Below are positions 1-64,000 of a stretch of DNA of 64,000 nt, one piece after another (position 1 is the first letter of the stretch; every line of letters begins with the position of its first letter). The notes under the pieces were generated by a model. That model saw only the letters and a program-made list of their open reading frames with translations, did not search any database and had not been told where the DNA came from. The stretch covers positions 506,274 through 570,273 of the forward strand of contig NW_015162514.1 in assembly GCF_001447785.1 (NCBI RefSeq), written 5' to 3'. A program made the position numbers and the translations under genes. The stretch comes from Gekko japonicus. Taxonomy: Eukaryota.

Positions 1-417
1 TGGACTGTTTTGGATTGCTAGCTATTGGGGGGGGGGAATGTGCAGATCTGTCCTCGCAGAGGAGGGAGAGCTTGTATCTGAATAAAACTTGGTCTTAAAG
101 GTGCCACTGGACTGTTATGGACCGGGGGGGGGGCTCTGCAACTTACCTGGCGGCTTCTTGCTCCTTGTGGCCCGACTGAGGGCTGCTTGGAGCAGGGGGC
201 GGGGCTTGTTGCATGTGTCCGCCTCCTGGGCTCTTTACTGCCGGAGCTCTGCTCCTGTGCGCTCCTGCAGGAAATGACCCCTGCTTGTTTGTTCCACCAG
301 AAGCTTACCTGGCTGCTTCTTGCTCTGACTGAGGGCTGCTTGGAGCAGGGGTCCGCCTCCTGGGCTCTTTACTGCCGGAGCTCTGCTCCTGTGCGCTCCT
401 GCAGGAAATGACCCCTG
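1..417 (+). mobile_element. 3' part of hAT MITE family A with a local duplication of its end
   Basis: Ends in AAATGACCCCTG twice; matches the copy at 14193-14610. Confidence 0.8.
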
Positions 418-1155
418 CTTGTTTGTTCCACCAGTGAATCTGTTGGCAGGCTGGCAACCTCGGCTCGATCCCCCGGCTTCAACGATGGGATTAATACGTT
501 TGTGGAAGGCCCATAACGAAACCCGCAACGAGGTGGCTTGGCTTGCATTGCGTGGGCCTGATGAAGTGTCATCCTCTGCCGCACTTCACATCACTCGCTT
601 CTGCAGCTGCGTCTTCATCAGAACCGTGCTCATCTGCGACCAAGAGGCGTCTCGGGGACCGCTCACAAGTGCTCCCACACGGAGGCGTCTGTTGATGGCC
701 CAGAACCCTTGAATCCAGCCAACAATGACATAATGAGGGCTCGGGAGGGAGGACGGGACGAGATTGAGAGGCAAAAATATTCCGGGCGAGAAAACACAGG
801 CAACCTACACCGGTTCGTTTCTGCATGCATAATGAACCGTTGTAACGGATTCCTGGGCACTAGTCCGGCTTCGGCACTGGATCCGAAATCTCGGGACACG
901 GCATTTCAATTTGAGAATGTGACTTTTCTATCCACTGCTCTGTGGCCAAGAATATGGCCACAGGGGTCCTTAAGGGCACATTAGAACCCCCCCCAGCCTA
1001 ACTACATTTCTTTTGGCCATCAAGTCACAGCTGAGTTATGGCGACCCCTAGTGGGGGTTTCAAGGCAGGAGGCAAGCAAAGGTGGTTTGCAATTGCCTGC
1101 CTCGGCGTCGCAACACTGGACTTCCTTGGTGGTCTCCCATCCAAATACTAACCAG

Positions 1156-1551
1156 CAGGGCTATTTTTGGGTAGGAACGCACAGGAACGGAGTTCCGGCT
1201 GGCTCCCGAGTTGGCCACGCCCAGCAGGAACTCATTAGCATAACAGGCCACACCCAACAGCAGAAACTCATTCAGATTGGCTACATTAGGGGTGTGTGGC
1301 CTAACATGCAAAGAAGTTCCTGCTACAAAAAAAGCCCTGGGTTTTGACAACAAACAAGGTAAACAGAATAAGAACCAAAAGGTGGGTGTGGCTGGATGAC
1401 CACACTTCTGGTAACGTGGGGGTGCGGCCTAATATGCGAATTAGCGGTGCTGTCAGGGATGTGGCCCAATATGCTAATGAGTTCCTGCTATTGGGTGTGG
1501 CCTAGTATGCTAATGAGTTCCTGCTGGGCTTTTTCTACAAAAAGAGGCCTG
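1156..1551 (+). mobile_element. hAT MITE family B inserted in a 5S-derived SINE
   Basis: CAGGGCT start, degenerate AGGCCTG end; perfect 8-bp TSD CTAACCAG (1148-1155, 1552-1559). Confidence 0.85.
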
Positions 1552-1754
1552 CTAACCAGTGCTGACCCTGCTCAGCTTCCAAGATCTGTATTATCTACTC
1601 TGACCCACAGGGGTTCTCCTGGATCTCAAGTCAAGGTCTTTCGCATCACCTGGTGCTCTTAACCGGAGATGCCGGGGATTGAAACTACGACCCACCTGAG
1701 GAGGAGGATGCTAAATTATAAAGCCCTTATCCATGCTGTTGGAGCTTGAGGATC

Positions 1755-2895
1755 AGAGAATCGTGGAGTTGGAAGCAACCTCCAGGTTCATCTAGTCCAA
1801 CCCCCTGAACAATGCCTAAAATTCACAAATACCTCCCCCCCACACACACACACCCAGTGACACCCTCTTCCATGCCGAGAAGATGGCAAAAACACCCTCC
1901 AGGATCCCCGGGCAAACTGGCCTGGAGAAAAATGGCTGCCTGACCCTAAAGTGGCAATCAGCATTTCCCTGGGCATGTAGGAAAGGGCCACGAGAACTAA
2001 GCACTGAGGCAAAGCTTCCTGCCCTCCTGTTTTGTGATCTGCCTAAGTTTACAGAATCAGCCATTGCTGTCAGATGGCCATCTAGCCTCTGTCTGAAAAC
2101 CTCCACAGGAGGAGAGCCCACCACCTCCCGAGGAAGCCTGTTCCACTGAGGAACTGGTCTAATTCTCAGGAGGTTCTTCCTAATGTTTAGTCAAAAACTC
2201 TTTATTTATTTATGTTTTCAGCTTGTATCCCACTCGAACCCCCCAAGGGGTCTCTGAGCAGCTTACAGTTACTCCTTATCCCTATCTATGGCCACATATA
2301 GTCAGGGTGGGGACTGCCCTACCGGCACCCAGTGGAGGGACTTGCTGTTCTTCTCTCTCAGTTCGGCTTCTTGTCGGCTTGGCTTTTGGTTTTTCCGGCT
2401 CCTCTACTTCTCCTTCCCGTGGTCTTCGGCGTCGGCTGTGATCAGCGGGCCTATCCGGCACGCGGTTCGCGTCAGCATGGCTCCAGCTCTGTCCGTTTGG
2501 CTCCACTGCGCCTGCGCCTCCACGTTCTTTGCGTCTCCTGGCTCCGCCTTCCGCCGACGTCCGATCCACCGCTGGTGTTGCGCCTAGTCACCATTTCGCC
2601 GCTTGCTGCTTGCCACCGATGCTCCATCAGCCCCCACAACGGGGAAGGGTGCCCCCTGCCACCTAGGGCAGGTACCCATTTATCTACTCGCTTTTTCGAT
2701 GTTATTTATTGCTTTCGAACCGCTGGGTGGGCGGGAGCTGGGACTAGGGCCAGGTGCTCACCCTGGCCGCGGTGGGTTTCGAACAGCTGTAGCAGCTGTT
2801 CGCAGATGTTACCAGCAGGTGTTTAACCGCCTGCGCCACCGCTTCTGATTTAATTTCAACCTGTTGATTCTGGTCCGACCTTCTGGGGCAAGGTC
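1755..2895 (-). mobile_element. CR1 LINE 3' end interrupted by an insert of about 640 bp (2203-2845)
   Basis: CR1-type 3' sequence breaks at aaaactcttt and resumes at tgatttaatttcaacc. Confidence 0.7.
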
Positions 2896-3365
2896 TCCGC
2901 CCAAGGGGCTTCTACACCCAAATTTCAGCACAGGGGAGGAAATAAAGGCAAGGGAGAAAAATGGAAGCAGGAGGAGTGTTCTTTGTGGCTTGCTTTCTGC
3001 AGGGGACTAGACAACGTGAGCGAATGAGCTGAGCTGCGTAGGCAAGGCCTTTTTTTTCTGCCGTCAAATCACAGCAGCATGATGGTGATGACCCCGTAGG
3101 GTATTCTAGGCACGAGATATGCAGAGGTGGTTTGCCCTTGCCTGCCTCTGTGTAGTGACCCCAGACTTCCTTGGTGGCCTCCCATCCAAATACAGACCGG
3201 GGCCAACCCAGATCTGACAAGGGGTGGCCATAAGAATGAACAGCTTTAAAAGGGGATAAGACAGATTCATGGAGGAGAGGCCTAAATGGCTACTAGCCAT
3301 GGTGACTGGGGGGAACATGCACTAAGCCTCCGAATCCCAGAGCCAGGAGGCAACATCGGGAAAAG

Positions 3366-5270
3366 GTCTTCGCCTCTCTGCCCTGTTGTTGGCCCTCCAG
3401 AGGAACTGGTTGGCCACTGTGTGAGACAGGATACTGGACTGGATGGACCACTGGTCTGATCCAGCAGGGCTCTTCTGATGTTCTTATGAAGGCCTCAGCT
3501 TCTATGCCCTGTGGTTGGCCACTGTGTGAGACAGGATGCGGGACTAGAAGGACCCCTGGTCTGATCCAGCAGGGCTCTTCTGATGTTCTTATGAAGGCCT
3601 CGGCCTCTCTGCCCTGTAGTTGGCCCTCCAGAGGAGCTGGTTGGCCACTGTGTGAGACAGGATGTGGGACTAGATGGACCCCTGGTCTGATCCAGCAGGG
3701 CTCATCTGATGTTCTTATGAAGGCCTTGGCCTCTATGCCCTGTTGTTGGTCATCCAGAGGAACTGGTTAGTTACTGTGTGAGACAGGATACTGGACTGGA
3801 TGGACCACTGGTCTGCTCCAGCAGGGCTCTTCTGATGTTCTTATGAAGGCCTCAGCCTCTATGCCCTGTTGTTGGCCATCCAGAGGAACTGGTTGGTCAC
3901 TGTGTGAGACAGGTTGCGGGACTAGATGGACCACTGGTCTGATCCAGCAGGGCTCTTCTGATCTTCTTTTGTATGTCTCAATGNNNNNNNNNNNNNNNNN
4001 NNNNNNNNNNNNNNNNNNNNNNNNNNNNNNNNNNNNNNNNNNNNNNNNNNNNNNNNNNNNNNNNNNNNNNNNNNNNNNNNNNNNNNNNNNNNNNNNNNNN
4101 NNNNNNNNNNNNNNNNNNNNNNNNNNNNNNNNNNNNNNNNNNNNNNNNNNNNNNNNNNNNNNNNNNNNNNNNNNNNNNNNNNNNNNNNNNNNNNNNNNNN
4201 NNNNNNNNNNNNNNNNNNNNNNNNNNNNNNNNNNNNNNNNNNNNNNNNNNNNNNNNNNNNNNNNNNNNNNNNNNNNNNNNNNNNNNNNNNNNNNNNNNNN
4301 NNNNNNNNNNNNNNNNNNNNNNNNNNNNNNNNNNNNNNNNNNNNNNNNNNNNNNNNNNNNNNNNNNNNNNNNNNNNNNNNNNNNNNNNNNNNNNNNNNNN
4401 NNNNNNNNNNNNNNNNNNNNNNNNNNNNNNNNNNNNNNNNNNNNNNNNNNNNNNNNNNCTAGATGGACCACTGGTCTGATCCAGCAGGGCTCTTCTGATA
4501 TTCTTATGAAGGCCTCAATCTCTATGCCCTCTTGTTGGTCATCCAGAGGAACTGGTTAGTTACTGTGTGAGACAGGATGCTGGACTAGATGGACTATTGG
4601 TCTGATCCAGCTGGGCTCTTCTGATGTTCTTATGAAGGCCTCGGCCTCTATGCCCTGTTGTTGGTCGTCCAGAGGAACTGGTTAGTTACTGTGTGAGACA
4701 GGATGCGGGACTAGATGGCCCACTGGTCTGATCCAGCAGGATTCTTCTGGTGTTCTTATGAAGGCCTCAGCCTCTATGCCCTGTTGTTGGCCCTCCAGAG
4801 GAACTGGTTGGTCACTGTGTGAGACAGGTTGCGGGACTAGATGGACCACTGGTCTGATCCAGCAGGGCTCTTCTGATATTCTTATGAAGGCCTCAATCTC
4901 TATGCCCTGTTGTTAGTCATCCAGAGGAACTGGTTAGTTACTGTGTGAGACAGGATGCTGGGCTAGATGGACTATTGGTCTGCTCCAGCTGGGCTCTTCT
5001 GATGTTCTTATGAAGGCCTCAGCCTCTATGCCCTGTTGTTGGCCCTCCAGAGGAACTGGTTGGCCACTGTGTGAGACAGGATGCTGGACTAGATGGACCA
5101 CTGGTCTGCTCCAGCAGGGCTCTTCTGATGTTCTTATGAAGGCCTCAGCCTCTATGCCCTGTTGTTGGCCATCCAGAGGAACTGGTTGGCCACTGTGTGA
5201 GACAGGAGGCTAGACTACATGAACTATTGGTCTGATTTAGCAGGGTTTTTCTTGTGCTCTTATGTAACTT
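3366..5270 (+). repeat. 126-bp tandem repeat derived from a CR1 3' UTR (gap 3984-4458)
   Basis: TTCTTATGAAGG recurs at 3481, 3586, 3712, 3838, 4501, 4627, 4753, 4879, 5005, 5131; preceded by a CR1 ORF2 end at about 3220-3365. Confidence 0.92.
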
Positions 5271-5854
5271 GGGCTATCCAGGTCAGGCCTGAAAGCGAGA
5301 CATGGCAGATGCAAATCTTTTGGAATCTCCATCTGAGAGTCTGGCCATTGGCTACCAATAGGCAGGATCTCCAGAGACAGAGAAGGCATGAAGGAAACAT
5401 CTTTCTCCTCTCTGGCCTCAAATCTCCACTGAGTAATATCGATCCAGCTCTAAAAGAGACAGATCATTTAATTATGTTCCCATTGAACCATCTGTTAGCA
5501 TTGCAAATGAGACCCAGGAAGCGGCGGAGCAGCCCCTCGGCTTTGCATTCCCCAGAAGGCTCTGCGGATTGTTGGCTGAGAAGAGCAATCGTTCAGGTGG
5601 ATAAACCGTACAGACATGCAGGACTGAAAGCCCCGTTCAGAGGTTCCGAGGCCTCATCTGTCATTAGCATTTTTAAGAGAAAGCTTTGTGGCAGAGGAGT
5701 AGCCGACTGTGACTCCCTGACAATGCACTGGAATGCTGCCACCTTTCCAAACGGAGATGGACCCAGGGGATGCAAGCTAGCCGTGCCAGGATTCGGAAGA
5801 ATAGATCTCTTGGAAGCCAGGAAGGACTTGATCTATTATTGCAGACTTATTACA

Positions 5855-6130
5855 CTGCAGTTCGAGACCCGGGTGCCGCATGATGGAGTGAGCTCCCGTC
5901 TCTAGTTCTAGCTCCTGCCAACCTAGCAGTTCGAAAGCAAGAAATTGCAAGTAGATAAATAGGTGGGAAGGTAACAGCATTCCGTGCGCCTTGGTGTTTA
6001 GTCATGCCGGCCACATGACCACGGAAACGTCTTCGGACAGCGCTGGCTCTTCGGCTTTGAAACGGAGATGAGCACCGCAACCCTAGAGTCGGATTCGACT
6101 GGCTTTCGAGCAAGGGGACCTTTACCTTTA
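5855..6130 (+). mobile_element. Sauria SINE (other copies 24386-24730 -, 26665-27003 +, 28750-28865 -, 36442-36785 -)
   Basis: Body gagctcccg...ctagcagttcgaaag...gtagataaatagg and (ACCTTT)n tail. Confidence 0.85.
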
Positions 6131-6252
6131 TTACATTTGCATCTCTGGAAGGAAAAACAAACCCGGATGGAGGCATATTAGAATGGTGAAGCCATGTAGG
6201 CTCTGCGGGATGTGCCACAGCAAAGAGAGAGAAGAGTGAGGGACCTCAAAGC

Positions 6253-6458
6253 CAATGCTCCCTCTAAGCTGTGGAGTCTTGTGAGCAAAAATCCTACTTT
6301 GGGAGCGACTGGCATTAATGTCGTGAGCAGGCGATTTGGCTCCTGCATAAATTAGTTTGCTCTGGAGCCCTCCTGCCTGAGCTAAGACAGAAATGTGTGA
6401 GCCGGAGGCTAAAAAACTGTGAGCTAGCTCACACTCGCTCAGCTTAGAGGGAACACTG
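6253..6458 (-). mobile_element. hAT MITE family C, about 205 bp (also near 15994, 19169, 20830, 22720, 23831, 33786, 41835, 53849, 54909)
   Basis: Terminal inverted repeats CAGTGTTCCCTCTAAGCT / AGCTTAGAGGGAGCATTG; 8-bp TSDs such as CTCACGGG (19161, 19376). Confidence 0.85.
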
Positions 6459-7821
6459 CATCAAAGCTAGAACTAATTGGTCTGGGTCAAGCCATGACCA
6501 GCTACAGAGAAAAGGCACTAAGGAGCTGGTTTTACTGGAAATTCCTTGTTTAATATCTAGAGGAGAAGAAGACGATGGAGGAGGAGGAGGAGGAGGAGGA
6601 GATTGGATTTATACCCCGCCCTTCACTTGGAGTCTCAGAACGCTTTACAATCTCCTTTCCCTTCTCCTCCCCACAACAGACACCCTGTGAGGTAGATGAG
6701 GCTAAGAGAGCTCTGAGAGAACTGCTCGTGAGAGAACACCNNNNNNNNNNNNNNNNNNNNNNNNNNNNNNNNNNNNNNNNNNNNNNNNNNNNNNNNNNNN
6801 NNNNNNNNNNNNNNNNNNNNNNNNNNNNNNNNNNNNNNNNNNNNNNNNNNNNNNNNNNNNNNNNNNNNNNNNNNNNNNNNNNNNNNNNNNNNNNNNNNNN
6901 NNNNNNNNNNNNNNNNNNNNNNNNNNNNNNNNNNNNNNNNNNNNNNNNNNNNNNNNNNNNNNNNNNNNNNNNNNNNNNNNNNNNNNNNNNNNNNNNNNNN
7001 NNNNNNNNNNNNNNNNNNNNNNNNNNNNNNNNNNNNNNNNNNNNNNNNNNNNNNNNNNNNNNNNNNNNNNNNNNNNNNNNNNNNNNNNNNNNNNNNNNNN
7101 NNNNNNNNNNNNNNNNNNNNNNNNNNNNNNNNNNNNNNNNNNNNNNNNNNNNNNNNNNNNNNNNNNNNNNNNNNNNNNNNNNNNNNNNNNNNNNNNNNNN
7201 NNNNNNNNNNNNNNNNNNNNNNNNNNNNNNNNNNNNNNNNNNNNNNNNNNNNNNNNNNNNNNNNNNNNNNNNNNNNNNNNNNNNNNNNNNNNNNNNNNNN
7301 NNNNNNNNNNNNNNNNNNNNNNNNNNNNNNNNNNNNNNNNNNNNNNNNNNNNNNNNNNNNNNNNNNNNNNNNNNNNNNNNNNNNNNNNNNNNNNNNNNNN
7401 NNNNNNNNNNNNNNNNNNNNNNNNNNNNNNNNNNNNNNNNNNNNNNNNNNNNNNNNNNNNNNNNNNNNNNNNNNNNNNNNNNNNNNNNNNNNNNNNNNNN
7501 NNNNNNNNNNNNNNNNNNNNNNNNNNNNNNNNNNNNNNNNNNNNNNNNNNNNNNNNNNNNNNNNNNNNNNNNNNNNNNNNNNNNNNNNNNNNNNNNNNNN
7601 NNNNNNNNNNNNNNNNNNNNNNNNNNNNNNNNNNNNNNNNNNNNNNNNNNNNNNNNNNNNNNNNNNNNNNNNNNNNNNNNNNNNNNNNNNNNTGTGTCTT
7701 CCTTTGGCACATCTTTCACTTTCCTTCCTTCGTGAAGCTCAAGTGATGTATTGGATACAGGATGCCTAGAGATCCCCTAACCAGACCCTGACCAGGTTGA
7801 CTTCAACGAGGCTGCTGTTAA

Positions 7822-8028
7822 TAGGGTTGCCAACTCCAGGTTGGGAAATTCCTGGAGATTTGGGGGTGGGGCCTGGGGCGGGCAACGTTTGGGGAGGGGA
7901 GAGACCCCAGAAGAATATCGTGCCATCGAATCCACCCTCCAAAGCAGCCACCTTCTCCAGGGGAACTGATCTCTGTCGTCTGGAGATCAGGTAGAACTCC
8001 AGGCCTCACCTGGAGGTTGGCAAGCCTA
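7822..8028 (+). mobile_element. hAT (Blackjack/Tip100-like) MITE family D (also near 9070, 13921, 16484, 18353, 18880, 24812, 29830, 32088)
   Basis: TAGGGTTGCCAA start and TTGGCAA(G/C)CCTA end; many dispersed copies. Confidence 0.75.
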
Positions 8029-8220
8029 TTCAAGACCTTTCCCTGAGCGAGGAGGAAATCAGCGACTGTCCAGTCACCTCACCTGGAAATACGGCAGCTC
8101 TTCCCAGTAAAAAATACGGCTGCACTGGCAGATTGGCCAGGTCCCACACAGCTCTTGAGGTGGATTCTTAGTCTTGGCCACAACCTCGGAATGACCAAAT
8201 AGCAAACCTTAATCATGCTC

Positions 8221-8478
8221 CAGGCGGGCAGCCCTGTTGGCCTGAAGCAGTAGAACAAATCTAGAGTCCAGTTGGGCACCTTTAAGACCAACAAAGGTTC
8301 ATTCAAGGTATGAGCTTTCGTGGGCATGCACACTTTTTCAAATACATATTTGCATGCCCACGAAAGCTCATACCTTGAATAAACCTTTTGAAAAAGTGCC
8401 CATGCACAGAAAAGTCATACCTTGAGTAAACCTTTGTTGGTCTTAAAGGTGCCACGGGACTCTAAATTTGTTCTACTT
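8221..8478. mobile_element. Penelope-like terminal repeat fragments in inverted arrangement
   Basis: gcacctttaagaccaacaaagg...tgagctttcgtg mirrored by cacgaaagctca...tttgttggtcttaaaggtgc. Confidence 0.7.
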
Positions 8479-9782
8479 AATCAGGCTGTTAAGAAAAAGT
8501 TTTCAGGGTGCGCCTTTGCTCTTTTTCGGGCTTCCGTCGCCATCTGGTGGGCAGCAAGGGCCATTTTTTTGTTCACGTGGGAAAGCATTTAAAAATCAGG
8601 AACTTTCACCCATCGTTCATGATGGAACTCCTTGGTCAAAATGCTTTCGACATTTGCCTTATCCCAGTCCCTCTCTCAGGAATTGGGACTGTTTGATTAT
8701 TTGGCCTCGTTTCCAGTGCGGAAATCCTCCACCGTTTCATGTTTTAATTCCCATATTTTGTATGGAGNNNNNNNNNNNNNNNNNNNNNNNNNNNNNNNNN
8801 NNNNNNNNNNNNNNNNNNNNATCCTCGACATGTCTTTTCTGTACATATGCACCAATAAAACCCCACAAAATAGCAATCTCTATGTGCCAGAATGTACGAT
8901 AACTACTGCAAACTGTGCATATTGCAAACTTATATTCAATGCAATAACAATATATCAGACTATGTTTTACAGAAAACCGAAGCCAATGATGTCAATGAAG
9001 ATGGATGTGGACGACCTCCCCCGGAGTTGATATTTGTTTTGAGGTGTCTTTTTCATACATCAAACCTCCTAGCAGCCATTTTCCCCAGGACAACTGATCC
9101 CCGTTGCCTGGAGATGTGTTCTAATTCTGGGAGATCTCCAGACCCCACCTGAAGGTTGGCAACCGCCAGGGGTCATTTTGTAGGAAAAGAGGTGCAGGAG
9201 CTCATTAACATAACTCATTAGCATAACTTATTTGCATATGCCACGCCCCCTGACCTCACCGGAAGTGTGTCAGAAGGCAACACTCACCGCTCAGGCTCCA
9301 CTGGACTGTTTTGGATGGCTAGCTATTGGGGGGGAAGGGAACGTGCAGATCTGTCCTCACAGAGGAGGGAGAGCTTGTACCTGAATAAAACTCGGTCTTA
9401 AAGGTGCCACTGAACTGTTTTGGACAGGGGGAGGCGGGCTCTGCAACTTACCTGGCTGCATCTTGCTCTGACTGAGGGCTGCTGGGAGCAGGGGGTGGGG
9501 CTTGTTGCATGTGCCTGACCCCTGGGCTCTTTATTGCCGGAGCACCGCTCCTGTGCGCTCCTGCAGGAAATGACTAACACAAAAAACATCTTGCTACTAG
9601 ATGGACAATCACATCACATTTAGATTTTTGTTTCTAGTGTGCTTTATAAATGTACATATGTATATCCGTGGTTCCTATTCCCACACATGGAACCCTTCTT
9701 GTCTGTATCGTTTGTAAGCCATTCTCAAATGGCCTGCAGTTTATTCCTCATACTACACGGTCTCAGGCAGAGGTCTTTCACA

Positions 9783-10184
9783 TTTATTTATTTATTTATT
9801 TATTTATTTATTTGGCTTCTATCCCGCCTTTCCACATGGGCTCAGGGCAGCTAACAAGAGGCAATTGCCATACAAACACGAAAACCAAATAAAACAATAA
9901 GATTACATTATACATTTAAAAATCGGTGCTCACAACAATAGATCATCCAAGACAGGGACTCCAGTGCAATGTTTCAGAGGTACTGCTGTCTCTTCTTGAT
10001 CGGTCTGTGCTCTGTCCATTCTCCATTCCCAGGGCCAGTTCGCATCGCCAGAGATGGAAACGTGATGGTGGTACAGTGACGGCGGCGGCTCCTACTCGAA
10101 AGCCTGGCAGAAGAGCTCCGTCTTGCAGGCCCTGCGGAACTGCGTAAGGTCCCGCAGGGCCCTGATCTCCTCTGGGAGCTCGTT
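9783..10184 (-). mobile_element. L2 LINE 3' fragment with (TAAA)n tail, inserted in a SINE
   Basis: NELPEEIRALRDLTQFRRACKTELFCQAF, typical L2 ORF2 end; (TTTA)n at 9784-9812. Confidence 0.75.
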
Positions 10185-10722
10185 CACCTCCTGCATGGTC
10201 CTCTTTAACTGGAGGTGCTGGGGCTTGAACCTGAGACCTTCAGCAGGCCAAGCAGAGGCTCTGCCACTGAGCCAATGACCCTCCCCTAATAATGAACATA
10301 TATGAAGTTGTCTTATACTGATACAGGACATTGGTCTGTCAAGGTCAGTACTGTCTACTCAGACTGGCAGTGACTCTCCAGGGTCTCTGCTAAAGGTCTT
10401 TCACATCACCTACTGCCTGTTCCTTTCAACAGGAGATGCCGGGGATTGAACCTGGGACCTTCTGCATACCAAGCAGAGGCTCTTCCACTGAGACACAGCC
10501 ACTCTCCAACAAACATATGAAGCTGCTATATACTGAATCAGAGCCTTGGTTCATCAAGGTCAGTATTGTCTACTCAGACTGGCAGCGGCTCTCCAGGGTC
10601 TCAGGCAGAGGTCTTTCACGTCACCTACTGCCTGGGCCTTTCAACTTGGAGATGCCAGGGATTGAACCTGGGACCTTCCGTATGCCAGGCAGAGACTCTC
10701 CTACTGAACCACAGCCCCTCCC
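10185..10722 (-). mobile_element. Three head-to-tail tRNA-derived SINE copies (Squam2-like)
   Basis: Repeated unit of about 215 bp with A/B-box-like heads. Confidence 0.8.
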
Positions 10723-11495
10723 TTTTGGCCAATGAAAAGGGTGCTGAGATCTCCTTAGCTTACCCAAATGAGTACAAATGTATTGACCCTTTTTTGAGTC
10801 CCATAGCTTATTTAAAAGGCATCTATCCGGCTTTTCTGTTGAATGATATCCAAGAGGTCTTGCAGTCAGTCAAACGTAACACACACACACGCTCGATGCA
10901 AAGCCACAATCTGACATGCTTAAATCTCACTGAAAAGCAGCTGAAACAAAAAGACCCCCACAGAATCAGCAGTTATATAAGAAAAAGTCCCATTGGAAGC
11001 AGGAGTAAATTAAAATGTTCATCACCCGGGGCCTAAAAAATATTAAAAACAAGCACCAACCAGATGCATTTGGAAAGATGCGGCGACAAGTGATTGGGAA
11101 TGAGATCTATGGGGAACCATCCTAAATAGAGAAAACAACCACCCGAATCCCTGGTGTTGCTACGATGCGCACCCGATGCTTTGCCTAGCAGCTCCCCGCT
11201 GGCATCAATTCGCCTGAAGCCAGTTTGTCACCGGCTTCTGGGACGTGCATTTGGCCTGCCTTCGCAGGATCGGGTCCCGAGTTGTAATGTCTGTCTGGAT
11301 TGGTTTGGTGCTCAAAATAATAACCACGAGAACAAGAATAACGAGAGGGTCCCGGTGCTGGAAAAGGCAACGCCTGATCGGCTTAGCAGCGTTAATCCTT
11401 GGAGACCTTGTTATTGCATCTCGGAGTTAAGCTCGGCTGCTCAGGCCCTCCGGCTGAGCAAACCCTGGACAAGCTCTGCTCACAGCAGGTGATCA

Positions 11496-12289
11496 CGTAA
11501 CAGACGGGACCTCAGGCAGGGGACATGTCCGTACATGCCAGACTGTCCGTAACCAGATAGCTCAGTGTCTTGCATTTTGTCCTCCTGTTCTCTTGAGGTT
11601 ATGTATTGGGACTGAACCATTCCAGGTATGTCACACCAGAGACTGGCTGAGCTTAGAGCACTAGAACAATAGCCTGTCAGGATTCTGAAAGTAACCAATC
11701 TAGTAGTAATGTTATGTAAATAGCCTATTCACTGGGAGTGGGGTGTGTTTGGGTGTGGCAATTGCCTGCTATTTAACAGAGCTGCGGCTCTGGGGTCTCG
11801 TCTGGCTCTTGCTGGAATCACAAATAAAGTTGAGCTCAGAGCTATTTTTGGGCAGGAACACACAGGAACGGAGTTCCGGCTGGCTCCCAAGTTGGCCACG
11901 CCCAGCAGGAACTCATTAGCATAATAGGCCACACCCAACAGCAGGAACACATTAGGATTGGCTACATTAGGGGTGTGTGGGCTAACATGCAAAGGAGTCC
12001 CTGCTACAAAAAAAAGGCCCTGGGTTTTGACAACAAACAAGGTAAACAGAATAAGAAGCAAAAGGTGGATGTGGCTGGATAGCCACACTTCTGGTAACAT
12101 GGGGGTGTAGCCTAATATGTTAATGTGCTGTGCTGCCAGGGGTGTGGCCTAATATGCTAATGATTTTCTGGTGTTGGGTGTGGCCTATTATGCTAATGAG
12201 TTCCTGCTGGGCTTTTTCTACAAAAAGAGCCCTGGTTGAGCTGATCGCTAGACTCGAGCCTCCTCATCCATGGAACCCACGATTTAACA
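11496..12289 (+). mobile_element. Solo LTR interrupted by MITE family B (11837-12234)
   Basis: CGTAAC (for TGTAAC)...TTAACA ends; CCAAT 11695, TATTTAA 11770, AATAAA 11823; flanks ATCA/ATTG fit CpG decay of an ATCG TSD; MITE TSD GTTGAGCT is perfect. Confidence 0.7.
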
Positions 12290-12685
12290 ATTGAAGTTGG
12301 CGTCTCCGGTCCTATGAGACCCATCCAGATTGTAATGCTGAAGAGCTGGCTGACGGACCAGGTCGGGGTTCCGGTTGCCAGCTGATTGAGGAAAAGCCGC
12401 CTAAATTGCTCCTGTGTCTTTTGTACGGGCTTGATGGGCAGGAATCGGCAGGTGTCGATCAACCGCTCGTTGCTGGAAGGAAACCTGCTGTTAAGGAGGC
12501 ACGAGAGAGGTTCCAAAGTTAGCAGCCCCGATCAAGATTTGGCTAAAGGTGGTTTTGTGGCGGAATTTTCCCTTGGTGGTGTCAAATTAGGGCGACCCTG
12601 AAAAGTTTTCAAGGCAAGAGAGGAAGGGGGGGGGGACAGTGGGAGGGCTTCTGAGGGTAAGCAGAAACTTGGTTCAGATGACAGA

Positions 12686-13386
12686 GTCACAGTACAAGAA
12701 CTCGTGGGCACTCAATGAAATTGCTGAGCAGTTGGGTTAGAACAGATAAAAGGAAGTCCTTCGTCACCCAAAGAGTGATTAACACCTGGAATTCACTGCC
12801 ACAGGAGGTGGTGGCGGCTACAAGCATGGACGGCTTCAAGAGGAAATTGGATAAACATCTGGAGCAGAGGTCCATCAGTGGCTATTAGCCACAAGGTATA
12901 GATAGGAACTCTCGGTCTGGGGCAAGGGATGCTCTGTATTCTTGGGGTGCTTGGGGGGGCAATCTAGTGTTCTGGCCCCTCTGGTGGACCTCCCCGATGG
13001 CACCTGGTATTTTTGGCCACTGTATGACAGAGTGAAGAAGAGAAGAAGAAGAGATTGGATTTATACCCCGCCCTTCACTACCCAAAGGAGTCTCAGAGCG
13101 GCTTACAAACTCCTTTCCCTTCCCCTCCCCACAACAGACACCCTGTGAGGTGGGTGGGGCTGAGAGAGCTCTTGACAGAAACTGCTCTTTTTCAAGGACA
13201 GCTGTGCCAGAGCTTGTGACTGACCCAAGGTCACATCAGCAGGTGCAAGTGGAGGAGTGGGGAATCAAACCCGGTTCTCCCAGATTAGAGTCCGTACACT
13301 TAACCACTGCACCAAACTGGCTCTCAGTTGTTGGACTAGATGGGCCATTGGCCTGATCCAACATTGGCTTCTCTAATGTTCTTATT
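12686..13386 (+). mobile_element. CR1 3' end split by a tRNA-derived SINE (13033-13325 -)
   Basis: RTRGHSMKL...TQRVINTWNSLPQEVVAATSMDGFKRKLDKHL, CR1 ORF2 C-terminus. Confidence 0.85.
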
Positions 13387-14192
13387 CCCTGTCTCTGCAT
13401 AGCGACCCTGAATTTCTGTGCTGGTCTCCCATCCGAGTGCTAACCAGGGCCGACCCTGCTTAGCAGCCAAGATCAGATGAGATCAGGCTAGCCTGAGCCA
13501 TGCAGGTCACAGCTCTAATGCAACTCTGTTCACGTACATAGAAATGAATATCAATATGGAGGGGTTGCTTTGCTTCTTGGTTTGTTTTAGATATTTAGAT
13601 CCACGAGCGAAAAGCCTCGTTCCTGGGAGCGGCAGACAAAGATCCAGGCAATTAAAATCACATTAAGTGCTGGCATTTGGAAGAAAAAAATTAAAAATTA
13701 AACATAGAGAACAACAGAGAAGATGAAAAGACTCGTCGCCGCGAGAGGAGAATTAAAAACCAGCGAGCGACTGAAACCTCCGAGGCCATCAGCAAAATGT
13801 AAAAGCAGTATAATTGAAATACCGATTCAAAACAGCACCATTAGAGCAGGCGATGCGATTGCTTCCCGGCACTTGAGAGGGAGGGGGAAAGGATTTCACC
13901 TAAAAGCCGTAGGGTGTGCTTAGGGATGCTAACCTCCAGGTGGCACCTGGAGATCTCCCGCTATTACAATTAATCTCCAGGCCACAGAGATCAGTTCCCC
14001 TGGGGAAAGTGGCTGCCTCGGAGGGTGGACTCTGTGGCATTCTATCCTGCTGAGGCCCCTCCCCTCTCCAAACCCCACCCTTCCCAGGCTCCGCCCCCAA
14101 AATCTCCATGTATTTCCCAACCCAGAGCTGGAGACCTCAGCAGGCTGTAATGACACAGAGTCCAATCTCCAAAGCAGCCCTTTTCTCCAGAG

Positions 14193-14610
14193 CAGGGGTC
14201 ATTTTGTAGAAAAAGAGGTGCAGGAGCTCATTAGCATAACTCATTAGCATAACTTATTTGCATGTGCCATACCCCCTGACCTCACCGGAAGTGTGTCAGA
14301 AGGCAACACCCACCGCTCAGGCTCCACTGGGCTGTTTTGGATTGCTAGCTATTGGCGGCGGGGGGGGACAGGCAGATCTGTCCTCGCAGAGGAGGGAGAG
14401 CTTGTACCTGAATAAAACTTGGTCTTAAAGGTGCCACTGGACTGTTTTGGACCAGGGGGACGGGGGGAGCTCTGCAACTTGCCTGGCTGCTTCTTGCTCT
14501 GACTGAGGGCTGCTGGGAGCAAGGGGTGGGGCTTGTTGCATGTGCCCGCCCCCTGGGCTCTTTACTGCCGGAGCTCCGCTCCTGTGCGCTCCTGCAGGAA
14601 ATGACCCCTG
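14193..14610 (+). mobile_element. Complete hAT MITE family A (also 9167, 23128; variant subfamily at 19427, 20490 -, 22370)
   Basis: CAGGGGTCATTT / AAATGACCCCTG termini; perfect TSD CTCCAGAG; the 22370-22710 copy has TSD GCTTAGAT. Confidence 0.9.
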
Positions 14611-15228
14611 CTCCAGAGTATCTCTGTAGTCTGGAGACCAGTTGTAATTCCAGGGGATCTCTAGGCCCCACCTAGAGGTCAGTAACCCTATCAGGGCTGT
14701 ATTGGGCTATTTGGTTAATCTGTGCAGTTTTGCCCAGTCCTAGAAGAGTGATACTGAGTGCAGTAAATAAATCTCCCAAGAAATATATTGCAAAAAAAAA
14801 AAAAAGAAAATTTATATTTACTCAAGTCGATCCCATTCGCATTCAGGTTGCAGTCCAAAAAAGACAGAGAGAAGCCTGATCTACAGAGGGCTTTCCCTGT
14901 CACAAATGGCCAGCTTGTCCGGCATCATGTGGGTGGGAGGATGAGGGCAGCGTCTCTACAGGAGAGGCCTGCAGAGACATGTGCCTCCATGGAAGGCCAT
15001 GTACGGAGAGGGGGAGGACAAAGGGAGAAGAGGGGTCAGAGGGCAGCTCCCAGGTTCAGACAAAGAGAGGCACCACACTCAAAGATATAATACCTATACC
15101 CACTTAGAGTGATGTAGCGCCCCCCGATGTCCAGGCATGGTGAGTTGCTCACTCCAACAGGCTGGAGTCAGGGGTTGGCATATTTGGGCAGGTCCCAGGG
15201 CCAACCCCCGACCATCATTATTATTATT

Positions 15229-15930
15229 TTTGTTGTTGTTGTTCAGTCGCACAGTCGAGTCCGACTCTTCGCGACCCCATGGACCAGCTCACGCCAGGCC
15301 TTCCTGTCTTCCGCTGTCCTCTGAAGTTGGCTCAATTTCATGTTCGTTGCGACGATGACACTGTCCAACCATCTCATCCTTTGCCGTCCCCGTCTTCTTT
15401 GACCTTCAATCTTTCCCAGCATCAGGGTCTTCTCCAGTGAGTGCTCCCTTCTCATTTGGTGGCCAAAGTATTTGAGCTTCAGTTTCATTATCTGGCCTTC
15501 CAGGGAACAATCAGGGTTGATTTCTTTTAGGATTGACTGATTTGATCTCCTTGCAGTCCAAGGGACTCTCAAGAGTCTTCTCCAGCACCATAGTTCAAAA
15601 GAATCTATTCTTCGGCGCTCGGCCTTCCTTATAGTCCAACTCTCGCAGCCATACATGACTACTGGGAATACCATTGCTTTGACCATGCGGACTTTTGTTG
15701 GCAGGGTGATGTCTCTGCTTTTTATCATGCTGTTTAGGTTCGCCATCGCTTTCCTCCCAAGGAGCAGGCGTCTTTTAATTTCATGGCTGCTGTCACAGTC
15801 TACGGTGATCTGGGATCCCAGGAACGTGAAGTCTGTCACCACTTCCACGACTTCCCCTTCTATTTGCCAAGGAGTGATGGGGCCGGATGCCATGATCTTA
15901 GTTTTTTTGATGTTGAGCTTCAAGCCCACT
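15229..15930 (-). mobile_element. RTE-BovB LINE, 5'-truncated
   Basis: Open frame VGLKLNIKKTKIMASGPIT...MYGCESWT...HGVAKSRTRLCD*; (CAA)n tail. Confidence 0.97.
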
Positions 15931-17504
15931 TCAGGGTTTTTAATCATTGCTTGGGTTTGATGCATTTGTCAAACGACAGCTGCAATACCAAGCAGTGTTC
16001 CCTCTAAGCTGAGTCAGTGTGAGCCAGCTCACAGTTTTTTAGCCCCTGGCTCACACATTTTTGTCTTCGCTCAGGAAGGATAGGGCTCCAGACCAAACTA
16101 ATTTATGCGGTAGCCAAATCGCTTGCTTACAACTTTAATGCCAGTCGCTCACGAAGTAGGGTTTTTGCTCACAGGACTCCACAGCTTAGACGGGAGCATG
16201 GATTCCAAGTCATCTTCTCCTAAACAGGCTGTTTACAGAAGGGAATCAGGAAACAAGCAATGCATTGGTACATTATGTCCAGGCACATGGGTTCGTATAT
16301 GCATGCTAAATAAATAAATCAGCCCATCGAATAGCTCAACCTCAAGGCACCTGATGAAAGAAGCGTTACTGTACTTCTACGTACATCAACAAACCTTTCT
16401 AAAAAGCCTCCTTGAAAGACAAAATTAAGACTGGGAGCCAATTTTTACGTCAAGGACAGGTCCCTGAAACCAGACAGCCACAGCTAGAGTTGCCAAGTCT
16501 GCCCCCCCGCCGCCCTGGCCACCAACAGGGAATGGGGGAGGGTTGAGTTGCCAGATCCAGGTTGGGAAACTCCTGGAGATTTGGGGATGGAACCTGGGGA
16601 GGACAGGGACCTCAGTGGGGTACAATGCCATAGAGTCCACCCTCCGAAGCATCCATTTTATCCAGGGGAACTGATCTTTGTCATCGGATGATCTCTAGTT
16701 CTGGGGGATCCCCAGGTCCCACCTGGAGACTGACATCTATAGCCACAGCAGCAAAACAGAACCTCCATGTTCAGAGGCAGTCTATCTCAGAATCCCATGT
16801 CCTGGAGACAAACATCAGCAAAATGGTCTTGTGTGGGCTGTCTTAATTAAATCGCTTTCATTCCCAAGACTGAAAAGTGTTTCCCTTCCGGCTAAATCGC
16901 ACCCCAGGCAGAAACGTTGCCTAGATCTCGGCATCTAGAGGCCATTGGTGGAATGCAGACTGGCAAGGACTTCCGTGTGTGCAGGGAAGGGGGGGGGGAA
17001 CACAGACAGGCCCAGATCCTATTAACCATTAGCGGCCAAGAACTCCTCCCTCCTTGGAGAAGCCTTTTAGTCATTAAGTAAACAGCTCTTTGCACAGCCG
17101 AGTTGAACGCACTGAAAGAGAAGAGATTGCTTGCTTTCCATCTGAACATTCCTGGACCTTTAGTGACGGTCAAACTGGGACTGCTGGCTGAACTCCTCTT
17201 TAGAAGAGTTGGTCGCTTTTCACCACCCGGAGGTACGGAAATATCTTTTCTGTACTCACTGAAGCTTTCTGTTTGCTAACAACTTTGCCTTGCTACTCCA
17301 CAGAGACGCATGTGGTCCACACGGAGAGCGTTATGAGTGACCGGCGAAAGGACCTGGAGGGTAGAGGAGACACGGGGGTCCCTGAACTGAGTCCTGTTTG
17401 GGAGTCAGCTCTCATTTGCAAAGTGCATTTGGGGAACCGACAGCACCGTTCAGCCGCTACCTTCCATTAACTTCAGAAAAGCTCAAATCGCCAGAGGGAC
17501 AGAC

Positions 17505-17511
17505 ATGACCG
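17505..17511 (+). CDS. ANKRD65: Candidate coding mini-exon of ANKRD65 (ATG ACC G)
   Basis: gacATGACCG|GTAAGA: purine at -3 and a strong donor. Phase 1 joins in frame at an acceptor at 18568/18569, giving MTGTRVEAELQRKWMVL. Inference only. Confidence 0.45.
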
Positions 17512-17897
17512 GTAAGAATCGCTTGTTGAGTTGAGCAGAGCCGCCCACGTGCCCCGGGGATCTGCCGATGACAAGGAGACAGGTCCCCGCCTGCAAGGAG
17601 CTTCCAATTTAAAATCCCCATCTAATTTGTTTTTTCCAACATACATTTCCATTTAAAATTGAAAGCAAGAGACTGAGCCAAGAGAGGCAAGCAGAAATTC
17701 CGCGTTCATCCCCCCTTATGCTTGCTTTGACTTCAGTGTAGTGAGAGGGAGGCCAAAGGGGTCCTGCCGAAGGCTTTACAGAGAAGGAGGTATTTCGAGG
17801 AAGGATTTGAAGGAAGTGAAAAGGGTGGTGGAAATGCAGGTGTTCCGGTAGGTGGTTCCAGCCATGAGAAAACGGTTTCCTCCTGTAGAATCTAAAG

Positions 17898-18275
17898 CAG
17901 GGGTGTCTAACTCATTTCGTATGAGGGCCAGATCTAACATAAATGAGACCTTGTTGGGCCGGGCCATGTGTGTCATAAAATGTAATCCCAGGTAGCGGAT
18001 ATTTTTTTTACTTAAAATAAAAACATGCTTAAAACATTAGCTCTGTAAGCTGCAAACCTACTTTTGATTTATTGACATTCACCACAGAGATCTCAGGCTC
18101 AGAGTTCTGAGTCGAGACATGAAATGGCTGAGTGACTAAGAGAGTCTGGCAAAGCAAGCCATGATGCAGCAGCAGCAGCAGAACTGGAAGCAGGAGATGG
18201 CCAGTTCCACTGCGGGCCTGATGGAAGCCCTCCGGGGGCCTGATCCGGCCCCTGGGCCGCACGTTTGACACCCCG
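17898..18275 (+). mobile_element. hAT-Charlie-like MITE (related copy 24920-25835)
   Basis: CAGGGGTGTC / GACACCCCG termini; perfect 8-bp TSD ATCTAAAG. Confidence 0.85.
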
Positions 18276-18603
18276 ATCTAAAGAGTTGTTATCGAGAGAT
18301 CAAGCTATTGGATTCGTGAGTCCCAAAGGATGTCTGGAAAGTCCCATGATGCTAGGGTTGCCAGCTATAGGTTGAGAAATTCCTGAATATTTGGGGGGTG
18401 GAGCCTTGGGAGGGCGGGGTTTAGTAAGGGTAGGGGCCTCCACAGGTAGCCATTTTCTCCAGGGGAACTGATCCCTAATCTCTGCCTCTCGTTGAGCCCA
18501 TACAACCAGCTTTGCTCCTGGTCCTCAGGAAGGGGGTTAAAGGCCTTCTTGTCCTTTCTTCTCTGGAGGTACGAGAGTCGAGGCTGAGCTCCAGAGGAAG
18601 TGG

Positions 18604-18794
18604 ATGGTGCTGGGCGAGGAGAGGATGCTAGACGGACGTCCGGCCATGAATGCCTGCAGAGTTAACCCCAAGGAGAAGACTTTGGTTCTCGTCCCTGCAC
18701 AGGAGAGTTGGGAGGAGCTCCATCACGCAACTGAGAACGGCAACGTCCGCCTGGTGAAGCAGCTCTTACAACAAGGCGCCGGGACCGAGTGCAG
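18604..18794 (+). CDS. ANKRD65: ANKRD65 coding exon A (may start at 18569)
   Basis: MVLGEER...WEELHHATENGNVRLVKQLLQQGAGTEC, first ankyrin repeat; donor AG|GTGCGG, phase 2 matches next exon. Confidence 0.85.
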
Positions 18795-19803
18795 GTGCGG
18801 AGGAGGCAGGCAGGTGTGGTTGTACCATCTCGGCTCGCAAGAAGCCAGGGCAGGGCTGGGATTGGTGTCGTGTTGCCAGCTAGGGTTCTCAACTCCAAGT
18901 TGGAAAAGTCCTGGAGATTTTCAGGGTGGAGACTGGGGAGGGCAGGGTTTGGGTAGGGGAGGGACCTCAGCAAGGTATAACGCCCTGGAGGGCCGGTTTG
19001 GTGTCGTGGTTAAGAGCGTGGACTCTAATGTGGGAGAACCGGGTTTGATTCCCCACTCCTCCACATGCAGCTGCTGGTGTGACCTTGGGCCAGTCCTAAG
19101 TTCTCTCAGAGCTGTTCTCCCAAGGGCAGTTACTGAGAGAGCTCTCTCAAACCCACCTACCTCACGGGCAATGCTCCCTCTAAGCTGTGGAGTCTTGTAA
19201 ACAAAAATTCTACTTTGCGAGCGACTGGCATTAAAGTTGTGTGTGAACAATCTGGCTATTGCATAAATTAGTTTGCTCTGGAGCCCATCCTTCCTGCGCT
19301 GAGACAAGAAGGCGTGAGCTGGAGGCTAAAAAACTGTGAGCTAGCTCACACTAACTCAGCTTAGAGAGAACCGGGCTCACGGGGTGTCTGTTGTGAGGAG
19401 GGGAAGGGGAAGGAGATGGTAAGCCGCAGGGGTCATTTCGTAGAAAAAGAGCTAGGGGAACTCATTAGCATAACTCATTAGCATATGCCACACCCCCTGA
19501 CATCAGGGGCCCGGCGGTGGACCTGCAAGGCCAGTGGGAGTGCGAGGAAGCCCTGCCAAGGCCCTCCCTGGCCCCAGGCAGGCAGGGGTGGGGAGAGGCG
19601 GGGAGGAAGCAACTTACCCTCCCTCTTCTCCTGCCTCCTCCTGGCTGAATGAGGGCTGGAAGCGAGGCGGGCGGAAGCAGGGGGCGGGGCTTCATCATGT
19701 GCCCCGCCCCCCCTGTGAGCTTCAGAGGGAATACCGTGGAATCGGCACACTTTTAGCCTCGTGTGGAAACACCTTTGAGTCCTGTTTTCCCAACCCTTTC
19801 CAG

Positions 19804-20353
19804 AGACGAGAACGGGTGGACTCCGTTGCACTTGGCTTCCTTGAACGGCTATGCCGCTCTGGTCAGATTCCTCGTCCAGCGTGGCGCCGTGGTCCATGCC
19901 CACAACAGGGCCTCCTACACGCCGCTGCACCATGCCGCTTGGAGCGGCCACACCCAAGTGGCGGAGTTCCTCCTCGCTCGGGGCACGCCAGTGTCTGCGG
20001 CGACAGAAGGATACCTGACCCCGCTGCACTGCGCGGCTGCCAACGGACACCTCCTGATGGTCCAGTTGCTCCTGCGGCAAGGGGCGGATCCTGCTGCCGC
20101 GGACGCCAACCGGTGGGCGGCCTTACACTGGGCAGCCGCCAACAACCAGCTGCACATCATGGACTTTCTGATGTCCCAGGGCATAGGTCCGGATCTCGGT
20201 AGCAAGGAGGGAGTCACGCCGTTACATGTGACAGCCGAGGCAGGACAGATCGAGGCTCTGCACCGCTTGCTTGCGAAGGGGGCCAAGGTGGACGTTCAGG
20301 ATTCTTTGGGAAGGACGCCGCTTTCTATTGCTTCTAGCAACGGCCATGCGGAG
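19804..20353 (+). CDS. ANKRD65: ANKRD65 coding exon B, 550 nt, tandem ankyrin repeats
   Basis: ttccag|A GAC GAG; DENGWTPLHLASLNG...TPLHHAAWSGH...GRTPLSIASSNGHAE; donor GAG|GTAAGG. Confidence 0.95.
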
Positions 20354-23300
20354 GTAAGGCTGCAAACTCCCCTAAATAATCTGTGTATTACATTTGCGCC
20401 CTGCCCCAGATGGCCCAGGTTAGCTTGGTCTCATCGTGGTCCTTTTTGCGCTAGACTTTTCATCCTGGTTCAGCGCTGTCTTTTACCCGCAGAGGTCATT
20501 TCAGGGGGGATCGCGGGGGATCACAGCCCCCCCAGGTCAGGTACGGGGGGCGGGGCACATGACGAAGCCCTGCCCCCTGCTTCCGGCCGCCCCGCTTCCG
20601 GCCCTCATTCAGCCAGGAGGAGGCAGGAGAAGAGGGAGGGTAAGTTGCTTCCTCCCTGCCTCTCCCCACCCCTGCCTGGGGCCAGGGAGGGCCTTCGCGG
20701 GGCTTCCTTGCACTCCCGCCGGCCTTGCAGGTCCTCCGCCGGGCCCCTCATGGGGCTCGGTAGTGGAGCTGCAAGGCCGGCGGTGGTGGCCGGGACCGTT
20801 GGGGGTGGGGTGTGTAACATTTCTGTCTTAGTTTAGAAAGGATGGCTCCAGAGCAAACTAATTTATGCAGTAGCCAAATTGCTCGCTCACGACTTTAATG
20901 CCAGCAGCTCACAAAGTAGAATTTGCGTTCACAAGGCTTAGAGGGAGCATTGCTTACATACAAGTAAGCATGTTTAGGATTAGTTTTCAAGATGCTTCTC
21001 TGGTGGCTGCATGGAAGACCTTGTTTGTTTCCTTACAAAATACCATGCAGCTGGGGTATATGGATCCTGTTTTGCTTTCCCTCGATCCAGAGTGACCCTA
21101 GATTTCAGTTTAGAATTTTTCACTCGGGTTCAATCCTCCCTGCCCCTTTCCCACCATACCTAGGACTTTAAACCCAGGTTTACTGTTCGCAATGCAGAAT
21201 TTATAACCCAGGGCAGGCAAATTGGAGCGGGACAAAATTAGGGCCAAAAAGTACAGATAAACAGAGATAACTGCAGGGTAAAATGGTCATGAGTCCAACA
21301 CAGAGAAAACCCGGGGTGAGGTCCAAGTGCGGAACGGGCCCATATCTCGGAAGCAAAGCAGGGTCACCCCTGATTAGTATTTGGAGCAGGGGTCATTTCC
21401 NNNNNNNNNNNNNNNNNNNNNNNNNNNNNNNNNNNNNNNNNNNNNNNNNNNNNNNNNNNNNNNNNNNNNNNNNNNNNNNNNNNNNNNNNNNNNNNNNNNN
21501 NNNNNNNNNNNNNNNNNNNNNNNNNNNNNNNNNNNNNNNNNNNNNNNNNNNNNNNNNNNNNNNNNNNNNNNNNNNNNNNNNNNNNNNNNNNNNNNNNNNN
21601 NNNNNNNNNNNNNNNNNNNNNNNNNNNNNNNNNNNNNNNNNNNNNNNNNNNNNNNNNNNNNNNNNNNNNNNNNNNNNNNNNNNNNNNNNNNNNNNNNNNN
21701 NNNNNNNNNNNNNNNNNNNNNNNNNNNNNNNNNNNNNNNNNNNNNNNNNNNNNNNNNNNNNNNNNNNNNNNNNNNNNNNNNNNNNNNNNNNNNNNNNNNN
21801 NNNNNNNNNNNNNNNNNNNNNNNNNNNNNNNNNNNNNNNNNNNNNNNNNNNNNNNNNNNNNNNNNNNNNNNNNNNNNNNNNNNNNNNNNNNNNNNNNNNN
21901 NNNNNNNNNNNNNNNNNNNNNNNNNNNNNNNNNNNNNNNNNNNNNNNNNNNNNNNNNNNNNNNNNNNNNNNNNNNNNNNNNNNNNNNNNNNNNNNNNNNN
22001 NNNNNNNNNNNNNNNNNNNNNNNNNNNNNNNNNNNNNNNNNNNNNNNNNNNNNNNNNNNNNNNNNNNNNNNNNNNNNNNNNNNNNNNNNNNNNNNNNNNN
22101 NNNNNNNNNNNNNNNNNNNNNNNNNNNNNNNNNNNNNNNNNNNNNNNNNNNNNNNNNNNNNNNNNNNNNNNNNNNNNNNNNNNNNNNNNNNNNNNNNNNN
22201 NNNNNNNNNNNNNNNNNNNNNNNNNNNNNNNNNNNNNNNNNNNNNNNNNNNNNNNNNNNNNNNNNNNNNNNNNNNNNNNNNNNNNNNNNNNNNNNNNNNN
22301 NNNNNNNNNNNNNNNNNNNNNNNNNNNNNNNNNNNNNNNNNNNNNNNNNNNNNNNNCCTGAGCTTAGATCAGGGGTCATTTCGTAGAAAAAGAGCTAGTG
22401 GAACTCATTAGCATAACTCATTAGCATATGCCACACCCCCTGACATCGGGGGCCCGGCGGTGGACCTGCAAGGCCAGCGGGAGTGCGAGGAAGCCCCGCC
22501 AAGGCCCTCTCTGGCCCCAGGCAGGCGGGGGTGGGGAGAGTCGGGGAGGAAGCAACTTACCCTCCCTCTTCTCCTGCCTCCTCCTGGCTGAATGAGGGCT
22601 GGAAGCGGGGCGGCCGGAAGCAGGGGGCGGGGCTTTGTCATGTGCCCCGCCCCCCTGCACCTCACCCGGGAGAACTGTGTTCCCCCGCATTACCCCCGAA
22701 ATGACCTCTGGCTTAGATAAAAATCTGTGAGCTGGAGGCTAAAAAACTGTGAGCTAGCTCACACTAGCTCAGCTTAGAGGGAACACTGGTTGGGAGGCCT
22801 CCAAGGAAGTCCAGGGTTGCTAGGCAGAGGCGGGCCGTTATCGCCAGCCGCCTCTGCACGTCTCTGGCCTTGAAAACCTGACAGGATCGCCATCAGACAG
22901 CTGTGACTTGGAGCCACTTTAGACACATTACACAGGCATCCTGCTTTTCCAAATAAGAACGGATTCTGGCACTCCTTTCTGCTTCAGCCGGGAAGGCAAT
23001 GATGGGGAGGTGACGGGAGAGCTACGCTCGGGCATCCCTGCTGCAAAAAAAAACGTTCAGGTAGTTATTGTTCCTTGACTACCTACAATTTGACTCTGGT
23101 CCAGTCTTGCCGAACGTTCCGTGAAACCAGGGGTCATTTCGTAGAAAAAGAGGCACAGGAGCTCATTAGCACAACTCATTAGCATAACTTGTTTGCATAT
23201 GCCACAGCCCCTGACAGCACCGGAAGTGTGTCAGAAGGCAACACCCACCGCTCAGGCTCCACTGGACTGTTTTGGATTGCCAGCTATTGGGGGTGGGGGG

Positions 23301-25037
23301 GACGTGCAGATCTGCCCTCACAGAGGAGGGAGAGCTTGTACCTGAATAAAACTTGGTCTTAAAGGTGCCACTGGACTGTTCTGGATTGGTAGCTTATGGG
23401 GGGGGGGCACACACATGCAGATCTGCCTTCACAGAGGCGGGAGAGCTTGTACCTGACGGCGGGCTGGGGGGGGGGGGGGCCGGCACTTACCTTGTTGCTT
23501 TTTNNNNNNNNNNNNNNNNNNNNNNNNNNNNNNNNNNNNNNNNNNNNNNNNNNNNNNNNNNNNNNNNNNNNNNNNNNNNNNNNNNNNNNNNNNNNNNNNN
23601 NNNNNNNNNNNNNNNNNNNNNNNNNNNNNNNNNNNNNNNNNNNNNNNNNNNNNNNNNNNNNNNNNNNNNNNNNNNNNNNNNNNNNNNNNNNNNNNNNNNN
23701 NNNNNNNNNNNNNNNNNNNNNNNNNNNNNNNNNNNNNNNNNNNNNNNNNNNNNNNNNNNNNNNNNNNNNNNNNNNNNNNATCCTCTGCTCACACACCCTC
23801 CCGCTGCCCGTGCTCACAGCCGCCTGCAGCCAGGGTTCCCTCTAAGCTGAGTTAGTGTGAGCTGGCTCACAGTTTTTTTTTTTAGCCTCTGGCTCACACA
23901 TTTTGGTCTCCGCTCGGGAAGGAGGGCTCCAGAGCAAACTAACGCAGTAGCCAAATCACTCGCTCACAGCTTTAATGCCGGTAGCTCACAAAGTAGAATT
24001 TTTGCTCACAAGACGCCACAGCTTAGAGGGGGCATTGCCTACAGCCCTTTCTCCAGTGGCGCTGGGCAGTGCTCGCAGCAGGGAGCATGAGTGGGGGAGC
24101 GCCAGCAATGGAGTGTTCAGGGAACATGAGCAACAGCAGGGTCTACTGGAAGCTCTGGGCCCTGGTGGCTATATTAGGCGACACACCCCTAATGTAGCCA
24201 ATCCTCCAAGAGCTTACAGAGCTCTTCTTACATAGGCTACTGTAAGCTCTTGGAGGATTGGCTACATTACGGGTGTGTCGCCTAATAGGCAAAGGAGTTC
24301 CTGCTACAAAAAGAGCCCTGTGACATACGCGGATGCCGGCCAGGATGGATTCCAAGACAGCTGTTTCTACCTTTTCTGCAAGGGAAGGTAAAGGTAAAGG
24401 TTCCCTTGCTCGAAAGCCAGTCGAATCCGACTCTAGGGTTGCAGTGCTCATCTCCGTTTCAAAGCCGAAGAGCCAGCGCTGTCCGAAGATATTTCTGTGG
24501 TCATGTGGCCGGCATGACTAAACACCAAGGCGCACGGAACACTGTTACCTTCCCACCGAAGTGGTACCTATTTATCTACTTGCAATTTCTTGCTTTCGAA
24601 TTGCTAGGTTAGCAGGAGCTGGAACTAGAGATGGGAGCTCACTCCATCATGCGGCACCCGGGTCTCGAACTGCTGAACTACTGACCTTCCACAGCCTGCA
24701 GTTCAGCGTCTTAACCACTTGAGCCACAGCAGCAAGGGAAGACAGGCTAGCTATTGCCCTGGGAGAACCAGGGCCTGAGCAGAGTGATAGCTTCAGGTCC
24801 ACTGACACTGGTAGGGTCGCCAGCCTCCAGGTGGGGCCTGGAAATCGCCAGGAGTTACAATGGATCTCCAGACTAGTTCCCCCTGGAGAAAATGGGTGCT
24901 TTGGAGGATAGACTCTACGCAGAGGTGTCGAGCTCATTTGTTACAAGGGCCAGGTCTGACATAAATATCCCTTTGTTCGGCTGGGCCATGTGTGCCGTGA
25001 AATGTGATGCCCGGTACCAGAGATATAAACGTTATAA

Positions 25038-25302
25038 ACCAGTTTGGCGTAGTGGTTGAGTGCGTGGACTCTAATCTGGGAGAACCAGGTTTGATTCCCC
25101 AGTCCTCCACTTGCAGCTGCTGGGTGACCTTGGGCAAGCCATAGTTCTCTCAGAGCTGTTCTCTCAAGGGCAGTTCTGGAAAGAGCTCTCTCAGCCCCAC
25201 CTACCTCACAAGGCGTCTGTTGTGGGGAGGGGAAGGGAAAGGAGTTTATAAGCCACTCTGAGACTCCAAGTGAAGAACGGGGTATAATCTCTTCTTCTTC
25301 TC
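25038..25302 (+). mobile_element. tRNA-derived SINE with (CTT)n tail, Squam3-like (also 6565 -, 13033 -, 18990 +, 27100 -, 29478 -, 33063 +, 34498 +, 54560 +)
   Basis: Head ccagtttggcgtagtggtt...ggtttgattcccc with A/B boxes; tail tcttcttcttct. Confidence 0.85.
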
Positions 25303-25356
25303 TATAAAGGACTCAGGCAAACCCAATGAATAATATTATTTTTGCCCTGACCAGGG

Positions 25357-25535
25357 TATCCCGGGGCAAGCCCGATCTCATCAGATTTCAGAAGCTAAGC
25401 AGGGTCGACCCTGGCAAGTAATTGGAAGGGAGACCTCCAAGGAATACCAAGGCCGGGAGGCAGGGGCAGGCAATATCAAATCACCTCTCTGAAATGTCCA
25501 AATCCCACCACAGGTCACCAGAAGACACCATGACT
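25357..25535 (+). mobile_element. 5S rRNA-derived SINE (also near 1011 -, 3055 -, 13395 -, 39265 -, 41795 +, 63933 -)
   Basis: gcccgatctcatcagatttcagaagctaagcagggtcg...gggagacc is degenerate 5S rRNA, followed by a shared non-5S tail. Confidence 0.8.
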
Positions 25536-26046
25536 TCCGGGCATACAAGCACATGCACACACACACTCAAAACCCCACAAAAATATTATTTTTTACTCAA
25601 AATACAAACATGCTTAAAACATTAACACTTTTACAGTATTTCCTCGCAGTATCTCCCTGATGCCCACCCTCCCACTTCTGCCACCCGTTACAGATTAGCG
25701 CTGGGACAGTAAATAGGGACATAATGCACAGCCTCTGTCATCTGGCAGTAGAGGTAATGACCAGATGCTCGCAGGCCGGATAAGAGCTCTGGACGGGCCG
25801 GTTCTGGCCCGTGGGGCACCTATTTGACACCCCTACTCTACTCTATAGCATATACCCTGGTGAGGTTCCTCCCTTCCCCAGCTCCACCCCCCCAAATCTC
25901 CAGGAGTTTCCCAATCCGTAGTTTCCCACTCTAGACACAGGACACGTGTGAGCTGTACAGACAGATCCCAGCCGCAGGGCCAGTTTGAACACGCAGATGC
26001 TGAATGGGCAGCTGGTCTTCCTGAACCCCTCTCGCTCTCTCTTTAG

Positions 26047-26481
26047 ATTGTGAAATTACTCCTCCAAGCTGGGGCAGACGTGAACGTGACCGACCGCTAC
26101 GGCTGCTCCGCGCTCCACAAAGCCGCGACCGCAGGACACCTGCCCATTGTCTGCCTCTTGGTAGAGGGAGGCGCCACCGGAATTAATGGAAGGGACGATC
26201 TGCATCTGACCCCGCTGCACCGAGCGGCCAGTAGCGGTCACGTCGGCATCACCAGCTGCCTCCTAGACCACGGAGCCGACGTCAACGCAGCTGGCTGGCT
26301 GGGCAAGACGCCGCTGCACCTTGCGGCGGAAAAAGGACACTACTCTTTGATGGACCTTTTAGTGAGCAAGGGAGCGGACCGCACACGCAGATCGTGGTGG
26401 AAGGAGACAGCCAAAGCGCTGGAAGCTGAGAGGCCTGGTTCAGGAGACATCTCCGGCCAAGCCATCCTTGGGCCCCCCTAG
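26047..26481 (+). CDS. ANKRD65: ANKRD65 last coding exon (protein about 391 aa from ATG 18604)
   Basis: ctttag|ATT GTG AAA; GCSALHKAA..., AGWLGKTPLHLAAEKGH resembles human ANKRD65 TGWLRKTPLHLAAERGH as recalled; TAG at 26479-26481; synteny with MRPL20 and CCNL2. Confidence 0.93.
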   Translation: MVKLLLQAGADVNVTDRYGCSALHKAATAGHLPIVCLLVEGGATGINGRDDLHLTPLHRAASSGHVGITSCLLDHGADVNAAGWLGKTPLHLAAEKGHYSLMDLLVSKGADRTRRSWWKETAKALEAERPGSGDISGQAILGPP

Positions 26482-29400
26482 TTTTCTCGTATCCGTGCCC
26501 CGCACTACCTCCTGACTCTGCCCCCCGGCTCGTCCGATCCAGTGTTGATGGACCGTATTTTAAATGTGTTTATAGTTTTGCAATGTCTAACTATTCCGTT
26601 ATAATAACACCAACACAGTGTTGTTGTATATAGGTACGTTTCCATCCAACCGTATTATGAATTAAGGGTGGCTCAGAGGTGAAGACGTTGAGCTGCAGAC
26701 CGGAAGTTCGGTGGCTCAGCAGTTTGAGACCCGAGTGCTGTGTGACAGAGTGAGCTCTCGTCTCTGGCCCCAGCTCCTGCCAACCTAGTGGTTCGAAAGC
26801 AAGAAACTGCAAGTGGATAAATAGGTACCGCTTCGGTGGGAAGGTGACAGCGTTTCGTGCGCCTCGATGTTTAGTCATGCTGGCCACGTGACCACGGAAA
26901 CATCCCCGGACAGTGCTGGCTCTTTGGCTTCCAAACGGAGATGAGCACCGCCCCCTAGAGTTGGATTCAACTGGCTTTCGAGCAAGGGAAACCTTTACCT
27001 TTAGTTTATATTATGAATTATATGCGAAGATTATTCATTCGTTCATTCATTCATTCATTCACTTTCTATCCCATTCTCCCTGCACAGCAGGCTCAGAGCG
27101 GGGAGGAGAAGGAGGAGGAGGAGATTGGATTTATACCCCGCCCTTCACTCGGAGCCTTAGAGCAGCTCACAATCTCCTTTCCCTTCCCCTCCCCACAACA
27201 GACACCCTGTGAGGTAGGTGGGGCTGAGAGAGCTTTCCATAACTGTCCTTGAGAGAACAGCTCTGGGAGAACTATGACTTGCCCAAGGTCATCCAGCAGC
27301 TGCAAGTGGAGGAGTGGGGAATCAAACCCGGTTCTCCCAGATTAGAGTCCACGCACTTAACCACCACACCAAACTGGCTCTCTATAAACATAGAGAACGT
27401 TCAAATCCACATTTAGCCACGAAGCTCTGATCGTGAGCCAGACCTTCTCTCTCGGCCTCACCTACCTCGCAGGGTGGTTGTGAGGATGGCAGGGGGACAG
27501 CCATGCATGCCTTGAATTCCCTGGAGGCTGGGTTGGGGAAATCAAACACAGGCGTGGTTAATAGATAAGAGCAAAGTGAAAATGGAGTACAGAAGAAAGG
27601 GAAGGGCAGCGGCAGAGAAGTTCAGGAAAGGCACGGAGTCTGCACTCCTAGGAAGGGACATTTTTGATGTATTGGTGCCAGGAGAGTCCTGCCAATTATT
27701 ATATAAATAATTGAATAGTGGGTGCCAAAGATCTAATTCTAAAATGCACTCCCTTAGTGTATGGCTGCTGGCACTGCTCCTCAGCATAATATGCCACCAA
27801 TCAGAAGGCAAAGCCCGGGTCCCGCCCACACCACAACTGCTGCGACAACCTGGTCTTTTGCATATGGAAGCTGACTGGACTTCACTCCATTCCACACCTC
27901 AAACTCCCTCCCCCCGCAAGGCAGTTGGAATGTCAGTTGCATATGGAATCTGCTGTATTCTGGTGGTGTGCAGGTCCCAGATTCATGTTTTAAAAGCAGA
28001 CTAACACTGTTTGCCCAAAGCCAGAGCACTCTCCCAGAGCCTCTTTCTAGATCCCATTGTATTTATTTCCACAACGGGCCTTATTTCTAGTTATATATAA
28101 ACAAAGGAAATTCACCCTTGGCATGAGTGAGCAAGCATGTGGCTATGCTGTAGCCCTAGATAACTGGACCACATTGTGGGATTCAATTATTCACAATTAG
28201 GTGACCTACTTGAACTAATTGAACAGAAAGGTGGGGGGGGGGAATGGAGACACAGGCAGACGGTAAGGCAATTCCATAATAGGATAGGCATTTACCGCAA
28301 ACAAAGATGCTGCAGTGTGATCCCTGGGTCTAATTATCACTTGCTCATCTTGAGAATAAACTGTACAGAGAAAACCACTAAGGAGTTTTTTCAGGCACCT
28401 TAAAATAATAAACTGTGTATTGCCGGGGGGGGGGGGGATTCTCTAATACATTATTGTGGGTGAAGCTTTCATGGACTACAGCCCACTTTATCTGTGCATG
28501 AAATGTTACCTTCCGTGGGCAGGCGCATACATTGAGACGTAGGTCTTAACAGAAACAGGGCCCAGTCGGAAAGGGGAACATAAGAACATAAGAGAAGCCA
28601 ATGTTGGATCAGGCCAATGGCCCATCTAGTCCAACACTCTGTCACACAGTGGCCAAAAATACCAGGTGCCATCAGGAGGTCCAGCAGTGGGGCTAGGACA
28701 CTAGAAGCCCTCCCACTGTTGCCTCCTCCCCCCAAGCACCAAGTATACAGTGCTTTCAAACTGCTAAGTTGGCAGGACCTGGGGCCAGAGACGAGAGCTC
28801 ACTCCACCACGTGGCACTCAGGTCTTGAACTGCCAAACTACAGACCTTCTGGCCTGCAGTTTAGCAGATACCGAGAAAAATCTGTGGAAATCACTACAAA
28901 TGATTAAAAAACAAATATATATTTAATCAGCTATTTTTTCCAACTAATTATACTAATATACTGTTTCTTGACCATCATGTACTAGATGAAGTTCTTAAAG
29001 CGAACTAATAGAAAAATGAACTGGTTCTCAAAATTTAACAGGTAAACTGACCAAGTCCAACAAATATTTCAATGCAACCTCATATATGGCAGCATTAATC
29101 TAAAATAACATTCAGTGTGGATTGGGTCCCGAAGTTCAACAGGTAAGTTTTCGAGATTCACCAAAATCCAACAAGTAGCTCAATCCAATTTCATGTACGG
29201 GATCATTAGGTCAGTCCAACCTCATGAATGGGGTCATATCCTTTACAGATTCCTTCCTGAAGCGCGGTATGTTGACATTTATAGACTGTAGCACCAGGCT
29301 CAAACCAACTTCCTACACAGGCACAAACCTTACCAACAAAGATGTCATCCAATTTGATGCGCAAGCTTCACAATGCTAACGGATTGCTAGCTTTCCCCCG

Positions 29401-30039
29401 TTTCGACAAGACTTTCTCGAAGGCAAAATTACTTCTTAACAGCAAGCCATTGCAATAAATGCAAGAATAAACTTTTTAGAAGAAGAAGAAGAGACTGGAT
29501 TTATACTCTGACCTTCACTTGGAGTCTCAGAGCGGCTTACAATCTCCTGTCCCTTCCCCTCCCCACAACAGACACCCCGTGAGGTAGGTGAGGCTGAGAG
29601 AGCTCTCTCGAGAACTGCCCTTGAGAGAACAGCTCTGAGAGAACTGTGGCTCACCCAAGGTCACCCAGCAGCTGCATGTGGAAGAGTGGGGAATCAAACC
29701 TGCTTCTCCCAGATTAGAGTCCGTGCTCCTAACCACTACACCAAACTGGCTTTCCTAAGTCCTGACATCACAAAGAAACAGCACCGGGAAGAAATTATCT
29801 TCTAACTGTAGGCAGTCTTCTTGAGTAGTTTGCAGGGGAGCGGATCTTTATCACCTGGCGATCCAATGTCATTCCGGGAGATCTCCAGCCCCCACCTGGA
29901 GGCTGGCAACTTGAAATACTGAACTGTCCAAAGCAAAACGAAGAAGACTGTAAGGAATCACAGGAGGGAACACCGTCTGCTAAATCCCACCCCGCCCCTC
30001 AAAATACCCCCCCCCCACACACACACACACACGCACAGG

Positions 30040-30610
30040 ATTCTCTTAAAATCTCACGGGTCTGCGTAAATCCACTCGTCCTCCTACCATCCGAGAATCG
30101 CCCGGCGCACGCCCCCTCTCACCCGCGCCTGCGCACTGCAGCCCGGAAAAGGAGCTTCGCGGGCGCGCGGCGTCCGGCTGTCCTTCTCGTCTCCTCTGCA
30201 GCGGGCCGCGATGGTGTTCCTCACGGCGTCCCTTTGGATCCGAACCCGCAAGACCGATCGCTTCTGGAGGAAGTACGACGTGCTCCAGCATGCACGGGTA
30301 AGGGCGCTGCACCATCCTCCGGTACCATTTTGCAACCGGGGTTCGCATTTTCTAAAAGGAAAATTGTGCATATTTCAGAATTTCCTCTTCTTTTTTTTTA
30401 AATCATGCATGGATAGTTTTTAAGAGGGCGTTGCAACGCGGCGCTGCCGCGGCCGATTGCAGCGGATTTCTACCGTGTTTAATGGGGAGGGGGAGGGACG
30501 CATCCCTCCCGGGCCCCGTGCTCCGGAGGCGGCTTCCACGCGACGCTAAAAAGTAATATTTAGCACTACGGAAAACAACAGCAGCTCTGCCTTCTGCGGG
30601 ACGCCCAGCG
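30040..30610 (+). promoter_or_regulatory. MRPL20: MRPL20 CpG-island promoter with NRF1-type and ETS-type motifs
   Basis: CpG-dense around the ATG; CGCGCCTGCGCA at 30124-30135 (NRF1 consensus); CCGGAA at 30143-30148. Confidence 0.8.
30211..30297 (+). CDS. MRPL20: MRPL20 (mitoribosomal bL20m) exon 1
   Basis: MVFLTASLWIRTRKTDRFWRKYDVLQHAR; donor CGG|GTAAGG. Confidence 0.96.
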
Positions 30611-30859
30611 GTTTAAAAGATATTTTTGAAAACCGTTCCCAAAAATGAAGGTATTATGGGATGGCATGGCCTGCCCGAGGAGGTGTCAGGAAAGCTCCCG
30701 ATCGCCTTCCACAAACTATGCAAAACTATTCAAGAGGGCGTTTCCGCTCAGGTTAATAGGCCTGCACTGTACAAAATGGGTCACAAACTTAACTTGGATA
30801 AATGGTTGGGACTTTTGGTCTTGACCGCTGTGTATAGCATATTGTAAGTAGACTCCTCC

Positions 30860-31425
30860 AAAAGGACATGGCAGAGCTGGGGAAAGTACATAGGAGGGCA
30901 ACCAAGATGGTTAGGGGGTTGGAGCACCTTCCCTATGAGGATAGGATGCAAAGTCTGGGACTTTTCCGTTTAGGACAACTAAGGGGGACATGGTAAAAGT
31001 TTATACAGTCATGCATGGGGTGGAGAGAGCTGACAAGGAGAACTTTCTCTCCCAATGAAGCTGATGGGCAGTAGGTTCAGGATGGACAGAAGGAAATACT
31101 ACTTTACATAGAGAGTGGTGAAAATGTGGGATTCACTGCCAGAGGTTGTAGTGATGGCCACAGGAATAAACAGCTTTAAAAGGGGATTAGGTAGATTCAT
31201 GGAGGAGAGGTCTGTCAATAGTTCCTAGCCGTGGTGACTGAGGGAGACCTCCACATTTAGAGGCCAGTCAACCTGTGAATCCTAGAGCCAGGAGGCAGCA
31301 TCCTGGGAAGACCTTGACCTCTATGCCCTGTTTTTTGGCATCCAGAGGAGCTGGTTGGCCACTGTGTGAGGCAGGATGCTAGACTATGGGTCTGATCCAG
31401 CAGGACTTGTCATATGTTCTTATGA
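30860..31425 (+). mobile_element. CR1 LINE 3' fragment in MRPL20 intron 1
   Basis: RRATKMVRGLEHLPYEDR...WDSLPEVVV; 3' UTR matches the 126-bp satellite unit. Confidence 0.85.
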
Positions 31426-32391
31426 AGGCCCCTGCCAAGAGGGGCTTTTGCCCAACGGGGTTTCTGATGGGCCATTGGAGATTTGATTGGCTGTGCATTT
31501 TTAAAAAAACATTGCTTTGGCAGCAGCTGCTACCAGAGCACAAGTATCTTCACTGTGATTCAAAGGTAAGCTATGGCAGCTATTCTGTGGCTGGCTCTAC
31601 TTCCTGTGGCAGCCGTTTTGTGGATGTGCCTGCCATATTGTGTCAAAATTCCCAAAGTCCCCACGGGCTCAAAAAGATCGGGGACCTTTGGCTTAGGTCC
31701 CCGTGCTGTATCTGAATACTCCTATTTTGGAGTGCGGATCAGAAAGGTCAGGTATAAGTGTATCCTCTCTGATCATTCAGGAAAAGGATGCTTAAAATGT
31801 TCCTGATTTCCCCCCTCCAAAACGCTCCAGTATTTCCAGTTTCTGGGTGGGTGGGGATAGGCTGTACATATCCCTAGCCACTGTCACTTTCATTGTGATG
31901 TGTTGAACGCGATGGGATTGGAGTCTTAATAAACGCGCCGAGGATTTGGGCTGTTAGTGGATTAATCTTCCAGCAGAGTCAATGGAAATTTACAACTCTG
32001 TCAAGGCGTTTGCTTGTTCTAAGGGTTTTCGGGGTGCTAAGCGGAAGGGTGGGACTCTGTGCTGTATGGCAGAAGGTGGGGCCCACCTAGGGTGGCCAGG
32101 TTCCCCCTGGCCACCGGCAGGAGATGTTGACAACCTGGGAGTTGCTAGATCCAGGTTGGGAAACTCCTGGAGATTTGGGGATGGAGCCTGGGGAGGACAG
32201 GGACCTCAGTGGGGTACAGTGCCACAGAGTCCCCCCTCCAAAGCTTTCATTTTCTCCAGGGGAACTGATCTCTGTAGTCTGGAAATGAGCTATAATTCTG
32301 GGGGATCCCCAGGTCACACCTGGAGGTTGGCACCCCTGCCCCCACCCGTTAGTCATCAACGATGGCCTCACCTTCTACATTCTCCTTTCAG

Positions 32392-32502
32392 CACTTCCGT
32401 GGACGGAAGAACCGCTGCTTTGGCTTGGCCGTCCGAGTGGTCCGCAGAGCTATGGTCTACGCTACGAATGCCAGATCTCTGAAAAAGAGGGACATGAGGA
32501 AG
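32392..32502 (+). CDS. MRPL20: MRPL20 exon 2
   Basis: ttcag|[37 protein letters not shown]|GTAAGG. Confidence 0.97.
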
Positions 32503-33455
32503 GTAAGGACCCAAAAAGTCGCCAAGACGCTTACAAGATTCTAGTGCATGATAAAAAAGTTAATTATTCCCATACTATATATATACACCATACTCATACT
32601 ATGGGAATAATTAACTTATTTCTTTTTCAGTTCTGGAATTATTTGAATATCACATTGAAGATGATGAAGCTATTGATTAAAAATTTCAGTGTTTTATTTT
32701 GTACTCCATTAGTACTCAAATAATCAGTAAGAATAAAATTCGGATTGAGATAAATAATGAAGACAATATTTAGGTTTTTCGTATAGAAGGCCATTCAGCT
32801 GTTAAAGATGTGTTCTCTTTTATCGTTAATATACTATTGCTAATTTTAGGAGAGTTTTTGTTCATTCCTTAAAGAGAGACTCGAACCCCAAATTCTGTAA
32901 TATTGATGCTGTATTCATTGTTTCTATATTTGAATTATGTAATACATTTGGTAATACATCTGATTTCACTTGTTGTACGGAACGATACATAATATTTAAT
33001 AAACTTGATGAATCTATATTTCCCCCTCACCTTCTTCCCTTCTGTATCCCACTTTTTTTTTTGAGAGCCAGTTTGGTGTAGTGGTGAAGTGCGCAGACTC
33101 TAATCTGGGAGAACCGTGTTTGATTCCCCACTCCTCCACTTGCACCTGGCTGGATGACCTTGGGCAAGCCGTAGCTCTGATCAGAGCTGTTCTTGAAAAA
33201 GAGCCCTTTCTGTCAGAGCGCTCTCAGCCCCACCTACCTCACAGGGGAGGGGAAGGTCTGTTGGGTCTGTTGTGGGGAGGGGAAGGGAAGGGAATGGAGT
33301 TTGTAAGCCGGTCTGAGACTCCTTCAGGTAGTGAAGGGCGGGATATAAATCCAATCTCTTCTCTTCTTTGTCATGAGAAAATAATAAAAAATAATTTTTA
33401 AAAAAAGAATCTAGAACTTGGAAACTCAGTCTTCCTTTTTGTTTTTTACTTTCAG

Positions 33456-33533
33456 TTGTGGATTACAAGGATCACGGCAGGTGCTCTTGAGCACAGCCTG
33501 AAGTATCACCATTTCATCAGTGGTCTTTATAAG
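33456..33533 (+). CDS. MRPL20: MRPL20 exon 3
   Basis: ttcag|LWITRITAGALEHSLKYHHFISGLYK|GTAAGT; L20 signature region. Confidence 0.97.
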
Positions 33534-36500
33534 GTAAGTTGCTCTCTTCCTTCTCTCTCGCCTCTCCTGGGTTCAGTGATGGACCTACATTTTTGGGACG
33601 CTGAAGCTTGAACTGTTATGGGGGGCCCTTCTCAACCAGCAACAATAGGGCAGCGGCCAACAAGGTCCAGAGGGCTTTTACTGCCCTCGCAAGGACCTCG
33701 AGGCTTGAATGGTGGAGAATGGGGTGGTGGGGTGGAGCCCTTTGAAAATGGGCCATACAGCGAGCCTCTTCCCACCAGTCCTGGGCAGTGTTCCCTCTAA
33801 GTTGAGTTAGTGTGAGCTCGCTCACAGTTTTTTAGCCTCTGGCTCACACATTTTTGTCTTAGCTCAGGAAGGATGGCTCCGGAGCAAACTAACTTATGCA
33901 GTGGCCAAATCACTGGCTCACAACTTTAATGTCAGTAGCTCGCAAAGTAGAATTTTTGCTCACAAGACTCCACAGTTCAGAGGGAGCATTGGTTCCGGGT
34001 AACCGCTGTTATCTTCTTCCATGGGGTTGTTCCATGGCAGATCACCACCATTTTTGTAAAAAATGTAACCATTACATCTCAGATTTTCCTCTCTCTCTCG
34101 ATGCGCAGGCTCTTTTGAAACAACATACAGGAATTTGTGTTGCTTCTCCAACAATTAGAGCATGGCTTGCCTGTGTTCAGTTGTAGAAGACTTTTACATA
34201 TTCTCCAATTTCCATATTTATCTGGGGGGATTTCTGTTTTCTTGTAGCAGTCCCTGGTAAGGCACTGGACCTAGCTTTGTCCCTTGCAGATGCCTTGTTA
34301 AGATGTTGTTGGCGTAGTGGCTTGAGCTATCATTGTTCAGCTTTTTGTCCAGAACCTAGAAGCGAAATCTCAAGGAGGAGAAAGGATGTGTCTTCGCTCT
34401 AGGGAAGTAAGAACACTGCGGCCAACATTTTATTTTATTTATTTATTTTCATTGCATTTATACCCTGCCCTTCCCACGAACGGGCTCAGGGCGGCTACAT
34501 GGTGTAGTAGTTAAGAGCGGCAGGCTGTAATCTGGAGAACCGGGTTCAATTCTCCACTCCTCCACATGAAGCCTGCTGGGTGACCTTGGGGCAGTCACAG
34601 TTCTCTCTGAACTCGGTCAGCCCCACCTACCTCACAAGGTGCCTGTTGTGGGGAGAGGAAAGGAAAAGCAATTGTAAGGCACTTTGAGACTCCTTAGGGT
34701 AGAGAAAAGTGGGGTATCAAAACTGACTCTTCCCCTTCTTCTAAACGCACTTCAGCTGCAGAGGAGATGTATTTTGAACTCTCGATCGTATATGGTCGGG
34801 CCAAATTAAGTGCACCTTTAGCTCAAAGAACAATCTGGTTTGGTTTTTAAATCTGAAGGAGTGAATAATACAGCAACCAGAGAGAGAAGAATTTAAGTAA
34901 CATGTCCTGATATGTGTGGAGAGAGAGGGGGTGGAGGACAGCATCCATGGTATGAATATTGGGGTGTTAAGCAAGCATCTTTAAGATTCAGGGTGGTGGC
35001 AGCAAAGTAGGTATTACATGCAGGTGTACTTTTACGTTGTAATTTGCTACACGACATTCGAGCGAAATTTCTGGAAGTCCCCCTTAGCAAGGTAGCATGC
35101 CAACCGGACGGAAGCAAGCTACACTACCTCCTTACTTCTCGAGATTCGGAGATTATTGAATTGCCAGGTTCTTTTATGGTCTTATAAAACGGGAAAATGT
35201 CCCCGATCATTCTAATTGAGTTCAATGAGTTTGTATAACTTAATTCAAGGTTTTGCGGCTGGGCAAAATTTTATCTTGCTATAATTTAAGCTTATATAAA
35301 TAGACATACCTTTGTAATGCTTTTAGAAGTTATTTATTTTCCACAGATTTTATAGGATTGTTTTACCCTAATGGCAACTGTTTAATACTTTATGCCAATA
35401 NNNNNNNNNNNNNNNNNNNNNNNNNNNNNNNNNNNNNNNNNNNNNNNNNNNNNNNNNNNNNNNNNNNNNNNNNNNNNNNNNNNNNNNNNNNNNNNNNNNN
35501 NNNNNNNNNNNNNNNNNNNNNNNNNNNNNNNNNNNNNNNNNNNNNNNNNNNNNNNNNNNNNNNNNNNNNNNNNNNNNNNNNNNNNNNNNNNNNNNNNNNN
35601 NNNNNNNNNNNNNNNNNNNNNNNNNNNNNNNNNNNNNNNNNNNNNNNNNNNNNNNNNNNNNNNNNNNNNNNNNNNNNNNNNNNNNNNNNNNNNNNNNNNN
35701 NNNNNNNNNNNNNNNNNNNNNNNNNNNNNNNNNNNNNNNNNNNNNNNNNNNNNNNNNNNNNNNNNNNNNNNNNNNNNNNNNNNNNNNNNNNNNNNNNNNN
35801 NNNNNNNNNNNNNNNNNNNNNNNNNNNNNNNNNNNNNNNNNNNNNNNNNNNNNNNNNNNNNNNNNNNNNNNNNNNNNNNNNNNNNNNNNNNNNNNNNNNN
35901 NNNNNNNNNNNNNNNNNNNNNNNNNNNNNNNNNNNNNNNNNNNNNNNNNNNNNNNNNNNNNNNNNNNNNNNNNNNNNNNNNNNNNNNNNNNNNNNNNNNN
36001 NNNNNNNNNNNNNNNNNNNNNNNNNNNNNNNNNNNNNNNNNNNNNNNNNNNNNNNNNNNNNNNNNNNNNNNNNNNNNNNNNNNNNNNNNNNNNNNNNNNN
36101 NNNNNNNNNNNNNNNNNNNNNNNNNNNNNNNNNNNNNNNNNNNNNNNNNNNNNNNNNNNNNNNNNNNNNNNNNNNNNNNNNNNNNNNNNNNNNNNNNNNN
36201 NNNNNNNNNNNNNNNNNNNACATTTTATTGAAGGACATATTGCAAAGTGACAAAGCATATAATGCATCATGCACAGGTGTTGAAATATACATGCACGTTT
36301 TTACACGTTTACGTGTCAGAAGGGCACTTCGCAGTATTGAGCACAGAGTGTTTGATCATTTTTGTTAGTTATATACAATAGAATGCAAGAATTAACAACC
36401 TCCAACTGACCCATACAAATGCCTGGAGTTAATAAGACCTAGTAAAGGTTTCCCTTCCTCGAAAGCTAGTTAAATCCAACTCTAGGAGGCGGTGCTCATC

Positions 36501-36814
36501 TCCGTTTCCAAGCCGAAGAGCCAGCGCTGTCCAAAGACGTTTCCGCGGTCATGTGGCCAGCATGACTAAACGTTGAGGCACACGGAACGCTGTTACCTTC
36601 CCACCAAAGCGGTACCTATTTATCTACTTGCAATTTCTTGCTTTCGAACTGCTGGGCTGGCAGGAGCTGGAACTAGAGACGGGAGGTCACTCCATCATGC
36701 CGCACACTCGGGTCTCAAACTGCCAAACTACAGACCTTCTGGTCTGCAGCTCAGCGTCTTAACCTCTGAGCCACCGTTGTGCCCCATAAGACCTAGTAGG
36801 AGAGGTTAAATATT

Positions 36815-37285
36815 TTATACTATTAATGCACATCCTGAGAACCCGGACCCCAGTTTGTTTAAAATTAGAGACCATTTTTCTAACAGATCGGCTTGAGTCT
36901 GCTTGTTCTCAGTTCTTGCAGTACCGTCTGAAATTTTACCAAGAATACAATATTCTTTGAGTTTGTTAATCCACTGTCGTAAGGTAGGAATGTTTTTGGT
37001 TTTCCATTGTGGGGCGAGAAGATGCTTTGCTGTCACCATCATCAGGAGTAGCTCTTTATGTGCCCTAGGGATTCTCAGAATATCCCACAAGTTAAGGAGG
37101 ACCACTTTAGGAGTTTTTGGTATGTCGTATCCCGTATAGTCTTTAACGTGTGTCAAAATTTGAGTCCAGTATTTGACTTCTGTGCATGCCCACCAGCTGT
37201 GCAGGAACGTTCCTTTCTCTCCACATTGTTTCCAACATGCTGATGATAACGGTTGGAGTAACATGGGAGAACATGGCAGGTGTAA
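36815..37285 (-). mobile_element. L1/Tx1-type LINE ORF2 C-terminal fragment
   Basis: CWKQCGEKGTFLHSWWAC cysteine-rich motif. Confidence 0.8.
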
Positions 37286-37327
37286 AATACCGTCTAGATC
37301 TGTGACTGTTGTTTTCTTGCATTTCAG

Positions 37328-37498
37328 TGTCAGGTGGAACTGAACAGGAAAGTCCTGGCTGACATGGCGATCTACGAACCCAAGACATTCAAGTCCCTGG
37401 CGGCATTGGCTAAAAGGAGGGGAGAAGAAGGCCTTGTCGCTGCTAAGGAAGGAAAAGAACCGGAGGGAATATTTTCACGCTACGTGCCGTATTACTAA
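37328..37498 (+). CDS. MRPL20: MRPL20 exon 4 (protein 148 aa)
   Basis: ttcag|[31 protein letters not shown]...[14 protein letters not shown]. Confidence 0.97.
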
Positions 37499-37536
37499 AG
37501 CTGCGGTGATCGGCCCGCTTGCTGAGATGTACTAAA

Positions 37537-37542
37537 ATTAAA
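37537..37542 (+). terminator. MRPL20: Candidate MRPL20 poly(A) signal ATTAAA
   Basis: ATTAAA about 40 nt after the stop, followed by T/GT-rich sequence. Confidence 0.5.
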
Positions 37543-38305
37543 AGGAAACACTTTGGTTTTGCAAAACGTAGCCTCAGGTTGTAAAGCGAAGCAAGTCGGA
37601 TCTCTGATGGGGGTGGGATCGTCCTTTCTTAACTTTGAAGATTATAACCCACTGTTTGTACAGGAGCCTACGTAGCAATTAAAATTTAATAGGGCCTGTA
37701 TTTTCAACACCGGGACAGGAGATCCAGCAAGTTTGTCTTCAGCAAAGAACTTTCCCCTCCTAGTGTGAACAGAGGCTTGAACAGAGCCCTTTGGCCACTT
37801 CATTTGCTCATCACGATTTCCCTCTCATTTAAGATTCAAATGCCAAAGCCTCCCTTGTTCACCTGCAGAAGAGGAGGTTATGGAGTCCATTGTCTACATC
37901 CTGGCTTGAGAGAAAGCAGTTTAAATGCATCAAAAGCTATGTCGGGAGTCGGGGAAGAGCAGATTAATTCCTCCAGATGCAGATCCACAATTAAGACTGC
38001 CTTATGAGTCTTTCTGCACTATATATTCTTTTAATTAAAAGGACTCTTTAAATTGTTTATGGCTACTGTTGTGTCCTTTGTCTCTCTGGTATAGAGCCAG
38101 TGAAACTCTGGTTTGTGGGATGAATTTGGGTGTGCAAGTGGAGATGTTCCATCTCCAGGGATGTGATGTGGGTTGAGAAACTTCCACAAGCTAGTGGCAG
38201 AGAGCAGGAAGCAGGCAAAATCAAGGAAATTCCTATCCTGGGTTTTGTTGATCTTTTAGTGGGGTTAGGAAGTGTGTATATTTGAAATACAGCATTGTGT
38301 GTGGA

Positions 38306-38595
38306 AAAGAAATCAACCCTGACTGTTCCCTGGAAGGCCAGATAATGAAACTGAAGCTCCAATACTTTGGTCACCAAATGAGAAGGGAGCACTCACTAGA
38401 GAAGACCCTGATGCTGGGAAAGACTGAAGGTCAAAGAAGACGGGGATGGCAAAGGATGAGATGGTTAGACAGTGTCATAGATGCAACGAACATGAAGTTG
38501 AGCAAACTTCAGAGGACGGCGGAAGACCAGAAAGCCTGGCGTGATCTGGTCCATGGGGTCGCGAAGAGTTGGACTCGACTGCGACTGAACAACAA
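38306..38595 (+). mobile_element. RTE-BovB 3' fragment
   Basis: EINPDCSLEGQIMKLKLQYFGH...; TSD ATTGTGTGTGGA at 38294-38305 and 38596-38607. Confidence 0.95.
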
Positions 38596-39382
38596 ATTGT
38601 GTGTGGAGAGGGAACAGATTCTTGTCTGTTTGAGGTCTTTGAAATTTTAAAGTGTGGGTACCTTGAAGAAAAAAAATAGAAATTGAGCACCTCAAGCTTC
38701 CATGTTTCGGAAGGTGGGTATGGTCTGTTAAGTGCTGATAGTTACATCTCTTGTGAAGAGGGCCAGTCACTTGAAAAGAAACGGGCTCAAGCATACACAA
38801 AGCCTTTCCTTACTGAGCAGGAGTTGCTTCCTTTTGTTTCTAGATTGTTTTTGGTATAGTTGCCAAAATGGAATTGTTAACCTGACACAATTAACACACG
38901 CACAGGCCAGGCGCTCAGTTGAATAGAGGGGGGGAAACTTTATTCCAGGAATAACGGGGTCAAAGGCAAAACGATGACACAGGGTGGGCTTTTATACCCC
39001 TACACAAACAACTTTAAAAGTTGCATTTTTGTTCTGTTCCCATGGCTAACTTCCGCATGTCAGCAAGCAAGCAGATAAGCTTCTGATCTCATTTGAGACA
39101 TTCTGAAGACCCTTTGTTCTTCTCCCCACTCCCCATATTCTCTCTGTTCCATCAGTATCATGTTTCTGGGCCATGTGCAGAGTGCCTTACTTTTGAAAGT
39201 GAGGTTTTTAAAAATGTGTGTTATAGAAAAGAGGAATAAATATTGAATACACCCCAGTTTGATTTATTTTGCCATCAAGTCAGAGCTGATTTAGGACACA
39301 TCTGTCAGGTTTTCCAGGGCAGGAAGATGTTCAAAGGTAGTTTTGCAATTGCCTGCTTCTGTGTTTGAGCCCTGGTATTCCT

Positions 39383-40205
39383 TGATGAATCACAAGCTGG
39401 AGTTAAGTTTGCTGGGGAAAAGATCAATAACCTCAGATATGCAGACGATACCACTCTGATGGCAGAAAGTGAAGAGGACCTCAAGAGCCTCTTGCTCAGG
39501 GTAAAAGAGGAGAGCGCAAAAGTGGGCTTGAAGCTCAACATCAAAAAAACTAAGATCATGACATCTGGCCTCATCACTCCTTGGCAAATAGAAGGGGAAG
39601 TCGTAGAAGTAGTGACAGACTTCACGTTCCTGGGATCCCAGATCACTGCAGATGGTGACTGCAGCCATGAAATTAAAAGACGCCTGCTCCTGGGGAGGAA
39701 AGCGATGGTGAACCTAAACAGCATGATAAAAAGCAGAGACATCACCCTGCCAACAAACGTCCGCATGGTCAAAGCAATGGTATTCCCAATAGTCATGTAT
39801 GGCTGCGAAAGTTGGACTATAAGGAAGGCCGAGCGCCAAAGAATAGATTCTATTGAACGATGGTGCTGGAGAAGACTCTTGAGAGTCCCTTGGACTGCAA
39901 GGAGATCAAATCAGTCAATCCTAAAAGAAATCAACCCTGACTGTTCCCTGGAAGGCCAGATAATGAAACTGAAGCTCAAATACTTTAGCCACCAAATGAG
40001 AAGGGAGCCCTCACTGGAGAAGACCCTGATGCTGGGAAAGATTGGAGGTCAAAGAAGACGGGGACGGCAAAGGATGAGATGGTTAGACAGTGTCATCGAT
40101 GCAACGAACATGAAATTGAGCCAACTTCAGAGGACGGCGGAAGACAGGAAGGCCTGGTGTGATCTGGTCCATGGGGTCAACTGTGCGACTGAACAACAAC
40201 AACAA
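39383..40205 (+). mobile_element. RTE-BovB LINE fragment with RT YADD motif, inserted in a 5S-SINE
   Basis: INNLRYADDTTLMAESEEDLKSLL... uninterrupted frame; (CAA)n tail. Confidence 0.97.
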
Positions 40206-40689
40206 AATCCCTTGGAGATCTCCCATCCAAATAAATTAGCCTGGGTTAATCCAGGTCAGGGCTTTATTTACATCAAAATCTTCCCAAAGGAGTGACCATC
40301 TAACCTAGCCAGTCAGATTAAAATGTAGGCCATGCTATTTTAATTGCTGTGATCTTCCTCTTTGAACAGGACTGGAACTCTGTTTCCAAATTAAAACACA
40401 TTTGGGATCATTAGCCCGGAGCAACCTTTATGGGGAAGTCCTGGTTGAATTTTCCCATAGAGATAATCAACCTGTGGTTGGGTTGTACCATTGGAAACGG
40501 TAGGGGAATGTTTAAACCATTGAACGCGCCAGTATGTTAAATATTTCCTTCCACGCAGGAAATTAGCATGATAGGGAGAAGCGTTGCGGGTTCGACTTCT
40601 CTGTAGTATGTTAATTTTATATGTGGACGGATATGGGGAGATGTGTGAAGGCCTCTGGATGGCACAAACCACCCCTATAATAGAACGTG

Positions 40690-41680
40690 GTACAGCCCAA
40701 CGTCGTGAGAGGGGGGGGAAACAGGCCTTTCGTAGGCGGCCGTTAGTGGGTACGCGCGGTGGACGCTGGGAGCTCTCGTCATTCCCCTTGACTAACCCTC
40801 TCACCCGCCTCGCCTAGTTTCGGAGGGGGGGAGGGGGGGAAATCAAATTCCTGGCCGCTGCGTCACAATGAGGAACCCCCGCGTCCAATGGGAACGCGGC
40901 GGCCAGTTGCGGGCAGCCAATGGCGAGGAAGAGGAGCGACGAGAGGGCGGAAGCGAGGGGGAGGGCATAAAGGACGAGGCGATTCAGTCCGTCCGTGTGT
41001 GAGGTGAATCCGCGACGTCGTCGTCGAGACAAGATGGCGGCGGCGATAATGGCGGCGGCGGGAGGAGGTGGCGGAGGAGGGGTAGCGGCGGCGGCAGCGG
41101 CAGCAGCCCTGGCGGGGCTCGGCCCGGGGATGCCGCCCGGCCCGGGTCCGTCGTCGTCCTTCCCCTCCGGCGGCCTCCTGGTCCCCCCTCAGCCGCCCCC
41201 TCCGGGCGCCGTCCGGATCGGCGACCGCCTGTACTCGGGGGTGCTGATCACGCTGGAGAACTGCCTCCTCTCGGACGACGCGCTCCGCTTCACGCCTTCC
41301 ATGGGCAGCGGCCTGGAGGCCGAGACCGAAGGGCAGCTCCGCATCACCGGCTGCGAGCTCATCCAGGCCGCCGGCATTCTGCTCCGGCTTCCTCAGGTAG
41401 GCCGCGGGAGGGGGAGGGGGGAGAGGAAAGGCCTCGGCGGGAGACTCGGCCCGGGCGGAGGGGGAAGGGCGCGGGAAAGGGCCGCGGAGAGGCAAAGCCG
41501 CGGGGGTGTGTGTCTGTGGACGGAGTCGGGGGCCTGCTCTCGCCGGAGGAAGGGGGAGAGCCGGGACCGCCGCCATGAGCTCCTGGGCGGAAACGGCGGA
41601 TTGAAACAATAAATGCCGGAGACGCGAAGGGAAAAATACGGGACGAGGGTCTCCTGCTGGGTGGGTTAGCGGGACTTATT
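40690..41680 (+). promoter_or_regulatory. CCNL2: CCNL2 CpG-island promoter
   Basis: Two CCAAT boxes 32 bp apart (40885, 40917), CRE-like TGCGTCAC near 40859, CGGAAG, CATAAA at 40966, YY1-type AAGATGGCGG over the start codon. Confidence 0.85.
41034..41396 (+). CDS. CCNL2: Cyclin L2 exon 1
   Basis: [12 protein letters not shown]...[18 protein letters not shown]...[20 protein letters not shown]|GTAGGC. Confidence 0.97.
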
Positions 41681-44600
41681 TATCCGATTTATCTTGTTTG
41701 TTGACTGATTTATCGGATTGATGTGCCGCCCCTCCCCGCCGCCTCGACCGGAAACCTGGTGGAAGAGCTCCGTCTTGCAGGCCCTGCGGTTTGCCCAGGC
41801 TGGCCTGATCTCGGAAGCTAAGCAAGGTGGGACCAGTGTTCCCTCTAAGCTGATTTAGCGTGAGCTGGCTCACAGTTTTTTTTGCCTCCGGCTCACACAT
41901 TTTTGTCTCTGCTCAGGAAGGAGGGCTCCAGAGCCGACTAATCTATGCAGCAGCCAAATTGCTTGCTCACAACTTTAATGCCAGGAGCTCACAGATTCGA
42001 ATTTTTGCTTACAGGAATCCAGTGCTTAGAGGGAATGTTGCGTGGGTCTTGGGTAGGGGTTAGATGGGAGACCGCCAAGGAAGGCCGGGGTCGCTGCGCT
42101 GGGGCAGGCGATGGCAAACCACTCCGGGGAATCTCTGGACTTGGACACCGTATACAGGGTCGCCATGAATCGGCTGCCGCTTGACGGCACTTCCCACCAC
42201 GAGTGCTGGGGATGTGAAACAATAGTAGGATCATATAGTTGGAAGGGAATCCCCAGAGTCATCTAGTCTGACCCCCTGCACATTGCAGGAAATTCAAATT
42301 CCCCACACACACACCACAGGGTAAGGGTGTTTTGTCCTTCCTGTTGGCAGGTATGAATATGGAATATTTTCATATATTTTTTTTTACTTTCTGTTCATTC
42401 AGAAACTGTTTGGGAAACTTTGATTTGGGGGTGGAAACAGAAGTAAATAATGAAAATGTCTATTTTGTTAGTGCCCTGCTGTCTGACTGAAGTTGTCCAT
42501 AGATGACTTCTGATGATCTCTATGTGTATTGATATTGTAATACCCCTGTCAAATTCATTCATGTGTGTGTGTGTGCACGCACATGCACAGAGAAGAAGGA
42601 GGATTTTGGTTGACTGGCAGGGTAGAGACAACATATAGGATATAGGAGATATAGGATGAATATCCACAGTGATCTCTAATAAAAATACATATAATACAAA
42701 AGGGTTTTTTTCTGTCCTGCCTTTCCATGAAAAAAAATCCAAGGAATCTCACAAACCAGTAAAATTACAACACTGAAAAATCAGGAATATTGTTAAAGTG
42801 GCAAGAGTTTCAGCAGCGGCAAAGGATCAGAATAACAAATGCCTTGTGTCGTGTGCTCTTGTGAGGCAGAGTTGACTTCATCAGATGAACGAAGGAAGGC
42901 TCTCACTGGGAAGTATCAGGGGGAGCGTGTTACAAAGAGATGCCAGAAAGGCTAGGCATTCCAAGACATGGGTTAAGTTACATGCCATGCCCTGATGGTA
43001 AGCAAGAGAGCCAGTTTAAAAAAGGGGTCTAATAATTTAGGACAACTCCCCCTGTGATTGAATTAGCCAAAATTGTCAATCAGAGTTAAGCCACCCCCAG
43101 ACCTATTGAATGCAAGTTTGATCAGTTTAAATTTGCATGTGAATTTCCAACTGCTGGGCTTCTCCTTTTCATTTGAAAGACTTTTATCCCATCTTTAAAT
43201 CAAATTATCCTAGGGCAGCTTACAAACAATACAAGAAAAACAGCTCCAGATGGAATGTGGCTTTTGGCTCTTCTGTCAGCAGTGGAGTGAGGGGGCAGGC
43301 AATGAAATTAAAACTTCCCTGTTATTTTTATTTTCCTGCAGCTGTCTTTGGGGAGCCTGTGGCAAAATTCAGTGTGTGTGGGTGGGATATCTCCCTAAGC
43401 TTTTTGAAGGCTATTTTAATAGTATATGCCCAATTTCATTTTTAAAATATGTCTTCCCACCTGTACTTAAGCTCAATATGGCTTCCATAACAAATTTTAA
43501 AAATGGAATATTACCTACCACACAATTTCAGCAATAACAGTAAATTGGAAACCAGAGAGACCTTTGGTCTAATGCGACAAGGCTTATTGGCCAAGAGGAT
43601 TCAGAATGGGACCTCCATGTATAGAGATATGCCTATGATGATTCGTGCCCTGCTTTTTGACTTCCCAGAGGCATCTGGTTTACCACCAGTAAAAATGGGA
43701 TTATTGTCTAGCTGGGACTTCCCAGCAAGGCAATTCTTAGAAAAGATTTGAGAACTTTGTGGAGGTAGAAGGATATCAGTAGCTGTTAGCTGTGAAAAGA
43801 GAGAGGGGAGTCTCCATTTTCAGAAGCACAGTGGGGCTGGCAGTCTCTGTTTTGATCCTGTCAGAAATGTGGTGCTGCACAAGAGAGATCCATTACATGG
43901 TCTTTCAATTTTTGTTTTAGCCACTGTTTTGGAATTTCCACATTTGGAAGCATTGTACCACGAAACATCAGTGGCTAAGTGCTAAACTGTGGAAGGCTGT
44001 TGTTATCACTTCCGGCCACTGTTAGAATCCACATGCTGGTGGCCAGATGGACCTTGATGTGATGCAGTACTCCTCAAATACAAACTTTTCTTACTACTTT
44101 AACAACATAAAGTGCAACATTTTATAACTTAGCATACAACGTTCTACTTTTGGACTGTTTATTAAGTGAAAGTGTCTTAGTTTTCCTCAAACAGAATTCA
44201 GAATATATCACATATGAGAGTGCTACACCCACTGTGTGATTCATGCAACCTTAGCATATCGATTCCAATGACTACCATCTGCAATGTGGGGGGGGGGGAT
44301 AAAAGTTGAGAATACAAAACACAAAGTAATTATTTGGATGCTGTTATGCTGTCACAATAGAATTACCAGCATATTTAGATATCAGTTTAAACTTTATAAC
44401 ACTGAACTTCTCATATCAATATAAGTTCATTTATATACATTATAGAAAAAATTACTTGCATTTAAACAATATGCGTGCATTGTATATTTCTCGTAAATAT
44501 AGGTGTTATTGTCTACTGCTGTAGATTGTTTTTATGTAAAAATAACTTCACATATTTAATTAGTGAAACCATGTTTTAAGGATTTTATTCCTAACAAGAA

Positions 44601-44799
44601 AATATTTTGAGTTTTTTCCAGTCTCTCCCCCTTCCCCCCACTTTACAGTTGGAAGAAATAGGTGGGGGCAGTCCTCAGGCAAAAAATAGGGGGAGGGGCT
44701 GGGAGAAGTTGGGGAAAGTGAGAGAGAGATCATCCTGACCGGTTTATGAGATTTTTTATCTCTTATGCTGGTTTGCATATATACCTGTTAAAAAAGCAT

Positions 44800-45250
44800 T
44801 AAAATGTGGGGGGGAAATTCCTGATATTGTATTTGATTACCTCTGCTAGAATATTATATGCTAAATATTGGAGAAGAGCAGAAACACCATCCAGAGGAGA
44901 AATTAACAAAATTTTGGAAACAGCAGAAATGGATAAATTGACCTTATTGTTGAAAAATCAACCGGAAAGTACATTCGAAAATACATGGTCAAGATTTTAT
45001 ATTTGGTTTGAGAACTATACTAATTTAAGCAATACAGTCAACTAAAAATTATTTTTGGAGAACATTGAAAATATAACTTTACATATGCGCAAAAAAGACT
45101 TTAAACCTATGAGATGGTCTATATAAAGGTATTACAAATTCGGCATAAGCGTGTTAAATCTTTGGAATCAGAATTGCCCCCTCATTAGTGTTTGTATGTT
45201 TATGTATGTCTATATTTGTGTGTTTAAAATAAAGAAAAAATATGATTAAA
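44800..45250 (+). mobile_element. L1/Tx1-type LINE 3' end in CCNL2 intron 1
   Basis: YLITSARILYAKYW...AEMDKLT...W; followed by AATAAA and an A-rich tail near 45227. Confidence 0.7.
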
Positions 45251-47164
45251 AAAGCACAAAAATACCAACTGTAATGATTAAGGCAGCACAGCCCTTTTGT
45301 GGAGAGGAAACTTAACAATGGGGAGGGAAAGGAGCAGTTNNNNNNNNNNNNNNNNNNNNNNNNNNNNNNNNNNNNNNNNNNNNNNNNNNNNNNNNNNNNN
45401 NNNNNNNTGAGCCGTGGTTGCATCTGTTCGTGGTTGCATCTGTTCGGAGAAAAGGCTTGGAAGAGTCCCTTGAAAGCTTCCACATCTGCTGCTTTGTTCA
45501 GAGTCCTTGCTAGTGCTGAACGTAGGGCTTTTGTTCTTCCCCCCCAGACAGATGCTGTGCAATCGAACCCTCAAACAAAGAACCCCAGACTCCTGAGCTT
45601 AATAGGATCTTAAGTTTCACCAGAATCCTCCTCGGGTCTGCGATTTTCCTTGCCAGGGCAGGGTGAATGGCAGACTATTCCCTGTTGATTATATTGGAGG
45701 CTCCCCGGCATTAACCTGGCTCTCTTCCAGGAAGTGGATGATGTAACAGCCTTGCCCAGAAATGACAGCCGTCTCCTCCCTCCCTAGTCATGTACGCCGG
45801 CTGAGCCTGCTGATTATTGTCTTTCTGTTTCTCTGACGTTGAGGATGTCACTTTGTGTTCTTCCTTCCCCATGTCGTAAGTTCTTCTTTTTAGGCAAATC
45901 AGCTTTTGGTTTCCCTTCAGGGCCACCTTTGATGAAATCTTTTTTTTATTATTACTATTATTGTACCTGTATGTGGAGTACCCAGCTGTGCGTGCTTGCT
46001 TGAATGTAGGACGGCAGCCATACAGGTGAACAGAACAGTTGGAGTGGCTATCTTCTGGTATGAGATTTGTAAATCAGTAACGTATTAGGTTTCTTGTTAA
46101 TGCTGAGTAAATATTTCAGATTTCTGTGTACCAGGGACTGAAATGAGTGGGGGAAACCCTCCAATTGCAGGCAGTAAATTTGTACAATTATAGCTGCTTT
46201 GCCACCTTCCCATCTCTTATGTGTTGGAGTACAGAAGTTCTGCATGTGGGTTCATCAGCACTATTCCTAGTTACGATCCTGGAATACAGCAATCTTTAAC
46301 TCCTGATTCAAGATCCTCGAGCAGGTTGCGAACTCCATAGAGCTTCCCTGCTTTTTGGAAGGACTGACTTAGTTTGCACGTGTATAAGGCAGCAGGAGGC
46401 CAGTTAATCCTCAGATGTTCTGTATGCACTTCAGTCATGGAGGGTGTTTTCTCCAGCACAGACTTGTGAGGTTATTACTCATGGTCCTGTCACATGTCTA
46501 CTCTTTCAATGTGTCCTGTGCTGCTGCCTGGAGGCTGAAAGCAGGTTCCAAGTCCAGTTGGGTTGAAGACTGCTGCCTTTAAGCACATGTCGAAGGGATG
46601 AAGTGGGATTTATTTTGGTCATCTTCAGATGATGTCAGACAGCTGTTCTCAACACACACGCACACACCCTGCAGTCTGTTTTTTGTGTCAGATTTCGCAA
46701 ATCACGTGCATCTGTCTTATCTGAAGAAATGCCATGTGATTTGCAATCCACATCTGTAGTGACATGGTTGGTGTTCAGTTAGGAAAGTCAGATAACTCAG
46801 CAGTCAGCACCATAAAACAACCATCGAAGTACGGTTTTATTGGCGCAAGAGTGTGCGACTGAACAACAACAGAGTAGTCCTTGATGCAGGCCCCCCACAC
46901 TTCCTGGGATCCGCTGGCCCACATGGGCACAGTTTTGGGAGACATTAAAGTCTGCAGTGGGAATGTGGTAACAGGAAAGTTAATATTCCTCAAGTGTAAA
47001 TCTGTTTTCACTGCTTAGGTAAGGTTACAAGCCCAAGTCTAATAATATGTCAAAAATTAAGCATTTTTGATGCTATGGATTTGGTTCAAAAAGAATCTGT
47101 TCCTGGTTCCTCTTGAACATCGTTCATGAGCATTAATGGGTACATTGCATTTTTTTTTCTTTAG

Positions 47165-47239
47165 GTCGCCATGGCCACGGGGCAAGTGTTGTTCCAGCGT
47201 TTCTTTTACACAAAGTCATTTGTGAAACATTCCATGGAG
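47165..47239 (+). CDS. CCNL2: Cyclin L2 exon 2
   Basis: tttag|VAMATGQVLFQRFFYTKSFVKHSME|GTATGA. Confidence 0.97.
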
Positions 47240-47540
47240 GTATGAAATTCATTTTATGAAACTGAGCGTGAGCTGTTTTCTTATATTGTCTGATTCTACT
47301 TACTGGATTTTCTGCTTTGTACCTCAGCCATAAGATTATTTTACTGATAATTTCCATGAATCTTAGTTGAACATGAGCATACTTCTAAGCAAGCGCTGGT
47401 TGAAGTAATGCAAAAGCTGGCCCCCCCCCCCCCAGCAGGTTAATCCTCCATTTTGGTAGTGAACGCTAGAACATTTGTCCCTCCTCCAGCAACTCGGTCC
47501 TGGAATAAAGCTTACTATTTTGCCCGTGCTTCTCTTTCAG

Positions 47541-47650
47541 CATGTGTCGATGGCCTGTGTTCATTTGGCCTCAAAAATTGAAGAAGCCCCAAGACGTATA
47601 CGGGATGTGATTAATGTATTTCACAGACTTCGACATCTACGTGAGAAAAA
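47541..47650 (+). CDS. CCNL2: Cyclin L2 exon 3
   Basis: ttcag|[36 protein letters not shown]|GTAAGT. Confidence 0.97.
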
Positions 47651-48381
47651 GTAAGTGTGCAACATGCAAGGGGGTTACCTTAGCAGTGGGTCTTCATGGC
47701 CAAACTATCCAAGGAATGGGAAACCTGGACAGGAACTACTCAGCGGGTGGCAGTAAAAACTCAAAGGCCACTTGGCCCCACGACTCCTCTTCTCTCCCTC
47801 CTCCATCTCGAGGGGGGGGAACCACTGATTCCCCCCCCCCTTTAACGAGGCTATCCGGCCCAATCCAGTTTGTGTCACACAAAGTGCCTAGCTGGAGTGG
47901 CCTGGTCCCTCAACCCCTCCACAAGAAAGGGTTATGCTGTAACGGAGAGGATACACTGGCCCCAGTCGCCAGGCTAGAAAAAGAAGAGAGCCACTCGGAA
48001 GTCCTCTGGCAGCAACATCCGTTATGGGGGAAGACCAGGGAGGAAGCCTTAAATGTAAAATTGTGAACATCGGTGTTATTCAGTCAGAGCCAGTGGGATG
48101 TATAAGGATACAAGTAAACGAAATAGAATGTTTTCTGTTTCTGTGACATGTATACCCATCAGTGGGGAGACTAGACTGGGGGATCAGAATGAATTCCAGC
48201 AGTTTTATTTTAGTTTTATTTATTATATTTGTAGCCCGCCTTTCTCACAGGGACTCAAGGCAGATTACGCATAGTCAGTTCAAATATGCCAGCAACCCAG
48301 CCAGGTTACTCATATCGCAGAGCACGCTCTTCTCTTGCCTGTCTGGGCTGCAGCTTCAGCCTCCCCTCTTTCTCCAAACAG

Positions 48382-48502
48382 GAAGCCCGTGCCTCTAATA
48401 CTGGATCAAGAGTACGTTAACTTGAAGAACCAAATCATAAAGGCCGAGAGGAGAGTTCTGAAGGAGTTAGGGTTCTGTGTGCACGTCAAGCACCCTCATA
48501 AG
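48382..48502 (+). CDS. CCNL2: Cyclin L2 exon 4
   Basis: acag|[40 protein letters not shown]|GTTTGT. Confidence 0.97.
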
Positions 48503-49653
48503 GTTTGTATCTCTTCTCCCCCCCCCCCCCCCCCCATTTTCTTTGTCTGCACCACCACACGATAAGTCTTTGTTCCGACTGGATGGAAACGTGGCCCATG
48601 CTTCGTGTGTCATAGCTGAATTATAGCGGCATTCACTGTCTTTGTTTCTCACCTCAAGAAATTCTCACTAGCTGATTCCGTGTCTCCTTGGCTTGAAGAC
48701 TTGTGCCTTGAGTGTTGGCTGGACTCAACTGTCCAAGTCCTTAAGCAGTTTATTCTTGTGCCAGCAGGTAATGACAGATGCACTGTTGCCATTAAAGCCT
48801 GCTTGGCTGTCTTGAGGTTTGAGCGAGACAGCGGTTTGGGGAAGCTGACCAATTCCATCTGTTTTTTCCCCTTTCTCTTAAGCTGTCAGTGCAGAAATGG
48901 CCAGCCTGACTGGCTGTGACTCTGAAGCACACTTGCCAGTGCCAAAGACTGTATCACTCTTGTGCGCCGCACCATATGTGTTCAGAGGCGCAAAGCAGCA
49001 TATAGGATGACAAACAATTATATTGTGACCAGATACTATCCTGCTCAAAAGAAAAATACACTGGAGTGGTAATGTCAAACAAATACAATGAAAAAAAGGG
49101 TAAAAATAATGAAAATACAAGCGTGCAAAAGTGCCAGCATAAGATGAATGGATGTAAAATTGCTCAGGGTCCATTCATGCAGAAGGGAGAGTGCCCAATG
49201 TCCTGAATGAGTGCCAGCAGCAAAGCCAGTCTATTAAATCACACTGAGATAATCCTGATTCATGGGGAATTACGCTAGAGAAAGAGTGCTGACGTTTCTT
49301 CTTTCCTTACCAGTTGCTCCTGTATGTGTTGAGGTGGACGTGTAGGTGAAAGTCGTCTGAACTCTTAACAAGAATTTTTGGGAGCGTTAGGAGACATCTG
49401 CCTATAGATTAGAACCCATGCGTTTAGGAGACCAGGCCGGATGGAATACAGAGGAGGAAAGGTTGTGCTTTGCCTTCGAACGTTTTGTGTGTGTTTGCTT
49501 CTCTGTCTGCACTTGGCACTGTGTGGACACTCTGGAAGTCTCACAAGGATGCTTACCCAGACTAGAATAAGCTTGGTTGCCCCCAGCCATCTAAATGATA
49601 ACCTCTGTCCACAACCCAGTCATCTGTATAACTCAATCACCCATATCTTCCAG

Positions 49654-49718
49654 ATAATCGTTATGTACCTTCAGGTATTAGAATGTGAACGTAACCAACA
49701 CCTGGTCCAGACGTCATG
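49654..49718 (+). CDS. CCNL2: Cyclin L2 exon 5
   Basis: ccag|[21 protein letters not shown](W)|GTAAGT. Confidence 0.97.
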
Positions 49719-50505
49719 GTAAGTTGCTGTTTCTTCTTTCTGTTGAGACGAGCAGGGCTCTGGCACAGAGGTGTCATGTTATGGGGGCAGTTACCGTGTG
49801 GTGTTCCACCGCCACATTCATAGCACAGGCGTGGCTCCAGTGTTAACCTGGCATGCCGCGTCTGTCGCCTCAAGTCGACGGGCCTCTTTGTTAAAAGATT
49901 CAGGCACTGTGTTAAATGGTAAGAGAGCTTTCAGCCTTCACGCACGCAACCCTTTGCTTTTTCCTTCCTTGAATCCTGCCCGCTCGATCCCTTTTCGGCG
50001 GAGGTTGCTATGGGATTGTTATTTCTGTGTATGAACGTATGAGCAGCCGTGCTGAATCCAAGCAGTGGTTCGGCATTCAGTTTCCAAAACAGGCGCCCTG
50101 TGTGCGCTCACAAACAGGATCTGAGGGCAGCTGCCATCTCCTGCTTGTCTGTAGTGCACAAAGGTACACTGCCTTTGAACATGGAGTTTCTCCTGCACTA
50201 TCTTGGTTTTGTGCTGCTGACAAGGAGTGGGGTGGGAAGGGCTCGTCCAGCACAATTATTTTATTTGAAAAATGGTTAGACGAAACAGTCCTTTTAATAC
50301 ACACAGTGATGCAAAATTTAATTGTCTTGCTTCTCGGAATGGGTTGGTTTTTGATAAGCAAAATGACAAAAGATAAACCTGTGAAACTGACGTGACGTAA
50401 AAGTAGTTCTAAAAGCCATTCGTATTTCTGCTGTCTGAACTGTGTGGTGCTGTCTTGAAGGAGAACCTCTTTTGACTCTTCTTTTCTGTACTCTTTTGAT
50501 CAAAG

Positions 50506-50527
50506 GGTAGCCTCTGAGGGTAAGTGA
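50506..50527 (+). CDS. CCNL2: Alternative exon of short (beta-type) cyclin L2, ending (W)VASEGK*
   Basis: Long pyrimidine tract then caaag|G GTA GCC TCT GAG GGT AAG TGA; same C-terminus as the short human isoform as recalled; internal donor G|GTAAGT after 50519. Confidence 0.85.
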
Positions 50528-50937
50528 CTAAGACTTCTCCTCTGCTGCCCACTCGCTCTGGTGCAGGGATAACTGCCGTCTTCAGTCAAACCAAAGCAGG
50601 CTCCGCAGAGAGAAGGCTGGCTCTAGACAGGTGGTATACGTACACTAGTAGAGTTAAACACTGGCCGACTTCCGCTTGTGATTTCTGTTTCCCAACTTGA
50701 TAAAAAAAAAGTTTTATTTGCACACTTTACAGATAAGTCTGAATCTTGAATGCATTTATTGTTGAGATGACTGATGCTGTGTTTTATGTCTTTAGAATGC
50801 AAAAAAAGTTCATTAAATTGGATTTTAAATTATTGGGTGGAAGGTGGGGGGGAGATTTGAGTTCCATAAATGCCGGTTATTGCACCTAACTTAAAATTTT
50901 GTCACTCGGATGAATGTTTTTGAAAATTCAGTGTTGC

Positions 50938-50943
50938 AATAAA
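50938..50943 (+). terminator. CCNL2: Candidate intronic poly(A) signal for the short CCNL2 isoform
   Basis: AATAAA about 410 nt after the VASEGK stop, with GT/T-rich sequence downstream. Confidence 0.55.
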
Positions 50944-52606
50944 GAGCTTTATATGTTAAGTGTTCTTATCCCCAAATCGCACAGCGCTAAATTTCTCACA
51001 CTGTACTTTTAAAACTCAAGGGGACAAGATCTGATAAACCTGTTTCCACATGTCTGGTGTCCCCATGCCTTTCAGCAGACTGCTTTGGCAATGGGAGATT
51101 TCCAGAGTTAGCCTGATGCATTGTGGGGATCAGCTGTCTCGGGGGGAGGAGGAGTTCCTTTGCACTCAAGTAGCTCTTGGGATCCTGTGGGCAGCAATCT
51201 GCTGGAGAAAATAAGGAACTAGCAGAAAAGCCTTGGTTACGGAAGCATTTGTTGCAGAGAGGCTAGCAAGTATTTGAGCAACCTGAAAACATTCTAAAGA
51301 ACTGTCTGTCTTGAATGCCTAGCCTGATGCCCTATGTCCCAGCACAGGTGGGCTACTCAGAAGTGGAATCTAAACTATTAGTCATTCTGTAATTCGTCAT
51401 TCTGCCATTTTGGAAGTCAGAGGGCATCCACTTCCATCTATTTAACAGTCTTCTTAAATTTCTCTAGCAAGATTGGAAATAATATTTCAAACCCTTCAGC
51501 TTTGTTCAGTTAAGGAACAAGCAGTGGTGGATACCCCAAACCATCTGTTGTTTGACTTGCCTCCCTTGCAACACATCACATAGCAGCTGTTCCAGTTGTC
51601 TGTGCATGGCTTGACTTTAGGCAACTGAGACACATAGTTTGGGGGTCACCCGATGTTAATTCAGTCATTGCACATCTGATGCTCATAATGCATCTCCGAG
51701 GGTCATCTCCGGCTCATAGATGCTTCTGTTCTGGGTCATGCTTTAATTATTGTCTGATGTGCTGCTTGGACAGTAGATTTTTCCTAGAAAATAATCTCTG
51801 CCTTCTGGGATCTTGCACACACTTTAGCTGCAAAAAAAGAAAAAAAGAATCTGTATTTTCAGACGTCCTTTCAGGGGAGAAATGTGTAAACCGTACTGAC
51901 TGTGAGTCATGTGCAATATTTTTGCAGTTGCCTCATTCTGTGAACACTGAGTTTAAGAAACGTTGTTACTTTGGGGCAATCTGGAAGCGATCCAGCGCCG
52001 AGCCAGTGGAAGAAAGCTGCGTGAACATGGGGGTCTTCAGCTGCAGCGCTACCATAACATCCGGATTGAACTTCTGGCTCTGAAGGGATTTATGTGGCCG
52101 TGTGTATCCTGGAAAACGGCCCTGTCGGAAAGCTGTAGAAGAGACCAACTGGATCCCAAAGAATCCTCCATTCGGATCTGCAGCTGCAGATTATCCACCT
52201 TGAGCCTGCATGCGGCTCTCTTTGATGGGATGAAGCCTCGAGTTTGATAAGATTTCTTCAAATATGCTACACATTGTGTCTGAATTTTTTTATATATATA
52301 TAGACGTTGTTTTGCATGAGAACAGGCCAGTAGATCACAACAGGGAGAAAAGTAAAGTTAAAATTGGTTCTCTTTCACAAATTCCCGCCAGGCAGTTGAT
52401 ATATTCCCAAGAGGCACCCTTCCCTGGAAGGAAGCTTTCTTTTCTAACCTGTCAGATTTCACAGGGTTATCTAGACTTCAGATGTAGCCGTAGAACACCT
52501 AGATAACTAGCTACAATAGAGAAAAAGACAAACAAACCTAGTAGAGTCAGAGCAGGGTTCTGTCCGACTGCTACAACTCCTGCTGTCACTGCTTTTGTCA
52601 TCTTAG

Positions 52607-52706
52607 GAACTATATGAATGACAGCCTACGGACGGACGTCTTTGTGAGGTTCCACCCTGAGAGCATTGCCTGTGCCTGCATCTACCTGGCGGCTAGGACC
52701 CTAGAG
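52607..52706 (+). CDS. CCNL2: Cyclin L2 exon 6
   Basis: cttag|[33 protein letters not shown]|GTTGGT. Confidence 0.97.
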
Positions 52707-53581
52707 GTTGGTCTTGGTTTGACTTTTTGTTCTTTATATCGAAAATCTCCTCAATGAATAAATGGCTCCCGTACTGTCCAGCTCCTCCTGTTACGACCCT
52801 GTTCTGAAATCCTGCAGTTTGTGCCCCATGTGCAGCGATGAAGAGTGTGGTAACTAGAGACCAGGCATTTTCCAGCAGTGGCACCTGCTGCCCAGCCAGC
52901 TCTGCCATACTGTCCTTTAGGTGCCAAGCTGAAACCCTGTTTTTTACCCAGGATTTTAACTGAGGAGTTCTGTGTTTTAAGCTGTTCTTTTCCTGGGCTG
53001 CTTCTACTCTGAACTCTGTATTACAAATATAGTGTTAGGCAGAGGAATGTTTTAAGCCACTTTTATGGCCCAGCTATGTAGACAGTACAGATCACCCATC
53101 TTATTTAAGTAATTTGCTGATCTTCTTTTATTATTAAAACCCTTTTCATTCTATGTAAGCTCATTCTCCCCCCCCCCCCCAATCCACAGTCTATGAAAAT
53201 GTCCTAAATAACTGGGAAACGTCTCTTGCAAAGAGAGAGGGAATTCCCAGGATGAGGAGAATATTTTTTCCTTCTTTTTGGGTGGTGTTAGAAAAGAGAC
53301 GACTAAGGGAAACATGATAGATGTTTATAAAATTATGCATGGGGTAGACAGAGTTGACAAAGAGAATTTTTTCTCCCTCCTGAAACACTAGAACTCGAGG
53401 GGATCCAATGAAACTGCTGGGCGGTAGATTTTGGGTCTTCTGGGAAATTCCTTAATTCCCTCACCTCCTCTTTGGCTACAGTCAGTAAAAGGCTAATTCA
53501 GTTCAGCAACGGGTGCCTTAAGTATTAGAGGTAACGGTTGATGGATAACTGATAGCGATGGCTGTCCCCTTCTGCTTACAG

Positions 53582-53686
53582 ATACCACTTCCAAGTCGCC
53601 CTCACTGGTTTCTACTCTTTGGAGCAACTGAAGAGGAGATTCAGGAGATCTGCATAAAAATCTTGCAGCTCTATACACGGAAAAAG
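53582..53686 (+). CDS. CCNL2: Cyclin L2 exon 7
   Basis: tacag|[35 protein letters not shown]|GTGTGC. Confidence 0.97.
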
Positions 53687-55160
53687 GTGTGCTGCTTCTG
53701 AGGCCGCAGGATTTCCCGTTGCTTGGGATGGGGTGGCGAAGAGAAAGCGAGAGTGCTTTTGTGTTTCTGTGCACTGGGGCACCTGAGGTTCTCTTGCCCC
53801 CGTTTTGGTTTTATACATTAGTTCCTAATTGTGCCTTAAACTCGTGACCAGTGTTCCCTCTAAGCTGAGTTAGTGTGAGCTAGCTCACCGTTTTTTAGCC
53901 TCTGGTTCACAGGTTTTTGTCTTCGCTCAGGAAGGATGGCTCCAGAGCAAACCAAGTTATACAGTAGCCAAATTGCTCGCTCACAACTTTAATGCCGGTA
54001 GCTCACAAAGTAGAATTTTTGCTCACGAGACTCCACAGCTTAGAGGGAGCACTGCTCATGACTGTCCTATGCTGCATTCCAAAAGTTGACACGGTGCACT
54101 CATGCCATGGGTATAACATTGCCCAGCCTCCTGCCCTGTGAATTATATCTATCGAGGCTGCTGGAAAGAAGCCAACAAGATCGGCTAACCCTGCTGCCCA
54201 AAGTAGAATTTTTGCTCACGAGACTCCACAGCTTAGAGGGAGCACTGCTCATGACTGTCCTATGCTGCATTCTAAAAGTTGACATGGTGCACTCATACCA
54301 TGGGTATAACATTGCCCAACCTCTTGCCCTGTTAATTATATCTACCGAGATCTGCCCAACTGCTCCCTGCCACCATAAGTTGCGTACGCTATGAAGTGGG
54401 TGAGTTATGAATGCAGTTCCCCTGATCTGCCTTTCTGTCCATCTCCCTCACCATAATTGGTGAAAAAAATCTCCATGGGGTATGGTAGTTACTTTGCAAG
54501 TATAGTCTGCTTTGAGCCTCTGTTGTGTCTCTTGCAAGCTGTGCTGAGTTTGGGTGCCAAGCCAGCTTGGTGTCGTGGTTAAGAGCAGCGGACTCTAATC
54601 TGGAGAACTGGGTTCGATTCCCTACTCTTCCATATGAAGCCGGCTGGCTGGCCTTGGGTCCGTCACAGTTCTCTCCGCCCCCCCCCCAAAAAAAACCCAC
54701 CTAAGCTTGCCACAAAAAGAGCTAGAGTTTCAGACTGCCAGACATCTTCGGATCTCCTGGCTATACTACACCCACAGGCATGCAATAATAATTACCATTA
54801 TTGTGCTGGGTTACTCCTTTTGAGAACACGCAGCTGTATTGTGGATATTCTTTCCTTCCCTTCTTTTGCCTGTAGTATTGTAAGCGTGCAGGTTAGAGCA
54901 GTTGCGTTCAGTGTTCCCTCTAATCTGAGTCAGTGTGAGCTGGCTCACAGTTTTTTAGCCTCCGGTTCACACATTTTTGTCTTCACTCAGGACGGATGGC
55001 TCCAGAGCAAACTATGCAGCAGACAAATTGCTCACTCACAACTTTAATGTCAGTAGCTCACAAAGTAGAATCTTTGCTCACAGGACTCCACAGCTTAGAG
55101 GGAGCATTGGTTGCGCTTGTCAGATGTTATATAAACATTCCCCCCTCCTTTTGTTTTCAG

Positions 55161-55302
55161 GTGGATTTGGCTGTCTTAGAAAGCAGAGTAGAGAAGAAGA
55201 AGCTGGCCATCGAGGAGGCCAAAGCCCAGGCAAAAGGCCTGTTACCTGAAGGAACGCCCAATTTGGATACTGTATCAGGATTTTCTCCTGCCCCCAAAAC
55301 TG
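55161..55302 (+). CDS. CCNL2: Cyclin L2 exon 8
   Basis: ttcag|[31 protein letters not shown]...GFSPAPKT G|GTTGGT, phase 1. Confidence 0.95.
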
Positions 55303-56004
55303 GTTGGTATCACTGTGAAACCCGTGCATGCGCCTTAGATGCATGACTGACAGAGGCCGGATCCGCACACACAGTGCAGTGAAAGCTGTGATTCAGTCTG
55401 AGAGTCAGGGTTTTGCCTTGCCCCCCTCATAACAGAAGAGCGTGAGCCCGGACTTAAAACGTGAGCTCGTTGATTCCTGACTGCTGTTCCATCACTTAGA
55501 ACAGAACAAAAGATCAGAGTCCAATTTTCCTTTCTGTATGCGAGGGGTGGACCTCACTTTGGACCTCACTTAACAATAAATGTTGGCACAAATCCTCCTT
55601 GCTGTATTGCATCAGTCGAAGTCTGCTTGCTTATCCTTATGATACAGATCTTTTTTTAAAAAAAGAAGGCGAATGTCATATATGCTGACTGCCATGTACC
55701 TGAAATGTGGTGCAAGGTGTACAAGATAAATGTTAACTTGGTTGACGCCTTGTTTAAACTTGGCCTTCACTTATGATGCATTCACCATTGGTGTGCCGGT
55801 GCTTTGCCTTCCCAGCATGGCGTTTGAGTGGCTCTTTGCTTATTAATGCTCTTGACCTGCTGCTTAATAGGGTTTTTGTCCCGGACGGGGAAACTCAGCC
55901 TCCTGAACGCCCTGGTCCTAGAGACCGTTCAAACAGTGAAGCGTAAATGCAGCTTTCCTAGTTAACAACCGGCTGGATTCTCTTTCCTCCTCCTCCTCCT
56001 CCAG

Positions 56005-56122
56005 AATCTCCGAAATAAAATAAAGGCACCAAGCCTTCCCCGCTCGCCGTGCAGGCGATCAAAAACACCAAGAGGAAAATGGAAGGGATGAAAAGAGTCA
56101 AGTCAAACAGCCCGGTCAATGG
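56005..56122 (+). CDS. CCNL2: Cyclin L2 exon 9, with in-frame TAA at 56016-56018 in this assembly
   Basis: ccag|[38 protein letters not shown](G)|GTAAGG; phases match exons 8 and 10. Confidence 0.92.
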
Positions 56123-56818
56123 GTAAGGCCTTGGGGGGGAGGGTTGAGCACTTCCGCAGAAATGCCAGCTTGTGGCGGGGGAGTAGGAGCTTTCAGAACG
56201 GCAGGATGGGAGCCTGTAGGCATTTATTTATTTAAAACATCTTAATGCCACCTTTCCACCCACTCAGGGTCCCCATGGCATACCTTTCCCATATGGCACC
56301 GATACACGCTCTCTGGCACAGTAAAGCTCTGGATTAGAAGCCTCCCGATTATCTCTTACTCTGGCATGCACCAGAGTGTTGCAATGGGCTTCCTTTCCAA
56401 AAGTGCCACCACTGCAGTCGTTTGTCCAGAGCCCAGATAAGAGTCTCGAGATCTGCTTCCGATAACATTCGTTCTGACTCTATAGCAGCTTTGCTGTGAT
56501 GAAATCATTTGACATGGGTTGATCCCTACGCGTTGCACTTCTTTTGACTACCCGTTCTGCGCAGCACCCAGCCCTGCCTGTGCAGGGGCCATTTAGCCAT
56601 AGAGGAGCTTTTTGGAGCCCCATTTGTTTCGCACGTCAGTCTCTCTCCTGTTGACGTTCCATGGGCCGGCTCCAAAGAGGCCCTTCAGCTCGCAGAAGAG
56701 CCCTTTTGCAGCTTGTACAGGAAAGACAGAACACGCACCTGTTCTAACAGACGGAAGCATCAGAACTGCTGTAGAGTTCTGCCTGTTCAGACTCCCAAGA
56801 AGTTCGGGCAACTGCTAA

Positions 56819-57048
56819 TAGAACAGCTAGATTTGAGTCCCGCAGGACCTTAGAGACCAACAAGATTTTCAGGGATTTTCTCAAAAGTCAATGTTCTCTT
56901 TGTCAGAGCTAATCTGATGAAATCTCAAAAGTCAGTGTTCTCTTTGTCAGAGCTAATCTGATGAAAGGAGTATTTACTTTTGAAAGCCTGATACCCCCAA
57001 AATCTTGTTAGTCTCTAAAGTGCCGCTGGACTCGACTGCAGCTGTCTT
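56819..57048. mobile_element. Penelope-like inverted terminal fragments in CCNL2 intron 9
   Basis: ttagagaccaacaagattt mirrored by aaatcttgttagtctctaa. Confidence 0.65.
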
Positions 57049-57957
57049 ACTGTACTCCTCTCTGCAAGTACTAGTAGAATATTTTGTCCTTCTCTTTGTT
57101 CTTTGGCTCCAACTTCGAAGGAAAATTGTGTAATTGGGGCCAAAAGGGGGGTCCACGGAGTTCAGCTGTCACTGGGGCATGTGTAGAGACAAGCATCATT
57201 GATTTTTGAATGTCTTCACCCCCCCCTTTTTGTGATTCAAAGGATCCTTTGCTAGTTGAGTTCTCATCTTTCCTGTGCTTTGAGGGCATCCTGGTATTTG
57301 GGGATTAGGGTCCATGATGCATATCAGCATTCCTGATTGCAACAGGCTAACAAAAGACATCTTCTCCCAGATGGTTCCCTGGTGGCTACTTTCTGGATAC
57401 TGCAGTCCTTGGGGCACCAGCACGTTAAAGCTCGGTTTGGTGTCTGGCTGTCCACGCAAGTTATACCTGCCTGCTATAACCAGGGCAAAAAGAATCGTTC
57501 AGCAAGAGGAGCTGAAGGCAGCCACTTGCATAAACTCTGCAGATTATCCTGACTTGCATACTTCTTGTCTTGGACAAATGCAGGTCTGCTAAAGCCTGCT
57601 TGTAGTTGTTGAATCTTACTCAGCCAGGCTCTGTTTCAAAATCGCAGTAGGCCTTCACATTTTTCAATGTACCTCCATGGCCAGGAAGGTAGAAACTGGC
57701 TCTTCAAAAGAAAGAAAGAAATTTGAGAATCGGTAGGAAACGTGGTCCCCTCTCTAATCTTCTGCTCTCAAGGTTTATGCGCTACCTGGACCGCAGCATG
57801 TATCAGCCTTACAATGGTACTGAGGAGAATGGTACCCTCATTCAGCCAGTGAGATTATTCCCAGCATTGCCAGGGCTTGCAGGCGTGTGACTGAGAAGGC
57901 CCCAGTGCACAGTGCCGCTTTACACCTAATGCTCTTGCTTTATTGTGTTCCTTGCAG

Positions 57958-58050
57958 TGTTCAGAAAGGCAGAGAGAGCAGGAGTCGGAGCGGAAGCAGA
58001 GACCCGAGTTATTCCCGGTCTCCTTCAAGGTCACCGACTCCGAAACAAAG
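57958..58050 (+). CDS. CCNL2: Cyclin L2 exon 10 (start of RS domain)
   Basis: tgcag|VQKGRESRSRSGSRDPSYSRSPSRSPTPKQ|GTAGGT. Confidence 0.95.
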
Positions 58051-58770
58051 GTAGGTGCCCGGCTGCTGCGCGGGAAGGCTGCGGACGTAACAGAAAGCAG
58101 AGCTGAGAAGAGTGTGCCCACACACACACACACACACCCCGAAGAACTCCATCTTCATGCCCAAACAGGAAAGAGCGTCCTGCCTGCTGGCCCCTCTGCA
58201 AATGTTGTAGCATGACCAGGACTCTCACCTTTCAGATGTTTAGGCAACTAAAAAGGTCCAGGCTGTTTGCGTCTTCTGTTAGTCCAGATGTGAAAAGACA
58301 AGGAGAAATGTAATGTCTCCTTTCATTGGACTGGCTCAAACACACCTCACGCTTTCACACATGCTAAATAATGCGGTTTCAATCCAGTTCAGCGACTGTT
58401 TGCGAGTAAAATCCAGTTAAGTGCATTGACAGTGGATTGAAAGTGTATTATTTAGTGTGTGTGAAAGCATCCACCCTTTGTGATACAGTCGTGCCAGAGG
58501 TATATTATCCAGACTGCTGATGTACAAATACGCAGGGTGTCAGAGGCCAGAGCAGTAGTGATTTGGAGCGGGGCTTTACCTGAAGTGTGTGCTCACCTGT
58601 GGTTTTAGCATTGTGGGGGACTGTTCTCATAGCAAGTCTGGCTTCTTCCCTTTGTCTTCTGACCATGTCAATACCATGATGTGCAGCATTAGGAATAGAA
58701 AGCATCCAGTAGGTTACCAGAGGCCGCTTTGTCCGGAAACATAACACCTGTTTTTTCCTTCCTCCGACAG

Positions 58771-59128
58771 GAAGAGCGAGAGCTATTCCCCCTCCAGTGG
58801 CTCCAAATCTCACAGTCGCTCAAGAAGCCGCAGCGATTCCCCCCCGCGGCAGTTCAACCACAGCAGCTCCAGCTACAAAAGCTCCAAGGTGAGGAGCTAC
58901 AAAAAGGCCCAGAGCTACAAGTACGCCTCTCCCAAGCAGCGGAAATCGCGCAGCAGGAGCTCCTCTCGGTCGCGGAGCCGCTCGCGGGAACGTTCAGACC
59001 ACTCCGGGAAATACAAGAAGAAGAGCCACTACTATAGGGATCAGCGGCCCGAACGGCCCCACTCGTACGAGAGGCCGAGCCACCGCTATGACAGGGACCA
59101 CCCCGGCCACAGCCGGCACCGGAGGTGA
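58771..59128 (+). CDS. CCNL2: Cyclin L2 exon 11 (RS domain; 549 codons in total if the exon 9 stop is ignored)
   Basis: gacag|[21 protein letters not shown]...[11 protein letters not shown]. Confidence 0.97.
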
Positions 59129-60161
59129 AGCGGTGCTGGTGAACGGCCAGAGGAAGCCCCTCTCTCTTCTTTCTGGATTTGTCAGGGAGCAAGTTGGCCT
59201 CTTGGTTGCAGTCGGAGGACTTGGAAACTCATCTCAGACTAGTTGTGTGCCAGTCCTGGCGCCAAGCCTCAAGGGATGATATTGAAATGGGCTTATTCTG
59301 GATAGTGTCTGTTTTGAGAATCCCTCTGTAGTTCTCTGGGGAGGTTGCCTTCCTTTCCTGGATCTTTCATCTGTTCTTACTCTCGGACTGGAGATGCTGC
59401 TATGCACTGTAGGAGTGGGGATCGTGTCCTGATACGGTTGGATTCTTTGGAGAGAGCTGCCTTCCCGCAGGCTGTTGACTTTGACGACTGACCTCCCTTT
59501 TCCCAAAGCATCTTGGAAGCACAGCCCTTGTGGCATTGCTTGGTGCTAACAGTAGTCTGTCTCTTTCTCTTTTGGGGTTTGTTTTGTTTTGTTCACAGCA
59601 GACACGATTGCGTTGTATAACACAAGGTGATATTTGATTTTCAGAAGCGATGCCTATATTAGGCAGGAATTTTTTTGTACATATACAACGTTGAACAGTA
59701 AGGACAGAGAAAGGCCTTAATATAACCCTTTAAACTTTAAATTGCAGATGCATTTTGGGGGGGGGAGCTTGCGACCTGCATATTGAATGTTGAGGACTTC
59801 AGATTCCTCAGCTGAAGACTTTGCTTTTTTCCCCCCCCTTTTGCATAAAGAACTCTGTGGAAATGTGAAAGAAGTATTTAGATTTTGTGCATTGGAAAGT
59901 GGTCTGTTTTATAAACTGGTGGAATGCCTGGTGCTGGCCACCAGCTCAGGACTTGGGCCATTTTCATATAATTATGTGGTTTAGATACTCTCTACTCAGG
60001 ATCTTAAAAAAGAAAAAAAAAAAGACGCTGAAAAACTGATCGCTTGTCCATGCTTTGCTTGCTTAAGAGAAGGTGTTTATGTTAAAAAAAACAAATGTAC
60101 ACGGCACAGGAATATCCGTTTTAGTGGTATTACCTGAGCTATTCTCCTGTTCCCCGGTTTC

Positions 60162-60167
60162 ATTAAA
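60162..60167 (+). terminator. CCNL2: Candidate distal CCNL2 poly(A) signal ATTAAA
   Basis: Ends a repeat-free, roughly 1-kb 3' UTR-like stretch with upstream TGTA motifs. Confidence 0.55.
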
Positions 60168-60622
60168 GTATTTGATTTTGTATTTAAACACGCTGCCTCC
60201 GTGTCCCACACTGGTCTAGACGATGTTCGCTAAAGGAATAGGGAACTGGACTTTTGAGTTAGGGCTGGGCAGCCTGGGTTCTTCTGGATATGAAGTTTCC
60301 CCTGATCCTGTGTGTGGTGCATCAGTGCCAAATGTGCCCTTGAGTCTGGCTGCCTGAACAATCTCTCTTTTTAAAGTAGCAGTGTTGACAGCCACGAGGA
60401 CTAGAAGGCTGGTGGTGCAATGCTGGGTGAATTCTGATGGGAAAACTCAATAAGGTTTCCTGGGAATGTCACTGCCCTCTGTTCATCGCTCCTTCCTAAG
60501 ACTGGCAAAACTAAGTGACGCCAACCAGTACAGAGTTTGTCTGCATTCATGCAGAACAAGCCGTGGATTCGGAATCCTGGCTTGTAGGCAAATGAACACC
60601 GTACCCCTGTCTGAGTTGAGTA

Positions 60623-60972
60623 CAGGGGTCCCTGACATGGTGCCCATGTGCACCATGGCACCTGTGTACCCCTTTCCTGGTGCCCACCAAGTGTTTTTAG
60701 AAAGTGGGCGGGGCTACTTGGGGCCCTTGCCCAGCAGGACTTCTGATTGATCGTGCAGATTAAAATAACATGGTTTCAGCGGCAGCTGCGATAACAGTGT
60801 TGGTTTTTATTCCTTCTCTCCACTGTGTTTTTTCAGTGATCCCTCTTGTGCATTTGGGCTTCCTCTTTATGTGTGGCCCTACCTCTTGCATCAGTCATTT
60901 TGTGGTTGCACCCACTACCCTGTCTTGGAAATAGAAAGGTGCACAAAGACTCAGAGGTTGGGGATCCCCCTG
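60623..60972. mobile_element. hAT-Charlie-like MITE
   Basis: CAGGGGTCCC / GGGGATCCCCTG termini; related partial copy at about 31430-31690. Confidence 0.65.
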
Positions 60973-63900
60973 GTTTAGCAGATAACAGGCCAGGCACAAC
61001 CTGGATGGGAGATCTGTTCATACTCTGCCTTAAATTCAATAATTTAAAAAACATGAATGGATGTACGAATGGAGAGGAGAGACGGGCTGTTCCCAATGGC
61101 AGGGCTGGTTTCAGGTATGGCTGGGCCACCCTAAGGAAAAAATCCCTGCCCCATCAAAAGCCCACCACTCTTACGTTGTGCGTTTACAATCTCCCTCCCC
61201 CTGCCAATTTCCACGGTGGTTGGAGAGCCACAGATTAAGGAGAACCGCCTCCGTGGCTGCCCAGTCTTACTTACCAATGCTGGCGCCGACTATGATGGCG
61301 GGTTTTAAAAATGGAAGGTTTCAAAACGCAGGCCCACAAATCCTTCTAATTGATGGGTTCTTTGATGTGCTGCCTTTTCGCTTGAGTGTCTTAGTCAGCA
61401 GCCCACCATGAGGTCCCCTGTCGGCTCGCCCGTCCCACTCTGTGCCTGTTTCTGTAAGAAGGATCTTGGAGTCTCGGCCCCTTAAGATGAGAGCAAGCCT
61501 GTCGGCATGCTCGGGAAGAATAGCGTTAGTCATGTGTAAGAATTGTTCGCTTGCCAAAGAAAAGTCGGGTACATCCAAGGTTTAAAGAACATCCTGTCCT
61601 AGAAGACGGGGGGGGGGGGTGGAGTTGCTGTATCAACACAGCTGGTGGATTATGTCGACAGAAAAGTGGGAGATGTTACCAGGAGGGGAAAGGGGAAAAA
61701 CGCCATGGCTGCAATGAATGACCTGGAGTGGGGAGGCAGAATTCTGCCTCGGATCCACTGGCTGTTTACTAAAAGGGCATTGCAGCAACTCTGAATTCCT
61801 GACCTATCAACCGTTTTTTAATGTCCAGGAAGTAGAGTCAAAATTGGGAGGTCAGACTTGACCCAACGGGTGACCTAACCAGGATGTTGCCTATGTAGCT
61901 TTATGTCTGGGACAGCTGGAAATCAGATCCTGGTTCAAATCTTACCTACCCGTCTAGTACTTGTTTTTTTCTCCCTTCAGGCAGGTGTGTTTTGATTGGG
62001 CCAAAGTCACCCAGCGAGGTTCACGGCCATGCAGGGATTTCCTTGTCTGCCACCCTTAACCCTTAATCCTAGGATAGCATCTAGTTAGTCTTTAAGATGC
62101 CAGCAGACTCCTAATTTGATAGTGAGGACCAGAAACATGTTCTCTAGTTCGCGGCTACCTAAATGCGTGCACATGAACAGTAAGGTACAATGTGCAGTTG
62201 GAAGACACATGATACAGCCAGCTTGCTGAAGGTAATCAGGTCTGTGTCTTGTTGCTGGATGGGAGACCCACCTGGATTTACACACCCAACTGGGGTGTAT
62301 GTTTGCTGGCATTCCATCAGGAAACAAGGGTGGCATCAGTGTTCAGATCTCTGGGTGAAATCTGCATTTTCTTTCACCACTTCCAGCTCAGATCAGTCAA
62401 CTGCGCCATGACCATTTGCAGGCCCACGTTTTTGGTTCTCACCAAACCCTTTTGATAAAACATTATTGAGCACTGGAGCACCTATATTCCCCTGATATGA
62501 GGCATGGGGTTTGATGATATTGTTTATTGTGCCATTGTTTTATTGCTTTTACTGTTTTATAGTCTTGTTACACATTAAGCCACCCTGAGCCCACAGGTAG
62601 GATAGGGTGGGGTATAAATTGAATAAATGAAATTAAAATAATCTCCATCGCTGGGCCCAGGAGCATTGGGCAAGGATGAAGGAAGTCATCAGCAGCCAAT
62701 GAAGGAAGGAGTGAATGAGAATTGTTGATCCTGTCTGTACCCAGAGACTGAACAAAGTTAATAAGGCCAAAAGTAGTACATTGAATCTGGCCAAAGGGCT
62801 CTGCAGAGTTTGGGGATGTGAAGTTGGTACAGGTAAAGCGGCAACTTGGCCGACTTTAGGAGATACTCCAAAATACAGGGGTAAACGGGTTTTGTTAGCG
62901 GCATTATATAGTGAAAGTCGCTCAGAGCAAAGTAGATTGGCTCTTATAACTGAGAAAGCCTCAGATTCCCGAGTAAGGAATCTAAGGTGATATCCAGAGA
63001 TATAATTTTGGATTCTATATAGGTAATCCAGTTTGAATCATTCATTCTAATAGAAGCTGATAGATGTAACTAGAGGGGTCCGAATTGAAAAGAAGACGAA
63101 GCCAATGCTTAATTGTAATAAGCCACGCTTTAGTTATCAACATGATCTGAACATTTTATTATTTTTCCGTCTGCCATTGGTTTTGACATTGAGGCCTGAC
63201 GTTCTGTAGGCATGCACAAAAGATTTGGCATGGCAGGATTTAGTTTCCTTTTTAAAAAACAGCCATGTTGCAATTCCTTATGGCTGGGAAAATACACTTG
63301 AGACGGCTCTGGTCAAGCCGCTGCCCAGAAGATACAATGGTTCCTTCCATCAATACCAATGCCAGGGACTAGTCATGCTTTATTCTTTTTTTCTTCTGCT
63401 TGTTGGTTAACTGAGAGAACCACTCTAGTTAAAATTTGGGGGATTACAGAGTTGAGCCTCGGCAGAATCCTCTGTGATTCATCTTTGCAACAGAAAGACG
63501 GAGTGCGGTTTGTATTCCAAGCAGGGAGTTCGCGCTACAATCCCTGGTTTATCATATAATAGCAGAAATGCTTCTTGTGTGTGATCAGTTTTCGAACAAA
63601 TGACTTCATCGGCTATCAGAAATGTGGGCAATGCAGTTCTCTTCAGGCTATAGCAAAGAGATTGGGAATAAGGGTTTTCATTCCTTCTGATGGCCTGCCA
63701 GGAAGAGAAAACGGAGCCAGAAGGAAACCTCGACAGTTAATTCTTGGATTCGGTCAGGTGCCTTCATCCTTCCAGAGATGAAATGGGCTGATGTAAATTC
63801 CCCCCCCCCACAGACCCCTTTGTCTAAGCAGTCTCCGGTAGAGATTTAGAACCTGGCACCCATCAGAAAGGACACAGGGTGTGAAAACATTTCAGAGCAC

Positions 63901-64000
63901 ATAAGCATCAAAAGGCCTCCCCCCCCCTTTTCCCCCATCCAAATACTAACCAAGGCTGACCCTGCTTAGCTTCTGAGATCTGGCAAGATTCGGCTAACCT

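What the first reader, a model, noticed from the sequence alone, without database searches (positions are those of the whole stretch)
19169..20952. Two nested pairs of inverted MITEs bracket the 550-nt ANKRD65 exon (circRNA-type layout)
Seen: 19501-19713 and 20545-20752 are reverse complements (about 205 bp, roughly 90% identical by eye, GC-rich), about 90 nt before the acceptor and about 190 nt after the donor of exon 19804-20353. A second family forms an outer inverted pair (19169-19290 vs 20830-20952). A third copy of the inner family (22370-22710, +) could pair with the 20545 copy inside the downstream intron. Known: inverted intronic repeats such as primate Alus promote back-splicing and ADAR editing, and intra-intron pairing competes with it. 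Inference: DNA-transposon MITEs may drive a 550-nt circular RNA or exon skipping here; skipping would join phase 2 to phase 0 and frameshift.
Basis: partly seen in the sequence, partly recalled or inferred. Interest (0 to 1): 0.7.

Follow-up and report, generated by a model that had tools for sequence, protein, structure and literature searches.

The report
Inverted transposons flank a reptile exon
Copies of two abundant small DNA transposons lie head-to-head around an exon of a reptile ANKRD65 gene and are predicted to pair briefly in the RNA, but they likely landed there independently, and the RNA assemblies examined show the exon spliced normally, no circular form, and only one unconfirmed hint of skipping.

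Summary
The layout is real. Arms 19501-19712 and 20545-20752 match at 195 of 212 columns, 91 nt before and 191 nt after a 550-nt ANKRD65 exon. An outer pair matches at 81%. Both families are hAT-type MITEs with 8-bp target duplications; the inner one has at least 16,454 genomic copies. The inner arms belong to different subfamilies and are no more alike than random copies (94.1% vs median 94.1%), so they likely inserted independently. Geometry this tight is locally rare, yet 54-650 such pairs are expected genome-wide. With the third copy included, folding gives the downstream arm to it (260 vs 0 expected pairs). RNA contigs show linear splicing in 3 of 5 runs and no back-splice piece in 5 of 5, at low depth; raw reads missed the exon. 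One run hints at skipping (letters unseen). New here: second versions of both flanks in the assembly lack two deletions that trim the arms, so the layout is likely polymorphic. Circularisation by inverted DNA-transposon repeats is published (human GCN1L1), and the scan noted a similar layout in another genome. An ordinary member of a known kind, with a possible allele test.

The parts
17302..17511 (+). Upstream exon of ANKRD65 holding the likely start codon (ATG at 17505)
   Evidence: X2 record 8 joins it to the next exon; gives a 405-aa frame
18569..18794 (+). Coding exon upstream of the bracketed exon (E2), ends in phase 2
   Evidence: Splice ends; RNA contigs X1-X4
18988..19426 (+). SINE-like repeat interrupted by B1 and then by A1; its tail is missing in the window
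   Evidence: Self-BLAST pieces 18988-19168 and 19376-19427; label SINE recalled
19169..19375 (+). B1: full-length family-B MITE, outer upstream arm, 8-bp target duplication CTCACGGG
   Evidence: Sequence; same insertion site at other loci
19427..19712 (+). A1: family-A MITE, short subfamily, right 55 nt lost; pairing arm 19501-19712
19713..19803 (+). 91-nt intron end between A1 and the acceptor; deletion junction at 19712/19713
   Evidence: L127 has 57 nt of other sequence upstream of 19713; X2 record 12 stops matching at 19713
19804..20353 (+). 550-nt ankyrin-repeat exon (E3) of ANKRD65, phase 2 to phase 0
   Evidence: Pfam Ank E 7.6e-41; 64% to a snake ANKRD65; spliced contig
20490..20815 (-). 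A2: family-A MITE, long subfamily, left end lost; arm 20545-20752 pairs with A1; 20490-20544 can pair only with A3
   Evidence: L134 holds an A-type left end with a 6 of 8 target duplication
20817..20953 (-). B2: partial family-B MITE, outer downstream arm, fused to A2 by a deletion
   Evidence: Full-length in L134, with 113 nt between it and the A end
21387..21400 (+). A-type left terminal repeat at the edge of the assembly gap 21401-22357; a further copy may lie in the gap
   Evidence: Sequence; inverted repeat I17
22370..22710 (+). A3: full 341-nt family-A MITE, 8-bp duplication GCTTAGAT, inserted in a family-B copy; predicted winning partner of A2
23831..24040 (-). B4: full family-B copy, a second inverted partner for B1
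   Evidence: 174 of 211 to B1; cofold
26047..26481 (+). Last coding exon (E4); a skipped transcript would stop at 26053
   Evidence: X9 loose end matches its first 28 nt; 57% to the snake ANKRD65 C-terminus

Best explanation
Two abundant hAT-type MITE families lie inverted on both sides of the 550-nt ANKRD65 exon; they likely inserted independently, are predicted to form only a short-lived RNA hairpin before a third copy takes over the downstream arm, and the exon is spliced linearly in the RNA contigs seen, so any circle or skipped RNA is likely a minor by-product. Steps: (1) shown: arms, terminal repeats, target duplications, copy number. (2) inferred: separate insertions into a repeat-dense region with preferred target sites. 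(3) predicted: A1 pairs with A2 as soon as A2 is transcribed, looping out 832 nt with both splice sites. (4) predicted: about 1.5 kb later A3 appears, binds the 55 nt of A2 that A1 cannot cover, and displaces A1, leaving a hairpin inside the downstream intron. (5) shown at low depth: linear junctions. (6) inferred: two deletions have since shortened the inverted repeat in the window's version, i.e. erosion rather than retention.
For: Family A: 8,142 + 8,312 exact 22-mer matches, control 0; perfect 8-bp duplications at 22 of 30 best loci. A1-A2 identity 94.1% equals the median of 1,754 random pairs; 52% of pairs are as alike or more. A2 groups with the long subfamily (up to 98.9%), A1 and A3 with the short one. 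B1-B2 86.9% vs median 87.1% of 946 pairs. Family B: 45 copies in 195 kb of this contig. Looser inverted pairs (>=120 nt, >=80%, within 5 kb) bracket 417 of 1,478 simulated 550-nt placements here. Fold with A3: A2:A3 260 expected pairs, A1:A2 0; net cofold -235 vs -209 kcal/mol. Linear E2-E3 junction in X1, X2, X9; depth sums at both exon ends leave no room for a back-splice piece in X1-X4. L127 and L134 lack the two deletions.
Against: The tight geometry is locally rare: 0 of 5,171 overlapping simulated placements had >=200 nt, >=90% arms within 300 nt, and 0 of 65 sampled A copies had an inverted A neighbour within 1 kb. A sits next to or inside B three times within 4.5 kb here, against 1 of 65 sampled copies elsewhere (those contigs are B-poor where sampled). 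Without A3 the fold pairs both A1:A2 and B1:B2 (213 and 120 expected pairs), and splicing may act before A3 is made. X3 record 18 fits a skipped transcript. The RNA test is weak: contigs at depth 3-9, library type unknown, raw reads had 0 reads on the exon, and the sampled animals may carry another version of the flanks.
Confidence: 0.68

Rival explanations
1. The A1:A2 (plus B1:B2) stem forms co-transcriptionally and lasts long enough to give a measurable 550-nt circle and/or E2-to-E4 skipping, at a level that differs between the trimmed and untrimmed versions of the locus.
For: Predicted stem of 213 + 120 pairs with an 80-bp stacked run; arms 91 and 191 nt from the splice sites; inverted DNA-transposon repeats suffice at human GCN1L1 (PMC4201285 section 15); reverse complementary matches promote both back-splicing and skipping (PMC8330042 abstract). 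X3 records 18 and 21 both end 28 nt past their exon, the pattern simulated for skip plus linear forms.
Against: No back-splice piece in 5 of 5 contig sets. A3 wins at equilibrium. The 28-nt tail was not seen letter by letter and could be a cryptic exon in a repeat. A human isoform lacking this exon is recalled (no call); if right, skipping predates these MITEs. The same paper notes that stronger hairpins can inhibit circles.
Confidence: 0.2
2. The tight layout is partly an assembly product: the A1/19713 and A2/B2 junctions are mis-joins in a gapped short-read assembly, and A1 may lie further from the exon or be absent from most chromosomes.
For: Two small contigs give different sequence at exactly these junctions. 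The only RNA record that reaches 19713 from the intron side stops matching there (X2 record 12). No listed record bridges either junction. Loss of the right end was seen in 0 of 61 sampled copies and of the left end in 5 of 61. A 957-N gap lies nearby.
Against: The A1 junction has only 3 nt of overlap, more like end-joining repair than an assembler overlap (inference). L127 and L134 differ from the window by 4 of 412 and 36 of 552 substitutions, so they are other versions, not missing pieces of the same one. A similar B-A fusion occurs at an unrelated locus (L140).
Confidence: 0.09
3. The arms have been co-opted as a selected splicing switch for ANKRD65.
For: Two nested pairs close to both splice sites; a skipped form would stop in the last coding exon and could escape junction-dependent decay (inference).
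Against: No homogenisation of the arms; both arms carry deletions and other versions differ; young high-copy families; no relatives could be compared.
Confidence: 0.03

Closest known systems
Circularisation driven by reverse complementary intronic repeats (inverted Alu pairs at ZKSCAN1, HIPK3, EPHB4; PMC4201285, passages and section 15 read)
   Same: Inverted repeats in both flanking introns, close to the splice sites, around one long exon.
   Different: Repeats here are hAT-type MITEs in a reptile; no circle is shown; a stronger partner lies inside the downstream intron.
Human GCN1L1 circle supported by inverted DNA-transposon repeats (PMC4201285 section 15; its Supplemental Fig. 9 not seen)
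   Same: Same class of repeat proposed as the pairing element.
   Different: Shown in a plasmid assay there; here only predicted, with young arms (94% alike) and two families.
C. elegans zip-2 reverse complementary matches (PMC8330042, abstract read)
   Same: One pair of matches could promote both back-splicing and skipping.
   Different: There the 13-nt match is conserved across five nematodes; here the arms are recent insertions that vary between versions.
Non-autonomous hAT elements / MITEs (family features recalled)
   Same: Short, non-coding, terminal inverted repeats starting with CA, 8-bp target duplications, high copy number.
   Different: No Repbase or Dfam name could be assigned; no transposase partner was sought.
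Instability and depletion of inverted Alu pairs (PMC6961855, passages read)
   Same: Close inverted pair with deletions ending in both arms; direct pairs outnumber inverted ones in the sample (13 vs 3 at >=200 nt, >=85%, <=1 kb, tandem arrays included).
   Different: One locus only; a causal link between the inversion and the deletions is not shown.

Membership tests
hAT-type MITE (family A) | Terminal inverted repeats | tested here: met
   13-nt terminal repeats at both ends; both present in 56 of 61 copies away from gaps
hAT-type MITE (family A) | 8-bp target-site duplication | tested here: met
   Perfect in 22 of 30 best loci, 7 of 8 in 4 more; found for 19 of 24 left-divergent copies
hAT-type MITE (family A) | Short, high copy number | tested here: met
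   341-342 nt short subfamily; at least 16,454 exact motif matches
hAT-type MITE (family A) | Ends shared with an autonomous hAT transposase element | not tested
   No search for the autonomous partner was made
hAT-type MITE (family B) | Terminal inverted repeats and 8-bp duplication | tested here: met
   B1 flanked by CTCACGGG on both sides; like flanks at loci L142-L148
Repeat-driven exonic circRNA | Reverse complementary matches in both flanking introns | tested here: met
   195 of 212 and 116 of 143 columns
Repeat-driven exonic circRNA | Across-exon pairing outcompetes pairing within an intron | tested here: not met
   Equilibrium fold: A2:A3 260 expected pairs, A1:A2 0; kinetics not modelled
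Repeat-driven exonic circRNA | Back-splice junction in RNA | tested here: inconclusive
   None in 5 of 5 contig sets at depth 3-9; 0 exon reads in 3 of 3 raw-read runs
Repeat-driven exonic circRNA | RNase R resistance; loss on deleting an arm | not testable with these tools
   Needs experiments
ADAR-edited intronic duplex | A-to-G changes in uniquely placed reads on the arms | tested here: inconclusive
ANKRD65 | Best named match and gene order | tested here: met
   64% to snake and 50% to otter ANKRD65 vs 29-45% to unrelated ankyrin proteins among 26 hits; next exon 57%; cyclin-L-like neighbour (name recalled)

The most novel reading that the evidence does not exclude
A segregating natural experiment: young hAT MITEs make a reptile ANKRD65 exon circularise or skip, and deletion alleles retune it. 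The trimmed version moves A1 closer to the acceptor but hands A3 a 55-nt toehold on A2; the untrimmed version would have longer arms. The circle would carry a 318-codon frame that includes the whole ankyrin frame of the exon. It would be a MITE-driven, allele-specific circRNA in a reptile, which my searches did not find in print.
Probability: 0.12. Interest if true: 0.6.

Novelty: new member of a known kind. Interest (0 to 1): 0.27.

Why it matters
If a circle or arm-dependent skipping were shown, it would extend repeat-driven back-splicing to reptile hAT MITEs and offer a locus where natural versions differ in arm length and spacing, so across-exon versus within-intron competition could be tested allele by allele. 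As it stands it is one of probably tens to hundreds of such layouts in a MITE-rich genome. The more solid by-product is a case of an inverted repeat trimmed by deletions in both arms.

Tried and rejected
Raw RNA reads X10-X12 (about 3-12% of each run read): 0 reads on the exon, so no test. No listed holder is on record as RNA; X9, X1, X2 and X3 are read as RNA because their contigs are spliced. Editing: arms swamped by other copies. A direct genome-wide count of close inverted pairs was not obtained; it was estimated from samples. Gene conversion or local hopping between arms: rejected. One composite transposon carrying the exon: rejected, because the arms come from different subfamilies, A2's intact end faces the exon, and each element has its own target duplication. 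A2 as a truncated short copy with a local fold-back: rejected, the 20716-20783 palindrome is part of the long subfamily. Search for annotated skipped isoforms with E2 found nothing (weak); a search with E3 against longer proteins was crowded out by ankyrin-2. Second versions of the A1 left flank, E2 and the A3 flank were not found, so A1's presence in the L127 version is unknown; the one match of an A end plus A1's target sequence is another locus. One search used a start for E4 that was one base off; its protein lengths and contig simulation were discarded and redone. Literature searches on ANKRD65 with circRNA or isoforms, gecko or reptile circRNA and gecko hAT elements gave nothing on this locus in the held library.
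Full report
Observation. Local alignment confirms the inner arms (19501-19712 vs 20752-20545, 195 of 212 columns), the outer arms (19168-19310 vs 20953-20821, 116 of 143) and the third copy (22449-22710 vs 20747-20490, 237 of 263). The exon 19804-20353 has canonical ends and encodes ankyrin repeats. Its best named match is a snake ANKRD65 at 64%, and the next exon matches the same protein at 57%. The coding model 17505-17511, 18569-18794, 19804-20353, 26047-26481 gives 405 aa; skipping gives 79 aa with a stop at 26053. The genome is a 2.49-Gb reptile assembly in 191,500 contigs; that its repeats look gecko-like is recalled.

What the arms are. Family A is a 341-342-nt element with 13-nt terminal repeats and perfect 8-bp target duplications at 22 of the 30 best loci, the anatomy of a non-autonomous hAT element (family features recalled). 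One 22-mer from its interior occurs 16,454 times, the control 0 times. There are two subfamilies: A1 and A3 are short; A2 belongs to a longer one and extends to 20815. A1-A2 identity over gap-free columns is 94.1%, the median of 1,754 pairs among 65 copies taken from the first 100 places listed. Family B is about 205 nt, with an 8-bp duplication at B1 and 45 copies in 195 kb of this contig; B1-B2 identity is 86.9% against a median of 87.1%. Neither pair shows conversion or a common local origin, so I infer four separate insertions.

Is it more than chance? In 393 kb from three contigs there are 31 inverted pairs of >=120 nt, >=80%, spacer <=2 kb, and one, this one, at >=200 nt, >=90%, <=1 kb. 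Simulated 550-nt exons in non-repeat sequence were bracketed that tightly in 0 of 5,171 overlapping placements, but loosely (>=120 nt, >=80%, within 5 kb) in 417 of 1,478 on this contig. No sampled A copy had an inverted neighbour within 1 kb (0 of 65), but 4 of 60 loci held two or three copies, one of them three within 4.1 kb (those four stretches were widened on purpose from the list). Random placement of 16,454-57,000 copies predicts 54-652 inverted pairs within 1 kb genome-wide. The same SINE sites take B at many loci and both A and B at L140, which points to preferred targets. The threefold A-B adjacency here remains only partly explained.

Predicted RNA structure. Folding 19100-21400 pairs A1:A2 (213 expected pairs, longest stack 80) and B1:B2 (120). 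With A3 included (19400-22800, gap shortened), A2 pairs with A3 (260 expected pairs) and not with A1 (0); 43 of those pairs lie in the 55 nt of A2 that the trimmed A1 cannot cover. I infer a transient across-exon stem that is displaced once A3 is transcribed, about 1.5 kb later if the gap size is right. These are equilibrium predictions at 37 C; kinetics and proteins are not modelled.

RNA evidence. Raw reads X10-X12 gave 0 reads on the exon. Contig set X9 holds one 925-nt contig joining E2, E3 and E4 with no back joint. In X1-X4 the tables are cut, but the depth bins can be summed. At 19730-19839 the listed records account for all depth (X1 1.13, X2 3.08, X3 2.3, X4 0), and likewise at 20280-20389, while a 20-nt head in X2 is counted at 18740-18849. 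So no back-splice piece of that size was laid. Linear E2-E3 is direct in X1, X2 and X9. A k=31 simulation gives this pattern for a skip junction beside a partly covered linear one. A cryptic exon inside a repeat would also fit and the letters were not shown, so I put skipping in X3 at about even odds. Depth is 3-9, library types are unknown, and the animals differ from the window (7 of 209 letters in the upstream exon), so absence of a circle is weak evidence.

Second versions of the flanks. Contig C96880 (L127) matches 19713-20124 at 408 of 412 but has 57 nt of other sequence upstream, a microsatellite like a SINE tail plus about 30 nt. X2 record 12 also stops matching at 19713. Contig C28533 (L134) matches 20817-21369 at 89% and has a full B2, 113 nt of spacer and an A-type left end whose flank matches A2's other flank at 6 of 8. 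The window therefore carries two deletions, one trimming A1's inner end and one fusing A2 to B2. Such losses are uncommon: right end 0 of 61, left end 5 of 61. The simplest reading is a derived haplotype in which the inverted repeat has been eroded. L134's 6.5% divergence (36 of 552) is high for an allele, so a local duplicate is possible, and a mis-join cannot be excluded without long reads. Whether A1 is on the L127 version is unknown.

Comparison with what is known. Liang and Wilusz (PMC4201285; passages and section 15 read, supplement not seen) state that inverted DNA-transposon repeats suffice for circularisation at human GCN1L1, that inverted repeats do not guarantee a circle, and that stronger hairpins can inhibit. 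PMC8330042 (abstract) links such matches to both back-splicing and skipping. PMC7038940 (passages) covers competition among pairs, and PMC6961855 (passages) the depletion of inverted Alu pairs. Searches (listings; one passage) found nothing on this locus or on MITE-driven circles in reptiles; the library lacks most subscription papers.

Verdict. The locus has the layout of a repeat-driven circRNA exon but is not shown to be one: the competition test fails at equilibrium and the junction test is inconclusive. The most likely state is an incidental, transient hairpin with mainly linear splicing (0.68); measurable arm-driven circle or skipping 0.2; partly an assembly product 0.09; selected switch 0.03. 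New member of a known kind, interest 0.27.

Noticed in passing
window 18232-18315: X3 record 18 joins this stretch to 18569, with GT at 18316: a likely alternative upstream exon of ANKRD65, overlapping a repeat.
   Followed up: no
L142-L148; window 19161-19383: Family B sits at the same site of the SINE-like repeat at many loci (40 of 40 scored matches cover most of the composite): a target hot spot or a composite subfamily.
   Followed up: partly
L140 (G000:C2853:201053-204071): Unrelated locus with B and A in the same two SINE sites as in the window and a deletion fusing B to A.
   Followed up: partly
L134 vs window 20817-21369: 6.5% substitutions spread evenly over repeat and unique parts: an unusually divergent allele or a local duplicate.
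   Followed up: partly
window 21051-21340: A further repeat family, 78-83% to 38 other scored loci, possibly a PIF/Harbinger-like element (label recalled).
   Followed up: no
window 23128-23385, 9167-9424, 14193-14451: A third subfamily sharing family A's left end but with a different interior, about 92% alike.
   Followed up: no
window 24172-24287: Near-perfect 48-nt inverted repeat with a 20-nt loop inside another MITE-like element in the downstream intron.
   Followed up: no
window 24389-24727 vs 26668-27003; 25039-25287 vs 27131-27377: Two more inverted pairs (84% and 90%) bracket the last coding exon.
   Followed up: no
window 40971-41612 and 58745-59128: Open frames resembling the first exon and the RS-rich tail of cyclin L2, the known neighbour of ANKRD65 (name recalled).
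   Followed up: no
window 3293-5264: Tandem array with a unit of about 126 nt, interrupted by a gap.
   Followed up: no
window 15243-15968, 38252-38650, 39369-40295: Fragments of an RTE/BovB-like LINE reverse transcriptase (label recalled).
   Followed up: no
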